From: a virus
Virus record (IMG/VR): IMGVR_UViG_3300025151_000019
Location: 31,640-95,639 of that record
Direction: 5' to 3' (one strand)
DNA: 64,000 bases
How positions within the stretch are numbered: position 1 is the first letter of the stretch; each line of letters opens with the position of its first letter. The position numbers were made by a program, and so were the translations under genes. This document shows, piece by piece, positions 1 through 64,000 of the stretch. The notes below the pieces were generated by a model that was given only the letters and a program-made list of their open reading frames with translations, ran no database searches and was not told the DNA's origin.

Positions 1-8
1 CATTCAAT

Positions 9-293
9 ATGTCAATCAGTATTAGAACGAGGCAAGACGATAGAATACTCAATGATGATACAAGAGTAAGTCCTACAAGCGATTTTGGAACTAAAAGAAT
101 CCGTAGCCTTTATTTACTTGTTAGATATATCATTGAACAGAAGAGGCGAGGTTGGTTCAGGTCAGGCTCTATACTTTATGAAAATATTCATGTCATAACA
201 TTTGGCGATAGAACAGAAAGTAATGACAAGAAGAATAGAATTTTTGGATATAAAATAAATGTTGTTATGAAAAGATTTGCACAACCTGTGTAG
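9..293 (+). CDS. 3' part of a putative tail terminator / head-tail joining protein (probably starts upstream of the window)
   Basis: Lies directly upstream of the tail tube gene and the frame is open to the window edge; positional inference only. Confidence 0.4.
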   Translation: MSISIRTRQDDRILNDDTRVSPTSDFGTKRIRSLYLLVRYIIEQKRRGWFRSGSILYENIHVITFGDRTESNDKKNRIFGYKINVVMKRFAQPV

Positions 294-321
294 ACAAAAA
301 GTAAGTAAAAGGTGAACAAAA

Positions 322-2562
322 ATGGTATCAAATGAAGTATGGATGGGTTCAGGACAAAGCGTTACGATGATTCCCGAAAGTGAATTATTCTTAGGCTATA
401 TGCCCTTCGGCCCAACCTTAGGAAGAACAGGAACGAACAGAAGTCATTTAATCAAGTATTCTCTTGGTTATGCTTTAGATGGAACAGGAGTAACTATCGG
501 AACAACAAAAAAGTTTTCCGATTATTATGAATTAGTTCCTGATTTGTATATCGGTTGCACCGCTAAATTTTATTACACTACTGATTCATCAGCCGCAACT
601 CTTAGATTTACAGCAAGAGTGGCCGCTAATGATGCAGATGCTATTTATTTTTCAGGTAATATTGATGATTTTAAATCATTGTATAATAAAGACACACCTA
701 CTGCAACAAACCCAAGAGGTTATATTGTGTTAGAAGCAAATGGGGCAGTTGTGCCTGCACCTCATTCATATGAATTAATTGATAGTGCAGTAACCAGCAC
801 AAATGCTGGCGACTCTACTATTGGTTCTGTTTTAGGTAATGGGCAAAAGTTTGTTATTGGTGATATTATTAGAAATTCATCGGGGACCGAAGTAGGTAGA
901 GTTATTACTACTTCTACTGACGGAAGTTTAACGGCTACTATTACTGACCCTACATCCTCTTCAACACATTTACATCTTATTACTTCTTCAATCGGGACTG
1001 TAAGTGGAACTCCCTCTCTTGCTTCAACAAGCATTAGCACAATTACTACTTCAGTTAATTTAACTGGAACTCTTACTGCTGGTGATTGGATTAGTATTCA
1101 TTCATCAGCGACGGTATCTTCGTCTACTCAGGCGGGTAGAGTTATTTCTACTACTTCTACTACTGTTAAAGTGGGCCTAATTGCTGCATCTGATAATCCT
1201 GCTAATGGGGAACATATTTTCTTGGGTAAAAGAATTACAGATGGTAATGGGCATACGACAGTTTATAGAGTGTCCCCAAGAACACTTTCTAATCATTGGC
1301 TTGGTTTAACTAATTCTATTACTTACCCTACAACAGATATTGAGATGAAGCAAATGAATTTGTCTTTGGGTGGAACGAGAAACTTTAGTTATCAATATAA
1401 GGGTATGGAAACTTCGGGTCAAGCATCACTTGATATTAATTTAAATCACGGTGCTTGGTTGCTTTATGCATTCGGAAGTTTGTCAAGTGTTTCTGCTACT
1501 AAAACGGCAGATAGAACCCACACTAACAATTTCCAAATTGATTCTGCTGATACCGCTTCAAACCATTTACTTTATGCAGGTGTTAATACTGATGCTGATG
1601 ATAGAGCATCTTCAGGACATACAACTCTTAATGGAAAATTCCACAGAACTTTAAAAGGTTCTACTGCTCTGTGTCCTCCGCTATTACCAAACACCAGCGC
1701 ATTTTTAGTTACTGCCCCAACAACTAATGTCTCAAGTGGGGCATTACAGGATGGTATTACATATACTTTGGCTGAGAGCAACGATGCTAAACTCCCCTCG
1801 TTTGCTATGGAGTTATTGGTTCAAAAGCCATCTGTTTTGGATGGAACTTCTCAATCATTAATGGTTGATAGAAACACATACAACGAAAGCGTGTATGCTC
1901 AAATCTATCCTCGCTTGGTTGTTTCTGATATGTCCTTGAGTGCAAATGAAAATGAAGAACTTAAGGCTTCTATTAATCTTAACAGTAAGACTGTCTTTGA
2001 AGCACCCGATGGTTATGTTGGAAAGTGTTATGATTCTACAAATAACGACACTACGGAGTTTAAGAATTTGCTTAACTTTGGACAACAGACTGGCGTTAAT
2101 ACACAAATTGAACAAAGTTTCTTAGACCCATTCTTTTTCAGCAACGGTAGCATTTCATTATTTGGACAGGAATTCCTCAAGGTTTCCTCCTTTTCTCTCA
2201 ACATCCAAAATGGTGTTGCTGACAAAAGATATGTTGGACAATACAACAACCGTATTAAAGACTATGTTACGGGTCAAAGAACCTATGAAGTAACTATTAC
2301 CGCATTAGTTACCGATAGAAGAATCTTTGATGAACTTAGAAAACTCTCCCCGAATCGTGTTGCATTGGGTGATGCACTAATTGATTTAGAATTTACTAAA
2401 GAAAATGGTGAAAGCATTACTCTAAACTTTGACGACTACATGATTTCTACAACAAACTGGCCTTTGCAAGATGATAGAGGTCCAGTATTAGTAGACTTTA
2501 CAATCATGCCGTTAAGAGTCAATAGCGTTAGCACTACGACTCATTGGGTTATGCAATCTTAA
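322..2562 (+). CDS. Major tail tube protein with an inserted Ser/Thr-rich beta domain
   Basis: C-terminal tube-like beta pattern (FFFSNGSISL..VSSFSLNIQNG..GQRTYEVTIT); precedes the chaperone and tape measure genes; GGTGA RBS. Confidence 0.7.
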   Translation: MVSNEVWMGSGQSVTMIPESELFLGYMPFGPTLGRTGTNRSHLIKYSLGYALDGTGVTIGTTKKFSDYYELVPDLYIGCTAKFYYTTDSSAATLRFTARVAANDADAIYFSGNIDDFKSLYNKDTPTATNPRGYIVLEANGAVVPAPHSYELIDSAVTSTNAGDSTIGSVLGNGQKFVIGDIIRNSSGTEVGRVITTSTDGSLTATITDPTSSSTHLHLITSSIGTVSGTPSLASTSISTITTSVNLTGTLTAGDWISIHSSATVSSSTQAGRVISTTSTTVKVGLIAASDNPANGEHIFLGKRITDGNGHTTVYRVSPRTLSNHWLGLTNSITYPTTDIEMKQMNLSLGGTRNFSYQYKGMETSGQASLDINLNHGAWLLYAFGSLSSVSATKTADRTHTNNFQIDSADTASNHLLYAGVNTDADDRASSGHTTLNGKFHRTLKGSTALCPPLLPNTSAFLVTAPTTNVSSGALQDGITYTLAESNDAKLPSFAMELLVQKPSVLDGTSQSLMVDRNTYNESVYAQIYPRLVVSDMSLSANENEELKASINLNSKTVFEAPDGYVGKCYDSTNNDTTEFKNLLNFGQQTGVNTQIEQSFLDPFFFSNGSISLFGQEFLKVSSFSLNIQNGVADKRYVGQYNNRIKDYVTGQRTYEVTITALVTDRRIFDELRKLSPNRVALGDALIDLEFTKENGESITLNFDDYMISTTNWPLQDDRGPVLVDFTIMPLRVNSVSTTTHWVMQS

Positions 2563-2586
2563 GGGGATGAAATATTATGAAAAAAG

Positions 2587-2964
2587 GTGAATATTATGGA
2601 ACAAAAAAAGGTTTTGAGCGATAAAAGTAAATTGTTGGTAGGGAACGAATCTGAATTACATTATGTTAGAATTGACCCTGTTGAAGAAGAATACATTAAA
2701 GTATGGATTAAAGAGCCAACATATCTACAATTAGAAAAAGCACAGATGAAATTATTTAACATGAATATGGGTAAGCAAGAAGTTAATCTTGATATGAACG
2801 AAGTTTATAGATATTTATGGGATGCTTTTGTCCACAAAACCGAACCTCACCTAACCGCATTAGATTTAGTTCGTCTTAAGCCATATGTAGGAAAACAAAT
2901 TAGAGATATTCTTCCAGACCCCTTCGCAATCTTGGAGGGTGATGCTGATTTAAAAGAGCAATAA
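2587..2964 (+). CDS. Tail assembly chaperone (gpG-like)
   Basis: Between tail tube and tape measure genes; ends with slippery heptamer T TTA AAA. Confidence 0.75.
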   Translation: MNIMEQKKVLSDKSKLLVGNESELHYVRIDPVEEEYIKVWIKEPTYLQLEKAQMKLFNMNMGKQEVNLDMNEVYRYLWDAFVHKTEPHLTALDLVRLKPYVGKQIRDILPDPFAILEGDADLKEQ

Positions 2965-3170
2965 GGAGTGCTATTAGAACAGGAAAAGTAGACAATCCTA
3001 AAGTAGCATCCCGACTTACTCTTTATACATTAGCAAAACATCTCAATATGAGTCCAAAAGAAGTATTTGATTTACCTATAAGTTTAGTTCAAGAATTACT
3101 ATTAGTGCATCAAGAAATAGAATCATTTAAAGCAGATAAAATACAAGAAAGTTTGAAAAAGGTGAATTAA
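2949..3170 (+). CDS. -1 frameshift extension of the tail chaperone (gpGT-like)
   Basis: Slippery site TTTAAAA at 2949-2955; the -1 frame is open for 71 codons (RAIRSAIRTGKVDNPKVASRLTLYTLAKHLNMSPKEVFDLP...KKVN) to TAA at 3168-3170. Confidence 0.8.
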   Translation, partial: FKRAIRSAIRTGKVDNPKVASRLTLYTLAKHLNMSPKEVFDLPISLVQELLLVHQEIESFKADKIQESLKKVN

Positions 3171-3171
3171 T

Positions 3172-5253
3172 ATGGCAAGCCAAGCCGAAAGAGATGCTGA
3201 AGTTCTAAAAGACACCTTTAATAATTTAACAGAATCTATTAGAAAAAGTGCCGCAGAAAGCGGTAAATTAAAGCAGACCTTCTTAGATTTATCTTCTACT
3301 GCAAATGCTTCTGGTCAAGCATGGACTGTCGTTTCTCGTCTTACTTCAGGAACAGGTTTTTGGAAAATTCAGAACAGGATTCGTGCATTTTCTAACTTCT
3401 TTCAATTTCAAGAGAAGAGATTAAATGAACAAGTAGAGAGAGAAACAAAACAAATTCAATTAATTAAAGACCAAATTATTGAAAGAGAAAGACTAGCAAA
3501 GGCTCAAGAAACACTTAATAAAATTCAAGCGGGAAGTGCTACATCTGCTGAAAGGCAGGCTTTCTTTATGTCTGACCAATTTAGATACTTGGAAGGTATT
3601 TTTGGTAGAACACAAGCAATTGAAAAAATGTCTACTAAAATTGAAACTGCTCAAAGTAATCTAATAAGAAATGCAGGTATTAGAAGAGAGATTAGAGGAG
3701 AAGCCATGAGGCGAGATTTTGAAAGTGAACTTAGTGCATCTGAAAAATTCTTTAATCCAAGAGGCGGAGTTCTTAGGACTTTAACTGAAGTGGCTGGAGG
3801 AAAATTTGGTTTTAATCCAGGAGGTTTATTTGCAGGTGGGGGTTCAAGAAAAATTGCTAATATATTCCGTAGTGGTGGAAAACTTGCTTTTGGTAAATTT
3901 GGACAACAAGCACCAATAGATGCTATGGACCCAAATAGTAGAACATCAATGTTTAGAAAATTAACAAAAGAGCAAGAAGGATTGTTTGCAGAATTGTATG
4001 ATACTCATGCTAATTTTAGACAACTTCAAGAAGATACTAAGGTAGCAGTAAAAGAAGAGAAAGAAGCAAATGAAGAATATATTAGAATAAGAGAAGAATT
4101 TAATGCTGCAACTGATGAAGCGGATAAAGTTATTTTAAGAGAAAAACTAAAAGAAGCAGCACAAATAAAAGATGAAGCAGAAGAAAGAGCAAAATTACTT
4201 GGTGAGGAAAAGAAAGAAACTCTTGAAAAACGAAATAAACAAAAAGTTGAACTTCAATCTCAGGGTGTTAAAACAGTTTTATCAGGTGATGAAGCAGAAA
4301 TTAAAGATGTAAATAAAAAACAATTAACGCTAATGGAACATATTGAGAAAACTAAATTTTTCCAAAAGGCAAAAGAACGCTATGAAGCAATAAAGGGTAT
4401 TAATTTTAGAGGTATTTTTTCTTCACTAATGACATTTTTAAGAGCCGCCATTATTTATGGTGGTTTAATTATAGGCTTACTAATGCTTCTTAAGACATTA
4501 GGAGTTATTGATTTAGTAGTTGAATACTTTAGTCAATTTGCAAGATTCGCTATATCTATCTATGAAGCAATTGTAGAAGCATTTTCAAAACTTATTGTGT
4601 TTGGTGCCGCCTTATTTACTTTCTTTACTGTTCTATTAACAGGTAATAGGACTGAATCATTCAAAGCATTAGGTGATTTGATATTTACATTTGCAGACTT
4701 TTTGTTAAATGGTATTGGTGGTGTTCTTACTTCTTTAATTGGTGGTGTGTTTAAATTTGTATTGGGTGGTCTTTTTGTTTCTCTTGGTAATATGGTTACC
4801 AGAGGAACTCGTGATGCTGTTCAAGAAGGTCTTGATAAATTAATTGATGCTATTTTAAATGTTCCATTATTAGGTTCTTTTATGAAATCAGGTGGTGCAA
4901 AGGTAGGTGCTACAATTGGATTTGCAGTAGGAGGTCCTGTCGGTGCTATTATTGGTGCAGTAGCAGGATATGGTTTAGGTGCTGGTGTTGATATGATAGC
5001 AGGTGCTAAAGCGATGGGAGGACCAATTAATAAATCAGGAACATACCTTGTAGGTGAACAAGGACCAGAATTAGTTTCATTGGCCGCAGGTCAATATGTT
5101 ACTCCTAATCATCAATTGGGAGGAACAGTTAATATTCACATTAATGGTAGAGTTGGTGCAAGTGAAACTGAACTCCGAGATATTGGAAATAGACTTGGAG
5201 ATATAATTAATAATAGAGGAAATCGTGTAGGAAATACAAGAATGTTTAGGTGA
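3172..5253 (+). CDS. Tape measure protein
   Basis: Coiled-coil N-terminal half, hydrophobic Gly-rich C-terminal half, typical C-terminal motif AMGGPI..GTYLVGEQGPELV; canonical position. Confidence 0.85.
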   Translation: MASQAERDAEVLKDTFNNLTESIRKSAAESGKLKQTFLDLSSTANASGQAWTVVSRLTSGTGFWKIQNRIRAFSNFFQFQEKRLNEQVERETKQIQLIKDQIIERERLAKAQETLNKIQAGSATSAERQAFFMSDQFRYLEGIFGRTQAIEKMSTKIETAQSNLIRNAGIRREIRGEAMRRDFESELSASEKFFNPRGGVLRTLTEVAGGKFGFNPGGLFAGGGSRKIANIFRSGGKLAFGKFGQQAPIDAMDPNSRTSMFRKLTKEQEGLFAELYDTHANFRQLQEDTKVAVKEEKEANEEYIRIREEFNAATDEADKVILREKLKEAAQIKDEAEERAKLLGEEKKETLEKRNKQKVELQSQGVKTVLSGDEAEIKDVNKKQLTLMEHIEKTKFFQKAKERYEAIKGINFRGIFSSLMTFLRAAIIYGGLIIGLLMLLKTLGVIDLVVEYFSQFARFAISIYEAIVEAFSKLIVFGAALFTFFTVLLTGNRTESFKALGDLIFTFADFLLNGIGGVLTSLIGGVFKFVLGGLFVSLGNMVTRGTRDAVQEGLDKLIDAILNVPLLGSFMKSGGAKVGATIGFAVGGPVGAIIGAVAGYGLGAGVDMIAGAKAMGGPINKSGTYLVGEQGPELVSLAAGQYVTPNHQLGGTVNIHINGRVGASETELRDIGNRLGDIINNRGNRVGNTRMFR

Positions 5254-5257
5254 TTAA

Positions 5258-6013
5258 ATGACAATTTATAATACAAATTATGTTACAGATGCTATGTCAA
5301 ATGATGATAGTAGCAAGCCATTACATCATGTTTTTCTTAATCTAAAAGCAAGACACCCAGACCATACAAGTAATAATTTTGAAACAAACCGTATTGGTTT
5401 AAAATGTGAAACTATTGGTATTTCAACAGGAAGAACTATTCCTTCTGTTCCAATTCCAGGTATGGGTGTTATTACAGGTGAGTCGCAAACTATTGCTATG
5501 GATTTAGGAATGGCGAGTAAAACAATCAATATGTCAGGAATTATTACTAATCAAGTTATTAATAAAGTATTTGACGATGTAGAAGATGGAGAAGAAGAAA
5601 GTCCAACAGTTGAAATGACAGCATTTGAAGTGGCTCAATTATTACATTCATTTGTTGATTCTTCAGGATTTCAAAAACATCAAACTTTAAACGAATTAAT
5701 TATTTTAATTCCAAGTAGAGTAGACCATAAATATGAATATTATTCTTATTTACCAGAAAAAGACGACCCTACTAATTTATCACCTGTTGAACATCTACCT
5801 TTAATTCCATTTACATACAAAGTTAGAAATCAGGATAACAAAGGAACAATATTTAATGCAATTCCAGGCCATCAAAATTTTCCTAGCCCAATTCAAGATA
5901 CAGAAGAGATTACAGGACTCAGGGGATTCATTAGAAGTTTTAGCACAACACTAACTGCTGGACAACCTTTCGTGCAATTTAACTTAGATTTTGAAGTAGC
6001 ATTAGTTATTTGA
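5258..6013 (+). CDS. Distal tail / tail-tip protein
   Basis: Follows the tape measure gene; beta-rich with DLGMASKTINMSG and a terminal FNLDFEV strand. Confidence 0.55.
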   Translation: MTIYNTNYVTDAMSNDDSSKPLHHVFLNLKARHPDHTSNNFETNRIGLKCETIGISTGRTIPSVPIPGMGVITGESQTIAMDLGMASKTINMSGIITNQVINKVFDDVEDGEEESPTVEMTAFEVAQLLHSFVDSSGFQKHQTLNELIILIPSRVDHKYEYYSYLPEKDDPTNLSPVEHLPLIPFTYKVRNQDNKGTIFNAIPGHQNFPSPIQDTEEITGLRGFIRSFSTTLTAGQPFVQFNLDFEVALVI

Positions 6014-6022
6014 GGGGTTACA

Positions 6023-7324
6023 ATGACATTTAGCGTTTATAACAAGGACAACAAATGTTTAGTTTTTCCTACAATGTGTGATGCACATATTTTAATTGAT
6101 TATTCAAAACATAATGGGGAAGTTAATACGGGTCTTTGGGCAACCGAAGGTTCATTTACTTGTCAGTTTGTAATTAAGCCATATGATGTAAATGGTTATG
6201 GTGATAATACTGCTGAGACTCAAGTTAATCTAACAGATAATGGTGGTGCTGGTAATAACTCAAATCGCAAAACTATGCCAGCAGTAGCAGATAGTGTTTC
6301 AGCACTTGCAGATAATCAAGACCAAAGATATTTACCTAATAACCAAAGGTATGACCACGCTATGTGTTTATTCCATAATACAAACTTAAAAGTTTCTTTA
6401 GTAAATACAACTACTTATAACCAAAATAATCCTGCTGAATATAAAATTCAATTTAAACTAACTGTAAATGGAACAGAAACTACTCTTGAATCACCTACTG
6501 TATTTACAAGTCGTAAGCATCATTATCATGATATGTCAAGTGTTGTTACAAATAATTCTGAACAGGGTTCAGCAATTACATTATGGAATAACTATCACTT
6601 ACAATTTTTATACAAGGGTTTTAAAATCATTGGAAGAGAAGCAGGACAAAAGAAATTTTATCATAGTGGTGGGGGATATTATGAAGGATATACATTAAAA
6701 GTAACACCTGCTTCAACACCTACTTCTGCATATGACAGTTCAACAAGAGTAGTTAGTCTTACATTTAATGACCCTATACCCACAGATGCACCTACACCTC
6801 AAAATGCTATTCCTGTTGGTTGTGAAATATTTAATGATAGGGGAGAGTCATTGGGAACAGTTGCTACTCATGTTCCTAAAGCGGGAGTTATTACACATCA
6901 TTCTATTGTTATGAATGCATTACCCGCAGGTTCTACTGCACCAACATTAACAAACGGTTCTAAAGTTTATGTCCCTGTTCATCGTGAACCTATGTATATT
7001 CAAACATCAGCCCATGTTGCAGTAGGATATGAAGAGGCTACAAGACGAATGAGTATTTTTTATAACGGTGTTGAGATTGCATCTGGAACTCACGGTGCAA
7101 CAACAGGAAAGTTTTCATTGGATGAGAGTGATATTTATATTGGAAAGAATGCATCGTTAAGTTATCCCAATGATAGAAAAACACAATACATGGGAGAAAT
7201 GAATTATATTGTATTTACAGATGAATACACAAATACATTTACATCTTTATTTAATCCAATTGCACCAAAAGAATCAATTAAACTATACTATGATTTTAAT
7301 GAAGGGAGGAAATTAAATGGGTAG
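6023..7324 (+). CDS. Tail protein with a split LamG/concanavalin-like domain
   Basis: HVAVGYE..MSIFYNGVEI..DIYIGK..YMGEM is a LamG-like pattern. Confidence 0.6.
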   Translation: MTFSVYNKDNKCLVFPTMCDAHILIDYSKHNGEVNTGLWATEGSFTCQFVIKPYDVNGYGDNTAETQVNLTDNGGAGNNSNRKTMPAVADSVSALADNQDQRYLPNNQRYDHAMCLFHNTNLKVSLVNTTTYNQNNPAEYKIQFKLTVNGTETTLESPTVFTSRKHHYHDMSSVVTNNSEQGSAITLWNNYHLQFLYKGFKIIGREAGQKKFYHSGGGYYEGYTLKVTPASTPTSAYDSSTRVVSLTFNDPIPTDAPTPQNAIPVGCEIFNDRGESLGTVATHVPKAGVITHHSIVMNALPAGSTAPTLTNGSKVYVPVHREPMYIQTSAHVAVGYEEATRRMSIFYNGVEIASGTHGATTGKFSLDESDIYIGKNASLSYPNDRKTQYMGEMNYIVFTDEYTNTFTSLFNPIAPKESIKLYYDFNEGRKLNG

Positions 7325-10300
7325 AGCAGTAACAAATGTTAATATTTCTCAAATTATTGCATTAAATAAAGGAGTTCCTTTACTTAGTCCTATTGCTTGG
7401 CCTTACATTTCTCCTAATTATACAGAATTAATTTATAATGATAGTAGCACTATTAAGAGTGCATTTACTAATGTTAGTCTTAATCCCAGAATTATTACTG
7501 TTGGTAGCACAGAAATTCTTACCGCAGGAGTAAAAAGTATTAATTGTTATGAAATTCATAACGCACCTACCGCTACTGTAAATAGTGATTCAGTTTTTGA
7601 AATTTCTAACATTGATGCGTTTAATGCTGATGGAGAAGTTGATACAATTTTAAACAGACTTTATCCCTATGACACAAATATTGAAAGTTATCTTACTGTT
7701 TCTGCATCATCAAGTGGTAATAGAATTAATTTGGAAGGGCAAGGTGCTTTATCTAATTTAATTTCTTCAGGCTCTCTTGACACTACTTATGATTACTTTG
7801 TTTTAATTCATGCCGATGATGCAAAAAATCACCACCTTGCTAAAATTACAGAACTGCATACCTATGAAACTTTTGGAGATGGTTTTGATTTTGCCCCTGC
7901 GTTTGTAGGTGATATTCCAAAAGATACAAAAATTAGTATTTACAAAGGTCCTGCTGCAAGTGATACACATATTGTAGCAGTAGGTTATGGATTGTTAGGA
8001 GATGCCGACGATTCTGATGGAAGACACGATACATATGTTGAAGTTAGCAGACCTACCTTTTATTTTTACGAAGATAGATGTGATAAGGATAAACTTTCAG
8101 CAAACACTAAATATAGAATAATTAAAAATATGGCCTATGAAATTAGTTCTACTTTAAAATTAGATTTTGGTTTAAAATATACTGCTTCGCAATCTGATGT
8201 AGGGGCAACACCAGGAATTTCTGCTCATGGAACTACTGTTCACTTTTTAACCACTTCAGACTATGGAGGATATATTATAGATAAAACGGGATATTCTCAA
8301 TATGGTGAATTGGTAGATAGTTTAGCAGAAGCAGATAGAACAATTTCTGTTCTTGCTGACTCATCATACTCTAATGCTATTTCTAATAGAACTCCCGTTA
8401 GTAATTGGACTACCAATACATACAATAAAACAACTGCAATTCAATTAGGAAAATGGAGTGATTCATTTATTAATTCAATGAGAGATACCCATAACACATC
8501 AACAGGTGTTAGTTCTAATACATATGATTCACCAGTTAAAAGAATTGTAACTTATGAAAATTCTGATTTAAAAAATTATCATCTACCTCATATTCAGTAT
8601 ATTGATTTATTTGATTCTGTTGCCTCCATTGGTAATTTTATGGAAATGAAATTTCCAGATGCTAACAAAATTCTAAATTTTAAATTGAAAAATTTTGATA
8701 ATGTTCTTGTGAAGAAAGAAATTAATTCTGAAGATTATAGCGGTGCTATGAATGTCCAATTGCCTGGAGTTGTTTCTTCAAGCACTACGGGCTGGTCATT
8801 AACTTTTACACAACTAAATGTTGGACAAGACTTTAGAGATATTTGGGGTAGTTCACTTGTAACTACAGAAAATACAAATAAACTTAGAGTAGGAGATTTT
8901 ATTTTTGCGGGAGATTTTACAAGTGCGCCCACTATTGGTGTTAATGGTTATGAACAAATTTTTGCTATTACACATTATAGAAATATAAGAACCGACTATA
9001 CATGGACAGCCACTTCTTCAAATTGGAGTTTGGATGCTATTGAGGATGGTAATGCATTTGTATATCCGTTTATGAACAAGGAAGGAGTAATTGTCGCAGG
9101 ATTTGATATTGATACGGAATATGATGGTGCTAATATTAAAAGAAACGGTAATACAGTTTCTGGAGTTGATAACTTTATTGCAAATACAGAAGTTTTGGTT
9201 CGTGATAAAGAACTTACAGGTTTTACTTTTGATTTAAATTACGGAGATAAGAATTTAAATTATGTAAAACCAAAGACTACCACTTATGATGGGTATCAAA
9301 TAAGAACGAGAATCCGAGGAACCGCTTCAAGAAATACCGTTCCTAATATTCCTGAACTTTATAGTTATATTAACGGGGATATTCTACATTTAGATAAAGT
9401 ATTTGATGGCTACATTGAGTCAATTAAGAGCAATATTCAGGGTGGTATAGTTAGTTATGATATTTCAGGTAGAGATTATACCAACCGTTTGTTAGATTCG
9501 GTGGTCAATAAAAACTTTACACACACTAAAGACTACATTTTTACAACCGTTTCCCCTGAAGCAGACATGAATACTCAGTCGGGAACGGTATATATTCAGG
9601 ACTTTGATATGGGTTCTACTACTATTGTTGTTTCTTCTAATAGCACCTCTACCACACCAACCCTTGAATTTGGAGTAGGAGATGTTATTTATTGCACACT
9701 TAAAGCGCAGACTAAACTATTGGGTATTGTAAGTGCTACTGCTATTAAAACAGGTGGTAGTGGAGGTTTTACATTAGGAACATATTGGAATGGAAGCGCA
9801 CATGTAGCATTTACTTCAAATGCAAAGGCTATTGAAATTACACTAACTGAACCTACCCTTTATTCATCTTACAATAAAGATTATGGTGCTGTTAATCTCA
9901 AGTATTCTAAAAAGGCTACATCATTAGGAAAAGCATTATCAGCAAACACGAGTGATTCTATATTTCCTACAACTTTAACTGGGTGTTCTAATAAAGGTAT
10001 TATTTATAGAAGTGGAGAAAAAATTAGTATTACAACAGGAGCATATGATTCTGATTTAGTAGAAGCATCAGCAAATGAAAGTAAATTTTCAATTGGTTAT
10101 CCTATTTCAAATATTTCTGGAAGTAAATCTAATACTAATTTTGCAGATTACAGATTTAGTATTTCTTCTGATAAGGCTGAAACTAATATTACACAAAATG
10201 ATACCATAAGTAGTTCTACTGAATTTGCTGTTGTTGGAAGACAAGTATCAGAAAATGAATCAATTTTAAGTCTTGCACCTATTTTTCCAGTAGTATTAGC

Positions 10301-13300
10301 AAAAACATCTTCTAATACATCAGACACAAGAATTAGTAATGGTAATGGTTTATACTTTGTAAATACGCAAGGGTTATCTAACGGAGGATTTTTACATTTA
10401 TTAGATAGTGAAACAAGTTCAGTAGGAGCAAGTATTACATTTAGAAGTCCTGGCTACAAGGATTTTTCATCGGGTGTAGATTCTATTGATTATAGACTTG
10501 AAGATAACTTTGGTGCTTTTATTTGGAGATATTCAGGTCTTCAAACAGCAGACTTATTTTGGGATTCAGAATATCTTGACAAAGTATGGGATATGAAAAA
10601 GGATGATATTTTTACTCCTACTAATAGAGTAGTAGATACTGGATGGTTTCAAAATTTAATGTATGGAGAAAAAAGTCCTGTGAAGGGTTATGCTATTGCA
10701 CAGAGAATTAACTATGACGGCGTTGGGGTTGATTTCGGAACAGAAACTAATTTTACTAATCATTATCAAAAGTTAGGTTCTCCTGAAAGTAGAGATGGTT
10801 TTTATCCTATTATTGGCTCAAGATTTTGGGACATAGATAAAATGTCAGATACATTAGCAAGTGTTCATTATGTTAAAACAAAGGCAGTTGTTCAAACCTT
10901 TGAAGATAGAAATAATAGTCTTAGAAGTTATTATCCTCAAATTTCAAGAAGAGGAGGAAAACCTGCTGCTGATTTTAGTAGTTGGTCTTTAACTAAATCA
11001 AGACAATCATTTGAATCTTTTGATAGAAATACTGAAAATTTTTATTTATTTTCTACTGGGGACATTTATCCAGATAGTTATAAAAGAACAAATAGTATCG
11101 GATATGCAAATAGAAATTTACAAAAATATTCAGTTGTTTTAAAATCACAAGGTTCGGATTCATTAACAACTACTAATCACGAAAATTATAAAGGTTCAAC
11201 ACCTTCTAATTTAGTTTCAGATGCTTCTTTTGAAATTTTACCTATACAATCTTCAAATGTAAATACTTCAGAATTAAGAAGATTTGGTTTAGTAAGACTA
11301 ATTGAAGCAACTTATGATTGGCATTTCAATGAAGTAGATTATGAAAATTTACCAACTGAAGTAAAAACAGAATTGAGCGAGTATTCAGTTGTTGCACCTG
11401 CTGGTAGTATTATTGAACATGAACCAGAATTGCAAGATTTAACTGCTGGTTCTGCTTATGGAGAACCTTCAGTTACTGGATTTGGTATTGAATTTATTTC
11501 TTCTTCTACTACTTATCCTGTTGATACTAACCCACCGTCAGGTGCTGAAGGCTATGCATTTTATCAAGTAGATAGAGCACCAAAAGCAGGTGCTTCTAAA
11601 AATATTTATAGCGGATATTTATACACGGACTTTATTAATTTTAATACAGGTTCAACTAATAAATTTGGAGAATATGATGTTGAAGAATTAGGTAGAGTCC
11701 TTGATAAAAACCCACATAATAATTCTGATGATGCGGCATGGGTTAGTCTTACAGGAGTTATTACTGCTTCAGATTTAGTAGGTAGGATTACTTCTGGTGG
11801 AACAGATGGAGGCAGAACAGGAAATACTTATAACAATGTTGGGGTAAGCAGTTCATCTGGTTCTAATTTAAAATTAACAGTAGTAGTTAATGGTAGTGGA
11901 ACAGTTACTGCAATTACTCCTTATGAATATGCAAGCGCACGAATTACAGGAGTTACTGTAAAACATAGAGGTTCAGGATATACGACAAGTAATACCTTAA
12001 CAATAGCAGGTAGTAGTATCGGTGGCGGTGCAGATGTAGTTATTACTTTAGATGCGGCAGATATTTCTACCGAGCATAGAATTTATGTTAGGGGAGATGT
12101 GGCTGGTCAAGACATTTATGAGACTAATATTGGTTCTACATCTACTCTTGGAAGAAGTTATACTGGATTTTTAAAATATAATGATATTGCTAATGTAAAG
12201 GCAGGTGACAGTCCAGCACTTAAAATTAATGATGGTTCATTTAAAAATGCATTATCTAATAGCGCAAGTGGGGATGGGCCGAGACTAATGAATTTAGGTT
12301 TTATTATTGGTGCAACTGGAGATAATAATCCAGGCAGTAACGGTGATTTAGCATACTTGGGTAAAGATGAATTATCGCCTACTACTGTTCATAATGCTGG
12401 TGTAAAACAAACTGGTTATGATTTAATTTTACCCATTTACTTTTCGGCAGGAGGAAGTAGGACAAATAAACATGATAAATTTTTAAAGGACATACCTTCT
12501 AATCATGGAAATGGTGGAAGGTTATCTACTAAATCATATGATAATAACTTTGAACTTTCAAGAGTTATAAATGAACTTGCTCAATGGGATGAAGATACTA
12601 TCATTAGTTATACTGCTAATGCTACTATAAATCCTCTTGGTATTGGTGCAAGTCAATTATATACTGATACAATTGGTATTATTAAAAATTTAAAAATGGA
12701 TAATCATACTAAAATAGAATATACTGAGGGTCGTAATCGTTATCAAGTTGAATTATCTAATTATGATGGTGCTACTATTCCTAACTTACACATTTCTTAT
12801 CTTGAAGGTGATGGAGCAAATAAATACTTTAGTATCAAATATGCTTTTGATTTTACAAACGCTACATCTTGGAAGAATGAAACAAAAGGACATACAGGTA
12901 GCGGTATGCCTTCAACTGTGGGTAGTTTAGGTTTATTTGATGCTAATAGACATGGGTTTGCCTCAAATACCGATAACATGGTGGGTGCTGAATTTTACTT
13001 TAAAATGGTATTAAATACAGGTGCTTCAAATATTACTGTATTTGATACAGACAGTATTACTCAGACTACTAATATTCCATCTTCTACAAGTTTAAAAAGT
13101 AATACACAAATTCAAGGTAGAGCAATTATTAGAATTACTACCCCTGATTTAACTAATCATGCAAACAACGGTAAAAATGCTGCAACTCCAACAAATAACG
13201 GTCCCTTTAATAAAAACAATTTGTGGATTAATTTTGTAAATGATTTAACAGGATATTATTTAGCCTCAGAACCGACAGATAGAAAAGTTAATAATACAAC

Positions 13301-14864
13301 TCCATCTAATATTCATCAAATTATTAACCATACTATTAATACTACGGGTGCAACAGTTACTCATTATTTAGAAATAGATAATGTTACTTATAGCGGAACG
13401 GCACAGTTATCTACATATTATAGACTAATGAGAATTGCTAAAGATTGCACTTTCCAATTTACTCCGAACAATATAGAACTTTTAAATTTAAATAAAAAAT
13501 ATACTAAGAACCCTAATAAAAGAGAATGTTATACAGTAGTAGGTAAGCATAACAATTCTCCTATTAATGGTGGTATTGAAGCAGAAGATGATGTTACTAA
13601 TGAAGCAGTTTTATCCATGTATGCATTATTAGATGTAGATGGAACTGGAGATGTAAATAAAAGACAATATGTTTTAAGAAGAACATTAGGTTCTATGATT
13701 ACTACTGATGGTAGTGATGGAACAATTACAGCAGAAACATCTAAAAATATGCTAATTACTGACGGTATTAATGATGAACGATTATCTGTATCTTTTAATA
13801 TTCTTAATAACAAGCGTTTTATTAACCTATCTGAAATGTATAACATGAAAGGTGTGGTATCTTTTGGTGAAATTTTTGATGTTTCTTTATTTAATTCTCC
13901 TGTAAGTCTATCTGCTAAAAGATGCAATATTGCTTCAGCAGTAGATGTAGTAGAAGAAGTAGATGAAATTGTAAATGAAATTCTTGAAGAAAATGATGTG
14001 CAGTTTGAAACAAACTATGACACCACAAGTGACATGTATTTTATCGGACCTAATTTTTCAGGCGCAAACGGCTTCCATGCAATTAACAATTTGTTAGGTT
14101 TAAAAAATAAACGATTGTTAGTAAATGGAGAAAGGATAGAAGGAAGAGATTTACTTTCTGATAACCTATATACCAATCTTACATTTTCTGAAAACGATGA
14201 AAGTGAGGGTGTTGTTAATCTTAGAATTGATACATCATCATATGACTTCTACAATGAAGTTATTGTGTATGGAGATAATGCAAGGGGAGTAGCAAGGAAT
14301 AACAGGTCAATTCGTGACTTAGGAAGAAAGATTACTTTAGAAATTACAGACCTTAGCCTACAAACTTCTAAGGCGGCTCAAGACAAAGCGAACAAAGAAT
14401 TAGAGGTTGTTGAAATCCTTTCAAGTCAAGTGTCCTTCAATGTGTCTAAGTCCCGAATCCCTTACCTTAGAGCAGGGCAGGTTATCACATTGGACTATCC
14501 CTCACTTGATGTTCAAACGGGCTTCTATCAAGTCCTTGAGATTGAGGACAACTTTGGACAACTTCCCCGCATTACGGTGGGTAAATACACGCAAAGTCTC
14601 GCAAGTCGCTTTGCTGACCTGTCTCTTAAGACGAGAGAGATTCAGGGAGTCCAAAGAGGCAATCGTTTCCAAGAAGGAAACACGATTGTTCAAGAAGCAA
14701 TTATTCCAGAAATCAAACCTTTGAACTTGAAGGTTATTAAAACAGGAACAGCAGGGTCGCTATTAGGATTTACAAATACCTTAGGCTTTAGTTCGGAATT
14801 AGGATTTGAAACATCAAGTTCATTAACAGAAGAAGTAATTCTTAACGAAGATTTAACGGAGTGA
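7317..14864 (+). CDS. Giant baseplate hub / central tail-tip protein (2515 aa)
   Basis: Hub-like segments (VFDGYIESI..ISGRDY; YNEVIVYG..SIRDLG..LRAGQVITL) flank long S/T/N/G-rich inserts; tail module context. Confidence 0.7.
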   Translation: MGRAVTNVNISQIIALNKGVPLLSPIAWPYISPNYTELIYNDSSTIKSAFTNVSLNPRIITVGSTEILTAGVKSINCYEIHNAPTATVNSDSVFEISNIDAFNADGEVDTILNRLYPYDTNIESYLTVSASSSGNRINLEGQGALSNLISSGSLDTTYDYFVLIHADDAKNHHLAKITELHTYETFGDGFDFAPAFVGDIPKDTKISIYKGPAASDTHIVAVGYGLLGDADDSDGRHDTYVEVSRPTFYFYEDRCDKDKLSANTKYRIIKNMAYEISSTLKLDFGLKYTASQSDVGATPGISAHGTTVHFLTTSDYGGYIIDKTGYSQYGELVDSLAEADRTISVLADSSYSNAISNRTPVSNWTTNTYNKTTAIQLGKWSDSFINSMRDTHNTSTGVSSNTYDSPVKRIVTYENSDLKNYHLPHIQYIDLFDSVASIGNFMEMKFPDANKILNFKLKNFDNVLVKKEINSEDYSGAMNVQLPGVVSSSTTGWSLTFTQLNVGQDFRDIWGSSLVTTENTNKLRVGDFIFAGDFTSAPTIGVNGYEQIFAITHYRNIRTDYTWTATSSNWSLDAIEDGNAFVYPFMNKEGVIVAGFDIDTEYDGANIKRNGNTVSGVDNFIANTEVLVRDKELTGFTFDLNYGDKNLNYVKPKTTTYDGYQIRTRIRGTASRNTVPNIPELYSYINGDILHLDKVFDGYIESIKSNIQGGIVSYDISGRDYTNRLLDSVVNKNFTHTKDYIFTTVSPEADMNTQSGTVYIQDFDMGSTTIVVSSNSTSTTPTLEFGVGDVIYCTLKAQTKLLGIVSATAIKTGGSGGFTLGTYWNGSAHVAFTSNAKAIEITLTEPTLYSSYNKDYGAVNLKYSKKATSLGKALSANTSDSIFPTTLTGCSNKGIIYRSGEKISITTGAYDSDLVEASANESKFSIGYPISNISGSKSNTNFADYRFSISSDKAETNITQNDTISSSTEFAVVGRQVSENESILSLAPIFPVVLAKTSSNTSDTRISNGNGLYFVNTQGLSNGGFLHLLDSETSSVGASITFRSPGYKDFSSGVDSIDYRLEDNFGAFIWRYSGLQTADLFWDSEYLDKVWDMKKDDIFTPTNRVVDTGWFQNLMYGEKSPVKGYAIAQRINYDGVGVDFGTETNFTNHYQKLGSPESRDGFYPIIGSRFWDIDKMSDTLASVHYVKTKAVVQTFEDRNNSLRSYYPQISRRGGKPAADFSSWSLTKSRQSFESFDRNTENFYLFSTGDIYPDSYKRTNSIGYANRNLQKYSVVLKSQGSDSLTTTNHENYKGSTPSNLVSDASFEILPIQSSNVNTSELRRFGLVRLIEATYDWHFNEVDYENLPTEVKTELSEYSVVAPAGSIIEHEPELQDLTAGSAYGEPSVTGFGIEFISSSTTYPVDTNPPSGAEGYAFYQVDRAPKAGASKNIYSGYLYTDFINFNTGSTNKFGEYDVEELGRVLDKNPHNNSDDAAWVSLTGVITASDLVGRITSGGTDGGRTGNTYNNVGVSSSSGSNLKLTVVVNGSGTVTAITPYEYASARITGVTVKHRGSGYTTSNTLTIAGSSIGGGADVVITLDAADISTEHRIYVRGDVAGQDIYETNIGSTSTLGRSYTGFLKYNDIANVKAGDSPALKINDGSFKNALSNSASGDGPRLMNLGFIIGATGDNNPGSNGDLAYLGKDELSPTTVHNAGVKQTGYDLILPIYFSAGGSRTNKHDKFLKDIPSNHGNGGRLSTKSYDNNFELSRVINELAQWDEDTIISYTANATINPLGIGASQLYTDTIGIIKNLKMDNHTKIEYTEGRNRYQVELSNYDGATIPNLHISYLEGDGANKYFSIKYAFDFTNATSWKNETKGHTGSGMPSTVGSLGLFDANRHGFASNTDNMVGAEFYFKMVLNTGASNITVFDTDSITQTTNIPSSTSLKSNTQIQGRAIIRITTPDLTNHANNGKNAATPTNNGPFNKNNLWINFVNDLTGYYLASEPTDRKVNNTTPSNIHQIINHTINTTGATVTHYLEIDNVTYSGTAQLSTYYRLMRIAKDCTFQFTPNNIELLNLNKKYTKNPNKRECYTVVGKHNNSPINGGIEAEDDVTNEAVLSMYALLDVDGTGDVNKRQYVLRRTLGSMITTDGSDGTITAETSKNMLITDGINDERLSVSFNILNNKRFINLSEMYNMKGVVSFGEIFDVSLFNSPVSLSAKRCNIASAVDVVEEVDEIVNEILEENDVQFETNYDTTSDMYFIGPNFSGANGFHAINNLLGLKNKRLLVNGERIEGRDLLSDNLYTNLTFSENDESEGVVNLRIDTSSYDFYNEVIVYGDNARGVARNNRSIRDLGRKITLEITDLSLQTSKAAQDKANKELEVVEILSSQVSFNVSKSRIPYLRAGQVITLDYPSLDVQTGFYQVLEIEDNFGQLPRITVGKYTQSLASRFADLSLKTREIQGVQRGNRFQEGNTIVQEAIIPEIKPLNLKVIKTGTAGSLLGFTNTLGFSSELGFETSSSLTEEVILNEDLTE

Positions 14865-14868
14865 TAAA

Positions 14869-15204
14869 ATGATAACAGAAACAGGAAAAGCAAAAATTAG
14901 AGATTTAGTCTCTACAACATATACGACGATGAAGATTGGTAATGGCGGAGATTCAACAAACCCGTTAGCAACAGACTTGGATTTACCCGTAGCGTCAGCA
15001 ACATTAAGTGCAGTAACTACTACGCAAAGTGGATTAGATTTTAAGGCCACCTTTACAGGCTCAGATATTTCAGGGCAAACTATTAAGGAGGTCGGGGTAT
15101 TTGATGGAAGTGGGAATATGTTTGCAAGGGTGGCTATTAGAGGGGTCGGCCCATTTACATCAAGTGATTCGGTAGAATTTATTTTATCAGTAGAGGTGGT
15201 ATGA
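14869..15204 (+). CDS. Tail-collar / fibre attachment protein
   Basis: MITETGKAKI..IGNGG..IKEVGVFD..GNMFAR resembles a tail-collar fibre N-terminal domain. Confidence 0.6.
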   Translation: MITETGKAKIRDLVSTTYTTMKIGNGGDSTNPLATDLDLPVASATLSAVTTTQSGLDFKATFTGSDISGQTIKEVGVFDGSGNMFARVAIRGVGPFTSSDSVEFILSVEVV

Positions 15205-16394
15205 TGGTATCAAACGAAGGAATTATTACAACATTTGGAACAACAGGAACATTAGGAAATTTAGACGACACAGTAGATAAAATGCATAGTGGACTAATTA
15301 AGACATTATGGAATACTGCAACAGGTTCAAGAGTAGTTAGTAGTGGAACATTAACACAATCAAGTGGTGTTTTCACATTAGCAACTCCTGTTATTTATCG
15401 TTCTCAAGGAACTAAGATTACTTTAGGAACTACTGCTTCTCATGGACAAGCCACAGTTACTGCTAATTCTACATCTAATGATAGATATGATTTATTGTAT
15501 ATTGACCAAAGCGGTAATAGTGGAACAGGACAACTTAGTATTGCTGTTGGAACATTTAATGTTAATAGTCCAAAGGTTGCAGATTTAGCAAAGGAGGATG
15601 TTCCTATTGCTATAATTAAAGTGGCGGCTGGTGCGGCTGCATCTGCTACGCATAGTTTCCAACTTCTAATGTCTACTTTTAATAAAGATGTATTAGATGA
15701 TGATGAAGTTACTTACGCTAAAATTCAAAATGTATCAGCAACAAATCGCATTCTTGGAAGAGATTCTTCTGGTGCAGGTGTTATTGAGGAAATTACCCCT
15801 GCTAATTTAAGGACTATGATTAATGTAGAAGACGGAGCAGATGTTACTGATGCTACAAATGTAAATGCCGCAGGTGCAATTATGCATTCGGATATTCCTG
15901 ATAGCGATACGGGATTTGTTAAAAGAACTGGTTCAGAAACTTATGATATTGATACCAGCACATATTTAACTACTGAATCAGATACATTAACCACAGTTAC
16001 TGGAAGAGGCAATACAACTACAAATAGCATATCAGTAGGGACTATTACTTCAACTGCTAATGAAAATATTTCTTTAGAATTGGTTGGGGCGGCTGGTCTC
16101 GCTGCTATTTCTGGAACAAAAACAGTTATTTATACACATACACTTACAGGAAATACTACAGTATTACCACCAACTCCCTCAGGAACTATACTTTATGTTA
16201 AAAATATTGACCCTGCCGCACCGATAACCCTCACTATTGTTGGACTTGTAATTGATAATGGTGTTCATCCAGGGCATCCTAAACTTACAGCAGCAAATGT
16301 TATTACATTAGCACCTCAAGAACATGTGACTTTACAATCTGTTGTTGATACTGGTGGAGTAATAAATGCAGGATATATGATTATTAGTGATTGA
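15201..16394 (+). CDS. Tail fibre / receptor-binding protein
   Basis: T/G-rich; contains the fibre-type module VTYAKIQNVSATNRILGR..NVEDGADVTD; last large gene of the tail module. Confidence 0.6.
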   Translation: MMVSNEGIITTFGTTGTLGNLDDTVDKMHSGLIKTLWNTATGSRVVSSGTLTQSSGVFTLATPVIYRSQGTKITLGTTASHGQATVTANSTSNDRYDLLYIDQSGNSGTGQLSIAVGTFNVNSPKVADLAKEDVPIAIIKVAAGAAASATHSFQLLMSTFNKDVLDDDEVTYAKIQNVSATNRILGRDSSGAGVIEEITPANLRTMINVEDGADVTDATNVNAAGAIMHSDIPDSDTGFVKRTGSETYDIDTSTYLTTESDTLTTVTGRGNTTTNSISVGTITSTANENISLELVGAAGLAAISGTKTVIYTHTLTGNTTVLPPTPSGTILYVKNIDPAAPITLTIVGLVIDNGVHPGHPKLTAANVITLAPQEHVTLQSVVDTGGVINAGYMIISD

Positions 16395-16578
16395 TATGCA
16401 CGAGGTTTGTTTGGAAGACTTCTGTGTTTCAGTATATGTATTAGGATTACTAATTATATTAGAATTAGCAATCTATACGGCAATAGGTTTAGGTGTATAC
16501 AAATTATACCATAAGATAAAATCCAAATTAGAATATAAAGTGCCTCTAAATAAAAAACGCAAAAAATCAAAAAATTGA
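16387..16578 (+). CDS. Small membrane protein (possible holin/lysis factor)
   Basis: One hydrophobic segment followed by a basic C-terminus; at the end of the structural operon. Confidence 0.35.
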   Translation: MIDMHEVCLEDFCVSVYVLGLLIILELAIYTAIGLGVYKLYHKIKSKLEYKVPLNKKRKKSKN

Positions 16579-16647
16579 AAAATAGGCGTGAAAAAAGGGA
16601 GCAGGGACAAAAATCCCCACTCCCAGTTTTCTTTATTTTATGGGTCT
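16579..16647. terminator. Convergent terminator region between structural (+) and replication (-) blocks
   Basis: Imperfect hairpin GGGAG-CAGGGA..TCCCCA-CTCCC flanked by A-rich (left) and T-rich (right) runs between convergent stops. Confidence 0.5.
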
Positions 16648-17253
16648 TTACCACTCAACATTAAGTTCTTCAAACTTATTTTCTACTTCATCAAAGTATT
16701 TTACAATACCATTTTCCTTACCATGCATCCACAAATCATAAGTTAATTGTGAATCCTTTAAACAATAGTCTGCAACACTTGAATACAAACCTTCATTCCA
16801 TTTAAATACGGAATCAATACTACTCATATTTTTCTGGTCAGAAATTGTATTCTTAACCAGATTATCCAAATGAATTCTTTTACCGTGGTTTTTTAATAGA
16901 TACGCTGAGGTATCAATACAACGAGATTCTTTATCCTCAAGATATTTTCTAACGATATAAATATCCATAGCGTCCCTAAGGACAGGCAAATCAAAAGCAT
17001 TAATGTTATGCCCTAATAGAATTCCACCCTTTTGGAAGTGTTCATCTAAATCAAATTTTAATTGTCTAAGAGGTTTAATTTCTACACTTTCTTCCTTTTT
17101 CAAGTCGCCAATTTCCTCATCAATATAAATTACACCTTTATTCCCATCCCATGTAGTTACACAGGCAACTTTGAATAGATGGGTATTATCCCACCCACCA
17201 ATATCATAACTCAAGTTTTTAGTTTCAATATCAAACGATAATACATTACTCAT
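16648..17253 (-). CDS. DEDDy 3'-5' exonuclease (DnaQ/RNase H-like)
   Basis: SFDIET, GHNINAFDL and YCLKD motifs. Confidence 0.8.
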   Translation of the reverse strand: MSNVLSFDIETKNLSYDIGGWDNTHLFKVACVTTWDGNKGVIYIDEEIGDLKKEESVEIKPLRQLKFDLDEHFQKGGILLGHNINAFDLPVLRDAMDIYIVRKYLEDKESRCIDTSAYLLKNHGKRIHLDNLVKNTISDQKNMSSIDSVFKWNEGLYSSVADYCLKDSQLTYDLWMHGKENGIVKYFDEVENKFEELNVEW

Positions 17254-18784
17254 CTTCTTTCACCTTTAATTTTACATATGTTTTTGTTTTTCTAACCTCT
17301 TCAAATAGATGCTTTACACTTTCCCAATGGCGATAAAATTTATTCCTTCCACATTGTTCATTCTTTCTGAATGCTTCAATCATTAAACGCTTATCAACCC
17401 AACCCGCACTACCATCAATGGTCGTCTTTGGTTGTGTAGTATTGTAGGCGTTAATAAACATTTTCTCGTTATTCTTGTCAGCCATACGCTTGGGTCGCTT
17501 TTTCAGTTTCTCTTCAAACCATTTTGTGATAGAGTCAAAAGATTGGTCGGTCAATCTCCTACCTTGATTAATGTGGCGGGCAGTAATTTTATGACTTCTT
17601 TCACTAATAGCACAAAGGGCGGCGGCAATACAAATGTTGTTAATCATGTTCATAAAGAAAGTATTAATAGCAACATAAATATTATCGTCAAAGGTATTCA
17701 TGTATTTTTTCATAGCAGACCAAACAATCTTGATTGCACCTTTGGCTTCGGGGGTCATTATCAGAACCCTTCTCTTATCGCCATCAACCTTTTCTAATCG
17801 CTCTTGAACCCACTTGTATGAAGAGTAAAGCATTTCAGCAAACTCTTCTTGGTATGGTGCCGCCCCTCCATCATCTTCAACAATTTCTCCAATCATGTCC
17901 AAATAATCTTCTTCCATCTGTCTCCTCAAAGACTCAGGGATTTCACGAACATAAAGCCACATACGCTGAAAAACACCCTTTGTTAAGATAACTCTTTCCA
18001 ATCCTTCGGGCGGTAGCGTCGTAGCCCAAAGAGAGCGTTGCGAATCAACAATCAAATCTCTCCCAAAGTTAGTCAAACGCTTCTTGATTAGATGTGATTT
18101 AGAATCAAGACGGTTCATAAACTTCTGAAACAGCATGACTGTTTCTTGTTTGTGTTGCGACTCCTTGAAAATACCAGAATGCTCAAACTCATCAAAAGCA
18201 ATAATACCAGAACCATACAAACTCCCATAAATTGTTTTATCAATTGTTTCGGGAATATCATAATCCTCACCATCTGCTTCTGCGGCTCTTTTATCAGCCC
18301 TACTAAAATCAGGATTAGGGGCATCAATTTGCATTGTCCCTAACAATCCTTGGTCGGTAAAACTGTCTGGGTTTTCAAGAGTAAAATGCTTTACACCTGT
18401 AAGTGGCGTTTGGTCTTGTGTTGTAGGCCAAGCATTAATCAAATCAAAGGTCTTAGACCAGACAGGCTCAAGGAAATCAAACATGGTTGTTTTACCACTT
18501 CTTGATGTTTGAATCCAACAAAAATGAATCCTTGGTTCAAGTGCAAGTCTCCCAACAGGAATTCTAACTACATCCTTTAGAATCTGCCCTAAAGTTACAA
18601 AGTATGACATTTGTGCTGGATATTCATTGTGGAGAGAAAACTCTCCCACTACATCTGTCCATTTATTTACACTCTTAGGCAACTCTACTTTCTTTGAACG
18701 AATTGTTTCAAGTCCACTTTCCGTGTCAGTAATTTTAGCCAAAGCATCATACATTTCCCATTCATCTACATTTAAATCTTCCAT
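17246..18784 (-). CDS. Divergent MCM-like AAA+ helicase
   Basis: Walker A SRSGKTT, Walker B IIAFDEFE, putative Arg finger FQRM, sensor-2-like ITARH; next to the primase. Confidence 0.6.
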   Translation of the reverse strand: MEDLNVDEWEMYDALAKITDTESGLETIRSKKVELPKSVNKWTDVVGEFSLHNEYPAQMSYFVTLGQILKDVVRIPVGRLALEPRIHFCWIQTSRSGKTTMFDFLEPVWSKTFDLINAWPTTQDQTPLTGVKHFTLENPDSFTDQGLLGTMQIDAPNPDFSRADKRAAEADGEDYDIPETIDKTIYGSLYGSGIIAFDEFEHSGIFKESQHKQETVMLFQKFMNRLDSKSHLIKKRLTNFGRDLIVDSQRSLWATTLPPEGLERVILTKGVFQRMWLYVREIPESLRRQMEEDYLDMIGEIVEDDGGAAPYQEEFAEMLYSSYKWVQERLEKVDGDKRRVLIMTPEAKGAIKIVWSAMKKYMNTFDDNIYVAINTFFMNMINNICIAAALCAISERSHKITARHINQGRRLTDQSFDSITKWFEEKLKKRPKRMADKNNEKMFINAYNTTQPKTTIDGSAGWVDKRLMIEAFRKNEQCGRNKFYRHWESVKHLFEEVRKTKTYVKLKVKEDE

Positions 18785-19479
18785 TAATATTTCACCTCTT
18801 CTTCTGTATTCAACGCCTTTAGAATATTGTATGCGGTTTTATTCCCAATACCTTTTAATTTGGTTATGTCTGGAATATTAGCCATTGATAATTCTGCAAT
18901 ACTTCCAAAGGTCTTTAGTAAGGCTTTTGCTTTTTCAACTGAAACGCCTTTGATTTCAGTCAATATGTCTACTCTAACATCATCTGTTTTTATTTTCTTC
19001 GGTAATTCTTTGTGTATAACTAATTCTTTGTCTATATGTTGTGTGGTTGCTACTATAATATGTGATGCTGTCTTGTAATTATCTACCCAGATTGGTTTAA
19101 CATCGGTGTGTAATGCAATAGAGGTTATTGCCCCTACAAACATTTTCTTAAGTTTGACTCTCCAAGCGGGTGAATTGTGTTGTGTTCTTTGTAAATATGA
19201 AATTGCGTCGTCTAATGTTCCGTAAATTAAAATAATGTTTTTATTATAGGCCCTGTCCATATTATCTAATTGATTAAAAATTCTTTTGTTTCTTATTGAT
19301 TGCAAAAAGTCTGCGGCTGATTTTGCCTCAATGCAACAATCTCCAATTACATAATCTCCTATCTCTAACCATTTCTTTTCTGTTTCAATCTTTTTTCTTT
19401 CGGCAATAGTTTCTACTGCTCTACTTAACTGTGAATCTTCTCTACTGTCAATAATAATCATTCTCCATACCTCCAACAT
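18784..19479 (-). CDS. ERCC4/XPF (Hef-type) structure-specific endonuclease with HhH repeats
   Basis: IIIDSRE, GDY, IEAKS..DF and C-terminal HhH motifs IKGVS / LKGIG. Confidence 0.9.
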   Translation of the reverse strand: MLEVWRMIIIDSREDSQLSRAVETIAERKKIETEKKWLEIGDYVIGDCCIEAKSAADFLQSIRNKRIFNQLDNMDRAYNKNIILIYGTLDDAISYLQRTQHNSPAWRVKLKKMFVGAITSIALHTDVKPIWVDNYKTASHIIVATTQHIDKELVIHKELPKKIKTDDVRVDILTEIKGVSVEKAKALLKTFGSIAELSMANIPDITKLKGIGNKTAYNILKALNTEEEVKY

Positions 19480-20495
19480 TTACCTACACAAAGACCTTCT
19501 TCAATCAATGTTTCACAATGAGGAGACATGTATCTTTTATCTACAATGAACGATACTTGTTCCTGCGTGGTATACTGATTGTAATCAATCCAAATGTCTT
19601 CATTAGAAGCAATCAATTTAATCTCATTACAGATAATTGCTTTTATGTCAATTAAGGAATCGCCAGATAATTGCCTCGGAGTGCATTTAAGTTCATTTTT
19701 CATGATTGCATATTCTGATAAAAACTCGTTATACCATTGAACAAGTAAAACTCTCGCACGATGATTAGGGTTTTCAACCATTATAGCATTTTTAAGACAC
19801 GGTAAAATAGGTAAATCACCAGGACTTTCAACACTATGAATTTCAACTTCCATGTTTTCCATCTTTTTAACAGACGGCCAAGACACTAAACGGTGTCCGA
19901 AAACCGTAGGCTTTTCTTTAACAGGTCCATTTTTAGATAATTTTAGGATGTTTGCTATTCCAGAAGAAATTGTTTTATCCGTAAGCGGAATACACCAACG
20001 ACCAGCACCCAGATGATATGTATTTTGAACCCTTCTTAAACGACCAGTATTAATAACAACAGTATCAAGGTAGGGACTTTTATCAATAACATCATGACAT
20101 ATGTTAAAAAATGCTTTGATTTCACGAAGCGACCTTGCTTGAATACCATAAACAAACATATGAAAACCACGACCTGAAAAGGAAACCGTGTGTTTGTATT
20201 TCTTTTCTAAAAGCCAACGGTGCAAAACGAGCATATGTTCATATAGGTCGCCCAATTCTTCTTCATTTCCATGAGCATCAAAATCAAGAAAGATTCTATC
20301 AAGAATAATTGAGTATTCAAGACCACGATTATTTGAGAAATGTTCATAATCATAAACAGAAGTAAAGACATTCATCTTACCATTATAGATTGAAATAAAA
20401 TCCTTATACTCTTTTAGATTTTTTACAACAATTCGGGAAGGTTCTCTTGCTCTATTACGCAAACTGCCTGCCCACATTTCTCTCGGAAAATACAT
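19458..20495 (-). CDS. Archaeo-eukaryotic primase: PriS catalytic domain fused to the PriL Fe-S C-terminal domain
   Basis: FLDFD, SFSGRGFH and RLRRVQNT motifs; then LPC..NHRAR..YMSPHC..GLCVGKC with four Cys. Confidence 0.8.
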   Translation of the reverse strand: MYFPREMWAGSLRNRAREPSRIVVKNLKEYKDFISIYNGKMNVFTSVYDYEHFSNNRGLEYSIILDRIFLDFDAHGNEEELGDLYEHMLVLHRWLLEKKYKHTVSFSGRGFHMFVYGIQARSLREIKAFFNICHDVIDKSPYLDTVVINTGRLRRVQNTYHLGAGRWCIPLTDKTISSGIANILKLSKNGPVKEKPTVFGHRLVSWPSVKKMENMEVEIHSVESPGDLPILPCLKNAIMVENPNHRARVLLVQWYNEFLSEYAIMKNELKCTPRQLSGDSLIDIKAIICNEIKLIASNEDIWIDYNQYTTQEQVSFIVDKRYMSPHCETLIEEGLCVGKCWRYGE

Positions 20496-20942
20496 TCATA
20501 CCATCCCTGCTTTTTTCTTTTCTTCTTCGGACATTAATTTAGTGTCCTGTCTAATTCTTTCTTTTAGAGTCATTACCTTAGGCTCAGTCTCCACCATATT
20601 TGTTGTATCTGTCTCCACCTGTCTTTTAACAGGTTTTTGAATTTCTTCAGTCTCTTCAAAATCTTTTTCACCACCAAAATCAACAGTTGCTGTCTTTAGA
20701 AAACTTGTTAATACAAATGAAACCATACTGTTTAGTTCCTTTCTAAGATGTGCAGACATATCATTTGCTAAATCCGATTGCTTAAGAATGTCCCATTTAG
20801 TGCTACTGTCCATATCATTAATTAAACTATCAACGATAGATACAGTTATTTCATCAGCATTAAGAATGTCATTGATAGTCCATATCCTTTGCTGAATTGC
20901 CTTTTCAATAAGACCACTTTTTAGAAATTTAGAACCAGTCAT
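20496..20942 (-). CDS. Hypothetical protein (likely start MTGSK)
   Basis: ORF in the operon; start refined to reduce overlap with the upstream gene. Confidence 0.5.
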   Translation of the reverse strand: MTGSKFLKSGLIEKAIQQRIWTINDILNADEITVSIVDSLINDMDSSTKWDILKQSDLANDMSAHLRKELNSMVSFVLTSFLKTATVDFGGEKDFEETEEIQKPVKRQVETDTTNMVETEPKVMTLKERIRQDTKLMSEEEKKKAGMV

Positions 20943-21831
20943 ATTGGTCGCCCCCGTCTGCCGCTTCACAATGGTCATAATGTCCACAATGAATACACTT
21001 CTTGTAAAAGAAAGATGCCTTGAAATCGTTTTCCATATACGCTTCAATCAACTTATCAATAGACCTCAATACAGCAGTTTCGGAACGCTTACTAACCTTT
21101 TCAGCATAAACATAATTAGATGCTGGATAATACCAAGCCCAATGGGTAAATTGAATATTAGGGTCAAGACCATTTTCAATAAGCAACTCTCTATCAGCGT
21201 TATCAAAGAGCAACTTATAGAAAGCCATCTCTTTACGCATCATTGTTTTCTTACTGTCTTTCCAAGCACCAGTTTTTAATTCCATAGGAATATAACCATT
21301 GTCCTCAAAAAACAATCTATCAATAATACCCTGAAGGTGAACTGTAATTCCACTTTCGGTTGTGAACTTGGCATCCAACTTAATCTCATTTCCAATAGGT
21401 ATAAATGTATCAAGTGTATCATCCTCATTACATTCAATGAATCTCTCAGTATTATATGCTGACATAGCCGTATAAAGAACTTCGTATTCCTCGTTATCTG
21501 TTTCTGGGTAAAGACTTCTGAAATGCTTTTGTAATTCCATAGGGTCTTTGACTAATTTTTTTGCGTCGTCAATCTTAACAATCTTCCAAAATTCTTCTTG
21601 TGCGTTGTGAACAATAGTTCCTTTAATCATCGCAGGGGAAGTTTTCTGTTTAATGCTCTCAATGTAGTTATACCTATAAGACAAATTACAGAAGTTAAAA
21701 GTTCCAATAGAAGATTTAGTAATCTTCAACATCGGTCCTTCTTCATTATTTGGTTCCCATAAATATGTATATTCTCCGTTTTCTGTTCTCAATTCAATCA
21801 CCTTTTCTTTTGTTTTGTCGGGAAGAATCAT
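20929..21831 (-). CDS. Cas4/AddB-like PD-(D/E)XK exonuclease with an Fe-S staple
   Basis: N-terminal Cys, GTIVH, GIIDRL, ELKTG and C-terminal CIHCGHYDHC. Confidence 0.85.
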   Translation of the reverse strand: MILPDKTKEKVIELRTENGEYTYLWEPNNEEGPMLKITKSSIGTFNFCNLSYRYNYIESIKQKTSPAMIKGTIVHNAQEEFWKIVKIDDAKKLVKDPMELQKHFRSLYPETDNEEYEVLYTAMSAYNTERFIECNEDDTLDTFIPIGNEIKLDAKFTTESGITVHLQGIIDRLFFEDNGYIPMELKTGAWKDSKKTMMRKEMAFYKLLFDNADRELLIENGLDPNIQFTHWAWYYPASNYVYAEKVSKRSETAVLRSIDKLIEAYMENDFKASFFYKKCIHCGHYDHCEAADGGDQYDWF

Positions 21832-22310
21832 TTCCTCCCTTTCTCTTTTTTTAGTTCGTCAATGTAATGACTTGCCTCCTGTCGTGTATTGATACCTTCC
21901 ATATCTCCACCAAGTTTCTTAATGAACTTAATTTGATTTTCAGTAGGCTCTTTATCTGCGTTTTCTTTGGAGACTTTCTTTGTTGCACTTTCTAAGTTTG
22001 ACCTTAACATAGATGCAGTAGTTAAATCATGACAACGCTTACATAACTCAACTACATTAGACCTTGCACTAATTAGATGGTCTAAACCTTCTTTTTTGCA
22101 TTTGTGTTGTGAAATAATGTGGTGCCATTCGGTATAACCGTCTTTAGGTGTGCAACCACAAATAGTGCAAGAGCCTTTTTTGACCCATAGTTTTTGTTCT
22201 TCTTCTTGTAGTTCTACAAGTTTTATTTCTAATGAATCATATGTGTCTGATAGCAATTGCATCTCACTTTTGATTTCTAATATTTTCTTAATATTACTTT
22301 TACTTCTCAT
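21828..22310 (-). CDS. HNH endonuclease
   Basis: CTIC..EWHHII..NVVELCKRCH. Confidence 0.8.
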   Translation of the reverse strand: MRSKSNIKKILEIKSEMQLLSDTYDSLEIKLVELQEEEQKLWVKKGSCTICGCTPKDGYTEWHHIISQHKCKKEGLDHLISARSNVVELCKRCHDLTTASMLRSNLESATKKVSKENADKEPTENQIKFIKKLGGDMEGINTRQEASHYIDELKKEKGRK

Positions 22311-22311
22311 T

Positions 22312-24714
22312 TTACCACCAACTATCTAATGTAGTCTGTCGGCCTTCATTGGCTATTCCCATTAAATCCCACCTTAGAGATTCATAAATCAATTTGACTT
22401 TCTTCACAATTTCAGATTCAGCAAGTCTATTCCAATTGATAGGATAGAAGTCTTCTACTTCTTCATACTTCTTAAATGCAATATACTCAACATTCCTTGT
22501 TTTATCACCAACATTGTATTTTGTTGGATATTTTTTAATACGCTTATTATCTACATTGTAGTAATAATAACTATCACCAACCTCAATCGTTCCAATTTGT
22601 TCATTATAAATTAGAACACCAGCAGAACCACCAGCGATTGATTCATATTCATCTAATGACTTTCGCAATCGGGTTCTCTTAATGACGGATTTAGGGTCAT
22701 ACTTTCCGTTCTTTACAAGTTTATACATGGCTCTTGTATATTTAGTGACTTCATTTTCATCTTTTCCAGATGCTACCATTTCAAGCACCTGTTTTTGAAC
22801 CTTTTTAGCCAACTTGGTTTCGTTAGATTTTTTCATTTCAAAGCCCATAACGAAAAATTGTTTTTCAGAAATAGTTTCGCCTTCTTTCCAACTCAGGAAT
22901 CCACAGTAGCGATTCTTTTTCTTAGATAAAAAGAAGGTTTCTGCATACTTCTCAAACTCCAAAACTACATTGTCATTGAACACTTCTTTTTGGATGTATT
23001 CATTTAACTTAATACACAATTGTTCGGCATCTGCAATATCCTTTACCTTCACAAAGATTGAATCCGTGTGTCCATAGATAACCGAATAACCCAACTCTTG
23101 AGACTTGAATGCAACACTTCTCATAGCCTCTCTCGCTGAAGCCGTAATTGCTTGAGCCATTTCCATATCTCCCCATCCATAACCGTCTTTCGCCAAAACG
23201 CCATAGAGAGCGTTCACACCACGCTTTGTAGCCATTTGTGCTGAATCCCACTTTCGGTATTCCTCATCATTCTTGGCCTCCTTTCGCTTCTTCTTGTATT
23301 CATCACGCAACTTCATTAGGGTCAAAACCGCCTTCGGCAACACGCCCAATGAATCCTTCGTAAAGGAAACACTTGGTTTATCTGGTTTGTATGCTACAAG
23401 ATTTTTAGGTGTTGGAAAGTATACTTTGTGAGCATCTTGGTTTTGAGTTTTTGTTTCCCATGAAATGTTTCGTGCGGCCATCATGCTTGGGTATAGAGAT
23501 TTAAAATCAAAGATGGCTACATTTTCATGTCTTCCATAAGTGTCTTCTTCATCTGGGTCCATAACGAAAGCCGCTTCATATTTTGTTTTATTACCTTTAA
23601 CTCCTGTCGGTGCTTTCCAATCCGAATGACGCATAAAATATGCCGCACCCATTTGTGAATTATGGAACACGCATTCAAATGGACAGATAAATAACTGCTG
23701 AAGTGCAATATCATTCTGTGTGATGTTCATCTCATTATCCATGCGAACCATCAATTCTACATCCACTCGGTTATACTCAAGGAATGTTTCACTATCTTCT
23801 AACCAAGAACGCAGAAAAAATTCATCCTCATCAAATTTAGATGTTTTAGAAACTTTACCTGCGTCTTCACCAAGCACTAACTTGGAACAGTCGTCTAATT
23901 TAAGAGATGGTAGTGTTCCTCTTTGTGCATCAAGCCAAAGTCGTTCAAAGCGAGTCATTAGACAATAGGTAATTCTACCCTTAATAGGTTGAGCCGCATT
24001 AGTGTAATTGATATTGTATAATTTAGTGTCAGACACTCCACGCACTTCACGATGAGGACTTAACTTTCGTGGGCTAATATCATTAAGATGCATTCTTTCA
24101 ATAATCTTAGGAATATCAAAACCAAGAAGATACCAACCAATAATCATATCTGGGTCTTTTTCTTGGACGAATGCAACAAACGCTTCTAACAAATCATGCT
24201 CATCCTCATAGACCAATACCCCATCATATTCTGGAAGAGGTTCTTGTGGAAAATGAGTCATAACAAAGTATTCCTTATCATAAGAATCATAGAAAGTTAA
24301 TGCGTTAATTTGACCATCATAACGACCACCGACTTGTGTTTCAATATCAAGATACCATTTACGCATATTATATTCAGGAATTTCTGTAAGCACATCATTA
24401 GCATATTTACGGGCAAGTGAAATATCACCTTCATATGTATAGTCCCAAAAATCACGGGCTTCATATAAGTCCTGTGTAGTGTTAAATGAAACCTTAATTA
24501 ACTCACGGTTATCAAGAGAATGATAATCACCAAAGTTATACTGAGGCTTAATATTCTCCATCCAACGCTTTTTAGTAGGAATAGTAGTGGGCATTTCACT
24601 ACCTTTCCTAATATAAAAATAAGGCTTAAAAGTTGTAATACTACTTGTCATTCTTTTTCCTTCTTCATCTCTCCATCTAAGTTCAACATTGCTTCTTGCA
24701 TCACTAATAATCAA
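22312..24714 (-). CDS. polB: Family B DNA polymerase
   Basis: Exo I DIET; pol motifs DFKSLYPS, KRGVNALYG, YGHTDS and KKNRY; no intein. Confidence 0.97.
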   Translation of the reverse strand: MIISDARSNVELRWRDEEGKRMTSSITTFKPYFYIRKGSEMPTTIPTKKRWMENIKPQYNFGDYHSLDNRELIKVSFNTTQDLYEARDFWDYTYEGDISLARKYANDVLTEIPEYNMRKWYLDIETQVGGRYDGQINALTFYDSYDKEYFVMTHFPQEPLPEYDGVLVYEDEHDLLEAFVAFVQEKDPDMIIGWYLLGFDIPKIIERMHLNDISPRKLSPHREVRGVSDTKLYNINYTNAAQPIKGRITYCLMTRFERLWLDAQRGTLPSLKLDDCSKLVLGEDAGKVSKTSKFDEDEFFLRSWLEDSETFLEYNRVDVELMVRMDNEMNITQNDIALQQLFICPFECVFHNSQMGAAYFMRHSDWKAPTGVKGNKTKYEAAFVMDPDEEDTYGRHENVAIFDFKSLYPSMMAARNISWETKTQNQDAHKVYFPTPKNLVAYKPDKPSVSFTKDSLGVLPKAVLTLMKLRDEYKKKRKEAKNDEEYRKWDSAQMATKRGVNALYGVLAKDGYGWGDMEMAQAITASAREAMRSVAFKSQELGYSVIYGHTDSIFVKVKDIADAEQLCIKLNEYIQKEVFNDNVVLEFEKYAETFFLSKKKNRYCGFLSWKEGETISEKQFFVMGFEMKKSNETKLAKKVQKQVLEMVASGKDENEVTKYTRAMYKLVKNGKYDPKSVIKRTRLRKSLDEYESIAGGSAGVLIYNEQIGTIEVGDSYYYYNVDNKRIKKYPTKYNVGDKTRNVEYIAFKKYEEVEDFYPINWNRLAESEIVKKVKLIYESLRWDLMGIANEGRQTTLDSWW

Positions 24715-24929
24715 TCTATCACATCCATTTCTAATAGTCTATCATGTAGGTATTGACATTGTTCAGGTAATACATGACATTGACCACTTGCTCGGTAGCC
24801 GCTAACATAAATAGCAGGCTGTCCTTTGAATATAGGATTCATACAAAGTTTGCATCTCGCTAACCCTGTTCCTTTCTTTACACCAAATCCAATAGCCATT
24901 ATATCACAATCCATGAGGTTGTGCTTCAA
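24711..24929 (-). CDS. Stand-alone PARP-type zinc-finger-like protein
   Basis: GTGLARCKLCMNPIFKGQ...CH..C. Confidence 0.5.
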   Translation of the reverse strand: MKHNLMDCDIMAIGFGVKKGTGLARCKLCMNPIFKGQPAIYVSGYRASGQCHVLPEQCQYLHDRLLEMDVID

Positions 24930-25944
24930 TTTGTCCTGCTTGAGTTACTCGGCAAAATTTAGCATTGTTTCTAAATTCGTTTAGGTCAATAGCACCAACA
25001 TAACTCATTGACGACCTAACACCATCATTAATATCCTGAACAATCCTACTTACCTTACCCTTGTAAGGAGTAATCTTTGAATTACCTTCAACATTTTTAA
25101 CCTCTTCACCACGAGCAACTTTAGATTCAATAGATGCAGACCCTTGATACTTTTTGAATAGTTTCTCATTAGGCCATTTACCCGTTTTAGCAATAGAACC
25201 TGGAGTTTCTTTTGTTCCTGAAAACAAAGAACCAATCATAACTGCATCAGCACCAAGAGCCAAAGCCTTAGCAACATCACCTGTTGTTTTAATTCCACCA
25301 TCAGCAACAATAGCAACATCCAATAATTCTTCTTCAAGGAAAGAGAAAATGTCATTAAGAGCCGTTGCTTGAGGAACACCTACTCCAGCCCTAATGCGAG
25401 TTTCACACATTGAACCATTACCAATACCGACTCTAAGTGTATCAGCACCTTCTTTAATTAAGTCCATAGCACCAGCCTTAGAAACAATATTACCTACCAT
25501 GACATGAATATCAGGATATTCAGATTTAATATAACTCGTCATTTCCATAGGAAGAGAATGATGCCCGTTAGCAACATCAATACAAACACCGCCAACTTGA
25601 GTATATTTAAGCAACTTGTCCAGCCTTTCAATACCGTTATTGCCGACACCAATGGCCGCCATATAATTTTGAACACCGTTAGCATCAATTTCATCACACA
25701 TATCAACCTGTTCATCTACACTTTGGAAACGATGCAAAACACCCATTCCTCCAAGTTTAGATAATTCAACGCACATATTAACGCCACAAACCGTGTCCAT
25801 TGGAGAAGCAATAAGAGGTGTAGCAAGAGAATATTCTCCAATATTGGTGTATAATTCGCATTCAGCACGACTACCAATACCAGACCATGTAGGTATAATA
25901 CTAATGTCGTCATAAGTCAAACTCATTCTTTCTTCAATTTTCAT
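24904..25944 (-). CDS. IMP dehydrogenase / GMP reductase family protein without CBS domains (possibly GuaC-type)
   Basis: SPMDTV, DVANGH, GIGNGSMCETR (catalytic Cys), ADGGI, YQGSAS..KNVEG. Confidence 0.9.
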   Translation of the reverse strand: MKIEERMSLTYDDISIIPTWSGIGSRAECELYTNIGEYSLATPLIASPMDTVCGVNMCVELSKLGGMGVLHRFQSVDEQVDMCDEIDANGVQNYMAAIGVGNNGIERLDKLLKYTQVGGVCIDVANGHHSLPMEMTSYIKSEYPDIHVMVGNIVSKAGAMDLIKEGADTLRVGIGNGSMCETRIRAGVGVPQATALNDIFSFLEEELLDVAIVADGGIKTTGDVAKALALGADAVMIGSLFSGTKETPGSIAKTGKWPNEKLFKKYQGSASIESKVARGEEVKNVEGNSKITPYKGKVSRIVQDINDGVRSSMSYVGAIDLNEFRNNAKFCRVTQAGQIEAQPHGL

Positions 25945-26207
25945 TTTTTCTCTCTCCCTAATACTTTTTCTTCATTAATTTTTAAGTCCCCAAGAACCCA
26001 TCGGAGGGCATTAATAACTCCCTCTAATCCTTTGTAGTTTCTCATGTGTTTCATAAGAAGCGGTTTTGGTTTTCTCATTTGTAGTGCCGTTAGATGTTTG
26101 TTTTGTTCTCTTTCGGCTTTACTCAATAAGTTTTCTATCTCTTCCCATGTTCTTTCATATGAAAAGTTTTCACTATCTTGGTGGTCATTCATCTTCTTCA
26201 TCTCCAT
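25941..26207 (-). CDS. Hypothetical protein
   Basis: ORF coupled to neighbours in the operon. Confidence 0.5.
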   Translation of the reverse strand: MEMKKMNDHQDSENFSYERTWEEIENLLSKAEREQNKHLTALQMRKPKPLLMKHMRNYKGLEGVINALRWVLGDLKINEEKVLGREKK

Positions 26208-26439
26208 ATATTTTGTAGGTCACATTATACATGTAATCTTTGTCGGCTGTTAGTCCTGCAAGGTTAAATTTTTGATAAACAACCACACCATAATAGCATG
26301 ATTTACAACACTTACCTTCCATTACAGGTTCGGCGTTGTATGCTTCATCAAGATGTTCTTCTTTACAGATGCAACATTTATTGCTTTGCATCCTCATTAC
26401 CATTTTGTTCAGCCTCCATCTTACAAATTGGACATTCAC
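26185..26439 (-). CDS. Small Cys-rich (Zn-binding) protein
   Basis: CCIC..YNAEPV..GKCCKSC; true start probably a downstream Met. Confidence 0.5.
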   Translation of the reverse strand: MNVQFVRWRLNKMVMRMQSNKCCICKEEHLDEAYNAEPVMEGKCCKSCYYGVVVYQKFNLAGLTADKDYMYNVTYKIYGDEEDE

Positions 26440-26596
26440 TTGTAATCAAATCTTTACACCATCCACCGTTATGTATGATGCCTGCCGCTTCAATATTCAT
26501 AGCATTAGCCATATATTGAATCATGCCTGTCATTTGTAAGAGCATATCTAATGGTTCTGCTCTGCTTTCTTGTTCTTTGTTTTGTTCTTCATTCAT
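26378..26596 (-). CDS. Hypothetical protein with a CPIC motif
   Basis: ORF in the operon. Confidence 0.45.
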   Translation of the reverse strand: MNEEQNKEQESRAEPLDMLLQMTGMIQYMANAMNIEAAGIIHNGGWCKDLITSECPICKMEAEQNGNEDAKQ

Positions 26597-26600
26597 TTTA

Positions 26601-27368
26601 TCAACCTTCTATTCTTGGTGCTCTCAGTAATTTGTAGTCGCCATTGATAACTGAGATTGGCGATTCATCATTGTATGAAATGTAAGTAATACCAGCCTTT
26701 AGGTATTTGAAAAATGGTGCAGAGAACTCAACAATAGCATCTTCACCAACAGATTCCATAGGCTCAATATCAAATTCAACAGACTCGCTACCTTTAGTAG
26801 ACGAAATTCTAAGTTCAGTATTAACAACATAAGTCATTTTGTATACTGAATTACCCACAACTTCACATTCTTTGAAAGCCTCCACTAAGTCAGCAGTAGG
26901 AACTTTAAGACGAGTAGTTAGGGAAGTTCTTGAACTAATAACAACAGGTTCTTCCATGTTGCGACTCATAGTAATATTAGATACGCTATGGATAATATTA
27001 TCGTTGTATTGGTGTCGTTCAAGAACAGGCAACTTTACAGACTTCTTTTCTGTGCTAATAATAAGTCCATTATCTTCCAATCGGAATAAACAGACTTCAT
27101 TACTAAGATACTTTAGTAAAATATCCGTATCAATTGCAAAACGCCCTTCAACAGTATTCTCATATTCTTCCAGAGAAATTTTATTCTCTACGAATGTTGC
27201 AGGGTCAGCATTCCAAATACTACATTTCATCTCTTCAGCATCAACACCCATAACAATAGATGAAGATAGAGTGGTTTGTTTGTTATTTGTTCCATAGTTC
27301 CACTTTCCTTTAAGCAACACGCTTTCAATTTTTTCTTTCATTTCTTTTCCATTTACTTTAAATTTCAT
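26601..27368 (-). CDS. pcn: DNA sliding clamp (PCNA-like)
   Basis: 255 aa two-domain alpha/beta pattern ending SPISV..KLLRAPRIE (compare PCNA LAPRIE); RFC genes nearby. Confidence 0.75.
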   Translation of the reverse strand: MKFKVNGKEMKEKIESVLLKGKWNYGTNNKQTTLSSSIVMGVDAEEMKCSIWNADPATFVENKISLEEYENTVEGRFAIDTDILLKYLSNEVCLFRLEDNGLIISTEKKSVKLPVLERHQYNDNIIHSVSNITMSRNMEEPVVISSRTSLTTRLKVPTADLVEAFKECEVVGNSVYKMTYVVNTELRISSTKGSESVEFDIEPMESVGEDAIVEFSAPFFKYLKAGITYISYNDESPISVINGDYKLLRAPRIEG

Positions 27369-27383
27369 ATTATCAACTCCTTA

Positions 27384-27480
27384 ATGGGGAAACGGCAACG
27401 AATTGGAGGCGAATTCGTTGTCAGCAATAAAGCCGTTATTATCTGACTAACCCCAACATTAGGCTCACACCCTTAGCCTA
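27384..27480 (-). other. Structured intergenic element upstream of the clamp gene
   Basis: Nested inverted repeats CAACGAATT/AATTCGTTG, GTCAG/CTGAC, AATAA/TTATT, TGGGG/CCCCA and TAGGCT/AGCCTA, plus a possible pseudoknot AACGGC/GCCGTT. Confidence 0.45.
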
Positions 27481-27481
27481 A

Positions 27482-28405
27482 TCAAAGAGAGCCATTTCTA
27501 ATAGCCTCAATACCTGTCCATTCAACCTTTCCACCATTACTTTGCATAACAGTAAAGGTCTGCCCAACATTTTCATTGTTGGTTTTAGACTTTCGGACAT
27601 GGGCAGTAAGTTTGAAAGTCTTTCCCTTTTCTTCCTTTTTACACTCAATATATTGGAACAGTTTTGCCGTGGTATTCTTTTCCCAATCTGGCTTTGTTCC
27701 AACAATAGAAAATCCATCATGCACTTCTTTCATGTGCGTGATGAAAAATTTGTGGCATCGCAATTGACAAGCAGCCTTAAACAAACGCTTGTATTCCTCA
27801 GTCCTTGCATACCATTGGGTTGGAACCATTTTAACTTTATCAGCCTGTCGTGGGTCGCCACCCTTAATATGATTCAAACGAGCAATCATGTTTGTAGTAT
27901 CAAGCCAAGTATCAAGACCATCAAAAACAATAGCCTTAACTGCTTCAATTTCAACTTCATCGTCGCCATCTTCAATCTTACCTGTTTCAATTGCTTCATT
28001 AACCATAGCAATAAAATAACGAGCCATGTCAGCAGTAGCCAAATAATCAACAGTCATATCTTCATTATAGACATGAGGATTGAAGATAACAATCTTTTCA
28101 TCTTCACTCCAATGTTGTCGCCATGTAGGTTCTGCACCTTCATCAAAATCAAGAATGAAAAGCCAATGCGTTTCACGCTCTTCTTTTGTTCGGCAATCCA
28201 ATGCTAAACCCGTTTTACCCGTTCCAGGATTTCCACTAATTCCACAAATTAGAAACGCCTGTTCTTGTTCAAGCAATTTCTTTCGTTGGTTCATAGCACG
28301 AAGTTTGGCTTGTTTGAAAGCCGAAGCACTATTGTTTTCTTTTGCTGCTTGGAGAGTAGCCCCTGCTGCATTTCCTTTCTTATTTCCAATTCCCATATTA
28401 TTCAT
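27482..28405 (-). CDS. P-loop ATPase (Sak4/AAA_24, RecA-like recombination protein)
   Basis: Walker A GNPGTGKT, LDFDEG, Walker B IVFDGLD, FITH. Confidence 0.7.
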   Translation of the reverse strand: MNNMGIGNKKGNAAGATLQAAKENNSASAFKQAKLRAMNQRKKLLEQEQAFLICGISGNPGTGKTGLALDCRTKEERETHWLFILDFDEGAEPTWRQHWSEDEKIVIFNPHVYNEDMTVDYLATADMARYFIAMVNEAIETGKIEDGDDEVEIEAVKAIVFDGLDTWLDTTNMIARLNHIKGGDPRQADKVKMVPTQWYARTEEYKRLFKAACQLRCHKFFITHMKEVHDGFSIVGTKPDWEKNTTAKLFQYIECKKEEKGKTFKLTAHVRKSKTNNENVGQTFTVMQSNGGKVEWTGIEAIRNGSL

Positions 28406-28616
28406 CTCCTAATTGGTGTTTAAATTGTTCTTTTAATTGCTTAAACTGTTGCTCAAACAATTGACGGGTGAACTGTTTCCCGCTTTTCAAATGGATTCTT
28501 ACTGAATATGGATTATCTGGTTCTTCTTCCAATCTCTTCCATTCAATAGATTCCACTTCGGCCATATCAAAACAAAGTTGATGTAGCCTAAAATAAGTTG
28601 TGTTTTCTCTAATCAT
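28398..28616 (-). CDS. Small hypothetical protein (start MIRENT)
   Basis: GGTGA RBS directly before the ATG at 28616. Confidence 0.5.
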   Translation of the reverse strand: MIRENTTYFRLHQLCFDMAEVESIEWKRLEEEPDNPYSVRIHLKSGKQFTRQLFEQQFKQLKEQFKHQLGDE

Positions 28617-28728
28617 GTATATCACCTGTTTGGGCATCGCACCCTTTCGTATGTCATTCAAACCGCCACATATACACGGCAACTCGTAGATTGTTGGTGT
28701 ATCTCTATGACAACAACCTAAGCGAGAT

Positions 28729-28881
28729 TTACAATTCAGCCAACCTATCGCTAAGAAGCAAAAGTGCTGATGCCCAAAGACCGACAAAAATTCCTAAGTC
28801 GTGGTCATAAAAAGCATAGATACCGATACTTCCAATAATAGATGTAAGGCTACTGTAAAGTCCAATCTTTCTGTAATCCAT
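28729..28881 (-). CDS. 50-aa two-helix membrane protein (not in the ORF track)
   Basis: MDYRKIGLYSSLTSIIGSIGIYAFYDHDLGIFVGLWASALLLLSDRLAEL; GGTGA upstream. Confidence 0.6.
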   Translation of the reverse strand: MDYRKIGLYSSLTSIIGSIGIYAFYDHDLGIFVGLWASALLLLSDRLAEL

Positions 28882-28887
28882 TAAAAA

Positions 28888-30138
28888 TCACCAATAAGAT
28901 AGTTCTTCATCGCTTTCGGTTTCTTCCACTTCAGGCGCAACACCCAAAGCAATACGGGGAAGAATACCATACACATTCAATGAAACAGGATTCCATTCAT
29001 CATCAAGAACATTTCCGTCTGAATCCTTCTTCTTGGTTTGATTGGTTCGGCCAATGACAATAACATCGGAACCAACACCGAAATCAATATCCACATTAGA
29101 TGGAACCCAACATGGGGTTGAATCGGGAATCTCTTCTTCTTCAAAACCATAATTTCCATCAGCAGGTTCAATCCAAATAACACGGTTGCCCGTTCTTTCA
29201 TTAACAGTCAAGTTCATGCTACTTACAATTCCATCCGTGATACAAAGTTTCATTCCAGGATTTGACATAATTTGCTGGTGATAGTCTTCAATCTCCATCA
29301 AGTCGGCAACATAACTTTCCATGTGTTCAGCCAAAAGGTCTTCCATAGAAGGAGTATTACCAACAAACAAATCATCTTCAGCATCAAGATTGTCATTGTA
29401 GCGGATAGAACTAAGTGTGCTGGTTCTAATTCCATAACAAGCATTACGCTGGTCATTAAAGAAAGCGTGGAGGTGAACCCATCGGAAAGATTCAACAGAC
29501 CAATTCTTTGCGAGACTGTCTTTCAAACCAAGTGTCCAATACTGATAATCTCCACCCTCTTTCTTTGCGATAAAGTGAACTCGTCGTCGCCATTCTTCAG
29601 CAGGAAGAGGCTTACCGAAACGACTGTTTTTATCACCACTTGAATATGCTTCCAAGTTATCAATAGGAACAATCCACTTTCCTTCATCCACTTCAATAGA
29701 GGAGTTAGGTAGGTCGGGGATAACCTTTGTTTCAACATCACCGTTTCGCAGTTGGCTCTTTTCATAAACACCGTTTTCAAGAACCACTTCAGCAACACGG
29801 CCTTCGTTAAAAACAGTATTTGCATTTGTGTTGTAGTCATTCAATAGAGTCTTACGACTCCATTCCTGAATATCACGGGCAGGTTCAGCACCAACTACAA
29901 AGCCAAAAGCCATATCGCCAAATGAATCAGTTGAGACTTTGCCGCTTTTCTTGGTTGCACTTCGCACAAATTGGCGAGTCAAAGCAAGAGCAGACCTCAT
30001 GTGCTTTTCATTTTCCAAATCCAACCCATTAGCGGTTGCAATTTCTTCCATCTTCGTTGTCATTTCTTCAGAACTGATACCAAGTTTGTTAGCCAATCCA
30101 TTCAGTTCATTCGTCATTCTTTCATTCATTTTTTTCAC
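28888..30138 (-). CDS. RPA/SSB-like OB-fold single-stranded DNA-binding protein
   Basis: C-terminal OB-like strands (GVGSDVIVIGRT..SLNVYG) and an acidic tail ending in W; replication context. Confidence 0.6.
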   Translation of the reverse strand: MKKMNERMTNELNGLANKLGISSEEMTTKMEEIATANGLDLENEKHMRSALALTRQFVRSATKKSGKVSTDSFGDMAFGFVVGAEPARDIQEWSRKTLLNDYNTNANTVFNEGRVAEVVLENGVYEKSQLRNGDVETKVIPDLPNSSIEVDEGKWIVPIDNLEAYSSGDKNSRFGKPLPAEEWRRRVHFIAKKEGGDYQYWTLGLKDSLAKNWSVESFRWVHLHAFFNDQRNACYGIRTSTLSSIRYNDNLDAEDDLFVGNTPSMEDLLAEHMESYVADLMEIEDYHQQIMSNPGMKLCITDGIVSSMNLTVNERTGNRVIWIEPADGNYGFEEEEIPDSTPCWVPSNVDIDFGVGSDVIVIGRTNQTKKKDSDGNVLDDEWNPVSLNVYGILPRIALGVAPEVEETESDEELSYW

Positions 30139-30147
30139 CTTTTTGTT

Positions 30148-31059
30148 TTACTGGGTAAATTGCGCCACAAACCATGACACAATAATTTTCGGAGTCATTA
30201 CCCTTTGTCTCCATTCCATTTCTCCAATTGCACTAAGGCACTTAAATGTAGTTGCCCTGTCCAATTCCATATCTAACACACAATGATGCAGATTAACACA
30301 AATTTCCTTAACAGAATTACCACCTAATACACGCTTCATCAAAAGACCGTGTGCTTTGGTGGGGTCGTCTGTAAGGTATTTCACAATATCATAATAGTCG
30401 TTCATAAATTCCTTTGCCTTTGTTTTCAAGTCGGAATTAGTAAAGGCGACGGCTTGTAATTCATTAACCGCCCTTCTCATATCTCCGTTCATCATACCAG
30501 CAAAGGATTGTATATCTTCATCTGGGAATGAAAGGTTCTCATTCTCACAGATGTTTTTGAGCATACTTGTCATGGACTCATTATCTAATGACGAAAAGTG
30601 ATAATTTGCACAACGACTACGGATAGCATAATCCACAGATGTTTCATCGTTGCAAGTTATCATGAAACGAACTCCCGTGGCTCTTTCCATAGTTCGCTTC
30701 AAGGCTCGTTGTGAGTCTTTTAGCATACCGTCAATTTCGTCAAGTAGAATAATCTTGAAGGGCACATTATCTGACCCCTTAGTATTTGCAAAATTTGTAA
30801 TAGTGTTGCGGATAGTATCTAACTTTCTGTCTTGACTTGCATTGATTTCCATGAAGTTATTCCTCATTTCATCTCCAAGATACTGCATAGCCAATACATA
30901 GACGGCTGATGTTTTACCCGTTCCAGGTCTTCCGTATAACAAAATATTAGGAAGATTAGTTTTATCTATCCATGATAGTGAGTCTTCTACAAATTTATGT
31001 TGTCCTACAATCTCTTCAATCTTTTTTGGTCTGTATTTTTCTGTCCAATTCATTTTCAA
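30148..31059 (-). CDS. rfcS: Replication factor C small subunit (clamp loader)
   Basis: WTEKYRP, GRPGTGKT, EINAS, LDEID, SRC and GDMR motifs. Confidence 0.95.
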   Translation of the reverse strand: MKMNWTEKYRPKKIEEIVGQHKFVEDSLSWIDKTNLPNILLYGRPGTGKTSAVYVLAMQYLGDEMRNNFMEINASQDRKLDTIRNTITNFANTKGSDNVPFKIILLDEIDGMLKDSQRALKRTMERATGVRFMITCNDETSVDYAIRSRCANYHFSSLDNESMTSMLKNICENENLSFPDEDIQSFAGMMNGDMRRAVNELQAVAFTNSDLKTKAKEFMNDYYDIVKYLTDDPTKAHGLLMKRVLGGNSVKEICVNLHHCVLDMELDRATTFKCLSAIGEMEWRQRVMTPKIIVSWFVAQFTQ

Positions 31060-31441
31060 TCTCTCCTATTCCTTTACAATAACCACAGGGCATTTCAAGT
31101 GCCTGCCCTGTTCCAGCACATTGTTTGCATATCCTCGGTTTATTTTCGGGATTGCATTCGCTACAATTCTTATGATTTTTAAATCCTGAACCGTCGCATG
31201 TATTACATAATTTCGTTTTAACATACATATTAGAATGTCTGCTATTAGATTTCTTTGTAATTTTATAATTTTTGTTGGTTCCTACATATGAAGTTACTTT
31301 TCTTTCAGTCGGAACATATGTAAATGTTCCACCTTTCTCCTCAATGTAAGACATAATAGCACTAATGATGCCGTTTGATGTTCTTTCAACACCATCGTTC
31401 ATAGCCCTATCAATATATCTTTCAGCATAACTTTTGTTCAT
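31016..31441 (-). CDS. Protein with DnaJ-type CxxCxGxG zinc-finger repeats
   Basis: CNTCDGSG, CSEC, CKQCAGTG, CGYCKGIG. Confidence 0.6.
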   Translation of the reverse strand: MNKSYAERYIDRAMNDGVERTSNGIISAIMSYIEEKGGTFTYVPTERKVTSYVGTNKNYKITKKSNSRHSNMYVKTKLCNTCDGSGFKNHKNCSECNPENKPRICKQCAGTGQALEMPCGYCKGIGEIENELDRKIQTKKD

Positions 31442-31453
31442 CTTTCTGCCTAT

Positions 31454-31591
31454 TTAATCACCCACCGTTTTTACTTCAGATGAATCTACATCCTTATCAT
31501 ACAATTCAGATAGGTCTTTAATTTTAAATCTGCCCGCCTTAACAACATCAGCAAGCCATACAGTAAATGATACTCCTTGAGATTTCTTCAT
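31454..31591 (-). CDS. 45-aa hypothetical protein
   Basis: MKKSQGVSFTVWLADVVKAG..; fills the gap with a TAATG overlap. Confidence 0.45.
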   Translation of the reverse strand: MKKSQGVSFTVWLADVVKAGRFKIKDLSELYDKDVDSSEVKTVGD

Positions 31592-32421
31592 TAAAAATCA
31601 CCTAACTTAGTATTCGTGTATCTAATTGATTGCCTTCTCGGTTTTTTCAACCCAAGAATCTTACATTCTTCAGCATCAAGTTTTGAAATTGCCCATTCTT
31701 TCCATTCGGGATTTTTTAGATACGCCCTAACGAGATAAGCATCCTTTTCTTTTAAACCTAATTTATGACAAATTTTTGGGACTGGAGAATAAGAGTTTCT
31801 CTGTGGAAAATTTACTCTTCCATGATGATTACCACTCCAAGAAAAAACAAAGATTTCCATAAAGTAATCTTTATTCCACCTTCTCATAATCTGGTCAGAA
31901 AAGGCAATCTTTCTAACATCAATATTTGGGGCAACCCAACTCAATATTTGCATATCTGGCGGGCTATTAAATTTCATGTATCTCAATACTTCATGTCTGT
32001 CCTTGTTCTTCAAATACTCAATGTTTAAATCATAGACACTTTTATCAAACTTTAATGGTTTAGAACAATTTGGCGCATCTCTTTTGATTAATTCTTGGCG
32101 ATTATCAGTCTGTCCCATACGCTTTCTTACACACATATTCATAATTGACTTAGGCACATCCTTCTCATTGATAGATGTAAGCACCACATTTTTATGAATT
32201 GTTAAGATGTTAATAATTTTCTTAGTTTCAGGCTTGTAGTTCACTTCCTCAATAAGAATTCCATGATTTTTTGGGTATGAATATATGTCATCAATTGTAA
32301 TATTACAAGCATCCATCACAATAAAAGGGCGGGAACCCAAGATTTGTTTTGCTCTCTTGGTTTTACCTGCACCATGCCCGCCTACAAGCAATTTAAATTT
32401 TGTTGAAGTAGTTTTCATCAT
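31591..32421 (-). CDS. Degenerate RFC large subunit-like AAA+ protein
   Basis: GGHGAGKT Walker A, ILIEEV Walker B variant; close to rfcS. Confidence 0.55.
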   Translation of the reverse strand: MMKTTSTKFKLLVGGHGAGKTKRAKQILGSRPFIVMDACNITIDDIYSYPKNHGILIEEVNYKPETKKIINILTIHKNVVLTSINEKDVPKSIMNMCVRKRMGQTDNRQELIKRDAPNCSKPLKFDKSVYDLNIEYLKNKDRHEVLRYMKFNSPPDMQILSWVAPNIDVRKIAFSDQIMRRWNKDYFMEIFVFSWSGNHHGRVNFPQRNSYSPVPKICHKLGLKEKDAYLVRAYLKNPEWKEWAISKLDAEECKILGLKKPRRQSIRYTNTKLGDF

Positions 32422-32812
32422 TCATCATCTCCCTAATTCTATTCATTCCTTCTTCTTCTAAATGATTTTTTTCTGATATTTCTTCTGATACTGCATCAAA
32501 TAAACGCCAATCAGCATGAGAACATGGAAGATTTTTATTCATCAATTCTCTAACTGCGTTAAGTGCGGCTCTTTTACCTACAATTAATACTGGTGCCTTT
32601 CTATTCGGACCTTCAACAGTTCGCAAATTACAATCAATATCCAATGTCTTAAATTTTCTTTCTAATGCTAATAGAAAGTCATGTGATGCTCTAAACATAA
32701 TTCTAACTCTAATGTTCCATCCTGTTTTACTTGTATTAGATTGATAACTTGTAATTTCAGGTCGGGCAATTGTTAGTAAAATCCCACTCAATTCCCCATT
32801 GTTAAACATCAC
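32393..32812 (-). CDS. LAGLIDADG-fold protein, probably catalytically inactive
   Basis: Single-motif LAGLIDADG architecture (KTGWNIRVRI...WRLF..KNHLEEEGMNRI), but the motif helix ELSGILLTIARP lacks the acidic catalytic residue. Confidence 0.55.
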   Translation of the reverse strand: MMFNNGELSGILLTIARPEITSYQSNTSKTGWNIRVRIMFRASHDFLLALERKFKTLDIDCNLRTVEGPNRKAPVLIVGKRAALNAVRELMNKNLPCSHADWRLFDAVSEEISEKNHLEEEGMNRIREMMNDENYFNKI

Positions 32813-33075
32813 GATTCCTCATGTTCATCAAGGGTTGTCTGGTCTGGGTGTAGTAAAGACATGGGTAAAGGCTTGTTCAATTCCTCAATACAAGCACTAA
32901 ACAAATGCTTAGGCAACACACCTTCAATTCTATACAGCATCAATTTACCTGCACATCGCAAATGGTAATAAGATTCGCCGCCTTCAATTTCCTGCACTAA
33001 TCCTTCCTCTATACCGTTAAACGGTTCGTGGCAGTAATGGCAAAATTTTCCTTCTTCAATAGTTTTAATGTTCAT
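32809..33075 (-). CDS. Small Zn-finger protein
   Basis: CHYC...YHLRC. Confidence 0.5.
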   Translation of the reverse strand: MNIKTIEEGKFCHYCHEPFNGIEEGLVQEIEGGESYYHLRCAGKLMLYRIEGVLPKHLFSACIEELNKPLPMSLLHPDQTTLDEHEES

Positions 33076-34592
33076 TCCAATAACTCCTCTAATTGTGTTG
33101 GTTCTTCTTTATCATCTCGGTATTTTACATAGCGGGGGAATCGCAAACCATACTCTCCGTTTTCATTTTGAGTGAGAATGTCGCCCTTCACTTCAATAAG
33201 CATATTCCCTGCACCTAACCTATTATATTCTTGGCTTAAGAAGTTTAGGTCTGATTCTGTAAATCCTGAACCCACCCATCCAATAGGGACTAAATCATTT
33301 CCATTCTTAATAGCAATCTTGAAAGAAGCATAAACACCGACACGCTTTCCACGACCTTCAGCCGCATCAGTAATAACACAATCAACATCAACCAAAGGTG
33401 GCTTGTATTTTGCCCAATCTTTAGACCTTGCACCAAATTGATAAACGGCAGTTGGTGATTTAACAATAACTCCCTCATAACCTGCTTCAATTGCTTCTTT
33501 ATAAACATCCATAAATTCATCATGGGTTTCAATTTCTACGGTATGAGCCAGAATATCTTCCCCAAAGTGCATATTCAAAGTTTGTAGTCGTGTGTCCAAT
33601 GGGTCTTCAAACACAGGTTGTCCACCATACATTAAACAATCAAACAAAACAAGTTTAACTTCATGGCGATAAATAACCTCTTCAGTTTTTCCATGAATAC
33701 GACTCATAATGTTCTTGAAATCGGCAGGGTTTCCATTGGTATCAATAGGGAAAATCTCACCATCAACAATCCAATCAACGGGGTCGGTATTATCCTTAAT
33801 AATTGGAATGAGGTCATTCTCAAACTTAGAAGTAATATCATCACCCTTTCGGTTAAAGATAAAAATACCCTCCTCATTCTGATGAATTTGTGCACGAATA
33901 CCATCATACTTGTAATCACAAAATTTCTTGCCACGCACCGTGAAGTTAATATTTTTAGCAAGCATTGGATTCATGTAATTTCCTGCTTCGGGGATGCAAA
34001 CAATAGCACCGTTTGAAACAGATTGTTCAATACATTCTCCCATGCTCAAAAAGGATGTAGCCTTCTTAATATCACCATTAGGAACACCGTAGGTTTTATT
34101 CATAATTTTCTTAACAACATTCTTACCGCATTTGTTTCGGGTTTCGTTAAGAGCGAAAGCGAGCATCCATCGCTTCCCAACATGATTAAAGGAATCCCAT
34201 GCCGCCATAAGCAAACCATAAGTTTCTTCACGGTCATAAACAGGACTACTCAAGGCATTGTAAATACTACTAACGGTAATTAGAGTATTGTTATGTGTGT
34301 GTCCTTCTGTCAATTCCTCAACCGCTTCACCAAGTCCACCGAAGGTATCAATAAAACCTTCAACAACATCAGTCTCCACATTTAGTTTTTCTGCGATACG
34401 GCTGATTAGTCCCGCTTCACCTACACCTTTGTTTGGGTAATTTCTTGCCCAAAGGTTTAGCATAGCCATTGACTGTTGTTCATCGGCGTTAATGTTATCA
34501 TCATAATACTTCACCATCTGTGTAGGTGTCATATTCATAAATCGCTCGTTAATTTCTGCAAATTCATTCCAATTCATCATTCCACTCTCCAA
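33072..34592 (-). CDS. lig: ATP-dependent DNA ligase
   Basis: KYDGIRAQIH, DGEI, FDCL, EGVIVK, WAKYK, LRFPR..RDDK. Confidence 0.95.
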   Translation of the reverse strand: MESGMMNWNEFAEINERFMNMTPTQMVKYYDDNINADEQQSMAMLNLWARNYPNKGVGEAGLISRIAEKLNVETDVVEGFIDTFGGLGEAVEELTEGHTHNNTLITVSSIYNALSSPVYDREETYGLLMAAWDSFNHVGKRWMLAFALNETRNKCGKNVVKKIMNKTYGVPNGDIKKATSFLSMGECIEQSVSNGAIVCIPEAGNYMNPMLAKNINFTVRGKKFCDYKYDGIRAQIHQNEEGIFIFNRKGDDITSKFENDLIPIIKDNTDPVDWIVDGEIFPIDTNGNPADFKNIMSRIHGKTEEVIYRHEVKLVLFDCLMYGGQPVFEDPLDTRLQTLNMHFGEDILAHTVEIETHDEFMDVYKEAIEAGYEGVIVKSPTAVYQFGARSKDWAKYKPPLVDVDCVITDAAEGRGKRVGVYASFKIAIKNGNDLVPIGWVGSGFTESDLNFLSQEYNRLGAGNMLIEVKGDILTQNENGEYGLRFPRYVKYRDDKEEPTQLEELLE

Positions 34593-34866
34593 ATTCTTCT
34601 TCCTTTTCTTCTTCTTCTTCTTTTACTTGTTCTTCCACGGGGGAACGGTCAAGTGAATCCTTCATTTTCAAATATGCAAGTTTGACATTATGAATAGTCA
34701 ATCGCTTATTTGATTCTTCGCCGCCTGCTTCCAATTCACAATGTTCTGCAAGAGACTTCAATAGTGATTCTGCTCTAAAAGCAAATTCTTCTATTGTTGC
34801 ATCAGGCAATTGTCGGCTCGGTGCTACGGTTTTAAATATTCTTTTTACTTCTCTTTTACTAACCAT
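34564..34866 (-). CDS. Histone-fold protein with an acidic C-terminal tail
   Basis: VKRIFK..SRQLPDATIEEF..ESLLKSLAEHC..NKRLTIHNVKLA aligns with HMf helices 1-3; tail EEQVKEEEEEKEEEFGEWNDELE. Confidence 0.65.
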   Translation of the reverse strand: MVSKREVKRIFKTVAPSRQLPDATIEEFAFRAESLLKSLAEHCELEAGGEESNKRLTIHNVKLAYLKMKDSLDRSPVEEQVKEEEEEKEEEFGEWNDELE

Positions 34867-35183
34867 TTTTCCATACTCTCCTTTTGGTAAAAGTATTTTG
34901 GACTTTCTATCTTCTTCAGGTTCAGGCAAATCCAAACCGAACCACTTAACGAATCTATTCGTATAACCTCATAATCTTGCGTTACGATTTCTGTGTCAAT
35001 CTCTGGTGTTTTTCCATATAGTCTGGATAACTCACTTGAAACTACCTTTATATTATCAGCAACATATTTTATGATAAGAGGTCGTTGTATTTCCACATAA
35101 GGTGCATACTCTAATTCATACTCTCCTGTCTTATTACAAACATTGCAACCCGCCCCACCACAAATAGGACATACAATACTCAT
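34845..35183 (-). CDS. Protein with an N-terminal Zn ribbon (CPICGGAGCNVC)
   Basis: Cys motif; likely start MSIVC. Confidence 0.55.
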   Translation of the reverse strand: MSIVCPICGGAGCNVCNKTGEYELEYAPYVEIQRPLIIKYVADNIKVVSSELSRLYGKTPEIDTEIVTQDYEVIRIDSLSGSVWICLNLKKIESPKYFYQKESMEKWLVKEK

Positions 35184-35203
35184 GTTTGTTAATACAGGAA
35201 ACC

Positions 35204-35653
35204 TTACTCTTCGGAGTCGTCTATCACGAAGACTCTTGTGTGTCTCAGGGTTTGACTGTTTTTGTCTTTCTCCCATGTGCAATACTCTCCATTACCTAAT
35301 ACAATTGCTGAATCTAAAATAGGTCGTTGAATCCTCAGGGTGTTCCAATCAGTTGAACTAAAGTAAGCCTTACCAAATGGATGCGTATGAATCCAACATT
35401 TCATAGGAATAGTCATACCCTTAACACTCTCATCCTCATAATCAACAAATGAGGCTGTTCCCTTACTGATAAACAACTTTTCGTCACGGTCAATAACTAC
35501 CGAAACTTCAAGTCCGGGTAAGATATTGGTGCTAAGATTCCAGACGGCTTCCCAGAATTTAGTAGTATTACCATTATTCTTATAATTCGTCCTCAGCAAT
35601 CTCTTCATTTTATTCCATTCCGCCAAAGGCATTTCATAGTTTTCTTCTTTCAT
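35204..35653 (-). CDS. JAB/MPN+ (JAMM) metalloprotease
   Basis: LEV (catalytic Glu)...WIHTHPFGKAYFSSTD = HxHx7Sx2D; likely start MKEENY. Confidence 0.85.
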   Translation of the reverse strand: MKEENYEMPLAEWNKMKRLLRTNYKNNGNTTKFWEAVWNLSTNILPGLEVSVVIDRDEKLFISKGTASFVDYEDESVKGMTIPMKCWIHTHPFGKAYFSSTDWNTLRIQRPILDSAIVLGNGEYCTWEKDKNSQTLRHTRVFVIDDSEE

Positions 35654-35657
35654 TTTT

Positions 35658-36188
35658 TCACATCCATGTAGGTTTTGCTCGCTTAGTGTATTTACTTCGC
35701 CAACTGTTCCATTGTTTATCACCACGATAATAATTTCGGTATGCTTGAATAGAGCATTCCGTTTTGTATTCATCGGGCATACATTGGGGTGGCTGAGTAA
35801 ATCCATTGTCCTCAATTAGAGTAGGAGGATTACGCAAGACTTCTCGCAAGCATCTGTCGGTCTTGTGTTCTTTTCCATAACGATAAGTGTATTCAATGCA
35901 CAATGATTCAAACAACTTAAATGTCCATTGATAGTGCTGGAGACTTGAACGAACCCAAATTGTTGAAGGGTGGCTGATATGTGCAGTTTTGTAAAGCACA
36001 TTGAGTTTGTCTTCGGGCAACTTTTGAAACACATATTCATTATCGTCGTTGCAGTAATAGTATTGGTCTACAACACGATGGGCTGTTGATAACATCTGCG
36101 CTGTTTCTAAAATCATTTTGATACAATGAGCATCATTGTGCATAATAGCAGCATTAGCAGGATTTTCGTGTAGGTAAAAGATATTCAT
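35658..36188 (-). CDS. Pyrimidine-dimer DNA glycosylase / endonuclease V-like protein
   Basis: MNIFYL..HCIKMILETAQMLSTAH..HPSTIW..EYTYRYGKEH..QCMPDEYK..AYRNYY. Confidence 0.8.
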   Translation of the reverse strand: MNIFYLHENPANAAIMHNDAHCIKMILETAQMLSTAHRVVDQYYYCNDDNEYVFQKLPEDKLNVLYKTAHISHPSTIWVRSSLQHYQWTFKLFESLCIEYTYRYGKEHKTDRCLREVLRNPPTLIEDNGFTQPPQCMPDEYKTECSIQAYRNYYRGDKQWNSWRSKYTKRAKPTWM

Positions 36189-36249
36189 TGCAACCAAGCC
36201 TCACATGTCCAATAATTAATTTCAAATTTAAGATTATAGTAATAGTAAT

Positions 36250-36628
36250 TCATACTTTATCTCTCCACATATTATTTATTTCTTCTGCACATTTAAAACA
36301 CCAGAAAACCTGATTGTTCAAATAATGAACAGATTTACCGATACATACTTTACATTCAGTGCAATTCATTTCCTTCATTGTATCTTTATATTTCATTCTT
36401 CTTCCCCCAATAGATTGTTTGGCTCAGAATAATCCGACAAAACTCTATGAATAATCTCAGACATAACTCCAATAAATACAATCAGAACCGCCAGCGTAAT
36501 AATAGGATTCATTCTTTCACCTCTTCCCAAGTAGATGCTACATTACAACAGGTAATAGCATTAACAATAACTGGAGTTTTTCGTTCATAGTGGCGACCAC
36601 ATCTCGGACAATCATATACTACTGTCAT
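36250..36628 (-). CDS. Chain of three ATGA-coupled mini-ORFs: 36509-36628 Zn ribbon, 36393-36512 membrane peptide, 36250-36396 Cys-rich
   Basis: MTVVYDCPRCGR.., MNPIITLAVLIVFIG.., MKYKDTMKEMNCTEC..; stop and start codons overlap. Confidence 0.5.
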
Positions 36629-36633
36629 GTTAA

Positions 36634-36852
36634 TCACTCCAATGGTTCAAATCCAAGTGCAATTTGTCGCTCAGCAGAACAGTCAAATGGGTTAGAATGA
36701 ATCTGCCCACTTACACGATACCCTACCAATTTAATATTGCTTTGTTCAGTCGTAATAATTTGTCCACATACACGACAAGTAGCATTACCTGTTCCCATAC
36801 CGACAATCCAGCCTTTTGTTTGTTCTTTCTTTTCTTCACTCGCCATCATCAT
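36634..36852 (-). CDS. PARP-type zinc-finger-like protein (paralogue of 24711-24929)
   Basis: GTGNATCRVCGQII...GYRVSGQIH...C. Confidence 0.5.
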   Translation of the reverse strand: MMMASEEKKEQTKGWIVGMGTGNATCRVCGQIITTEQSNIKLVGYRVSGQIHSNPFDCSAERQIALGFEPLE

Positions 36853-36921
36853 CACATCCTTCATCCATTGTTCCAATACCAATTGCAGCACCAATCAACC
36901 AACTTAATAGACCCATTTAAA

Positions 36922-37488
36922 TCACCCGTTAATCCTGAAGTGCTTTTCAACATAATTCCCAATGAAATAATTTTGCATCCATTGAGCACCATAACCTGCA
37001 ATAACAACCTGCATAAACTTTACACCTTCTGGCTTTCCATCCCAATCATTTCCTTGACAAGAAAAAGAACCATCAGGACCACTTGTAAATGCATTGTAAA
37101 ACTTAGGGTCTTCTTGATATGAAATCATAGCGGCATTCCTACCCTGCGCTCGCAAATCTAACCACTTAACATCAGAGTTATACATAACCCTACGAATATC
37201 AAGATTATCTGCACAACAAACAACCAAATCAAATCCTTTAATCTGTCCAGCAGTTAAAACGGGGAAAGGTTTAGCGTCAATTTTGTATCGCTTAGCCATA
37301 GCATCTACCTTTTTTGTCTCAACTTCATCTTTGGCAAAATTTTGGTATGTTATATTCTTTTCCTCCACAATATCTGGGTCATAAACAGTCATATTATACA
37401 ACCCTGTCTTGTCCAAAAGAGGAATTAGAAAACTTCCAATTCCACCTGCTCCAATTATTAGCACATTTCTTTTCTTTCCTTTCTTCAT
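36922..37488 (-). CDS. E1-like (ThiF/MoeB) ubiquitin-like activating enzyme
   Basis: GAGGIGS, DPDIVEEKNITYQ, KV, CADNLDIR, WLDLR and a possible catalytic Cys in FSCQ. Confidence 0.9.
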   Translation of the reverse strand: MKKGKKRNVLIIGAGGIGSFLIPLLDKTGLYNMTVYDPDIVEEKNITYQNFAKDEVETKKVDAMAKRYKIDAKPFPVLTAGQIKGFDLVVCCADNLDIRRVMYNSDVKWLDLRAQGRNAAMISYQEDPKFYNAFTSGPDGSFSCQGNDWDGKPEGVKFMQVVIAGYGAQWMQNYFIGNYVEKHFRING

Positions 37489-38108
37489 TTTTTCACCTTC
37501 TTTATGTTTCTTTTTAGTCTCGGCAAACTAATACCGAATTTTTCACACACTTCTTTTTGGGTATATGGTGCGTGGACATATACAAAAGCAGCAATAATAC
37601 CTCTCGTTAAAGTTTCTTGCTCTTCCCAATCTTTACAAGCCTTAGCAACTTCTTTATTACTAATCTCATAGTTAGATAAAAACTCGTCAATATCATTTAG
37701 ACTAAACACTCCTGCGTTACTAAAGTATCTTGCAATCTTTTTACTTAGTCTGGTTGTTTTTGCTGTATTACATCCTAAGAACTTACAGAACTGTCTAAGC
37801 ACAACTGGTTTATTTAAATCACTCATAGTATAATACAAAATAGCACAGGCTCTCTCAGCCAAATCATAGCCTTGATAAAGCGTTGTTTTGCTAATATGTT
37901 CATGATTTTTATTGACCTCATCAGTATCATCAATATTAAACTGGTTGCATAGTAGGAGTAACTCAGAAGTCTTTACCTCTTTTACTTCAGTTAGTCTTCC
38001 AATTTCTACTATCCTATACGCTTGTATGCAACCACATTCTTGACAAACGGGCAACCCAATATCACGATTTAATTTTAGGTGCTTTGCTTGACAATTTACA
38101 CATGGCAT
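37485..38108 (-). CDS. tfb: Transcription factor B (TFB/TFIIB)-like protein
   Basis: N-terminal Zn ribbon CVNC..VCQECG, cyclin-like helices (ACAILY; AAFVY), C-terminal HTH TQKEVCEKFGISLPRLKRNIK. Confidence 0.75.
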   Translation of the reverse strand: MPCVNCQAKHLKLNRDIGLPVCQECGCIQAYRIVEIGRLTEVKEVKTSELLLLCNQFNIDDTDEVNKNHEHISKTTLYQGYDLAERACAILYYTMSDLNKPVVLRQFCKFLGCNTAKTTRLSKKIARYFSNAGVFSLNDIDEFLSNYEISNKEVAKACKDWEEQETLTRGIIAAFVYVHAPYTQKEVCEKFGISLPRLKRNIKKVKK

Positions 38109-39309
38109 CCCAATCCAACCTAATATCCTGTTGATTTTCTTTGTGATGTTGAATGTAGCGTGATACAGTAGAAACTAATTTCTTCAACATAGCATCATTT
38201 TTACATGCAAACGCTCTCGCCGCAAATTGGTCGCCCTTTGTAGCACCATTACTTAGATTGTCAATACAAATTGGGCCATTCCATCTGGCTACTCTATCAG
38301 TCTTATTGATAACAGGATGGCTAAATGGTTGAGTTTGCGCTTCTCCAGCAGTTCCTGTTGTTAGAACATAAGTAGATACATCTTGAATACCTCGTTTTGA
38401 TTTATTATCAACAATCATCCAATCAGCAAACTTACCACGAACAAACATAGCAAGAACACCATTATGTTGTCCCTTAGTAATTTCAGGGTAATCACGACAC
38501 ATATTTTCAAACAATTCCATCGCTCGCTTTTCTGCACCCTCAGGTTTTCGGTTCTGTTTCAAAAATTCCTTCATAATCTTAACCTGCGCTTTTGTAGGCA
38601 TTTCTCCAACCGTTTGATAAAACAATTTAGCGGGAGGTAGATTAGACCACTTCTTAGAACGCTTTCGGCCAATAAGATAAGAATCTACAAGAGAGTTTAG
38701 TTCTTTGACACCAATTTCACCCCAGAGACCAGAACTCACTTCAATTGCAAATTTGTCTTCATCAATTTGCATTAGATTAAGACGGGTCATTCTCTTTTCA
38801 ATTTCATTATCTGTTCGCTCATAGAAATGATAAGGCACACGGTTTTCCATAGCATATGCAACATTTTCTGGAATGTTAATGCATCGGTTTAGATAATCGT
38901 CAAGAGCCATTTGAGCATCAATCCCTTTACCATCTAAGTAGGCGGCTCGCATAATAGTTCGTGCTAATGCTTTAAGAATAATTTCAACATTGCACTTTTC
39001 ACCATTAATAGCATATCTCGCACCATCCTTATGAATTGAAATTAAATAACGACAACGACCAATACGGAAAAGAACGGGGCGTGGACTTCTCCTCACCATA
39101 CCAAGAATGTCATTATTTTTTAACCCTTGATAGATAGACTGAATTGTTGGTTCAGTAGCATCAGAACGATTACCTCGTCGTGCATAAATATCTACATTTC
39201 TTGAACGACGAATACTTCTTGATGATAGAGGAGTTTCTAAAATACTCGTTCTATCATCTGATGCGTGTCTAATTCTAAAGTTTAGTGTATTTTCAGTCAT
39301 TTTTATCAC
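38062..39309 (-). CDS. Multidomain protein with a candidate C-terminal E2 (UBC-like) domain
   Basis: FSHPVIN...NGPICIDNL resembles the E2 signature HPN(I/V)...GxICLdiL; near E1 and JAB genes. Confidence 0.5.
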   Translation of the reverse strand: MIKMTENTLNFRIRHASDDRTSILETPLSSRSIRRSRNVDIYARRGNRSDATEPTIQSIYQGLKNNDILGMVRRSPRPVLFRIGRCRYLISIHKDGARYAINGEKCNVEIILKALARTIMRAAYLDGKGIDAQMALDDYLNRCINIPENVAYAMENRVPYHFYERTDNEIEKRMTRLNLMQIDEDKFAIEVSSGLWGEIGVKELNSLVDSYLIGRKRSKKWSNLPPAKLFYQTVGEMPTKAQVKIMKEFLKQNRKPEGAEKRAMELFENMCRDYPEITKGQHNGVLAMFVRGKFADWMIVDNKSKRGIQDVSTYVLTTGTAGEAQTQPFSHPVINKTDRVARWNGPICIDNLSNGATKGDQFAARAFACKNDAMLKKLVSTVSRYIQHHKENQQDIRLDWDAMCKLSSKAPKIKS

Positions 39310-40330
39310 CTAATATTTTCATTACAACATTTAATTGTTTTACACTTAGTTCCTTTCCGTCAATAATCTGTTGCCTAATACTGACAAGGAAATTCTTTTC
39401 CCATGTATTTCTTCCGTCTTCACTACTAAATGCGGGGAGGTCATAAAGTGCTAATGCCTCAGTAAATAGTTCGTTTGATTGTTGTTCATATGTGGTAGCC
39501 CTTATATCTTCTGCAATCTTTTTTGTAGGATTTAGATATGCGATTCTTGCCGCCTTTTCTTCATCCTTATCATCCATCATTTTTGTTAGGCGTTCTTTCT
39601 TAGCAAATAAAAGTTGCACATCACGCCATAGCCTTTCGTTAGGATAACCACGGGTTTCAATTTGTTTTCTTGGATTATTGGGATGATTCCAACGCCAAAC
39701 AACCGAAGCCATCCTACCCAATGAACCTTGTTTTGTTTTAGCAATAACAAAGGTTGGTTCGTAGCGTCGTGTTTGATGAGAATACTTTCTACCTTTTGAA
39801 CGAACATTAACTCTCAAGTCTAATTCCTTAACTTCATTGAACATTTCTTCCCATTCATCACCATATTCATTCCACCACCATTCGGCCTTCATACTCTTCA
39901 CGGCTTCCTTCAACCATTCTTGAATTAACTCTTCAGTAATGGCTTCGGGGTTGATACCTTTATGTTCAATCAGGTGGCGAATAATCATCCAGTTAGTGAT
40001 ATGCTCACTACCAAGAATTTCAAGTTCGCCGTTTTCAGTATTCTCAATCTCAAAATGCCATGCAATTTCATGTCCGCATATACAATAATGTGGATGTTTA
40101 TGTTGATGGACTTCTGGTAAAACCTCAGCGTCTTTATCACGCAAGGGGATATACCATGTATTTCCCGTTGCTCTCCATTCATGCTTTGCTTCTTCCCAAT
40201 TATCAGACACAGATTCTTTTGTTAAGCGGTCAATAAGTGCCTTGTTTAGAGCACCTGAGCGACTAACACTAATGTTATCCAACAATTCACCGTCAGCAAA
40301 ATGTGTTCCTACAAATTCAGTCATTTTCAA
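39293..40330 (-). CDS. Hypothetical protein with a Zn-binding motif
   Basis: CICGHEI..IENTENG..LGSEHI. Confidence 0.55.
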   Translation of the reverse strand: MKMTEFVGTHFADGELLDNISVSRSGALNKALIDRLTKESVSDNWEEAKHEWRATGNTWYIPLRDKDAEVLPEVHQHKHPHYCICGHEIAWHFEIENTENGELEILGSEHITNWMIIRHLIEHKGINPEAITEELIQEWLKEAVKSMKAEWWWNEYGDEWEEMFNEVKELDLRVNVRSKGRKYSHQTRRYEPTFVIAKTKQGSLGRMASVVWRWNHPNNPRKQIETRGYPNERLWRDVQLLFAKKERLTKMMDDKDEEKAARIAYLNPTKKIAEDIRATTYEQQSNELFTEALALYDLPAFSSEDGRNTWEKNFLVSIRQQIIDGKELSVKQLNVVMKILGDKND

Positions 40331-40577
40331 CCCTCAACCATGCTAATTGTTCTGTTAGATGTGCATCACACAAATCATTTAATTTACCATGTAGGCTTTC
40401 TGTAATTCCAGGAATTGTATTTCGGTGTAGTGATAACCAAACCTGATGATATTGATTAAGGACAATAACCAATCCTTCTCCATCTTCATGAGGTTTAATC
40501 ACAATAGGTGGCATTTCGTTGCTGTCAATCAGCCTAAATTCTACTTCTTTCTTCTTTCTCATTTGCATTTTTTTCAC
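40317..40577 (-). CDS. Hypothetical protein
   Basis: ORF in the operon. Confidence 0.45.
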   Translation of the reverse strand: MKKMQMRKKKEVEFRLIDSNEMPPIVIKPHEDGEGLVIVLNQYHQVWLSLHRNTIPGITESLHGKLNDLCDAHLTEQLAWLRVEND

Positions 40578-40777
40578 TCCATATTCAATAGGTGTGTTAG
40601 TGGGTCTTGTTTTAGAGTTTGTTTGCTCAACAAAATGTGAGGAAACTTACTCAATAGTAAAGGAACGACCTTATTCCAATCTATTTCTCCGTCATACTGT
40701 TTAGTCCAAACTGAACCGTTGGATTTCAACGAAGTGACTCTATATACTTCATGTTTTTCTTCCTTGCTTTCGCTCAT
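40574..40777 (-). CDS. Hypothetical protein
   Basis: ORF in the operon with a GGAG RBS. Confidence 0.4.
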   Translation of the reverse strand: MSESKEEKHEVYRVTSLKSNGSVWTKQYDGEIDWNKVVPLLLSKFPHILLSKQTLKQDPLTHLLNME

Positions 40778-40836
40778 ACTTATTTCTCCATTGTCCTTCC
40801 GTTTATGGTAATTTTTGTATCTTTACTGTCATGCAA

Positions 40837-42705
40837 TCAAAAAATTTCGCATGACCCTCCAGAACAGGCAATTTCACCGCTTAGGTCTGTTTCATCTTCT
40901 GTTTCCACAATCTTAGAAAGGTCTACTGCTGTCAAAGTATTAACCATGTCATAGTATTGAGCCATTCTAATAGTTTCAAAGGGTGCTTGTTTGTATGTCC
41001 CACCATCATAGGGTAAAACGGACAAGCCATTGTAGTATTTTCTGTTATTCCACATCCATTCCCCGACTTCATCCCATTCATATTTGCGAATTGATACAGT
41101 AGCGGAGACATTATGGGAGTTCATACCTGAAACATGGCCTCCTTTGACCCATGTGCGACTAATGTTCTTCACCCTATGAAGCATATTCAAAGCGGTTTCC
41201 TCGCCACGGAGGATGGCTTTATCGGGTGCTTTTTGGGGTAATGAAATGACCGCCGTATCATGTGGTCGGAAGTATTCATCCTCAATCAGTTCTGGGTGAT
41301 TTTGAGCCAGATAATTGTAAATGGCTTCATTCTTTCCAACACGGATTCTTCTAATGTAAAATTCGTCGTGCCATGCGTGAATACCGCTTGATGTTCCAAG
41401 AACACATGAAGTTGTTCCTGCTGGTTTAACACAAGTTTGTCTCGCAGCAGGGTTAATTCCAATCTCTTTTGCAATTGATTCATTTGTTGCTTTTATAGCA
41501 TTAGTGATAGCCTTAAAATCCATTTTCCTAACACGATTAGAAGCAATACCTGTCATAGATACACCAATTAGTGCATCACGCTCGGTATTTTTCTGCCAAA
41601 TCTCTCGCAAGTAATGGAAATCAGTATATCCTGCTTGTAGAGTAGCGATAATGGTGGCCGCAGTTGCTCTTTTTAGTAAATCCTCTTCATCAATAACATC
41701 AGAAGCATTAATTTCTACCAAGTTGCAAAACTGATTTGGTCGCAAAGCAATTTCACAGCATGGGTTCGTGCCCCAATCTTTATCATTAGTAAAATAAATT
41801 CCTGGTTCACCTGCACCAGATAATTCAATATATTTCCAAAGTTCTTCAAAGTCCTTTTTCTCAACTTTACTTCGCACTAAGACAGCCGAATTGTTTGCAC
41901 GACCACGCTGAGGATTTAGTTCCCACCAATTGCCTGATTTTGCAGTAAGCATATCATAATCGTCACGGCTAAATAAAGAAATTAAAGCCGCACGACGAAT
42001 ACCGCCAGCCAAAACTGCATCAGCAATATGACACATAATATCATGGACTTGAATAGGTTCTAATTGTTCATGATTGGGGGTGTTTTTTAGAATGCCTTCA
42101 ATTTTATTAATGGCAATTTTTAGTGGTTCAGGGCCTGGGGCTTTTCCTCCAGAAGTAATTAAACGCTCTCCTTTCAAACGAACATCCGAATAATCAAAGA
42201 TTGGCGTTGAGGTGTTTCGGCCAAAGTAAGATTTCATTAAAACTTTTATTGCGTCTGACCATCCCTCAATAGAATCGCCAACTAAATAACGACGAGTTCT
42301 ATTAGGATTAGGGTGTATAACAGACGGTAATCGGGAAACATGATGTTTTTGCACCGAATAACCTACTCCTGTCCCGCCAAGTAAAAGAAACATTGACTCA
42401 CTAAATGCTGCAATGTTATCAATAGGCATATATGCACAATTATAGATTCGGTTTGGGCTTAGTTCAATAGGCTTCCCAGCAAATTGCATTGAACGCATAG
42501 ATGGTAGAACCTTTTTACTCCTCACAAAGTTGTAGGCGTTAGTAATAACTTTCTTCAATTCGGGATATTTCTTAATATGCATATTCATATTTCTGTCGCA
42601 TAGTTCTTCCCAAGTCTCTCTTCGTTGTAGTTCAGGTGCGTATTTTGCATATTTCATATGAACGGTAATATCGCTCAAAATTTCATTAGGATTTATGTTT
42701 GTCAT
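40837..42705 (-). CDS. nrdJ: Class II (B12-dependent) ribonucleotide reductase, monomeric RTPR type
   Basis: PSMR, YNCAY, GTGVG, GGIRRAA, TNPCCEI, TCVKPAGT and C-terminal ACSGGSCE; no small-subunit gene seen. Confidence 0.92.
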   Translation of the reverse strand: MTNINPNEILSDITVHMKYAKYAPELQRRETWEELCDRNMNMHIKKYPELKKVITNAYNFVRSKKVLPSMRSMQFAGKPIELSPNRIYNCAYMPIDNIAAFSESMFLLLGGTGVGYSVQKHHVSRLPSVIHPNPNRTRRYLVGDSIEGWSDAIKVLMKSYFGRNTSTPIFDYSDVRLKGERLITSGGKAPGPEPLKIAINKIEGILKNTPNHEQLEPIQVHDIMCHIADAVLAGGIRRAALISLFSRDDYDMLTAKSGNWWELNPQRGRANNSAVLVRSKVEKKDFEELWKYIELSGAGEPGIYFTNDKDWGTNPCCEIALRPNQFCNLVEINASDVIDEEDLLKRATAATIIATLQAGYTDFHYLREIWQKNTERDALIGVSMTGIASNRVRKMDFKAITNAIKATNESIAKEIGINPAARQTCVKPAGTTSCVLGTSSGIHAWHDEFYIRRIRVGKNEAIYNYLAQNHPELIEDEYFRPHDTAVISLPQKAPDKAILRGEETALNMLHRVKNISRTWVKGGHVSGMNSHNVSATVSIRKYEWDEVGEWMWNNRKYYNGLSVLPYDGGTYKQAPFETIRMAQYYDMVNTLTAVDLSKIVETEDETDLSGEIACSGGSCEIF

Positions 42706-42752
42706 AATTTCACTTCCAGTATTTTTTCATAGTTTATCTTTATTATAAAAGT

Positions 42753-43001
42753 TTAGATTTTGGCTGAAAAGTTATTCCATTCATTAACACATTTTGGGTT
42801 GTAGCACCCATCACATATATATCCGTATAGAGGTTTAGTATTAACACTTGCCCATGATTTAGGAGCATTAACTACCGTTTTTTTCTCAACATTACCATGC
42901 TTACTTGATGGTGTGGGTAGTGCAATTACACTAACAGCACCATAAGGTTGCTTAGTTTCTTTATTCACAATTATTTTCTTTTTACATGTTATACATTTCA
43001 T
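42753..43001 (-). CDS. Small Zn-finger protein
   Basis: CITC...ICDGC. Confidence 0.45.
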   Translation of the reverse strand: MKCITCKKKIIVNKETKQPYGAVSVIALPTPSSKHGNVEKKTVVNAPKSWASVNTKPLYGYICDGCYNPKCVNEWNNFSAKI

Positions 43002-43228
43002 ATTTGTTCACCATCCTTTCTAAAAACCTTCCTAACAGAAGATTTAATTTCGTGGTAGATACCCTTTACTTTAGGGCTTTTAGATACGCTGACAGTTTTG
43101 ATAGTCCCCGTATCTTTATTTTGAATCTTGAATATTAGATGTTTCTTGATTTCATAACCAATAACCTCCACATTCAAGGTTTCTATTTCTTTCGTTATTT
43201 TGTCTATTTCTTTCTTTTTCATTCGCAT
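42998..43228 (-). CDS. HicA-like (dsRBD-fold) small basic protein
   Basis: Helix, then KKHLIFKI..TVSVSKSP, then helix. Confidence 0.4.
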   Translation of the reverse strand: MRMKKKEIDKITKEIETLNVEVIGYEIKKHLIFKIQNKDTGTIKTVSVSKSPKVKGIYHEIKSSVRKVFRKDGEQI

Positions 43229-43246
43229 ACCTCCGTATTGAATAGG

Positions 43247-43320
43247 CGGGCATAGGAGGATTTGAACCCCCGTTTTCGGTTTAGAAGACCGAAGTGATTT
43301 CCAAACTACACTATATGCCC
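43247..43320 (-). tRNA. tRNA-Arg(TCT)
   Basis: Acceptor GGGCATA/TATGCCC, anticodon arm TCGGT-CTTCTAA-ACCGA, T loop GGTTCAAATCC; no encoded CCA. Confidence 0.9.
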
Positions 43321-43322
43321 AT

Positions 43323-43410
43323 TGGTGGCGAGAGTGGGATTTGAACCCACGAATCTCTTAGGAACAGGATTTTAAGCCCTGCGCTTTTAACCATGCTCAG
43401 CCATCTCGCC
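43323..43410 (-). tRNA. tRNA-Leu(TAA)
   Basis: Acceptor GGCGAGA/TCTCGCC followed by ACCA, anticodon arm CAGGG-CTTAAAA-TCCTG, long variable arm, T arm GTGGG-TTCAAAT-CCCAC. Confidence 0.92.
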
Positions 43411-43702
43411 GTATGTATTCCACATTGTAATCTTTACAATATTTCTTTAGAGCACTTACATGAACATCATCCTTTTCATTATAGTCCATGTCATTATAAA
43501 CTCGCATGAGTTCATTTAGATACATTCCTTTCATCTCGTCTGGAATTTCAGAATTTACTGCATCTTCAAAATGACGAAGTAAAATTTCTAAGCCACCATA
43601 AGTAGCAATATCCTTTTCTTGTTGTTTCATATCCTTTATTTCTTGGCGGAAAGTCAAGTATAATTTAGGAATATTCTTAATAGTATACCATATTGCCTTC
43701 AT
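43397..43702 (-). CDS. Hypothetical protein (3' end overlaps tRNA-Leu by 14 nt)
   Basis: ORF coupled to the upstream gene. Confidence 0.5.
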   Translation of the reverse strand: MKAIWYTIKNIPKLYLTFRQEIKDMKQQEKDIATYGGLEILLRHFEDAVNSEIPDEMKGMYLNELMRVYNDMDYNEKDDVHVSALKKYCKDYNVEYIRRDG

Positions 43703-44046
43703 TCCAATCCCGCCTCAAATTCCGCTTCATCTTCAAGATATATAAAAATTTGAAGGGCTTCTTTTATTCGCTTATCTTGACTTTTACCATGTCTCCATTG
43801 ACAGGTTCTTCGCATCAAGTTAATAATTTCCCCACGATGAGTTTCGGGCTTTTTACCATACATAGTCTTTAGGTTTGCTATTTGAGTTCGCACACCTAAA
43901 ATAGTAAATTCCTTTTTCATCCATTGGAAAGGACTTCCATAAGTTGTAAATTCTATCTTATCATCACGATAGTCTTCTGCAAGATAAATCGTCATGCTTT
44001 CTAAAACTTCAGTATCAATTTCTGTAAATTCAATCATATTAATCAC
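43699..44046 (-). CDS. Hypothetical protein
   Basis: ORF in the operon. Confidence 0.5.
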   Translation of the reverse strand: MINMIEFTEIDTEVLESMTIYLAEDYRDDKIEFTTYGSPFQWMKKEFTILGVRTQIANLKTMYGKKPETHRGEIINLMRRTCQWRHGKSQDKRIKEALQIFIYLEDEAEFEAGLE

Positions 44047-44123
44047 TTAAAAAAAATGGTTCTAACCGCTAAACGGCTACATAAGAGTAGGTCAAACCAA
44101 GCCTACAATTCGGATTAAAATCC

Positions 44124-44336
44124 TTACTCTTCTTCGTTTCCACCAACAATTGCCTGAGCAAGCATAACTTCATTGACTTCATCAAAGTTGATGTTTGTAA
44201 TATCCTCACGGGTTACAAGTTCACCATCAACATAAGTCCAATGAGTAGGATGCTCAATAATTTGGTCAAGAACCTCGCTCGCAGAAAGAGAAAGTTCGGT
44301 GTGTCCTGTTTCGTTAAGAATAGTTAGTTTCACCAT
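44124..44336 (-). CDS. Ubiquitin-like (beta-grasp, ThiS/MoaD/SAMP-like) precursor ending GG-NEEE
   Basis: 70 aa; beta-beta-alpha-beta pattern with YVDGELV and EVMLAQAIVGG (compare ThiS/SAMP V.l.p.v.GG) plus a 4-residue extension. Confidence 0.75.
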   Translation of the reverse strand: MVKLTILNETGHTELSLSASEVLDQIIEHPTHWTYVDGELVTREDITNINFDEVNEVMLAQAIVGGNEEE

Positions 44337-44341
44337 TTAAT

Positions 44342-44650
44342 TCACTCTCCAAAAACAGGGCGGCCATCGTTAGTAAATTCACCACCGTTAGTCAAATGCT
44401 TGACAACGGCCTTTTCCATCTTTCGGCGGGTTGAGCCAATACGCTTTTCGCTAATAACTCCAAGAGTCAAAAGCGTGTTCAGCGTTTCGTTGATGTATTC
44501 GCTTGCAGTTGCGTATTGCTCTTTTTGCGTTGCATCAAGATAAACTCCACCCGTTGCACGACTCATAATTCGTCGCATCTCAAACTCGGTAATGAGTCCT
44601 TCGTTCATTTGTTCATTCAGTTGTTGTTCCAATTGGTTCACATCAGTCAT
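44342..44650 (-). CDS. Hypothetical protein
   Basis: GGTGA RBS; directly upstream of the Ubl gene. Confidence 0.6.
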   Translation of the reverse strand: MTDVNQLEQQLNEQMNEGLITEFEMRRIMSRATGGVYLDATQKEQYATASEYINETLNTLLTLGVISEKRIGSTRRKMEKAVVKHLTNGGEFTNDGRPVFGE

Positions 44651-44777
44651 ATTTTTTCACCTTTTTTTTCGTAGAACACTAAAGCAGTTCCGTTCTGTCT
44701 TTAACACAGTTGTTCAAGCCTATAAACATTTACAGTCTCTAATCATTCGCATTTTGGGCGACAACCCAATATCAAAG

Positions 44778-45029
44778 TCAGTCATTTTGACTAACCTTTG
44801 AATCGCATATTTTCCAAACACCCACTTCATAAGGACTGACAATTCCTTGAACAGTCTCTAAGCCCACTTTCTCAAATGAGGGATGTTTGGATAGTAAGTT
44901 TCCGAGAGCCTTTGTAGTTATCCCTCTTCCTCTGGAATTAGCAAAGTCATAGATTTGACAGGTATTAGCCGTTCCTTTTTCGGCCAACCATTTCTCAATC
45001 CTTATTGTCAGTTTTTTGTTTTTCCACAT
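44778..45029 (-). CDS. Winged-helix DNA-binding protein
   Basis: TCQIYDF..ITTKALGNLLSK..FEKVG...VWKI. Confidence 0.55.
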   Translation of the reverse strand: MWKNKKLTIRIEKWLAEKGTANTCQIYDFANSRGRGITTKALGNLLSKHPSFEKVGLETVQGIVSPYEVGVWKICDSKVSQND

Positions 45030-45304
45030 AAAAATACATCTCCTTTTGACTACTTAAAGTATTAGTCCAGCAAGTGCAACACATGGCATTTTTGCTGGGA
45101 ATATACACATTACACATTACACAAGAAGGCATTCACAGTTCCTCCTTATATTCACTTATTATCTTCAAAGCAATTATCTTAGCGTCATACCAAGATTTGC
45201 CCAATTGAAGGAAGATAAACCATGCAATCTTGTCAGCACTATATTTTCGCACCAACATTTGCTCAATTCTTCGGTTTATGGTCTCTTTTTTCATTTTACT
45301 ACAC

Positions 45305-45604
45305 CTACTTGTTGGATAAGATATTTTCAGACTCTTGTCTCAAAGCAATCAGAAGTAAAGTGAGATAGCCAATCAAATCTTTCACCACATCCTCATCACT
45401 TTCCATCGTATCGTTGCCCTGCATTAAACGGTTTAACTTATCGTCAATCCTGATTCGCAGACCAGCATCAGTATCAGCCTTTGAGAAGATTCTAATTGGT
45501 TGCATAACAGAATCGCCATATTGTTCATTCTTCTGAATCAAGAAATCTCTCAATTCGTTCATCGTATTTCGTATCTTTTCTTGGGTATCCATATTTTTCA
45601 CCAT
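45305..45604 (-). CDS. Nucleotide-modification-associated (DUF1599/Nmad1-like) helical protein
   Basis: KNEQYGDS..RIDDKLNRL..DLIGY. Confidence 0.6.
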   Translation of the reverse strand: MVKNMDTQEKIRNTMNELRDFLIQKNEQYGDSVMQPIRIFSKADTDAGLRIRIDDKLNRLMQGNDTMESDEDVVKDLIGYLTLLLIALRQESENILSNK

Positions 45605-45654
45605 TGTTCTTTAAGCAAGGAAGTTTGACACTTTGCATTTTGTTATATGATAAG

Positions 45655-46210
45655 TGAGTCATTTTGGGTGCTTTTCCCATTATCCCATCGTGCAAAATGA
45701 GCGAGAAAACAAAACGACCAACCTTCTCCGAACTTTCTCGGACAAAATGACCATTTTCCCACTTTTCCCATTTTCCCACAGGGGGTTCAGCCACATACAC
45801 ACACACATTCATATAACTCATACATTTTGTCATAGATAGATAGTAGTGTAGTAAGTAAGTAAGGAAGGGATGGGAAAAGGGGAAAAGGTAAGAAATAGAA
45901 CATAATGAGTTAGATAATATAAATATCTCATACAAAATGTTTTCTCATACCAATGGGAAAAGATGGGATTTCCCATTTGAGATTAAGTAGGACAAAATGA
46001 TAGAGATAAATACACATAATATAATTGAATAAATTAAATCAGTTAAAATTATGTTGATAATAATAGATATAGTTTATATATTGATTAGGATATAACTACA
46101 TAAAAGAAGTAAATTGATTGAGAAAAGTCGGCCTCCGACCCCCTCAAGGGACACCCCATGCGACCCCGACCCCCTTATAAGCGGGCGGCCACCCTGAGCC
46201 AGCCCCTATA
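45655..46210. other. Putative replication origin or genome-end region
   Basis: Non-coding; TTTTCCCA/TGGGAAAA repeats, CAAAATGA repeats, AT-rich tract at about 46000-46125, then a GC-rich tract; located at the strand switch. Confidence 0.5.
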
Positions 46211-46407
46211 TGATAACAAAAGGAGGCTTCATTATAATGTTATGACGCATCTACAACCATATGGTATTAGCGACTCTTAATAAGCGTGTAATTGCGCTCT
46301 TTGGGAAGCAATAAAAGACCCCGAAGGGCGGATATTTTTTGGGGCTGTGAAATATCCGAAAAACACAGGGATTGATTTTCATCAATCCTCTTCGTCAAAG
46401 ACCCCCA

Positions 46408-46941
46408 TCATGCGGATTCCTCCTTTTCTTCGGTCTTGATTTCAAAGACGGGTGCGGTTTGTGTCCAATCCTCGCCATCACGGAACATCTTTTTCAAGCG
46501 GCTCATGTGTGCTTTGTCCTCCTTCTCGTTCCAATGTTCAAACGAAGGGTGGCGGAAGGTTTGGCGTTCTTCACCGACCTTGATTGAGAAGGTTGGCTTT
46601 TGATTGTCGGGACAAGCATCCCAAAATGCCTTTCGTGCTGGGTGCATGGATTTGACATCCTTTTCCATCGCACGAATCACCTTTTTGTCAATCTTCGTGT
46701 TTGACCAATTGTTGAAGCCGTATTCTCCCGATTCAATCTCAGCAGAAAATTCGCTTCGCCACTGTTTCACGATGTTTGAACGAATTGACGCAGAACGGGT
46801 TCCACGCCGTAGGTTCATCTTCACCAATTCCACACGGTCTTCTTCATCATCATTTGTAGGAACAAACCCTTCCAACCACGCATTAACGGGTTTGGTCATG
46901 TTCATCCATCGTTCTTCGCTCATCTCTTTTTTGGCTACCAT
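46408..46941 (-). CDS. Early-type hypothetical protein (paralogue of 48412-49032)
   Basis: VELVKMNLRRG motif; GGTGA RBS. Confidence 0.7.
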   Translation of the reverse strand: MVAKKEMSEERWMNMTKPVNAWLEGFVPTNDDEEDRVELVKMNLRRGTRSASIRSNIVKQWRSEFSAEIESGEYGFNNWSNTKIDKKVIRAMEKDVKSMHPARKAFWDACPDNQKPTFSIKVGEERQTFRHPSFEHWNEKEDKAHMSRLKKMFRDGEDWTQTAPVFEIKTEEKEESA

Positions 46942-47068
46942 TGTTTCACCGATATTAGCACCATCAACCCACTAATAGGGTTGCGTATACAAAGTAGCAA
47001 CCATATGGTTGTAATGCTTTGCAATGAAAACCTTAACCGATTACAATATCATAGAATCGGTGAAACCA

Positions 47069-47377
47069 ATGGTAAAAACCCAAGAAATAACAGAAACCCA
47101 CGGCCAAAACATTGTTTTAGGCAAATACAAAAAGAACACCCACATTAAGTGCGCCCATGAAGGCATTTTTTGGTTGGTCATGAAGCGATACGAAGATAAG
47201 GATATTATGGGGAATCTAAAAACCCTGACTATCACTTTTGAAGAATGGCTATCATGGCGACAACATCCAAATTATGTTGAGAACGAACAAATCGTCAATC
47301 AGTCTGTCAAAGAATGGGAAACCTTTTTGAAAACGGAAGAAGGCCAAAAGTGGATAAAAGGAGAGGAAGAAGAATGA
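47069..47377 (+). CDS. Hypothetical protein (start MVKTQ)
   Basis: GGTGA RBS before the ATG at 47069. Confidence 0.6.
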   Translation: MVKTQEITETHGQNIVLGKYKKNTHIKCAHEGIFWLVMKRYEDKDIMGNLKTLTITFEEWLSWRQHPNYVENEQIVNQSVKEWETFLKTEEGQKWIKGEEEE

Positions 47378-47671
47378 ATCCTAATTATTTTGATGGGCGT
47401 TGTTCATATTGTGGTAAAGATGAAACCATTTGTGCAGAAAATTGTGAAGGTGAAGAAGAATGATTAAGTGTGAAAAGCCTAAGTCCTGTCAATGTCGTGA
47501 ATGCATTGAAGAAATGTATTCGTTTTATTTTCGTTTGAAGGAGGAAAAACAATGAAGCGAGGCAACCTTGATTTTACAATCTGTCTAAAAGATACACTCG
47601 CTAACTGTATGTGTGATAAGTGTTGGGACGAAAGTGTTGGAGAATATCAGCGAAGGGGGAATTCACAATGA
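47374..47671 (+). CDS. Three ATGA-coupled Cys-rich mini-proteins: 47374-47463, 47460-47555, 47552-47671
   Basis: MNPNYFDGRCSYCG.., MIKCEKPKSCQCREC.., MKRGN..CMCDKCWD..; overlapping stop and start codons. Confidence 0.55.
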
Positions 47672-48015
47672 AATTTTGCCGATGCAATAATTATGAACAC
47701 AATGAATACAATATTGATTGTCCACACAATGATGAAATGGATTTTGTTTTATTTACACGGGCTATTTCAGAAAACTTTTCTCTTGATGGAAAACAGCGTT
47801 GGTCTGATTCTGATGTTATCAATTTCATGATTGAGGATAATAAGTGCAACGACATGATTATGCATTTAATTGCTACAAATTTTCATAAATTTGCAAAATT
47901 CACACTTGAAGATGTTGCAGATTGGGAAGAGCGTGTGATAAACAAAAAGAAGGCATCGTTTTTGATAGGCAATTCGCCTGTTCCACCATATGACCCAGAA
48001 TATAAAGGTGATTGA
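47668..48015 (+). CDS. Hypothetical protein (start MKFCRC)
   Basis: ATGA-coupled to the previous mini-ORF. Confidence 0.55.
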   Translation: MKFCRCNNYEHNEYNIDCPHNDEMDFVLFTRAISENFSLDGKQRWSDSDVINFMIEDNKCNDMIMHLIATNFHKFAKFTLEDVADWEERVINKKKASFLIGNSPVPPYDPEYKGD

Positions 48016-48016
48016 A

Positions 48017-48205
48017 ATGTTCCGAAAGAAGAAAGAAGTGCAACAACAACCAAAACCATTCGTGGTTAAACTCAAACAAGACCGATACCAAAATTGGGTA
48101 TGTGGTGAATTGCGTTGTGAGGCTGATACAATGGAAGAATTACAGGCTGTCGTTCAAGAAGCAACGAAGCAAATTACGGAGGAATTACGGAAGTTAAATG
48201 AATGA
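48017..48205 (+). CDS. Small hypothetical protein
   Basis: GGTGA RBS; MFRKKK.. Confidence 0.5.
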   Translation: MFRKKKEVQQQPKPFVVKLKQDRYQNWVCGELRCEADTMEELQAVVQEATKQITEELRKLNE

Positions 48206-48411
48206 TGCTCTTTGAAAGTTTTGTATGTTTCTTTCAGGTTCTTGGGCTTCGGGTTAAAAAACATACACCTTTTTTTATTTTTTATTTAATTTAGGGTTCT
48301 CTACAAAGTAGAACCATATGGTTTGTGCTTTGCTACAACACCCCATAAGTGATTTTGAGGGGCTAATATCGTTCCTCAAGTGGGAACAAAAGAAAAAAAA
48401 GGTGAAAAAAA

Positions 48412-49032
48412 ATGCCAAAGAAAAACAACGAAAAGAAAGACCTGAGCATGGAAGATGAAGCATGGAACAGCCGTGTTGAAGATGTTGAAACATTTTTAGC
48501 ACACGCTGGAAACCAAGCGTTTCTTTCATCAGACGAAACGATTGAAGATGGTGTGGAATTAATCCGCATGAATATTCGTCGTGGAAACCGAAACCCTGCA
48601 AAGCGGAAGACATTTTGGAAGCAAATCCTTGATGAAGGCCGTGAGTGGAAAAAAGAACATGGCGCAGATGTGGAAATGGATTGGCCGACTTCTCAAGGAA
48701 AGCCATCAAATCTCCCTGTTCATGTTCAACAATCCACTACGGATATTTACAACATGACTTTTGATGCCGCCGTTGATTATTGGAACAATAACCAAATTGT
48801 TCAAATTACTGCAATTCGTTCGGGTCGCAACAAAGAAGAAGGTGGACAACCTTACGCTGATGCTGAAGAATACGCAAAGACTCGTGCTTTTGCTATGAAG
48901 CAACGCTTTGTGAAATTGTTCAATGATGGCCGATGGGATGGAAATTATTCCCTTGAAGAAGGCATGACAATTGCACTACCACCCGCAACAGAAAACGCAG
49001 AAGGTGAAGAAGATGTTTCTGACGATGCTTGA
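48412..49032 (+). CDS. Early-type acidic hypothetical protein (paralogue of 46408-46941)
   Basis: VELIRMNIRRG motif; GGTGA RBS; T-rich terminator-like region downstream. Confidence 0.7.
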   Translation: MPKKNNEKKDLSMEDEAWNSRVEDVETFLAHAGNQAFLSSDETIEDGVELIRMNIRRGNRNPAKRKTFWKQILDEGREWKKEHGADVEMDWPTSQGKPSNLPVHVQQSTTDIYNMTFDAAVDYWNNNQIVQITAIRSGRNKEEGGQPYADAEEYAKTRAFAMKQRFVKLFNDGRWDGNYSLEEGMTIALPPATENAEGEEDVSDDA

Positions 49033-49315
49033 GGAGGAAGATTGACTTAGGTCAATAATCCTCTGGTTTTGAGTTTTTTTCGCAGGGTTTTTCTATCAAA
49101 ACCGTAAGTATTTGTTCGTGTGCCTCCTCCGACCACAGAACAAACCCTGCACCTTTTTAAAAATTATTTTTTCTTTTTTTAATTTTTGATAAGGTATGCC
49201 TGCAAAGCGGCAACCATATGGATTGAAATAAAATTTTAGGTTGAAAGCCCCGAAGTGGGACATACCGTGAGCCGCCCAAAAAGCCCACGATATGCCCCGT
49301 TTCGGAGGTATGTGA

Positions 49316-49768
49316 TTACTCTATATCAAAAAATTCCTCGTCTAAGTCCATCTTTTCCAACAACGCAAAGCGAAGTATGTCGGTCATGGCTCGTTCACGG
49401 TTTGCTTGACGACGCAATTTGTTTAACTTGCCTTCAGCGTCATACATTTTACGCTCGGCTTGTGATTTTCCCATTCGGTCATTTTTTGCACCCTTCATCA
49501 TATCGTCAATTCCCTTCATCGTTTTATTCAGACGGTCAAACGAATCAGCAGGCAATTCAGCGAATACACGCTTGAAGCAATCAAAATTCATTGTTCGGCT
49601 CTCAGTTGGGCGACCCAAAAGAACAGACAACAGATAGACGAAGTTGGTGAACACATTGTTCATATTGCAATATGTCTGTCCCTTCTTCACCCCTGCGTAT
49701 TCACCCAATTGGATGATTTGTTCTTCGGTCAGGTTCTTGTTTTCTTGTGTATGGTCTTCTTCTTCCAT
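49316..49768 (-). CDS. Hypothetical coiled-coil protein
   Basis: AGGAGG RBS; CCATATGG element upstream. Confidence 0.6.
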   Translation of the reverse strand: MEEEDHTQENKNLTEEQIIQLGEYAGVKKGQTYCNMNNVFTNFVYLLSVLLGRPTESRTMNFDCFKRVFAELPADSFDRLNKTMKGIDDMMKGAKNDRMGKSQAERKMYDAEGKLNKLRRQANRERAMTDILRFALLEKMDLDEEFFDIE

Positions 49769-50022
49769 GTTCTATGCCTCCTTAGGCAATAAGATGTTTT
49801 ACAGAAATAAGATAAGGTTGTGACACAAAGTTACAACCATATGGTTCATGCGCCAGCATATTATGAACCATGCAGGGGTGAGCATTAATGTATTGCGATG
49901 ATGAGTGAGTTTTTATTAGTCATTCAATGCTACCATATGGTTCGCATAACGATACGAGCACTTTGTATTAGTGAGTGGGACAGAACCTTGTCTGCCCCTG
50001 ACGGATGATTATTCATCATCCA

Positions 50023-50292
50023 TCAGTATTCCACCCCCAACCGAACAATCTTGAATCCCTTGCGAGCGTTGAGAACATCATCCTGCATCTTGAGGAATTT
50101 CTCACGGTTCACCCCACGAACCGCCGAGGTCATTCGGACAGCATCATTCAATGCACGAATCACCAACATCTCAATGTGGCGGTCAATCACTTGACGGGCT
50201 TTTTCTTCGCTTCGGTAGGCAGTATGGGTGAAAAGCACCCATGCGTTTTCTTGGTTCTTCTTCATCACTATGAATTGGCTCATTTCATTCAC
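50023..50292 (-). CDS. Hypothetical protein
   Basis: GGTGA RBS; CCATATGG element upstream. Confidence 0.55.
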   Translation of the reverse strand: MNEMSQFIVMKKNQENAWVLFTHTAYRSEEKARQVIDRHIEMLVIRALNDAVRMTSAVRGVNREKFLKMQDDVLNARKGFKIVRLGVEY

Positions 50293-50578
50293 CGAAGTTA
50301 TGTTGTTCAGTATAGGTATAGGGTAAAATCACAAAGTTATTACCATATGGTTCTACTTTGGAGGTTCCCAATTTTTTTCTAATTAAAAATAAAACTTCAC
50401 ATGGTAGCATGGTCAAAAGCCATCATAGTGAAAATCGCCAATCTTGCAGACCCTAACACCATACAATTTACCGTTTTGTGGAAATCAATTTGCATTATAG
50501 TGTAATTTTGCGGCTAAGCCAGGAATACATAGGCTTATATCTGTAATAACCACCTACTACATACAAGGAGATACTAAA

Positions 50579-50947
50579 ATGGTCTTCAACTTTTACATAA
50601 ACAGCCAGCCAGACGAAAAACCTAACCCCACCCTTGAGGAAATTATGAAAAGATTAGAAATTCACTTCGCAGACTGGGAAGACTTCTATCAATATTATAT
50701 GAAGACGGCCAAACCTCCAGAAAGGAATGTCAAAAAAATACAGCAGTTATTTGGAGATTTGCGAAACGACTTTGTTGAGATTATCACTGAATATAATACT
50801 AAAATTAACAAATTTGCAGACATACAAGAAATAGATTCCCCCAATACAGATGAATTTGATGAGGCTGTTATTGATTATTTACAGAATGCTGCTAAACAAT
50901 CACCAAAGAAACCTAAAGATAATAAAGATAATCACATGTATGGCTAA
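50579..50947 (+). CDS. Hypothetical protein
   Basis: AGGAG RBS. Confidence 0.6.
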   Translation: MVFNFYINSQPDEKPNPTLEEIMKRLEIHFADWEDFYQYYMKTAKPPERNVKKIQQLFGDLRNDFVEIITEYNTKINKFADIQEIDSPNTDEFDEAVIDYLQNAAKQSPKKPKDNKDNHMYG

Positions 50948-51094
50948 TTTTTATTCTGGAAATAGAATTATATTATAAAAAAAATTTTTGCTGATGCCAA
51001 AAAAATTTGCGGGCATTTTTTGAAAAAGCCTTGGGTATATATTTATACCTAAGTTGCATAGTGTTAATATAGTAAAATAAATATGGTTTATAAC

Positions 51095-51439
51095 ATGGGC
51101 TGGTTTAACCTATTGAAGAGTCCCAAAGGGTATTATTCTTCTGATTCGGAAAAGAGATATAATTACCACTTTAGAAAAATGAAAGAATTTAAGGATGATT
51201 ACAAAGAGTATTGGTATAAGTCCGACAAATGGGGAATATCAATGAAAAGGGTCTATGGTGGAAAATATGAATTTCATAAAAAAATGGCTGAAAAGGCAAG
51301 TAAAGGATTAACGACTCTCTATGAACCTGAGAATGGTTATGAGGAATATGAATCTGAAGAATATAAAAATGCAGAAAAGACTCAGCATCTTGCCTTTGAC
51401 CCATTTAATTTAAAAGACGAGCCATATGTTGAAGGTTGA
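51095..51439 (+). CDS. W-x-x-ILK leader family protein 1 (MGWFNLLK)
   Basis: Shared N-terminal leader; TATA-like TATATTTATA at about 51037. Confidence 0.7.
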   Translation: MGWFNLLKSPKGYYSSDSEKRYNYHFRKMKEFKDDYKEYWYKSDKWGISMKRVYGGKYEFHKKMAEKASKGLTTLYEPENGYEEYESEEYKNAEKTQHLAFDPFNLKDEPYVEG

Positions 51440-51444
51440 TTATT

Positions 51445-51858
51445 ATGGGCTGGTTTGACTTATTGAAGCAGTTCACTTTAGAGCATAACAGGGAAAGATT
51501 GGCTCAATTAGAAAATCAGTTTAGAAATCCTAAAAAGGCAATTGGTTATTTACCTATTGTTTGGGCGGCAGGTATTGAGGATGAGGTTCGCAGTTTAGCA
51601 TCAAATTTAGATTTAGAGTATAAAATGTATGATGCTAAGGGTAGGCCAAGAAGAGAGGATGGTAATTCTTTTGGTAATGGTGGGCATTTTATGTGGAGGC
51701 CAGAAGATGTTGAGCAGGTCTTAGATAAAACGGAATTTCAAGATGTGCAAAGTTTAATTGATTTTATTGCATATAATTCCTATGTTAATAAGCCGTATAG
51801 AAGAGTTATTGATGGCTTATTTGGAACTCCTAATGTAGTCTTGGGGTGTGAAAGATGA
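51445..51858 (+). CDS. Leader family protein 2 (MGWFDLLK)
   Basis: Shared leader. Confidence 0.7.
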   Translation: MGWFDLLKQFTLEHNRERLAQLENQFRNPKKAIGYLPIVWAAGIEDEVRSLASNLDLEYKMYDAKGRPRREDGNSFGNGGHFMWRPEDVEQVLDKTEFQDVQSLIDFIAYNSYVNKPYRRVIDGLFGTPNVVLGCER

Positions 51859-52196
51859 GTTGGTTCGGTATATTGAAAATGTCCAAGTTTGAAAAGTTTG
51901 GGCAAGCCGCCGTTATTGATGGATTATTTTGGGACAGAATAAAATATACGGAAGATTTTCCTGAGGGTAGACCAGCAGATGAAGGTGATGGAAAAAAGGG
52001 ATATTATAGATTTTTTATTTATCAGGATGAAGTAGATTGGAAAACTAAAAAGGAAGAGCCTCCATTTATGGCACCAAGATTAAATGTGCCCTATGCTGAT
52101 ATATTTGTAAATAAAGAGGCAACCGATTTTAAATTTATTGCGGGTGATGAAGATTTTTACAATAGACTTAGAAATTTGTGGGATGGGGTAGAATGA
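51855..52196 (+). CDS. Leader family protein 3 (MSWFGILK)
   Basis: Shared leader. Confidence 0.7.
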   Translation: MSWFGILKMSKFEKFGQAAVIDGLFWDRIKYTEDFPEGRPADEGDGKKGYYRFFIYQDEVDWKTKKEEPPFMAPRLNVPYADIFVNKEATDFKFIAGDEDFYNRLRNLWDGVE

Positions 52197-52747
52197 GTTG
52201 GTTTGACTTATTAAAGAATATTCAAATCTCAAGTCAGAAGACTTCTTCTAAGGACTATGTGTTACCAGAAGAAGATGAAGAATGTAAAGAATGGTGGTTA
52301 AATCTGGAAGATATGTTAAATGCTCTTGCATCTAAACTTCACCCCGAAAATGGTGATAAAGCATTTTACTTTGACTTTGTTAGAAGTAAATCTGAAGATG
52401 AACTTTGTATTTTGAGAGATGATGTTACAAGAAGATGGAGTTTTTCATATTATTCAAAAGAAACATTATTGAGGAATGTATTTAGGTCTAATAAAAGTCA
52501 CTTTTGGATAAGTGCCTATGAAATAAGACCAGACTATACTTGCATAATATCTTTAAGCGTCAGTGGACCAGAAGACTATTATTCCGAAGAAATTTTATGG
52601 AAAGATTTAAACGAATACCCAGCCGATTACAGAACAGAGATTGATGCTATTGGTAAGCAATTAAAAACGGGAGGTCTATTACTATCATTTATGGACAAGA
52701 CTTCTGACATGGCGAGAGACATGGCGAGAGAGGAGGAAGAAAAATGA
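52193..52747 (+). CDS. Leader + NIQ-repeat family protein
   Basis: MSWFDLLK-NIQISSQKTSSKDYVLPEEDEEC. Confidence 0.75.
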   Translation: MSWFDLLKNIQISSQKTSSKDYVLPEEDEECKEWWLNLEDMLNALASKLHPENGDKAFYFDFVRSKSEDELCILRDDVTRRWSFSYYSKETLLRNVFRSNKSHFWISAYEIRPDYTCIISLSVSGPEDYYSEEILWKDLNEYPADYRTEIDAIGKQLKTGGLLLSFMDKTSDMARDMAREEEEK

Positions 52748-53247
52748 AGTGGCAGGAAATTTTAAAAAATATTCAAATTAGTAGTCAAAGGACTTCATCA
52801 AAGGACTATGTTAAGCCTGATGAAAAGGAAGATTGCTTTCAGTATTTTTACGATTTAGTTAAAATATTAGATAAGAAATTTGAACTAAAAAGAACGATAT
52901 TTCCTGAAGACTATTGGTGTGAGTTATTTAAACAAGAATGGGTAATAGATACTAGGGCAGATGATACTTGGGCATATTTGGGGGATAACCCTGAAAGCCG
53001 AACCGAACTTGAATATGATATTGTGATAATAATGAGTAAGGACAAATTTAGATTAGGGGACGCATATGTTGATATTATATTTGGAGATGTGGGGGAAGGT
53101 CGTGAATTTGTGGTTAAAACCCCTACTGAGGATAGTGGATTTTGGCTTCGTAACTACCACCCTGAAATGCCTAATTTAAAATATGAAACTTCTGATAGAA
53201 TAGGTTCTATTATTGATGAAGTTAATAGACATGTGAGGGGCAAATAA
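52744..53247 (+). CDS. Leader + NIQ-repeat family protein
   Basis: MKWQEILK-NIQISSQRTSSKDYVKPDEKEDC. Confidence 0.75.
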   Translation: MKWQEILKNIQISSQRTSSKDYVKPDEKEDCFQYFYDLVKILDKKFELKRTIFPEDYWCELFKQEWVIDTRADDTWAYLGDNPESRTELEYDIVIIMSKDKFRLGDAYVDIIFGDVGEGREFVVKTPTEDSGFWLRNYHPEMPNLKYETSDRIGSIIDEVNRHVRGK

Positions 53248-53864
53248 TGTGGCGAGATATTCTTAAAAATATACAGATTAGTGGACAGAGGACTTCCTCA
53301 AGAGATTATGTCCTACCTGATGAAGAAGACGATAGTTGTAAAGAAAGATTTTTTGAGATGATGGAGTTCATTGAAAATAATTGGGAAGGTTCGGTAGATA
53401 GTGATGATGAGGGTGTAGAAGAATGGCCTGAGGAGGTCTACTGTAAGGCTTTAGAATTTATCAATAAGCATACATTCCTATTTCACAATCCTATCCATGA
53501 AGGAAATCCTGAAACTAAATGGACTGACCTTTACAAATATGATAACGCCTTTTCCTTTTATGAGGACACGGGTTTTAAAAGTGATTATGAAGTGAATTTG
53601 GGAATGGGTTTTAAATTAAGATTAACTTATAGAATGGTGGCGTTAAGACCGAATGTAATTAATATTTTTTGTCAAGCAATTATGGGAAATATTAATTTTA
53701 TGTCCTTTGCATCATTTCAAATTTATGAAACATTTAATATTTCAGGTGATGAATTTTCGGCTTTGCTTAGTGAAGAACCGTATGATGATGGTGTGACCAT
53801 TGTTGGAATACCTAAGAATATTGACCCAAGTTATATCAAGAACAAGGATTGGAGGAATTTTTAA
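53247..53864 (+). CDS. Leader + NIQ-repeat family protein
   Basis: MWRDILK-NIQISGQRTSSRDYVLPDEEDDSC. Confidence 0.75.
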   Translation: MWRDILKNIQISGQRTSSRDYVLPDEEDDSCKERFFEMMEFIENNWEGSVDSDDEGVEEWPEEVYCKALEFINKHTFLFHNPIHEGNPETKWTDLYKYDNAFSFYEDTGFKSDYEVNLGMGFKLRLTYRMVALRPNVINIFCQAIMGNINFMSFASFQIYETFNISGDEFSALLSEEPYDDGVTIVGIPKNIDPSYIKNKDWRNF

Positions 53865-54457
53865 TGTGGCGTGATGTTCTCAAGAATATTCAAATTAGTT
53901 CTCAAAGAACGGGCAGCAAGAACTATGCAGAACCCGACGAAGAAGATGATTGTGTAAAAAGATTTTATGCAGTTATGGAAAAATTAAAAAATCTTCAAAT
54001 TGACGGCCTTGAAAAAGAGGAAACAGAATATGGGCAATTTTTCTTTTATGAAGATGGGAAAGAGTTTGAAGATTTTAAAAATATGGATATGCAAATTGCA
54101 GTTTATCCAGATGCTTTTGGTAATGTGCCCAATGAAATTTTTTGTCTTGCTATTGAGCAATATGAAAATACACCCATAGGAGGTCATAAATTTAAAAAAC
54201 ATGACACCTTTAGAATAATAACAGACAGAGGCAAAGTAGCATCAAGCACATCTAATTACATGACAAGTTATGATGAATTAGTATACTACATAATTATTGC
54301 TAAGGGAGACCATATTGATGATTCCCCTTATGAGGCAGCAAGTATTTTTGTCCGTATTAGAAAATATCGCAAAGGTAGGTATGGAGAAGATGGATTTGTA
54401 AATTTAGAGTTAGTTGATAAACTTAAAAATACAATAGATAAGGTGATGTTATTTTGA
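53864..54457 (+). CDS. Leader + NIQ-repeat family protein
   Basis: MWRDVLK-NIQISSQRTGSKNYAEPDEEDDC. Confidence 0.75.
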   Translation: MWRDVLKNIQISSQRTGSKNYAEPDEEDDCVKRFYAVMEKLKNLQIDGLEKEETEYGQFFFYEDGKEFEDFKNMDMQIAVYPDAFGNVPNEIFCLAIEQYENTPIGGHKFKKHDTFRIITDRGKVASSTSNYMTSYDELVYYIIIAKGDHIDDSPYEAASIFVRIRKYRKGRYGEDGFVNLELVDKLKNTIDKVMLF

Positions 54458-54993
54458 AGTGGGAAGACATTCTTAAAAATATCCAAATTGCTGGTCAAAG
54501 AACCAGCAGTAAGGATTATGTAAAACCTGATGAGCCTGACGAATGTTTAACGAAGTTATTGAATCTATCAGATGAGTATCTTAAACTACAAAGAGTGATT
54601 AATTGGAGATATTACTTAGACACATATTGGAATACAGGTGATTTAGCCGTAACACAGGGTTTTAAAGACCCTATCATGGAAGAAACTTGGCCGAGCAAAT
54701 ATGGAATTAGCGAAGATATTCTTTGTTGGTGGGTTGAGAATTTAAAATTACCAGACCATAAATTACCAACTAATAGAGAAGAAAATTATATAGGATTTGC
54801 CACCAAAAAAGACGGCGAAGATAGGGCTTGGTTTTATGCAGACTTTTTTGAATATAAAAGTAAAGGTAAAAAATGTGTAAGGGTTAAAGTTAGATTAATT
54901 TACAAAACAGCCACACATTTTTATTCCGTCTTTAATATTACAGGGCCATCCTACGAAGAGGTTAGAGATTTTATAGCGGAGGCGGTATCATGA
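54454..54993 (+). CDS. Leader + NIQ-repeat family protein (TTG start)
   Basis: MKWEDILK-NIQIAGQRTSSKDYVKPDEPDEC. Confidence 0.75.
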   Translation: MKWEDILKNIQIAGQRTSSKDYVKPDEPDECLTKLLNLSDEYLKLQRVINWRYYLDTYWNTGDLAVTQGFKDPIMEETWPSKYGISEDILCWWVENLKLPDHKLPTNREENYIGFATKKDGEDRAWFYADFFEYKSKGKKCVRVKVRLIYKTATHFYSVFNITGPSYEEVRDFIAEAVS

Positions 54994-55544
54994 AATGGTT
55001 TCAAATACTAAAGAACATACAAATTGGTAGTCAAAAAACAGGTAGTAAGAATTATGTTAAGCCCGATGAACCTGAAGAGGATTGCTTTGAATGGTTTAAA
55101 CAGTTATATTACCTAATGCAAGGTGAAGAGATTATTGAGCCAGATATGGATATACAACCTTTTAGGGAATACACTAATGAAAAATTATGGTGTCCATTGA
55201 AAAAAGGTATTAAATTTTCAAGAACGACAATGATGAGACAGCCTGGAGTTCAGACTTTGAATTTTAAATCAACAGTATTATTATCGGGAGAAAAGGTTAC
55301 ATTCACTTTATGGGTAGATGTTCCCGAACCAAGTTCAAGATTCGGAGATGATAACTCCTACAATATGTATTTTTCATTGGACTCTACTGCACGAGAAAGA
55401 ATTGATGTAGAATTTTTCCAAATGGCTCAAACAAGAAAACCAACAAAATATGATTTGTATGGTGGAACCCGCAGAATACAGTTTGAGAATTATAAGAAAA
55501 TTGCTGTCAAGGTCGTGAATTATATGAAGGAGGCGATGGGATGA
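54990..55544 (+). CDS. Leader + NIQ-repeat family protein
   Basis: MKWFQILK-NIQIGSQKTGSKNYVKPDEPEEDC. Confidence 0.75.
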   Translation: MKWFQILKNIQIGSQKTGSKNYVKPDEPEEDCFEWFKQLYYLMQGEEIIEPDMDIQPFREYTNEKLWCPLKKGIKFSRTTMMRQPGVQTLNFKSTVLLSGEKVTFTLWVDVPEPSSRFGDDNSYNMYFSLDSTARERIDVEFFQMAQTRKPTKYDLYGGTRRIQFENYKKIAVKVVNYMKEAMG

Positions 55545-57961
55545 ATTGGGAAGATATTTTGAAAAATATACAGATTAGTAGCCAAAGGACAGGAAGCCGT
55601 GAATATGTAAAGCCTGACGAAGATGAAGAAGTTCCAAATGTGGAACAGGAAGATGAAGATTGTCGTCAATGGTGGAAAGATTTAATGGATATGTGTGATA
55701 AACTATTAGATTATGTATCAGTTGCTAAATACAAAAGGTCGGGATATTTCAAAAATCCAGAATATATGGATAATGAACTATTATGTAAAGCAAAGGAAGT
55801 AATAATTGACCCATCAAAAGACCACAGACTTACGGGAAGATTTAGTTCTAAGCCAGATTGGTATAAATATGACTTTAGGGTAATAGCATTTGGTTCATTG
55901 CAAACATCTTTATCTTTTATTTTTAATACTAACGATGATAACACAATGAGGCCGCGACCTACTTTAACAATTAAGATGCTTATTGAAGGTGAACCAATTT
56001 ATGATAAGACTTCCTCTTTTAATTATGACCATCTCAGTTCGTGGATGGAAATTTCAACAGAGTATGTTATTGAAGAAATTAGTAGTCATATTGACACATC
56101 TAAATTGAGAGAATATATAGAAGAGGTTGATAGGTTATACATAGGATGGGCTAATTCACAAGATGAATTAAACAAGTCCACAATTCAAATTGGTTCACAA
56201 AAGACCTCAAGTAGAGATTATGTGAAGCCAGAAGAAGATGATGAAGATTGTTTTAAATGGTGGAATGGTCTATTTAAAATTATAAAAAGAATGATTTTAG
56301 AGGTGAATAGTGAGTATTCCTCCGACACTCTTGATAATATCAATTTTAAAAATTTAACTAATAAGTATTTATGCGAAAGAAAGGAAAAAATTCTTAAAAA
56401 TCCTCCTCAGTTTTATTTATTAGTAGCGGGATATTATAAATATATGAGTGAACCCGGAGACCCGCTTAATTTTTCTGCATCTGTTGATAAATTAACTCCC
56501 TCAATATTTTTTTATGTGAAATTACATGCACATGTAACTCCCATAAAAGAAGAAGTTTGGGTTCAACTTGAAGAAAATACAAAGGATATTAAGACCTATA
56601 CTCCAGCCGCAGCATTAGAATTAGTAAAGAAATTTCATACTGCTGAATTAGATTTAATGGATTATTTAAATATTGATGGTAACCCTTTAATGACAGCAGA
56701 ACTTATTGAAATTTATGACGATTACCTTAGAGAAACTTTTGATGTAAAGAAAAACATTCAAATTAGCGGACAAAGGACAAGTAGTAGGGACTATGTTAAA
56801 CCTGACGAAGATGATGAAGATTGTAGAGAATGGTGGAGAGAACTTCATAAAATTTTTAATAAAATGATTAGTGCTATTGATAGAAATGCTACACTTGTTA
56901 TTGATAATAAAGTTGAGAAAACGGACAACCAAATCTTATGCGAACTTAGAGATGCTATTCTTAAGATGGATGTAGAGCAAAATACAGCAGGCACATATGG
57001 AAGAAATTTTGTATATAGAAAGGAAGTCATTAAACCTTCTACTCGTGGTGATAAAGTTATCAATATGGGAAACGGAGGTTTAGGTATATATGGAAAAATG
57101 TTAGATACTAAACCCGGCCCTTATTCTGGCTCATACGCCACACGCTTAAACGATAAAATAAATTTCTATTCTTATTATGGCCCTGTGTTCAATCAAACTA
57201 CTTTATTTGATGCAAATGTTTCAATTTGGAACGATAGCATTCTATACGAATTAAACAGAATAAAGGAAAAAACAGGTGAAGGAAAATTGTATGCTTATAG
57301 TGTTGTTGAACCATTTTTGGAAGCAGAACTGGAACTTAAGAAACACATCAACGACCCCAACCCTGCACCATTTATTGCTTCAAAAATAATTGCTATTTAT
57401 GAAACCTACCTCAATTCGGATGTTAAGAAATCTATTACAGTTAGTTCCCAGAAAATATCAGGTAGGAACTATGTCAAACCAGAAGAACCAAATTGCTATG
57501 AGAAAGTTCAAAAAATTGCAGATAAAATTATGAAATTTACTTATCCTGATAAATTTAATATGGACAACCCAGTTAGGGAAAGTAAATATTCTAAATTCTA
57601 CATTAAGGATTATTATCAAGGAATGCCTGTTTCTGAAATAAATGAAAGTGACCGTTTATCTTTAGAAACACACTTTATTGAAAATTTAGATGAAGAAACT
57701 TGTTGTTTAATTTTAGAGACTATTGATAAATACAAAGGACAAAATTTTGTTGAAGCAGAAGTTTCCGCACCAATGGCTGATGGCGCAGAAAAGGGACTAT
57801 TTATTTATACTAAAGAAATTACTACCCAGACCTGTTGGATTCAGATATTTTTCTCGTCAGGGAAACATATCGCCGCCACATTATCTATAAAGTTAGACAT
57901 ACAAACATACATACACCCAAACACTATTATAGATATTGAAGACATATTTGAATCACGATAA
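55541..57961 (+). CDS. Four-unit polyprotein of the NIQ-repeat family
   Basis: Leader plus NIQ motif at the start and three internal copies at about 56170, 56745 and 57422. Confidence 0.8.
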   Translation: MNWEDILKNIQISSQRTGSREYVKPDEDEEVPNVEQEDEDCRQWWKDLMDMCDKLLDYVSVAKYKRSGYFKNPEYMDNELLCKAKEVIIDPSKDHRLTGRFSSKPDWYKYDFRVIAFGSLQTSLSFIFNTNDDNTMRPRPTLTIKMLIEGEPIYDKTSSFNYDHLSSWMEISTEYVIEEISSHIDTSKLREYIEEVDRLYIGWANSQDELNKSTIQIGSQKTSSRDYVKPEEDDEDCFKWWNGLFKIIKRMILEVNSEYSSDTLDNINFKNLTNKYLCERKEKILKNPPQFYLLVAGYYKYMSEPGDPLNFSASVDKLTPSIFFYVKLHAHVTPIKEEVWVQLEENTKDIKTYTPAAALELVKKFHTAELDLMDYLNIDGNPLMTAELIEIYDDYLRETFDVKKNIQISGQRTSSRDYVKPDEDDEDCREWWRELHKIFNKMISAIDRNATLVIDNKVEKTDNQILCELRDAILKMDVEQNTAGTYGRNFVYRKEVIKPSTRGDKVINMGNGGLGIYGKMLDTKPGPYSGSYATRLNDKINFYSYYGPVFNQTTLFDANVSIWNDSILYELNRIKEKTGEGKLYAYSVVEPFLEAELELKKHINDPNPAPFIASKIIAIYETYLNSDVKKSITVSSQKISGRNYVKPEEPNCYEKVQKIADKIMKFTYPDKFNMDNPVRESKYSKFYIKDYYQGMPVSEINESDRLSLETHFIENLDEETCCLILETIDKYKGQNFVEAEVSAPMADGAEKGLFIYTKEITTQTCWIQIFFSSGKHIAATLSIKLDIQTYIHPNTIIDIEDIFESR

Positions 57962-57999
57962 GATTATATAATAGTTAAATAAATAATGAGGTGAGCAAC

Positions 58000-58272
58000 A
58001 TGAGTTGGCGAGATATTTTAAAATCTAATTGCACCGAAAAAATGGGATGCCGTTGTGAAGAATGTGCAAAGAAAGCAGAACTTTCTCCTAAGCAAAAGAA
58101 AATCGCTGAAGCGGCAGAACCTAAAGATAAAATTACAGGTGAGGATTTTAAAGAACTAAAGAAGAAGGCTAAGGTCAAGTGTCCTAAGTGTAAGGGAAAG
58201 GGTTGCGACCATTGTAAAAATACAGGCTATCACGAAGTAAGAAGTAGAGGCGCATTTACGGACAGGGATTAA
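58000..58272 (+). CDS. Leader family protein: basic, Cys-rich
   Basis: MSWRDILK; LSPKQKKIA..KITGEDF; CPKCKGKGCDHC. Confidence 0.7.
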   Translation: MSWRDILKSNCTEKMGCRCEECAKKAELSPKQKKIAEAAEPKDKITGEDFKELKKKAKVKCPKCKGKGCDHCKNTGYHEVRSRGAFTDRD

Positions 58273-58273
58273 A

Positions 58274-58543
58274 ATGTCATGGGAAGATACTCTTTGTAAA
58301 GGTGGTCGTTGCACAAGAGCAACAAAAAAGACCTCCTCAACAAGAAAGGGTAAAAAATGGATGAAGTGTGTTAAAAACCGTAAAGGTAAAGGATATGTTA
58401 GAAGACATTGGGGGCAAAAGGGAGTTACTGTTTCTGGTAAAAGAAGCGGTAAGCGAAGGAGTCAGTTTAGAGCAAGACATAATTGTAAATCTTGTAAAGG
58501 TGGAGACAATTCTCCGAGATGTTTGGCTTGTGGGGATTGGTAA
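58274..58543 (+). CDS. Leader family protein: very basic, Cys/His-containing
   Basis: MSWEDTLCK; KKWMKCV..HWGQKG..FRARHNC. Confidence 0.7.
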   Translation: MSWEDTLCKGGRCTRATKKTSSTRKGKKWMKCVKNRKGKGYVRRHWGQKGVTVSGKRSGKRRSQFRARHNCKSCKGGDNSPRCLACGDW

Positions 58544-58545
58544 TT

Positions 58546-59271
58546 ATGGATTGGTTTGATGAACTCCAAAAAAAGAAAGAGAAGGGAATGAGAAAACTAT
58601 CACAATATTTAGAGGATAACGGATTTAGTATCGTTGAACAAGAAGAAGGAGGAAAGCATTTAACAATCAAGGTTAGGAGACTTGAAGATAAAAATGATGT
58701 TGATGCACAAACAGTCGTTACAACAGTTTCACATAAAACATCTGGAGATTCGGGAAAGGGTCGTCTAAAAATGGTATTAAGAGAAATTCAAAATTTATTT
58801 AGAGGTAGAAAAAGAAGAGGACAAGGTGAGTTTAAGTTGTCGGAAAATTATAAAGAAGAAACATGGACAGATATTTTAAAAATAGATGGTGGTTCTATTG
58901 TGCAGTTTATTCAACTGTTAGTAGATGCAGATTTACCGCTTCAAATGGCGAGAAAATTAAATGGGAAAATGAAGGAATTATATCCTACTGGAGATAGCGA
59001 AAGCATCCGACCTAAACGAAGACTTTCTGATAATAAGTCTATTAGATATTTTAATGATAAGGTTAAAGCGATGTCTGTTCAAAAAAGAGCAAGAATCGCA
59101 TCCAAAATAGCAGGACTTTATGAGACTACTGACGACACTTCAATGAAACCTGGAGAGGGTTATGATGGTTCAGTTCGTTCACAAACACGACCAGAACAAT
59201 TTGAAAATATCACAGATGCTGAATTAGAAATGTTAGTTAAATATATGCTACACCTAATTGAAACGATGTGA
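58546..59271 (+). CDS. Leader family protein with a HicA-like N-domain and an internal second leader
   Basis: MDWFDELQK; LEDNGF..GGKHLTIKV; internal WTDILK. Confidence 0.65.
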   Translation: MDWFDELQKKKEKGMRKLSQYLEDNGFSIVEQEEGGKHLTIKVRRLEDKNDVDAQTVVTTVSHKTSGDSGKGRLKMVLREIQNLFRGRKRRGQGEFKLSENYKEETWTDILKIDGGSIVQFIQLLVDADLPLQMARKLNGKMKELYPTGDSESIRPKRRLSDNKSIRYFNDKVKAMSVQKRARIASKIAGLYETTDDTSMKPGEGYDGSVRSQTRPEQFENITDAELEMLVKYMLHLIETM

Positions 59272-59276
59272 TATGT

Positions 59277-59564
59277 ATGGCTTGGGAAAGTATCATCAAG
59301 AGAAAGGAATTGCCCGCACCTAAAAATAGTGGTGTTAAAGACAGGGTTCTTTCAGATTTTGAAGTGCCTACCCTAAGAGATAGACTTGGCCCGTATGAAA
59401 AAAAGGTTCCTGGAATTGAAATTTTTGAAGCCCTTCACGAAAGATTAGTTAGTATTATAACTTTTATTATTTTGGAAGAAAATAAGTATAAAATTTCTCC
59501 AGAACTTAAAGAAATCAAAAGAGAGATAAAGGAGTTACAAGAATTATTTGAGAATTTTTATTGA
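59277..59564 (+). CDS. Leader family protein (MAWESIIK)
   Basis: Shared leader. Confidence 0.65.
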   Translation: MAWESIIKRKELPAPKNSGVKDRVLSDFEVPTLRDRLGPYEKKVPGIEIFEALHERLVSIITFIILEENKYKISPELKEIKREIKELQELFENFY

Positions 59565-59573
59565 GGGGTAAAT

Positions 59574-59933
59574 ATGACTTGGGAAAATATTTTAAAAACC
59601 GAATTTGAAGTGGTTGAAGAATATAATATATACGACGACCCAAAGTTTTACACACCTAAACAACGAGACAGAAAGAAAAAGGAAATGGAAGAGGCTAAAC
59701 GAAGATTAGGTCGGGATAATTTCATGGTGAGAGAGATTCCAGATATGGAACAAGTAAGACATAGAAATATTAACATTAGTATCATGAGAGAGGCAATAGA
59801 TGATGCTTTAGAATTAGTTGATTTGTATAAAGATATTCCTTCAGTAGATAAAATGAAAGTTAGGGAAATTGAGCGTAGAATAAAAAAGATAGCAACAATG
59901 CTTCAAAGTTCTAAATTAACACAACCATTGTAG
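59574..59933 (+). CDS. Leader family protein (MTWENILK)
   Basis: Shared leader. Confidence 0.7.
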   Translation: MTWENILKTEFEVVEEYNIYDDPKFYTPKQRDRKKKEMEEAKRRLGRDNFMVREIPDMEQVRHRNINISIMREAIDDALELVDLYKDIPSVDKMKVREIERRIKKIATMLQSSKLTQPL

Positions 59934-59943
59934 GAGGGATAAA

Positions 59944-60789
59944 ATGTCTTGGGAAAATATTGTTAAAAGAACCAATAAGATTAATCTTATTAATGCCTAC
60001 AAAGAAGCCATTAAAAAATATTATGAAGAAAATGATTTAGGTGAATTTGATTTAGAAAGACTCCACTCAGAAAGTAAAGATTATGCAATTACATATCTTC
60101 GCAGGCATCCAAATGTAAATCCAAGGGCAGTAAGTTCTTGGTTTAAACACAAGTCAAAAAACGTATTACGACAAGTTATTTTACCAGCGATGCAAAATGA
60201 GGGATTAATTGAAAGAATTAATTCTAAAAGACAAACAGGTTTATACAAATCTTGGGACTCTACATTAAAATCAAAAGCAACTAAGGCAAGAAGATTAGTT
60301 GAAAAGACTATCAAGGAAATGGTAGAACAATATGTTGAAGGTAAAGATAAAATTTTTACTGAGGATTTAAAGCAGCATATTATTGATAATTTAAAAGCCG
60401 AGCATATTAAAAGACACTCAGTTGATGGTAAAGTAAGTAATGTTATTTCACGACAGCCTACCCAATATATTCAACATAAATTAGAGACTACATTCCCTAC
60501 TAAAATTATACCAATGGCAAAAAGTTTTGGGTATGGTATAGTATATGGAAGACCGAGCCGAGGAAAACCTACATATCTTATTAAGAAATCAGACTCTTGG
60601 GAATCAATGACTGATTCCATGATTGCAGAAGGTAAATTATTTGAAGCAATCTACGCCGCTATCTTGCAGAAATTTAAATTCTCAGCACCATCTAAGGAAA
60701 AGGTTGTTGCCTACCTAAATGCTAATTATGAAAGGCATCCTTTATTTAGTAATAAGTGGTCTACTAAAAATGAGGGTGAGGGTCAATGA
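59944..60789 (+). CDS. Leader family multi-unit protein
   Basis: MSWENIVK; internal KSWDSTLKS and KKSDSWESM. Confidence 0.7.
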   Translation: MSWENIVKRTNKINLINAYKEAIKKYYEENDLGEFDLERLHSESKDYAITYLRRHPNVNPRAVSSWFKHKSKNVLRQVILPAMQNEGLIERINSKRQTGLYKSWDSTLKSKATKARRLVEKTIKEMVEQYVEGKDKIFTEDLKQHIIDNLKAEHIKRHSVDGKVSNVISRQPTQYIQHKLETTFPTKIIPMAKSFGYGIVYGRPSRGKPTYLIKKSDSWESMTDSMIAEGKLFEAIYAAILQKFKFSAPSKEKVVAYLNANYERHPLFSNKWSTKNEGEGQ

Positions 60790-61301
60790 GTTGGAAACAA
60801 ATTTTAAAACTTGCCAGAACAAATAATCCTACTCCTGAAAAACTACACGGAAACGATGCGTATTTAGTAAATGATGATATTTATAGAGAGGCTGGCGGTT
60901 CAGTAATAGATTTTAGTAGAATGAAACCAGACGGAACCTATGAGTCCAGCGAAGGCGATAGATTTATGGATATTGAAGATATTGAAGAAGCCATAGGAAG
61001 AAAATTAACAATTAATGATTTTAAAAACCATCACCTTAATTGGAAAAGCAACACAAATAAAACTCTATTAGATAGAGTCGGCGGTCTTAGGGGACAACAA
61101 CAATTAGCAGAAAATCAAATTGAAGAAATGCTTGATGGGTTACATAGAGGACAACCTGTTGATTCACCGCAAACATATTTTAATATTTTTAAAGCATTTA
61201 TGGAAATATTTGGTGATAAATCCCGACTTGTTGATGAGGTTATTTATGCCTTAAGAACATACATGGGTATTTATGCTACAAGGCAAGGTGATGGTCAATG
61301 A
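60786..61301 (+). CDS. Leader family protein (MSWKQILK)
   Basis: Shared leader. Confidence 0.7.
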   Translation: MSWKQILKLARTNNPTPEKLHGNDAYLVNDDIYREAGGSVIDFSRMKPDGTYESSEGDRFMDIEDIEEAIGRKLTINDFKNHHLNWKSNTNKTLLDRVGGLRGQQQLAENQIEEMLDGLHRGQPVDSPQTYFNIFKAFMEIFGDKSRLVDEVIYALRTYMGIYATRQGDGQ

Positions 61302-61474
61302 GTTGGAAAAGGTTAATCAAAGAATATACTCGTGAGGATAGTTTAGAATATTTATTTGGTCAAGTTTATGAAGTGCTTGGGGACTTAGAATTTAATGTTA
61401 TGAAAGAAAAAGATTACTCGGATGAGTTCAAAACTTTTAAAAAAGTATTAGAGGATTTATTTAAGGAGTTGTAA
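61298..61474 (+). CDS. Leader family 58-aa protein (MSWKRLIK; not in the ORF track)
   Basis: Translated by hand; fills the gap exactly. Confidence 0.65.
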   Translation: MSWKRLIKEYTREDSLEYLFGQVYEVLGDLEFNVMKEKDYSDEFKTFKKVLEDLFKEL

Positions 61475-61476
61475 TA

Positions 61477-61707
61477 ATGAGTTGGGAAGACATTCTTAAG
61501 AGAAATAAGGGTGGAAGAGGTCGCACCCGTAAAAAGGGCAAGGCTCGCAAGAAAAGAAAAAAGGCGAGCAGAAAAAAAGATGCCTGTTATAATAAGGTTC
61601 GTTCTCGCTACAAAAAATGGCCTTCTGCGTATGCTTCAGGTGCATTAGTTCGTTGTCGTAAGGTGGGTGCTAAAAATTGGGGCAACAAATCAAAGAAAAA
61701 GAAGTGA
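61477..61707 (+). CDS. Leader family protein: K/R-rich, protamine-like
   Basis: MSWEDILK-RNKGGRGRTRKK..KKDACYNKV..WPSAYASGALVRCRK. Confidence 0.7.
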   Translation: MSWEDILKRNKGGRGRTRKKGKARKKRKKASRKKDACYNKVRSRYKKWPSAYASGALVRCRKVGAKNWGNKSKKKK

Positions 61708-61711
61708 TAAT

Positions 61712-62101
61712 ATGAATTGGGAAATTATTTTAAAGGAACTTGCCTGTCCAAGAGCAACACAGGATTTAAAACTAAATACTAAAAATCGTGATGCTTCTAT
61801 TAAAGCAGAACACATCCAATACGGACCACTTAATTTAGAAGACGAAGGTTATTGGGTTAAAGCCGCAGACCATTGGAATACCACACCAGAAGTTGCTAAA
61901 AAATCTCTTTGTAGTAATTGTGTAGCCTTTGATATTTCACCTCGCATGGAAAAGTGTATGCCTTTGGAGGGCGATTTAGGCTACTGTTGGATGCATCACT
62001 TCAAATGTCATAAAGATAGAACTTGCTATACTTGGGCAAAGGGCGGACCTATTGACGACGATAAAACTTCAAAAGAAAATCAAATGAGGGGAAAACAATG
62101 A
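61712..62101 (+). CDS. Leader family protein: Cys-rich metal-binding
   Basis: MNWEIILK; CPRATQD..CSNCVAF..YCWMHHFKC..RTCYTW. Confidence 0.7.
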   Translation: MNWEIILKELACPRATQDLKLNTKNRDASIKAEHIQYGPLNLEDEGYWVKAADHWNTTPEVAKKSLCSNCVAFDISPRMEKCMPLEGDLGYCWMHHFKCHKDRTCYTWAKGGPIDDDKTSKENQMRGKQ

Positions 62102-62682
62102 GTTGGGAAGACATTTTAAAATCAGGCTCTCAAAGTCGTAGAACTAAAAATGTTATACACAAGTCAGTTAAAAAATTAATTTTAGAATTTGCTAAAGGAA
62201 AAGATTCTTTTGATAAATTTGACCTTATGAATTATATTGATAATAATTTAGTTGAGCAGGTTAAACAGGATGGAGAACTTGCTAAAATAATTAATGAAAA
62301 TCAGGTCGCAAGAAGAACTAATGCTTATTTAAAAATTGTTGATAATTATTCAACAATTTGGCATAAATATCTTGCGATACAAGGTTATACATTTACAAGA
62401 GAATCTTCTGGAACTAATCGTGGTGGCTCTTTTTCTAAAAATACATTATCTAAAGCAAAACTGCCAGCCGTTAAAACGGAAAAATATAATCTCTATGTTG
62501 TGTTCCTAAAGAAAATTCTAAAGAAAGAAGGTGGTGCTGCTGGAATGAAAAATTTCCTTGAAGAAGGAAAGAAGATGAAAAACTTTGATGAGAGATTCTT
62601 AAACTATGTAATTAGTGATGCACTTGACCACGGCAATTGGTTAGCCGAACACGAATATGGAGACTTTTATTTAAAGGAGTGA
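62098..62682 (+). CDS. Leader family protein (MSWEDILK)
   Basis: Shared leader; helical domain similar to the second unit of 59944-60789. Confidence 0.7.
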   Translation: MSWEDILKSGSQSRRTKNVIHKSVKKLILEFAKGKDSFDKFDLMNYIDNNLVEQVKQDGELAKIINENQVARRTNAYLKIVDNYSTIWHKYLAIQGYTFTRESSGTNRGGSFSKNTLSKAKLPAVKTEKYNLYVVFLKKILKKEGGAAGMKNFLEEGKKMKNFDERFLNYVISDALDHGNWLAEHEYGDFYLKE

Positions 62683-62687
62683 TTTAG

Positions 62688-63053
62688 GTGTCTTGGGAAG
62701 ATATTCTTCAAAAGAAATCAGCGGCCCGACGAAAGAAGGGTTCTAAGTCCCGTAAAAAGAAAGCACGAAGAGGTGGTAAGTCTCGTAAAAGAAGTGGGAA
62801 GTCTCGTAAAAGAAGTGGGGATAATTTAAAGCGTGAAAAAGACAAGGGACTTCACGGATGGTTTGAAAGAGCAGGTGGAAAAGAAAACAAGGATGGTAAA
62901 AGACAGAAAGGTTGGATTGCTTGCGGAACCTGTAATCAAAAAAATGGTCCGAAACCATGTGGAAGAAAGGATGCTTCAAAGGGAAGAAAAAGAAGATGCA
63001 GACCAACATGTGCTGCCTGTAAAACATACAAAAGAAGGAAGGGAACACCATGA
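62688..63053 (+). CDS. Leader family protein: K/R-rich with a Cys cluster (GTG start)
   Basis: MSWEDILQK; KSRKRSG repeats; GWIACGTC..PCGR..CRPTCAAC. Confidence 0.7.
   Translation: MSWEDILQKKSAARRKKGSKSRKKKARRGGKSRKRSGKSRKRSGDNLKREKDKGLHGWFERAGGKENKDGKRQKGWIACGTCNQKNGPKPCGRKDASKGRKRRCRPTCAACKTYKRRKGTP
62778..62819 (+). repeat. Perfect 21-bp tandem duplication encoding KSRKRSG twice
   Basis: AAGTCTCGTAAAAGAAGTGGG occurs twice in tandem. Confidence 0.9.
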
Positions 63054-63913
63054 ATAATTGGAAGAATATTCTTAAGGCCGACAATATTGGTTTTTACGGA
63101 AGTAAATCGGCTGCTTGGTATGACCCCACTACTAAAGAAACATATGTAAATTTAAATAGAATAGTAGGTTTAGATGATTTTTTAGATGCCGACTTACATG
63201 AAACTATACACCAATTTACATATGACGACATACAAGAAAAAATAAAAGAAGTTGTAGACGAAGAAACTAAATTTCTAATAAATAGACCTGATTTATATAG
63301 AGTTGAAGGAAACAAAGTTCAACCTAAGAGACAACTTTTCAATGAAGTTATTTATCACAGTGATAAAATAGCATCCCACATAGCATTTACAGAAATTGTA
63401 ACACTTATTCAGTCCCGAACTAAAGTAAATTATGAAAATGTTGCTCGTGATGAACAGGGCGAGTCTAATTATGCAGAACTTGACCAACATTATAGCGATA
63501 GACAGAATGTATTAGGTTATAGTAATCAATTTACGGAGGAAATGAAAGCGGCATATGCCCCCATGTGGATAAATATTATGAGAGGGGCGTTAAATGCTTT
63601 AGGTGTAGACTATGACGAAGATAAACCTGGGAGAAATTTTCGTGAACATATAACGGAAAGGGGTTTTAACAGACTTAGAAAATTAAGAGATGATTTTTTC
63701 CGCAACATGGGAAATGAGGCGGCATATATATTGTTAAAGGTTTTAGAAGCAAATGAACAAGCCTTTGAACCAACGCTGGATTATATTAAAAAACCAGAAT
63801 CCTACGCTGATGCTAAGGAAAGAATGAAAAGGTTTGAAGAAGAATCCCCTGAAGATAGAGCAAAGAGAATTAAAGATAAAGTTAAGAAAGCCCTGAGGAA
63901 AAAAAATGAATAA
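63050..63913 (+). CDS. Leader family protein with an HExxH zinc-metallopeptidase-like motif
   Basis: MNNWKNILK; AWYDP..YVNL..DLHETIH. Confidence 0.65.
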   Translation: MNNWKNILKADNIGFYGSKSAAWYDPTTKETYVNLNRIVGLDDFLDADLHETIHQFTYDDIQEKIKEVVDEETKFLINRPDLYRVEGNKVQPKRQLFNEVIYHSDKIASHIAFTEIVTLIQSRTKVNYENVARDEQGESNYAELDQHYSDRQNVLGYSNQFTEEMKAAYAPMWINIMRGALNALGVDYDEDKPGRNFREHITERGFNRLRKLRDDFFRNMGNEAAYILLKVLEANEQAFEPTLDYIKKPESYADAKERMKRFEEESPEDRAKRIKDKVKKALRKKNE

Positions 63914-64000
63914 ATCTTGGAGTGATATTTTAAAAAATATCCAAATTTCTGGACAGAGAACATCAAGTAGAGATTATGTAAAACCAGAAAAAGACGACGA
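63906..64000 (+). CDS. Leader + NIQ-repeat family protein (truncated by the window end)
   Basis: MNKSWSDILK-NIQISGQRTSSRDYVKPEKDD. Confidence 0.75.
   Translation, partial: MNKSWSDILKNIQISGQRTSSRDYVKPEKDD

Follow-up and report, generated by a model that had tools for sequence, protein, structure and literature searches.

Results

The window, meaning the whole 64,000-nucleotide stretch of DNA that was analysed, comes from a 95.6-kb magrovirus genome whose contig has a terminal direct repeat of 99 bp. When its open reading frames are read, 24 consecutive genes, all on the + strand and running from position 51095 to the end of the window, open with M-x-W-x-x-(I/L/V)-(L/I/V)-K, hereafter the tag. 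The preliminary description had claimed at least 24 such genes in succession, and this was borne out for all 24: 21 carry the canonical form (M, zero to two residues, then W-x-x-[ILV]-[LIV]-K) and three a degenerate one (58274, 58546 and 62688). Two genes have non-ATG starts (TTG at 54454 and GTG at 62688), both with the usual Shine-Dalgarno spacing.

The array begins with tagged genes 1 (51095..51439, MGWFNLLK, 114 aa), 2 (51445..51858, MGWFDLLK, 137 aa) and 3 (51855..52196, MSWFGILK, 113 aa). These are followed by members of a paralogous family, NIQ, to which 10 of the 24 array genes (11 units) belong. In gene 4 (52193..52747, 184 aa), MSWFDLLK leads into an NIQISSQ stalk, and the next members are genes 5 (52744..53247, MKWQEILK, 167 aa), 6 (53247..53864, MWRDILK, 205 aa) and 7 (53864..54457, MWRDVLK, 197 aa). 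Gene 8 (54454..54993, 179 aa) starts with a TTG, read as M and followed by KWEDILK; the TTGA overlaps the preceding stop and GGTGA lies 6 nt upstream. After gene 9 (54990..55544, MKWFQILK, 184 aa) comes the 806-aa gene 10 (55541..57961, MNWEDILK), which is built of four tandem NIQ units; its three internal unit junctions retain K-(N/S)-I-(Q/T), while W-x-x-I-L is gone.

The bodies downstream are more varied. Gene 11 (58000..58272, MSWRDILK, 90 aa) has four CxxC pairs, and gene 12 (58274..58543, 89 aa), with the degenerate tag MSWEDTLCK, is rich in K/R and Cys. Gene 13 (58546..59271, 241 aa) opens with the degenerate MDWFDELQK and has a second, internal tag, ETWTDILK (58858-58881); the half after the internal tag exists elsewhere as a separate 130-aa protein opening MQETWTDILK. 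Genes 14 (59277..59564, MAWESIIK, 95 aa) and 15 (59574..59933, MTWENILK, 119 aa) precede gene 16 (59944..60789, MSWENIVK, 281 aa), in which there is an internal tag-like KSWDSTLK (60247-60270). Then follow genes 17 (60786..61301, MSWKQILK, 171 aa) and 18 (61298..61474, MSWKRLIK, 58 aa), the K/R-rich gene 19 of protamine-like composition (61477..61707, MSWEDILK, 76 aa), the Cys-rich gene 20 (61712..62101, MNWEIILK, 129 aa) and gene 21 (62098..62682, MSWEDILK, 194 aa).

An apparent 368-nt gap in the array is occupied by gene 22 (62688..63056, 122 aa, K/R- and Cys-rich), whose GTG start, read as M, is followed by SWEDILQK. In a relative (G005), its body is fused C-terminally to a tagged PAP2 phosphatase, with an internal KSWENILQ kept. 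Gene 23 (63050..63913, MNNWKNILK, 287 aa) contains an invariant H50-E51-x-x-H54 and E71 and is fused in relatives to a module of the gene 24 type. Gene 24 itself (63906..64000, MNKSWSDILK and a NIQ stalk) is cut by the window end and stops at genome position 679 (224 aa in full). The array continues past the window end into the head-gene module, where there are seven more tagged genes.

The tag is well above background. The strict pattern W-x-x-[IV]-L-K has 17 matches in the DNA, compared with 2.26 +/- 1.55 in shuffles, and 16 of the 17 lie on the + strand at 51861-63935. Within positions 1-51000 of the window we found no tag on tail or replication genes, in agreement with what had been noted beforehand. 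Nor did we find a paper with the motif in the literature searched.

Distribution of the tag

Nine full magrovirus genomes each contain 12-26 tagged genes. Of the 150 tagged ORFs in this set, 149 belong to the structural strand (Fisher p about 1e-46), where they are interspersed among the genes for TerL, portal, scaffold and capsid, and no replication module contains one. A short N-terminal peptide is common to proteins of one virus that are otherwise unrelated (the 24 window genes, and 150 across the nine genomes). In many phages the position after the portal gene is taken by internal head proteins; in the source genome, the 794-aa gene immediately 3' of the portal is tagged. All 12 of the complete IMG/VR records with an exact M-[S/T]-WEDILK encode a capsid protein that aligns end to end with that of the source genome at 50-56% identity. 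When 596 Gb of cellular genomes were scanned, there were 29 scattered single matches, close to chance and mostly away from ORF starts, and no archaeal match. The tag is a trait of a virus clade, not of cells. A cellular N-terminal sorting signal of the host was also considered and rejected, as there were no archaeal chromosomal matches in the 596 Gb and the tagged proteins are without membrane-like segments.

The tagged proteins

Membrane-like segments occur in none of 149 tagged proteins from the nine genomes but in 63 of 458 untagged proteins from the same strand (p 1e-8). Among the nine genomes, 73% of tagged and 38% of untagged proteins are blastp singletons (p 6e-16). The tagged cargo is soluble and mostly lineage-specific, and it ranges over basic Cys-rich proteins resembling DNA binders, a PAP2 phosphatase, a GNAT acetyltransferase, an HExxH protein and many orphans. 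The diversity described from the sequence alone stands in part: the K/R-rich and Cys-rich bodies are readable as such, but a Pfam search with 20 tagged proteins of the source genome (E<=0.05) returned nothing beyond two chance-level rows, and the label 'HicA-like' was dropped for lack of Pfam support in this search. The suggestion of an HExxH peptidase in gene 23 fares similarly, as the motif is invariant in seven homologues but the protein gave no match to a family or a fold.

The conserved element is a peptide and is not confined to N-termini

Within the tag, usage of Ile and Lys codons is that of the background and Leu is encoded even more variably than that, confirming the earlier remark that conservation is at the protein level despite varying codons. 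Since synonymous codons are free to vary, the conserved entity is the peptide, in which the Lys is nearly invariant (146 of 150).

The leader had been described as N-terminal, and it proved not to be strictly so. Seven structural-strand proteins have a tag 1-7 residues from the C-terminus, where about two would be expected (p 0.005), and these carriers include GNAT acetyltransferases encoded immediately 5' of TerL. When gene 23 homologues are fused to gene-24-type modules, a conserved internal K-K-S-W-x-G-V-L-K abuts NIQISGQ; the junction lacks a Met in two of the four full-length fusions, so the tag there is not an internal start. These placements suggest that the tag would work as a peptide wherever it is put.

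The tag resembles the tails of the scaffold proteins

Over its first six residues the tag agrees with the conserved C-terminal tails of two proteins, the head protease-scaffold and a 75-aa mini-scaffold. When a tag profile limited to the first six positions was scored on all internal Trp sites of each genome, the C-terminal Trp sites of scaffold and mini-scaffold ranked 1-4 among 264-348 such sites in each of the nine genomes. In one clade the scaffold tail reads MDWSDIHK, which matches six of the eight tag positions, the Lys included. Scaffolds of distant relatives that have no tag end in K-M-S-F-E-E-L-N or M-N-F-A-D-V-H-K-M, and because such ends persist in tagless relatives, the scaffold tail is older than the tag. 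The tag core, M-x-W-x-(D/E)-(I/V), may be a copy of the tail of the protease-scaffold and of the small second scaffold-like protein.

Several observations count against a copy. The likeness covers six residues only, and the L-K end of the tag is missing from most tails. All nine genomes have one tag consensus while their tails differ by clade, so no covariation is seen. Finally, the tag is N-terminal on cargo but the motif is C-terminal on the scaffolds, which reverses the direction of the chain relative to the body.

Discussion

We think that these patterns are best read as a portable tag by which cargo docks in the interior of the capsid as it assembles, and we lean towards this reading with modest confidence. 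Scaffold tails take hold of the capsid protein's inner face while the procapsid assembles, and a tagged protein would be captured there too, probably at the N-arm of the capsid protein, would be enclosed in the head, and would then exit with the DNA at infection; this sequence of capsid binding, enclosure and delivery is what we infer from the genes. As the eight-residue tag appears to copy the tail of the capsid scaffold, its most likely role is to bring soluble proteins, a set that changes quickly, into the virus head. An address tag had been proposed in the preliminary description, and confinement to the structural strand, soluble cargo and the scaffold-tail match speak indirectly for that idea, while a strictly N-terminal position is not supported. 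Two features sit less easily with docking: the main array is at the very start of the structural strand, adjoining the divergent region, where early host-takeover genes could equally sit, and the tagged share, 9-20% of all genes, is far above the cargo of any known capsid-targeting system.

An alternative that we regard as unlikely is that the tag is mainly a cut mark for the head maturation protease, i.e. a propeptide or polyprotein junction ending hydrophobic-hydrophobic-Lys, with head targeting owed to something else, although such a mark may coexist with docking. An S78 protease is encoded in the genome, and possible marks can be seen in the internal K-K-S-W-x-G-V-L-K of the gene 23/gene-24-type fusions, in the KSWENILQ retained in the PAP2 fusion, in the L-L-K of the capsid N-arm (whose K28, invariant in 57 sequences, is located where conservation drops), in the [IL]-x-K before D-A-P at the matching place in related capsid families, and in the scaffold part of the protease-scaffold, which has 3-6 hydrophobic-hydrophobic-Lys sites in most genomes, compared with 1.2 expected. 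The scaffold enrichment is, however, weak and is absent in two genomes, there is no residue preference after the tag Lys, and the VILK of the protease, just upstream of an S78 profile match that begins at residue 29, may belong to the fold. Without targeting, moreover, the loss of eight N-terminal residues has no evident purpose. With just 1-7 residues after the C-terminal tags, a cut there would remove almost nothing, and such tags are more what one would expect of a binding peptide than of a cleaved leader. Whether or not it is the main role of the tag, cutting by the head protease after the tag Lys seems to us possible but rather doubtful; HK97 cleavage after K103 may be a parallel, by analogy only. 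In the giant phages phiKZ and SPN3US the prohead protease processes dozens of head-internal proteins (PMC5694885, PMC7411985), and their propeptides reportedly have only a cleavage motif in common and vary in length and sequence, unlike the constant eight residues of the magrovirus tag.

It is also improbable that the tag docks late proteins to another common partner unrelated to the capsid interior, such as the virus chaperonin, a ubiquitin-like conjugation set for which the nearly invariant Lys would be the acceptor, or a virus-factory hub. Magroviruses do encode a thermosome or GroEL (PMC5434244), and a small GG-ended modifier is present in eight of the nine genomes. Both systems are near-universal in the clade, so that co-occurrence cannot separate them from the capsid genes, and their genes are in the replication block whereas the tag is on the structural strand only. 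Such a partner would also leave unexplained the presence of the same motif at the ends of both scaffold proteins. Less probable still is that the conserved stretch acts as DNA or RNA, with a junction of Shine-Dalgarno, start codon and 24 nt serving cassette recombination or translation initiation and the peptide a by-product: between the relatives G007 and G010, six of 12 array homology-block ends do lie between -5 and +24 nt relative to a tagged start codon and four tagged cassettes are present or absent exactly from tag to tag, but gene borders are the usual breakpoints of phage mosaics anyway, synonymous sites in the tag are at least as variable as elsewhere, tag copies are just 60-80% identical at the DNA level, and the peptide is kept at C-termini and internal junctions, places without a start site. 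We regard the swapping of cassettes at the tag as a side effect.

The docking reading has partial precedents. The capsid targeting sequence (CTS) of phage T4 is about 10 residues long and is cut at L/I-x-E, and we know of no sequence likeness between it and MSWEDILK. The two systems are alike in that a short N-terminal peptide is the sole common part of unrelated, fast-evolving tailed-virus proteins, the T4 internal proteins (IPI-III and Alt) having only the CTS in common (PMC3012670). Cargo is comparable too: in T4 it consists of basic proteins and a host-acting enzyme whose genes vary between relatives at a polymorphic T-even locus (PMC3012670). T4, however, has about six such proteins and magroviruses 12-26 per genome, and the T4 tag targets the scaffolding core whereas that of magroviruses resembles the scaffold's own tail. 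Unlike the CTS, the magrovirus tag is also found at C-termini and junctions, belongs to a virus with an archaeal host, and is a putative packaging and cleavage signal.

Short terminal peptides are reportedly enough to bring a protein into an HK97-fold shell, as with the targeting tail at the C-terminus of the HK97 maturation protease and the cargo-loading peptides of encapsulins; each of these serves one or a few cargo types, unlike the magrovirus tag. An encapsulin cargo-loading system as such was rejected for this genome, which encodes TerL, portal, prohead protease, capsid protein and tail proteins. In phage 80alpha the 16 C-terminal residues of the scaffold, folded into an amphipathic helix with a hook whose end is R-I-I-K, bind the capsid N-arm, and an unrelated protein, SaPI1 CpmB, binds the N-arm with the same tail (PMC5644958). 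In magroviruses the scaffold, the mini-scaffold and many unrelated proteins have M-x-W-x-(D/E)-(I/V) in common, the tags ending in I-L-K; in most clades the likeness stops after these six residues. CpmB differs in being a single protein, which alters capsid size and is not cargo, the 80alpha tail is always C-terminal, and neither has sequence homology to the magrovirus tag.

We put forward more tentatively, as a proposal that may well be wrong in part, that magroviruses use one universal eight-residue address derived from the scaffold tail, by which up to a fifth of their gene products would be loaded and delivered with the DNA, and that the tag would double as a junction at which cassettes are swapped, fused or split and possibly as a release site for the head protease. 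If the docking idea is right, the tag would offer a handle of eight residues with which foreign proteins could be loaded into an HK97-fold shell. It would also mean that copying of the scaffold's hold on the capsid is one way for cargo tags to evolve, and that the magrovirus system is the first capsid-targeting system in an archaeal virus, with by far the largest cargo repertoire known for a tailed virus. Few archaeal viruses of the surface ocean are as abundant as magroviruses, and most of their genes are without known function; a simple sequence rule would then mark the proteins that they deliver to the host, and these tagged proteins would be likely to serve takeover of the host and to counter its defences, in a virus-host pair that is uncultured and ecologically important.

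A tagged gene array in a magrovirus genome

The preliminary description had proposed that every gene from 51095 to the window end encodes a protein with a shared leader, and this array proved to be real: all 24 consecutive genes on the + strand start with M, zero to two residues, and W-x-x-(I/L/V)-(L/I/V)-K (the tag). Three of the 24 tags are degenerate, and two genes have non-ATG starts, TTG (54454) and GTG (62688), the latter gene occupying an apparent 368-nt gap. A strict DNA pattern of the tag has 17 matches, 16 of them inside the array, against 2.3 expected, and the leader is indeed absent from all tail and replication genes. The array crosses the contig end, and the head-gene region has seven further tagged genes (genome coordinates on locus L001, part of this genome): at position 5 (gene 24, the last of the window, continued), 1626 (395 aa), 4743 and 5000 (both small), 11793 (100 aa, directly 5' of the terminase gene), 16546 (73 aa, a tag variant), and 16995 (794 aa, directly after the portal).

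The window takes up the final 64 kb of a virus contig of 95,639 bp whose first 99 bases are repeated at its end, so that the two ends of the assembly join. Its genes mark the virus as a magrovirus, one of the tailed viruses of marine group II archaea. The window contains a + strand set of tail genes (322-16394), with tail tube and tape-measure-like genes among them, and, on the - strand, a replication block with genes for a family B polymerase, an ATP ligase, ribonucleotide reductase and a GMP-reductase-like protein; the large terminase, the portal, a scaffold fused to an S78 prohead protease, and an SU10/HVTV-1 family capsid protein are encoded outside it. Two adjoining tRNA genes, Arg(TCT) and Leu(TAA), are found at 43245-43410 (-); their anticodons read AGA and TTA, Arg and Leu codons favoured by an A+T-rich genome. 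The replication block holds a complete IMP dehydrogenase/GMP reductase family gene (24904-25944, -; Pfam E 5e-89), in contrast to the founding magrovirus paper, which reported no auxiliary metabolic genes. An ATP-dependent DNA ligase is encoded within the head module, directly 5' of the prohead protease (L002:1624-3990, +; genome 20624-22990), a placement already noted for magroviruses (Philosof et al., 2017); this ligase may be a further virion-associated enzyme.

Distribution of the tag

At least 119 IMG/VR stretches contain the exact motif M-[S/T]-WEDILK, and most of them carry further tagged ORFs; the loci fetched from virus records contain 648 distinct tagged ORFs (median 108 aa, range 37-840). 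All 12 complete records checked encode a capsid protein that matches this genome's over its whole length, at 50-56% identity. One IMG/VR record, that behind locus L063 (184,733 bp), has two magrovirus-type capsid genes ~91 kb apart and is probably two genomes joined in assembly. When the same pattern was run against 596 Gb of cellular genomes, there were 29 single matches, near chance, few at ORF starts and none archaeal. As far as these sequence scans reach, the tag is a trait of a virus clade and not of cells; a host sorting signal is rejected on the cellular-genome scan together with the lack of membrane-like segments in tagged proteins. A literature search did not find the motif, and the magrovirus papers within its reach make no mention of it. 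Halovirus HVTV-1, which has a capsid protein of the same family, has a head module without the tag, and distant capsid representatives could be traced only to viruses that lack the tag, or to no locus.

Distribution statistics were based on nine full genomes assembled from the fetched stretches. Each contains 12-26 tagged ORFs, or 9-20% of all its ORFs; the structural strand holds 149 of the 150 tagged ORFs, the sole exception being a doubtful ORF. This strand opens with an array of tagged genes, and others are interleaved with the genes for large pre-terminase proteins, TerL, portal, scaffold and capsid; one genome has tagged genes between its head and tail genes.

Tagged proteins

The proteins behind the tag are mostly private to their genomes, 73% having no relative among the nine genomes, compared with 38% of untagged proteins. 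None of 149 contains a membrane-like segment (14% of untagged proteins encoded on the same strand do), and a quarter have a pI above 9.5. Recognisable bodies are few, namely soluble PAP2 phosphatases with intact catalytic motifs and GNAT acetyltransferases. Pfam gave no matches save two chance-level rows for 20 tagged proteins of this genome, and for 107 from the nine genomes only PAP2 (3), DUF5754 (2) and DUF6321 (1); the large head-region proteins had no match in PHROGs, nor did phmmer find any in the PDB for the proteins of 794, 769 and 839 aa.

Ten of the 24 window genes belong to the NIQ family of paralogues (52193-57961 and 63906-64000, +), with 11 units, four of them in tandem in an 806-aa gene, and a constant stalk directly after the tag. 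The stalk of 40 residues reads NIQISSQRTSS-K/R-DYV, an acidic run, and then Cys; the body is hypervariable. No NIQ gene was seen in the 200-odd other fetched loci, but a fused NIQ module is present in homologues of gene 23 (63050), in which the HExxH motif of gene 23 is invariant. The AlphaFold2 model of gene 23 has a mean pLDDT of 60, with the tag and HExxH region below 50; Foldseek with this model gave no match at E <= 0.001, and the ESM Atlas offered no usable lead for gene 23 or for one NIQ gene. Gene 22 (62688-63056), the GTG-start gene in its own right, has a K/R- and Cys-rich body (G-W-F ... C-x-x-C ... P-C-G-R ... C-R-P-T), and in the relative G005 a body of this type follows a tagged soluble PAP2 phosphatase in one fusion protein (L228:11847-12683, -). 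The body has the look of a module that binds DNA or metal.

Variant and displaced tags

Among orthologues the tag is gained, lost, shortened or split. The 769-aa protein encoded before the terminase region (L001:6095-8404, +) starts M-L-I-L-K, a tag without its Trp, and its orthologue in the relative G001 starts MSWISILK; in another family an insertion splits the tag (MTW-DYYDTGKEF-ILK).

Tags are also found away from the N-terminus. Seven structural-strand proteins carry one 1-7 residues from the C-terminus, where about two would be expected. In three relatives, the gene directly 5' of the large terminase (L217:12181-12654, L213:18933-19445 and L238:2562-3062, all -) encodes a tag-like C-terminal tail such as S-K-W-M-E-V-L-K-W-N-stop; the 100-aa gene at this position in our genome has an N-terminal tag. 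Pfam GNAT acetyltransferase models match two of the three tag-tailed proteins, the third having no Pfam match, and the identification of the small gene upstream of TerL as the small terminase subunit was rejected because relatives have a GNAT acetyltransferase there. Internal copies occur as well: in relatives, gene 23 and a gene-24-type module are joined in a single protein, which has a conserved K-K-S-W-x-G-V-L-K ahead of the NIQ stalk (the junction tag lacks Met in two of four full-length fusions), the PAP2 fusion keeps KSWENILQ before the gene 22 body, and the second half of gene 13 (58546) exists elsewhere as a short protein starting at the tag.

Likeness to the scaffold tail

The motif M-(S/D)-W-x-(D/E)-I recurs in the C-terminal tails of the protease-scaffold and of a 75-aa protein encoded two genes downstream of the portal gene. 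Relatives whose identity ranges from 93% to about 50% keep this tail, and with a tag profile limited to positions one to six the two tail sites rank first to fourth among the 264-348 internal Trp sites of each of the nine genomes. The tail of one clade, MDWSDIHK, matches the tag at six of eight positions, including the Lys. More distantly related viruses with this type of capsid lack tags and yet retain the tail (e.g. K-M-S-F-E-E-L-N). The tail is accordingly older than the tag, which resembles a copy of it. A check across clades revealed no covariation of tag and tail.

Scaffold tails are known to be the part that holds the capsid protein: that of phage 80alpha, 16 residues that form a helix and a hook ending R-I-I-K, binds the capsid N-arm, and CpmB, unrelated to the 80alpha scaffold, employs the same tail (PMC5644958).

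Possible roles of the tag

Besides docking within the assembling capsid, the tag might mark a cut by the head protease after its Lys, a role that we take seriously but doubt. In favour of cleavage are the conserved junction tag in fused homologues, the invariant L-L-K that the capsid protein has at residue 28, a point at which its conservation falls, the [IL]-x-K found ahead of D-A-P in related capsid families, and a modest enrichment of scaffolds in hydrophobic-hydrophobic-Lys sites; C-terminal tags speak against cleavage as the main role. Docking to another partner, such as a chaperonin or a ubiquitin-like conjugation set, is improbable; it would leave both the strand restriction and the scaffold tail match unexplained.

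Least credible by far is conservation as DNA or RNA, at a cassette-exchange junction or for translation initiation, with the peptide as a by-product: a nucleotide-level signal as the main cause is rejected on codon usage within the tag, where Ile and Lys codons match that of the genome and Leu codons vary more than the background does, bearing out the earlier view that conservation is at the protein level. Tag copies are 60-80% alike as DNA, with a normal Shine-Dalgarno 5-10 nt 5' of each tagged start. A search for RNA runs covering 54001-64000 listed none. In a comparison of the close relatives G007 (44000-50300) and G010 (15400-21400; oriented coordinates), the mosaic blocks of homology stop within a few bases of tagged start codons, and four tagged cassettes, each lying between two tags, are found in one relative and missing from the other; tag DNA may be a junction for cassette exchange, a role that would be a side effect at most.

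A complex prediction for the capsid protein (57-row alignment) with a 58-aa tagged protein (27-row alignment) scored 0.00 and weighs neither way. We lean, if only slightly, towards the tag as a portable docking peptide: it would engage the scaffold's binding site on the capsid protein, and soluble cargo would thereby be placed inside the assembling head.
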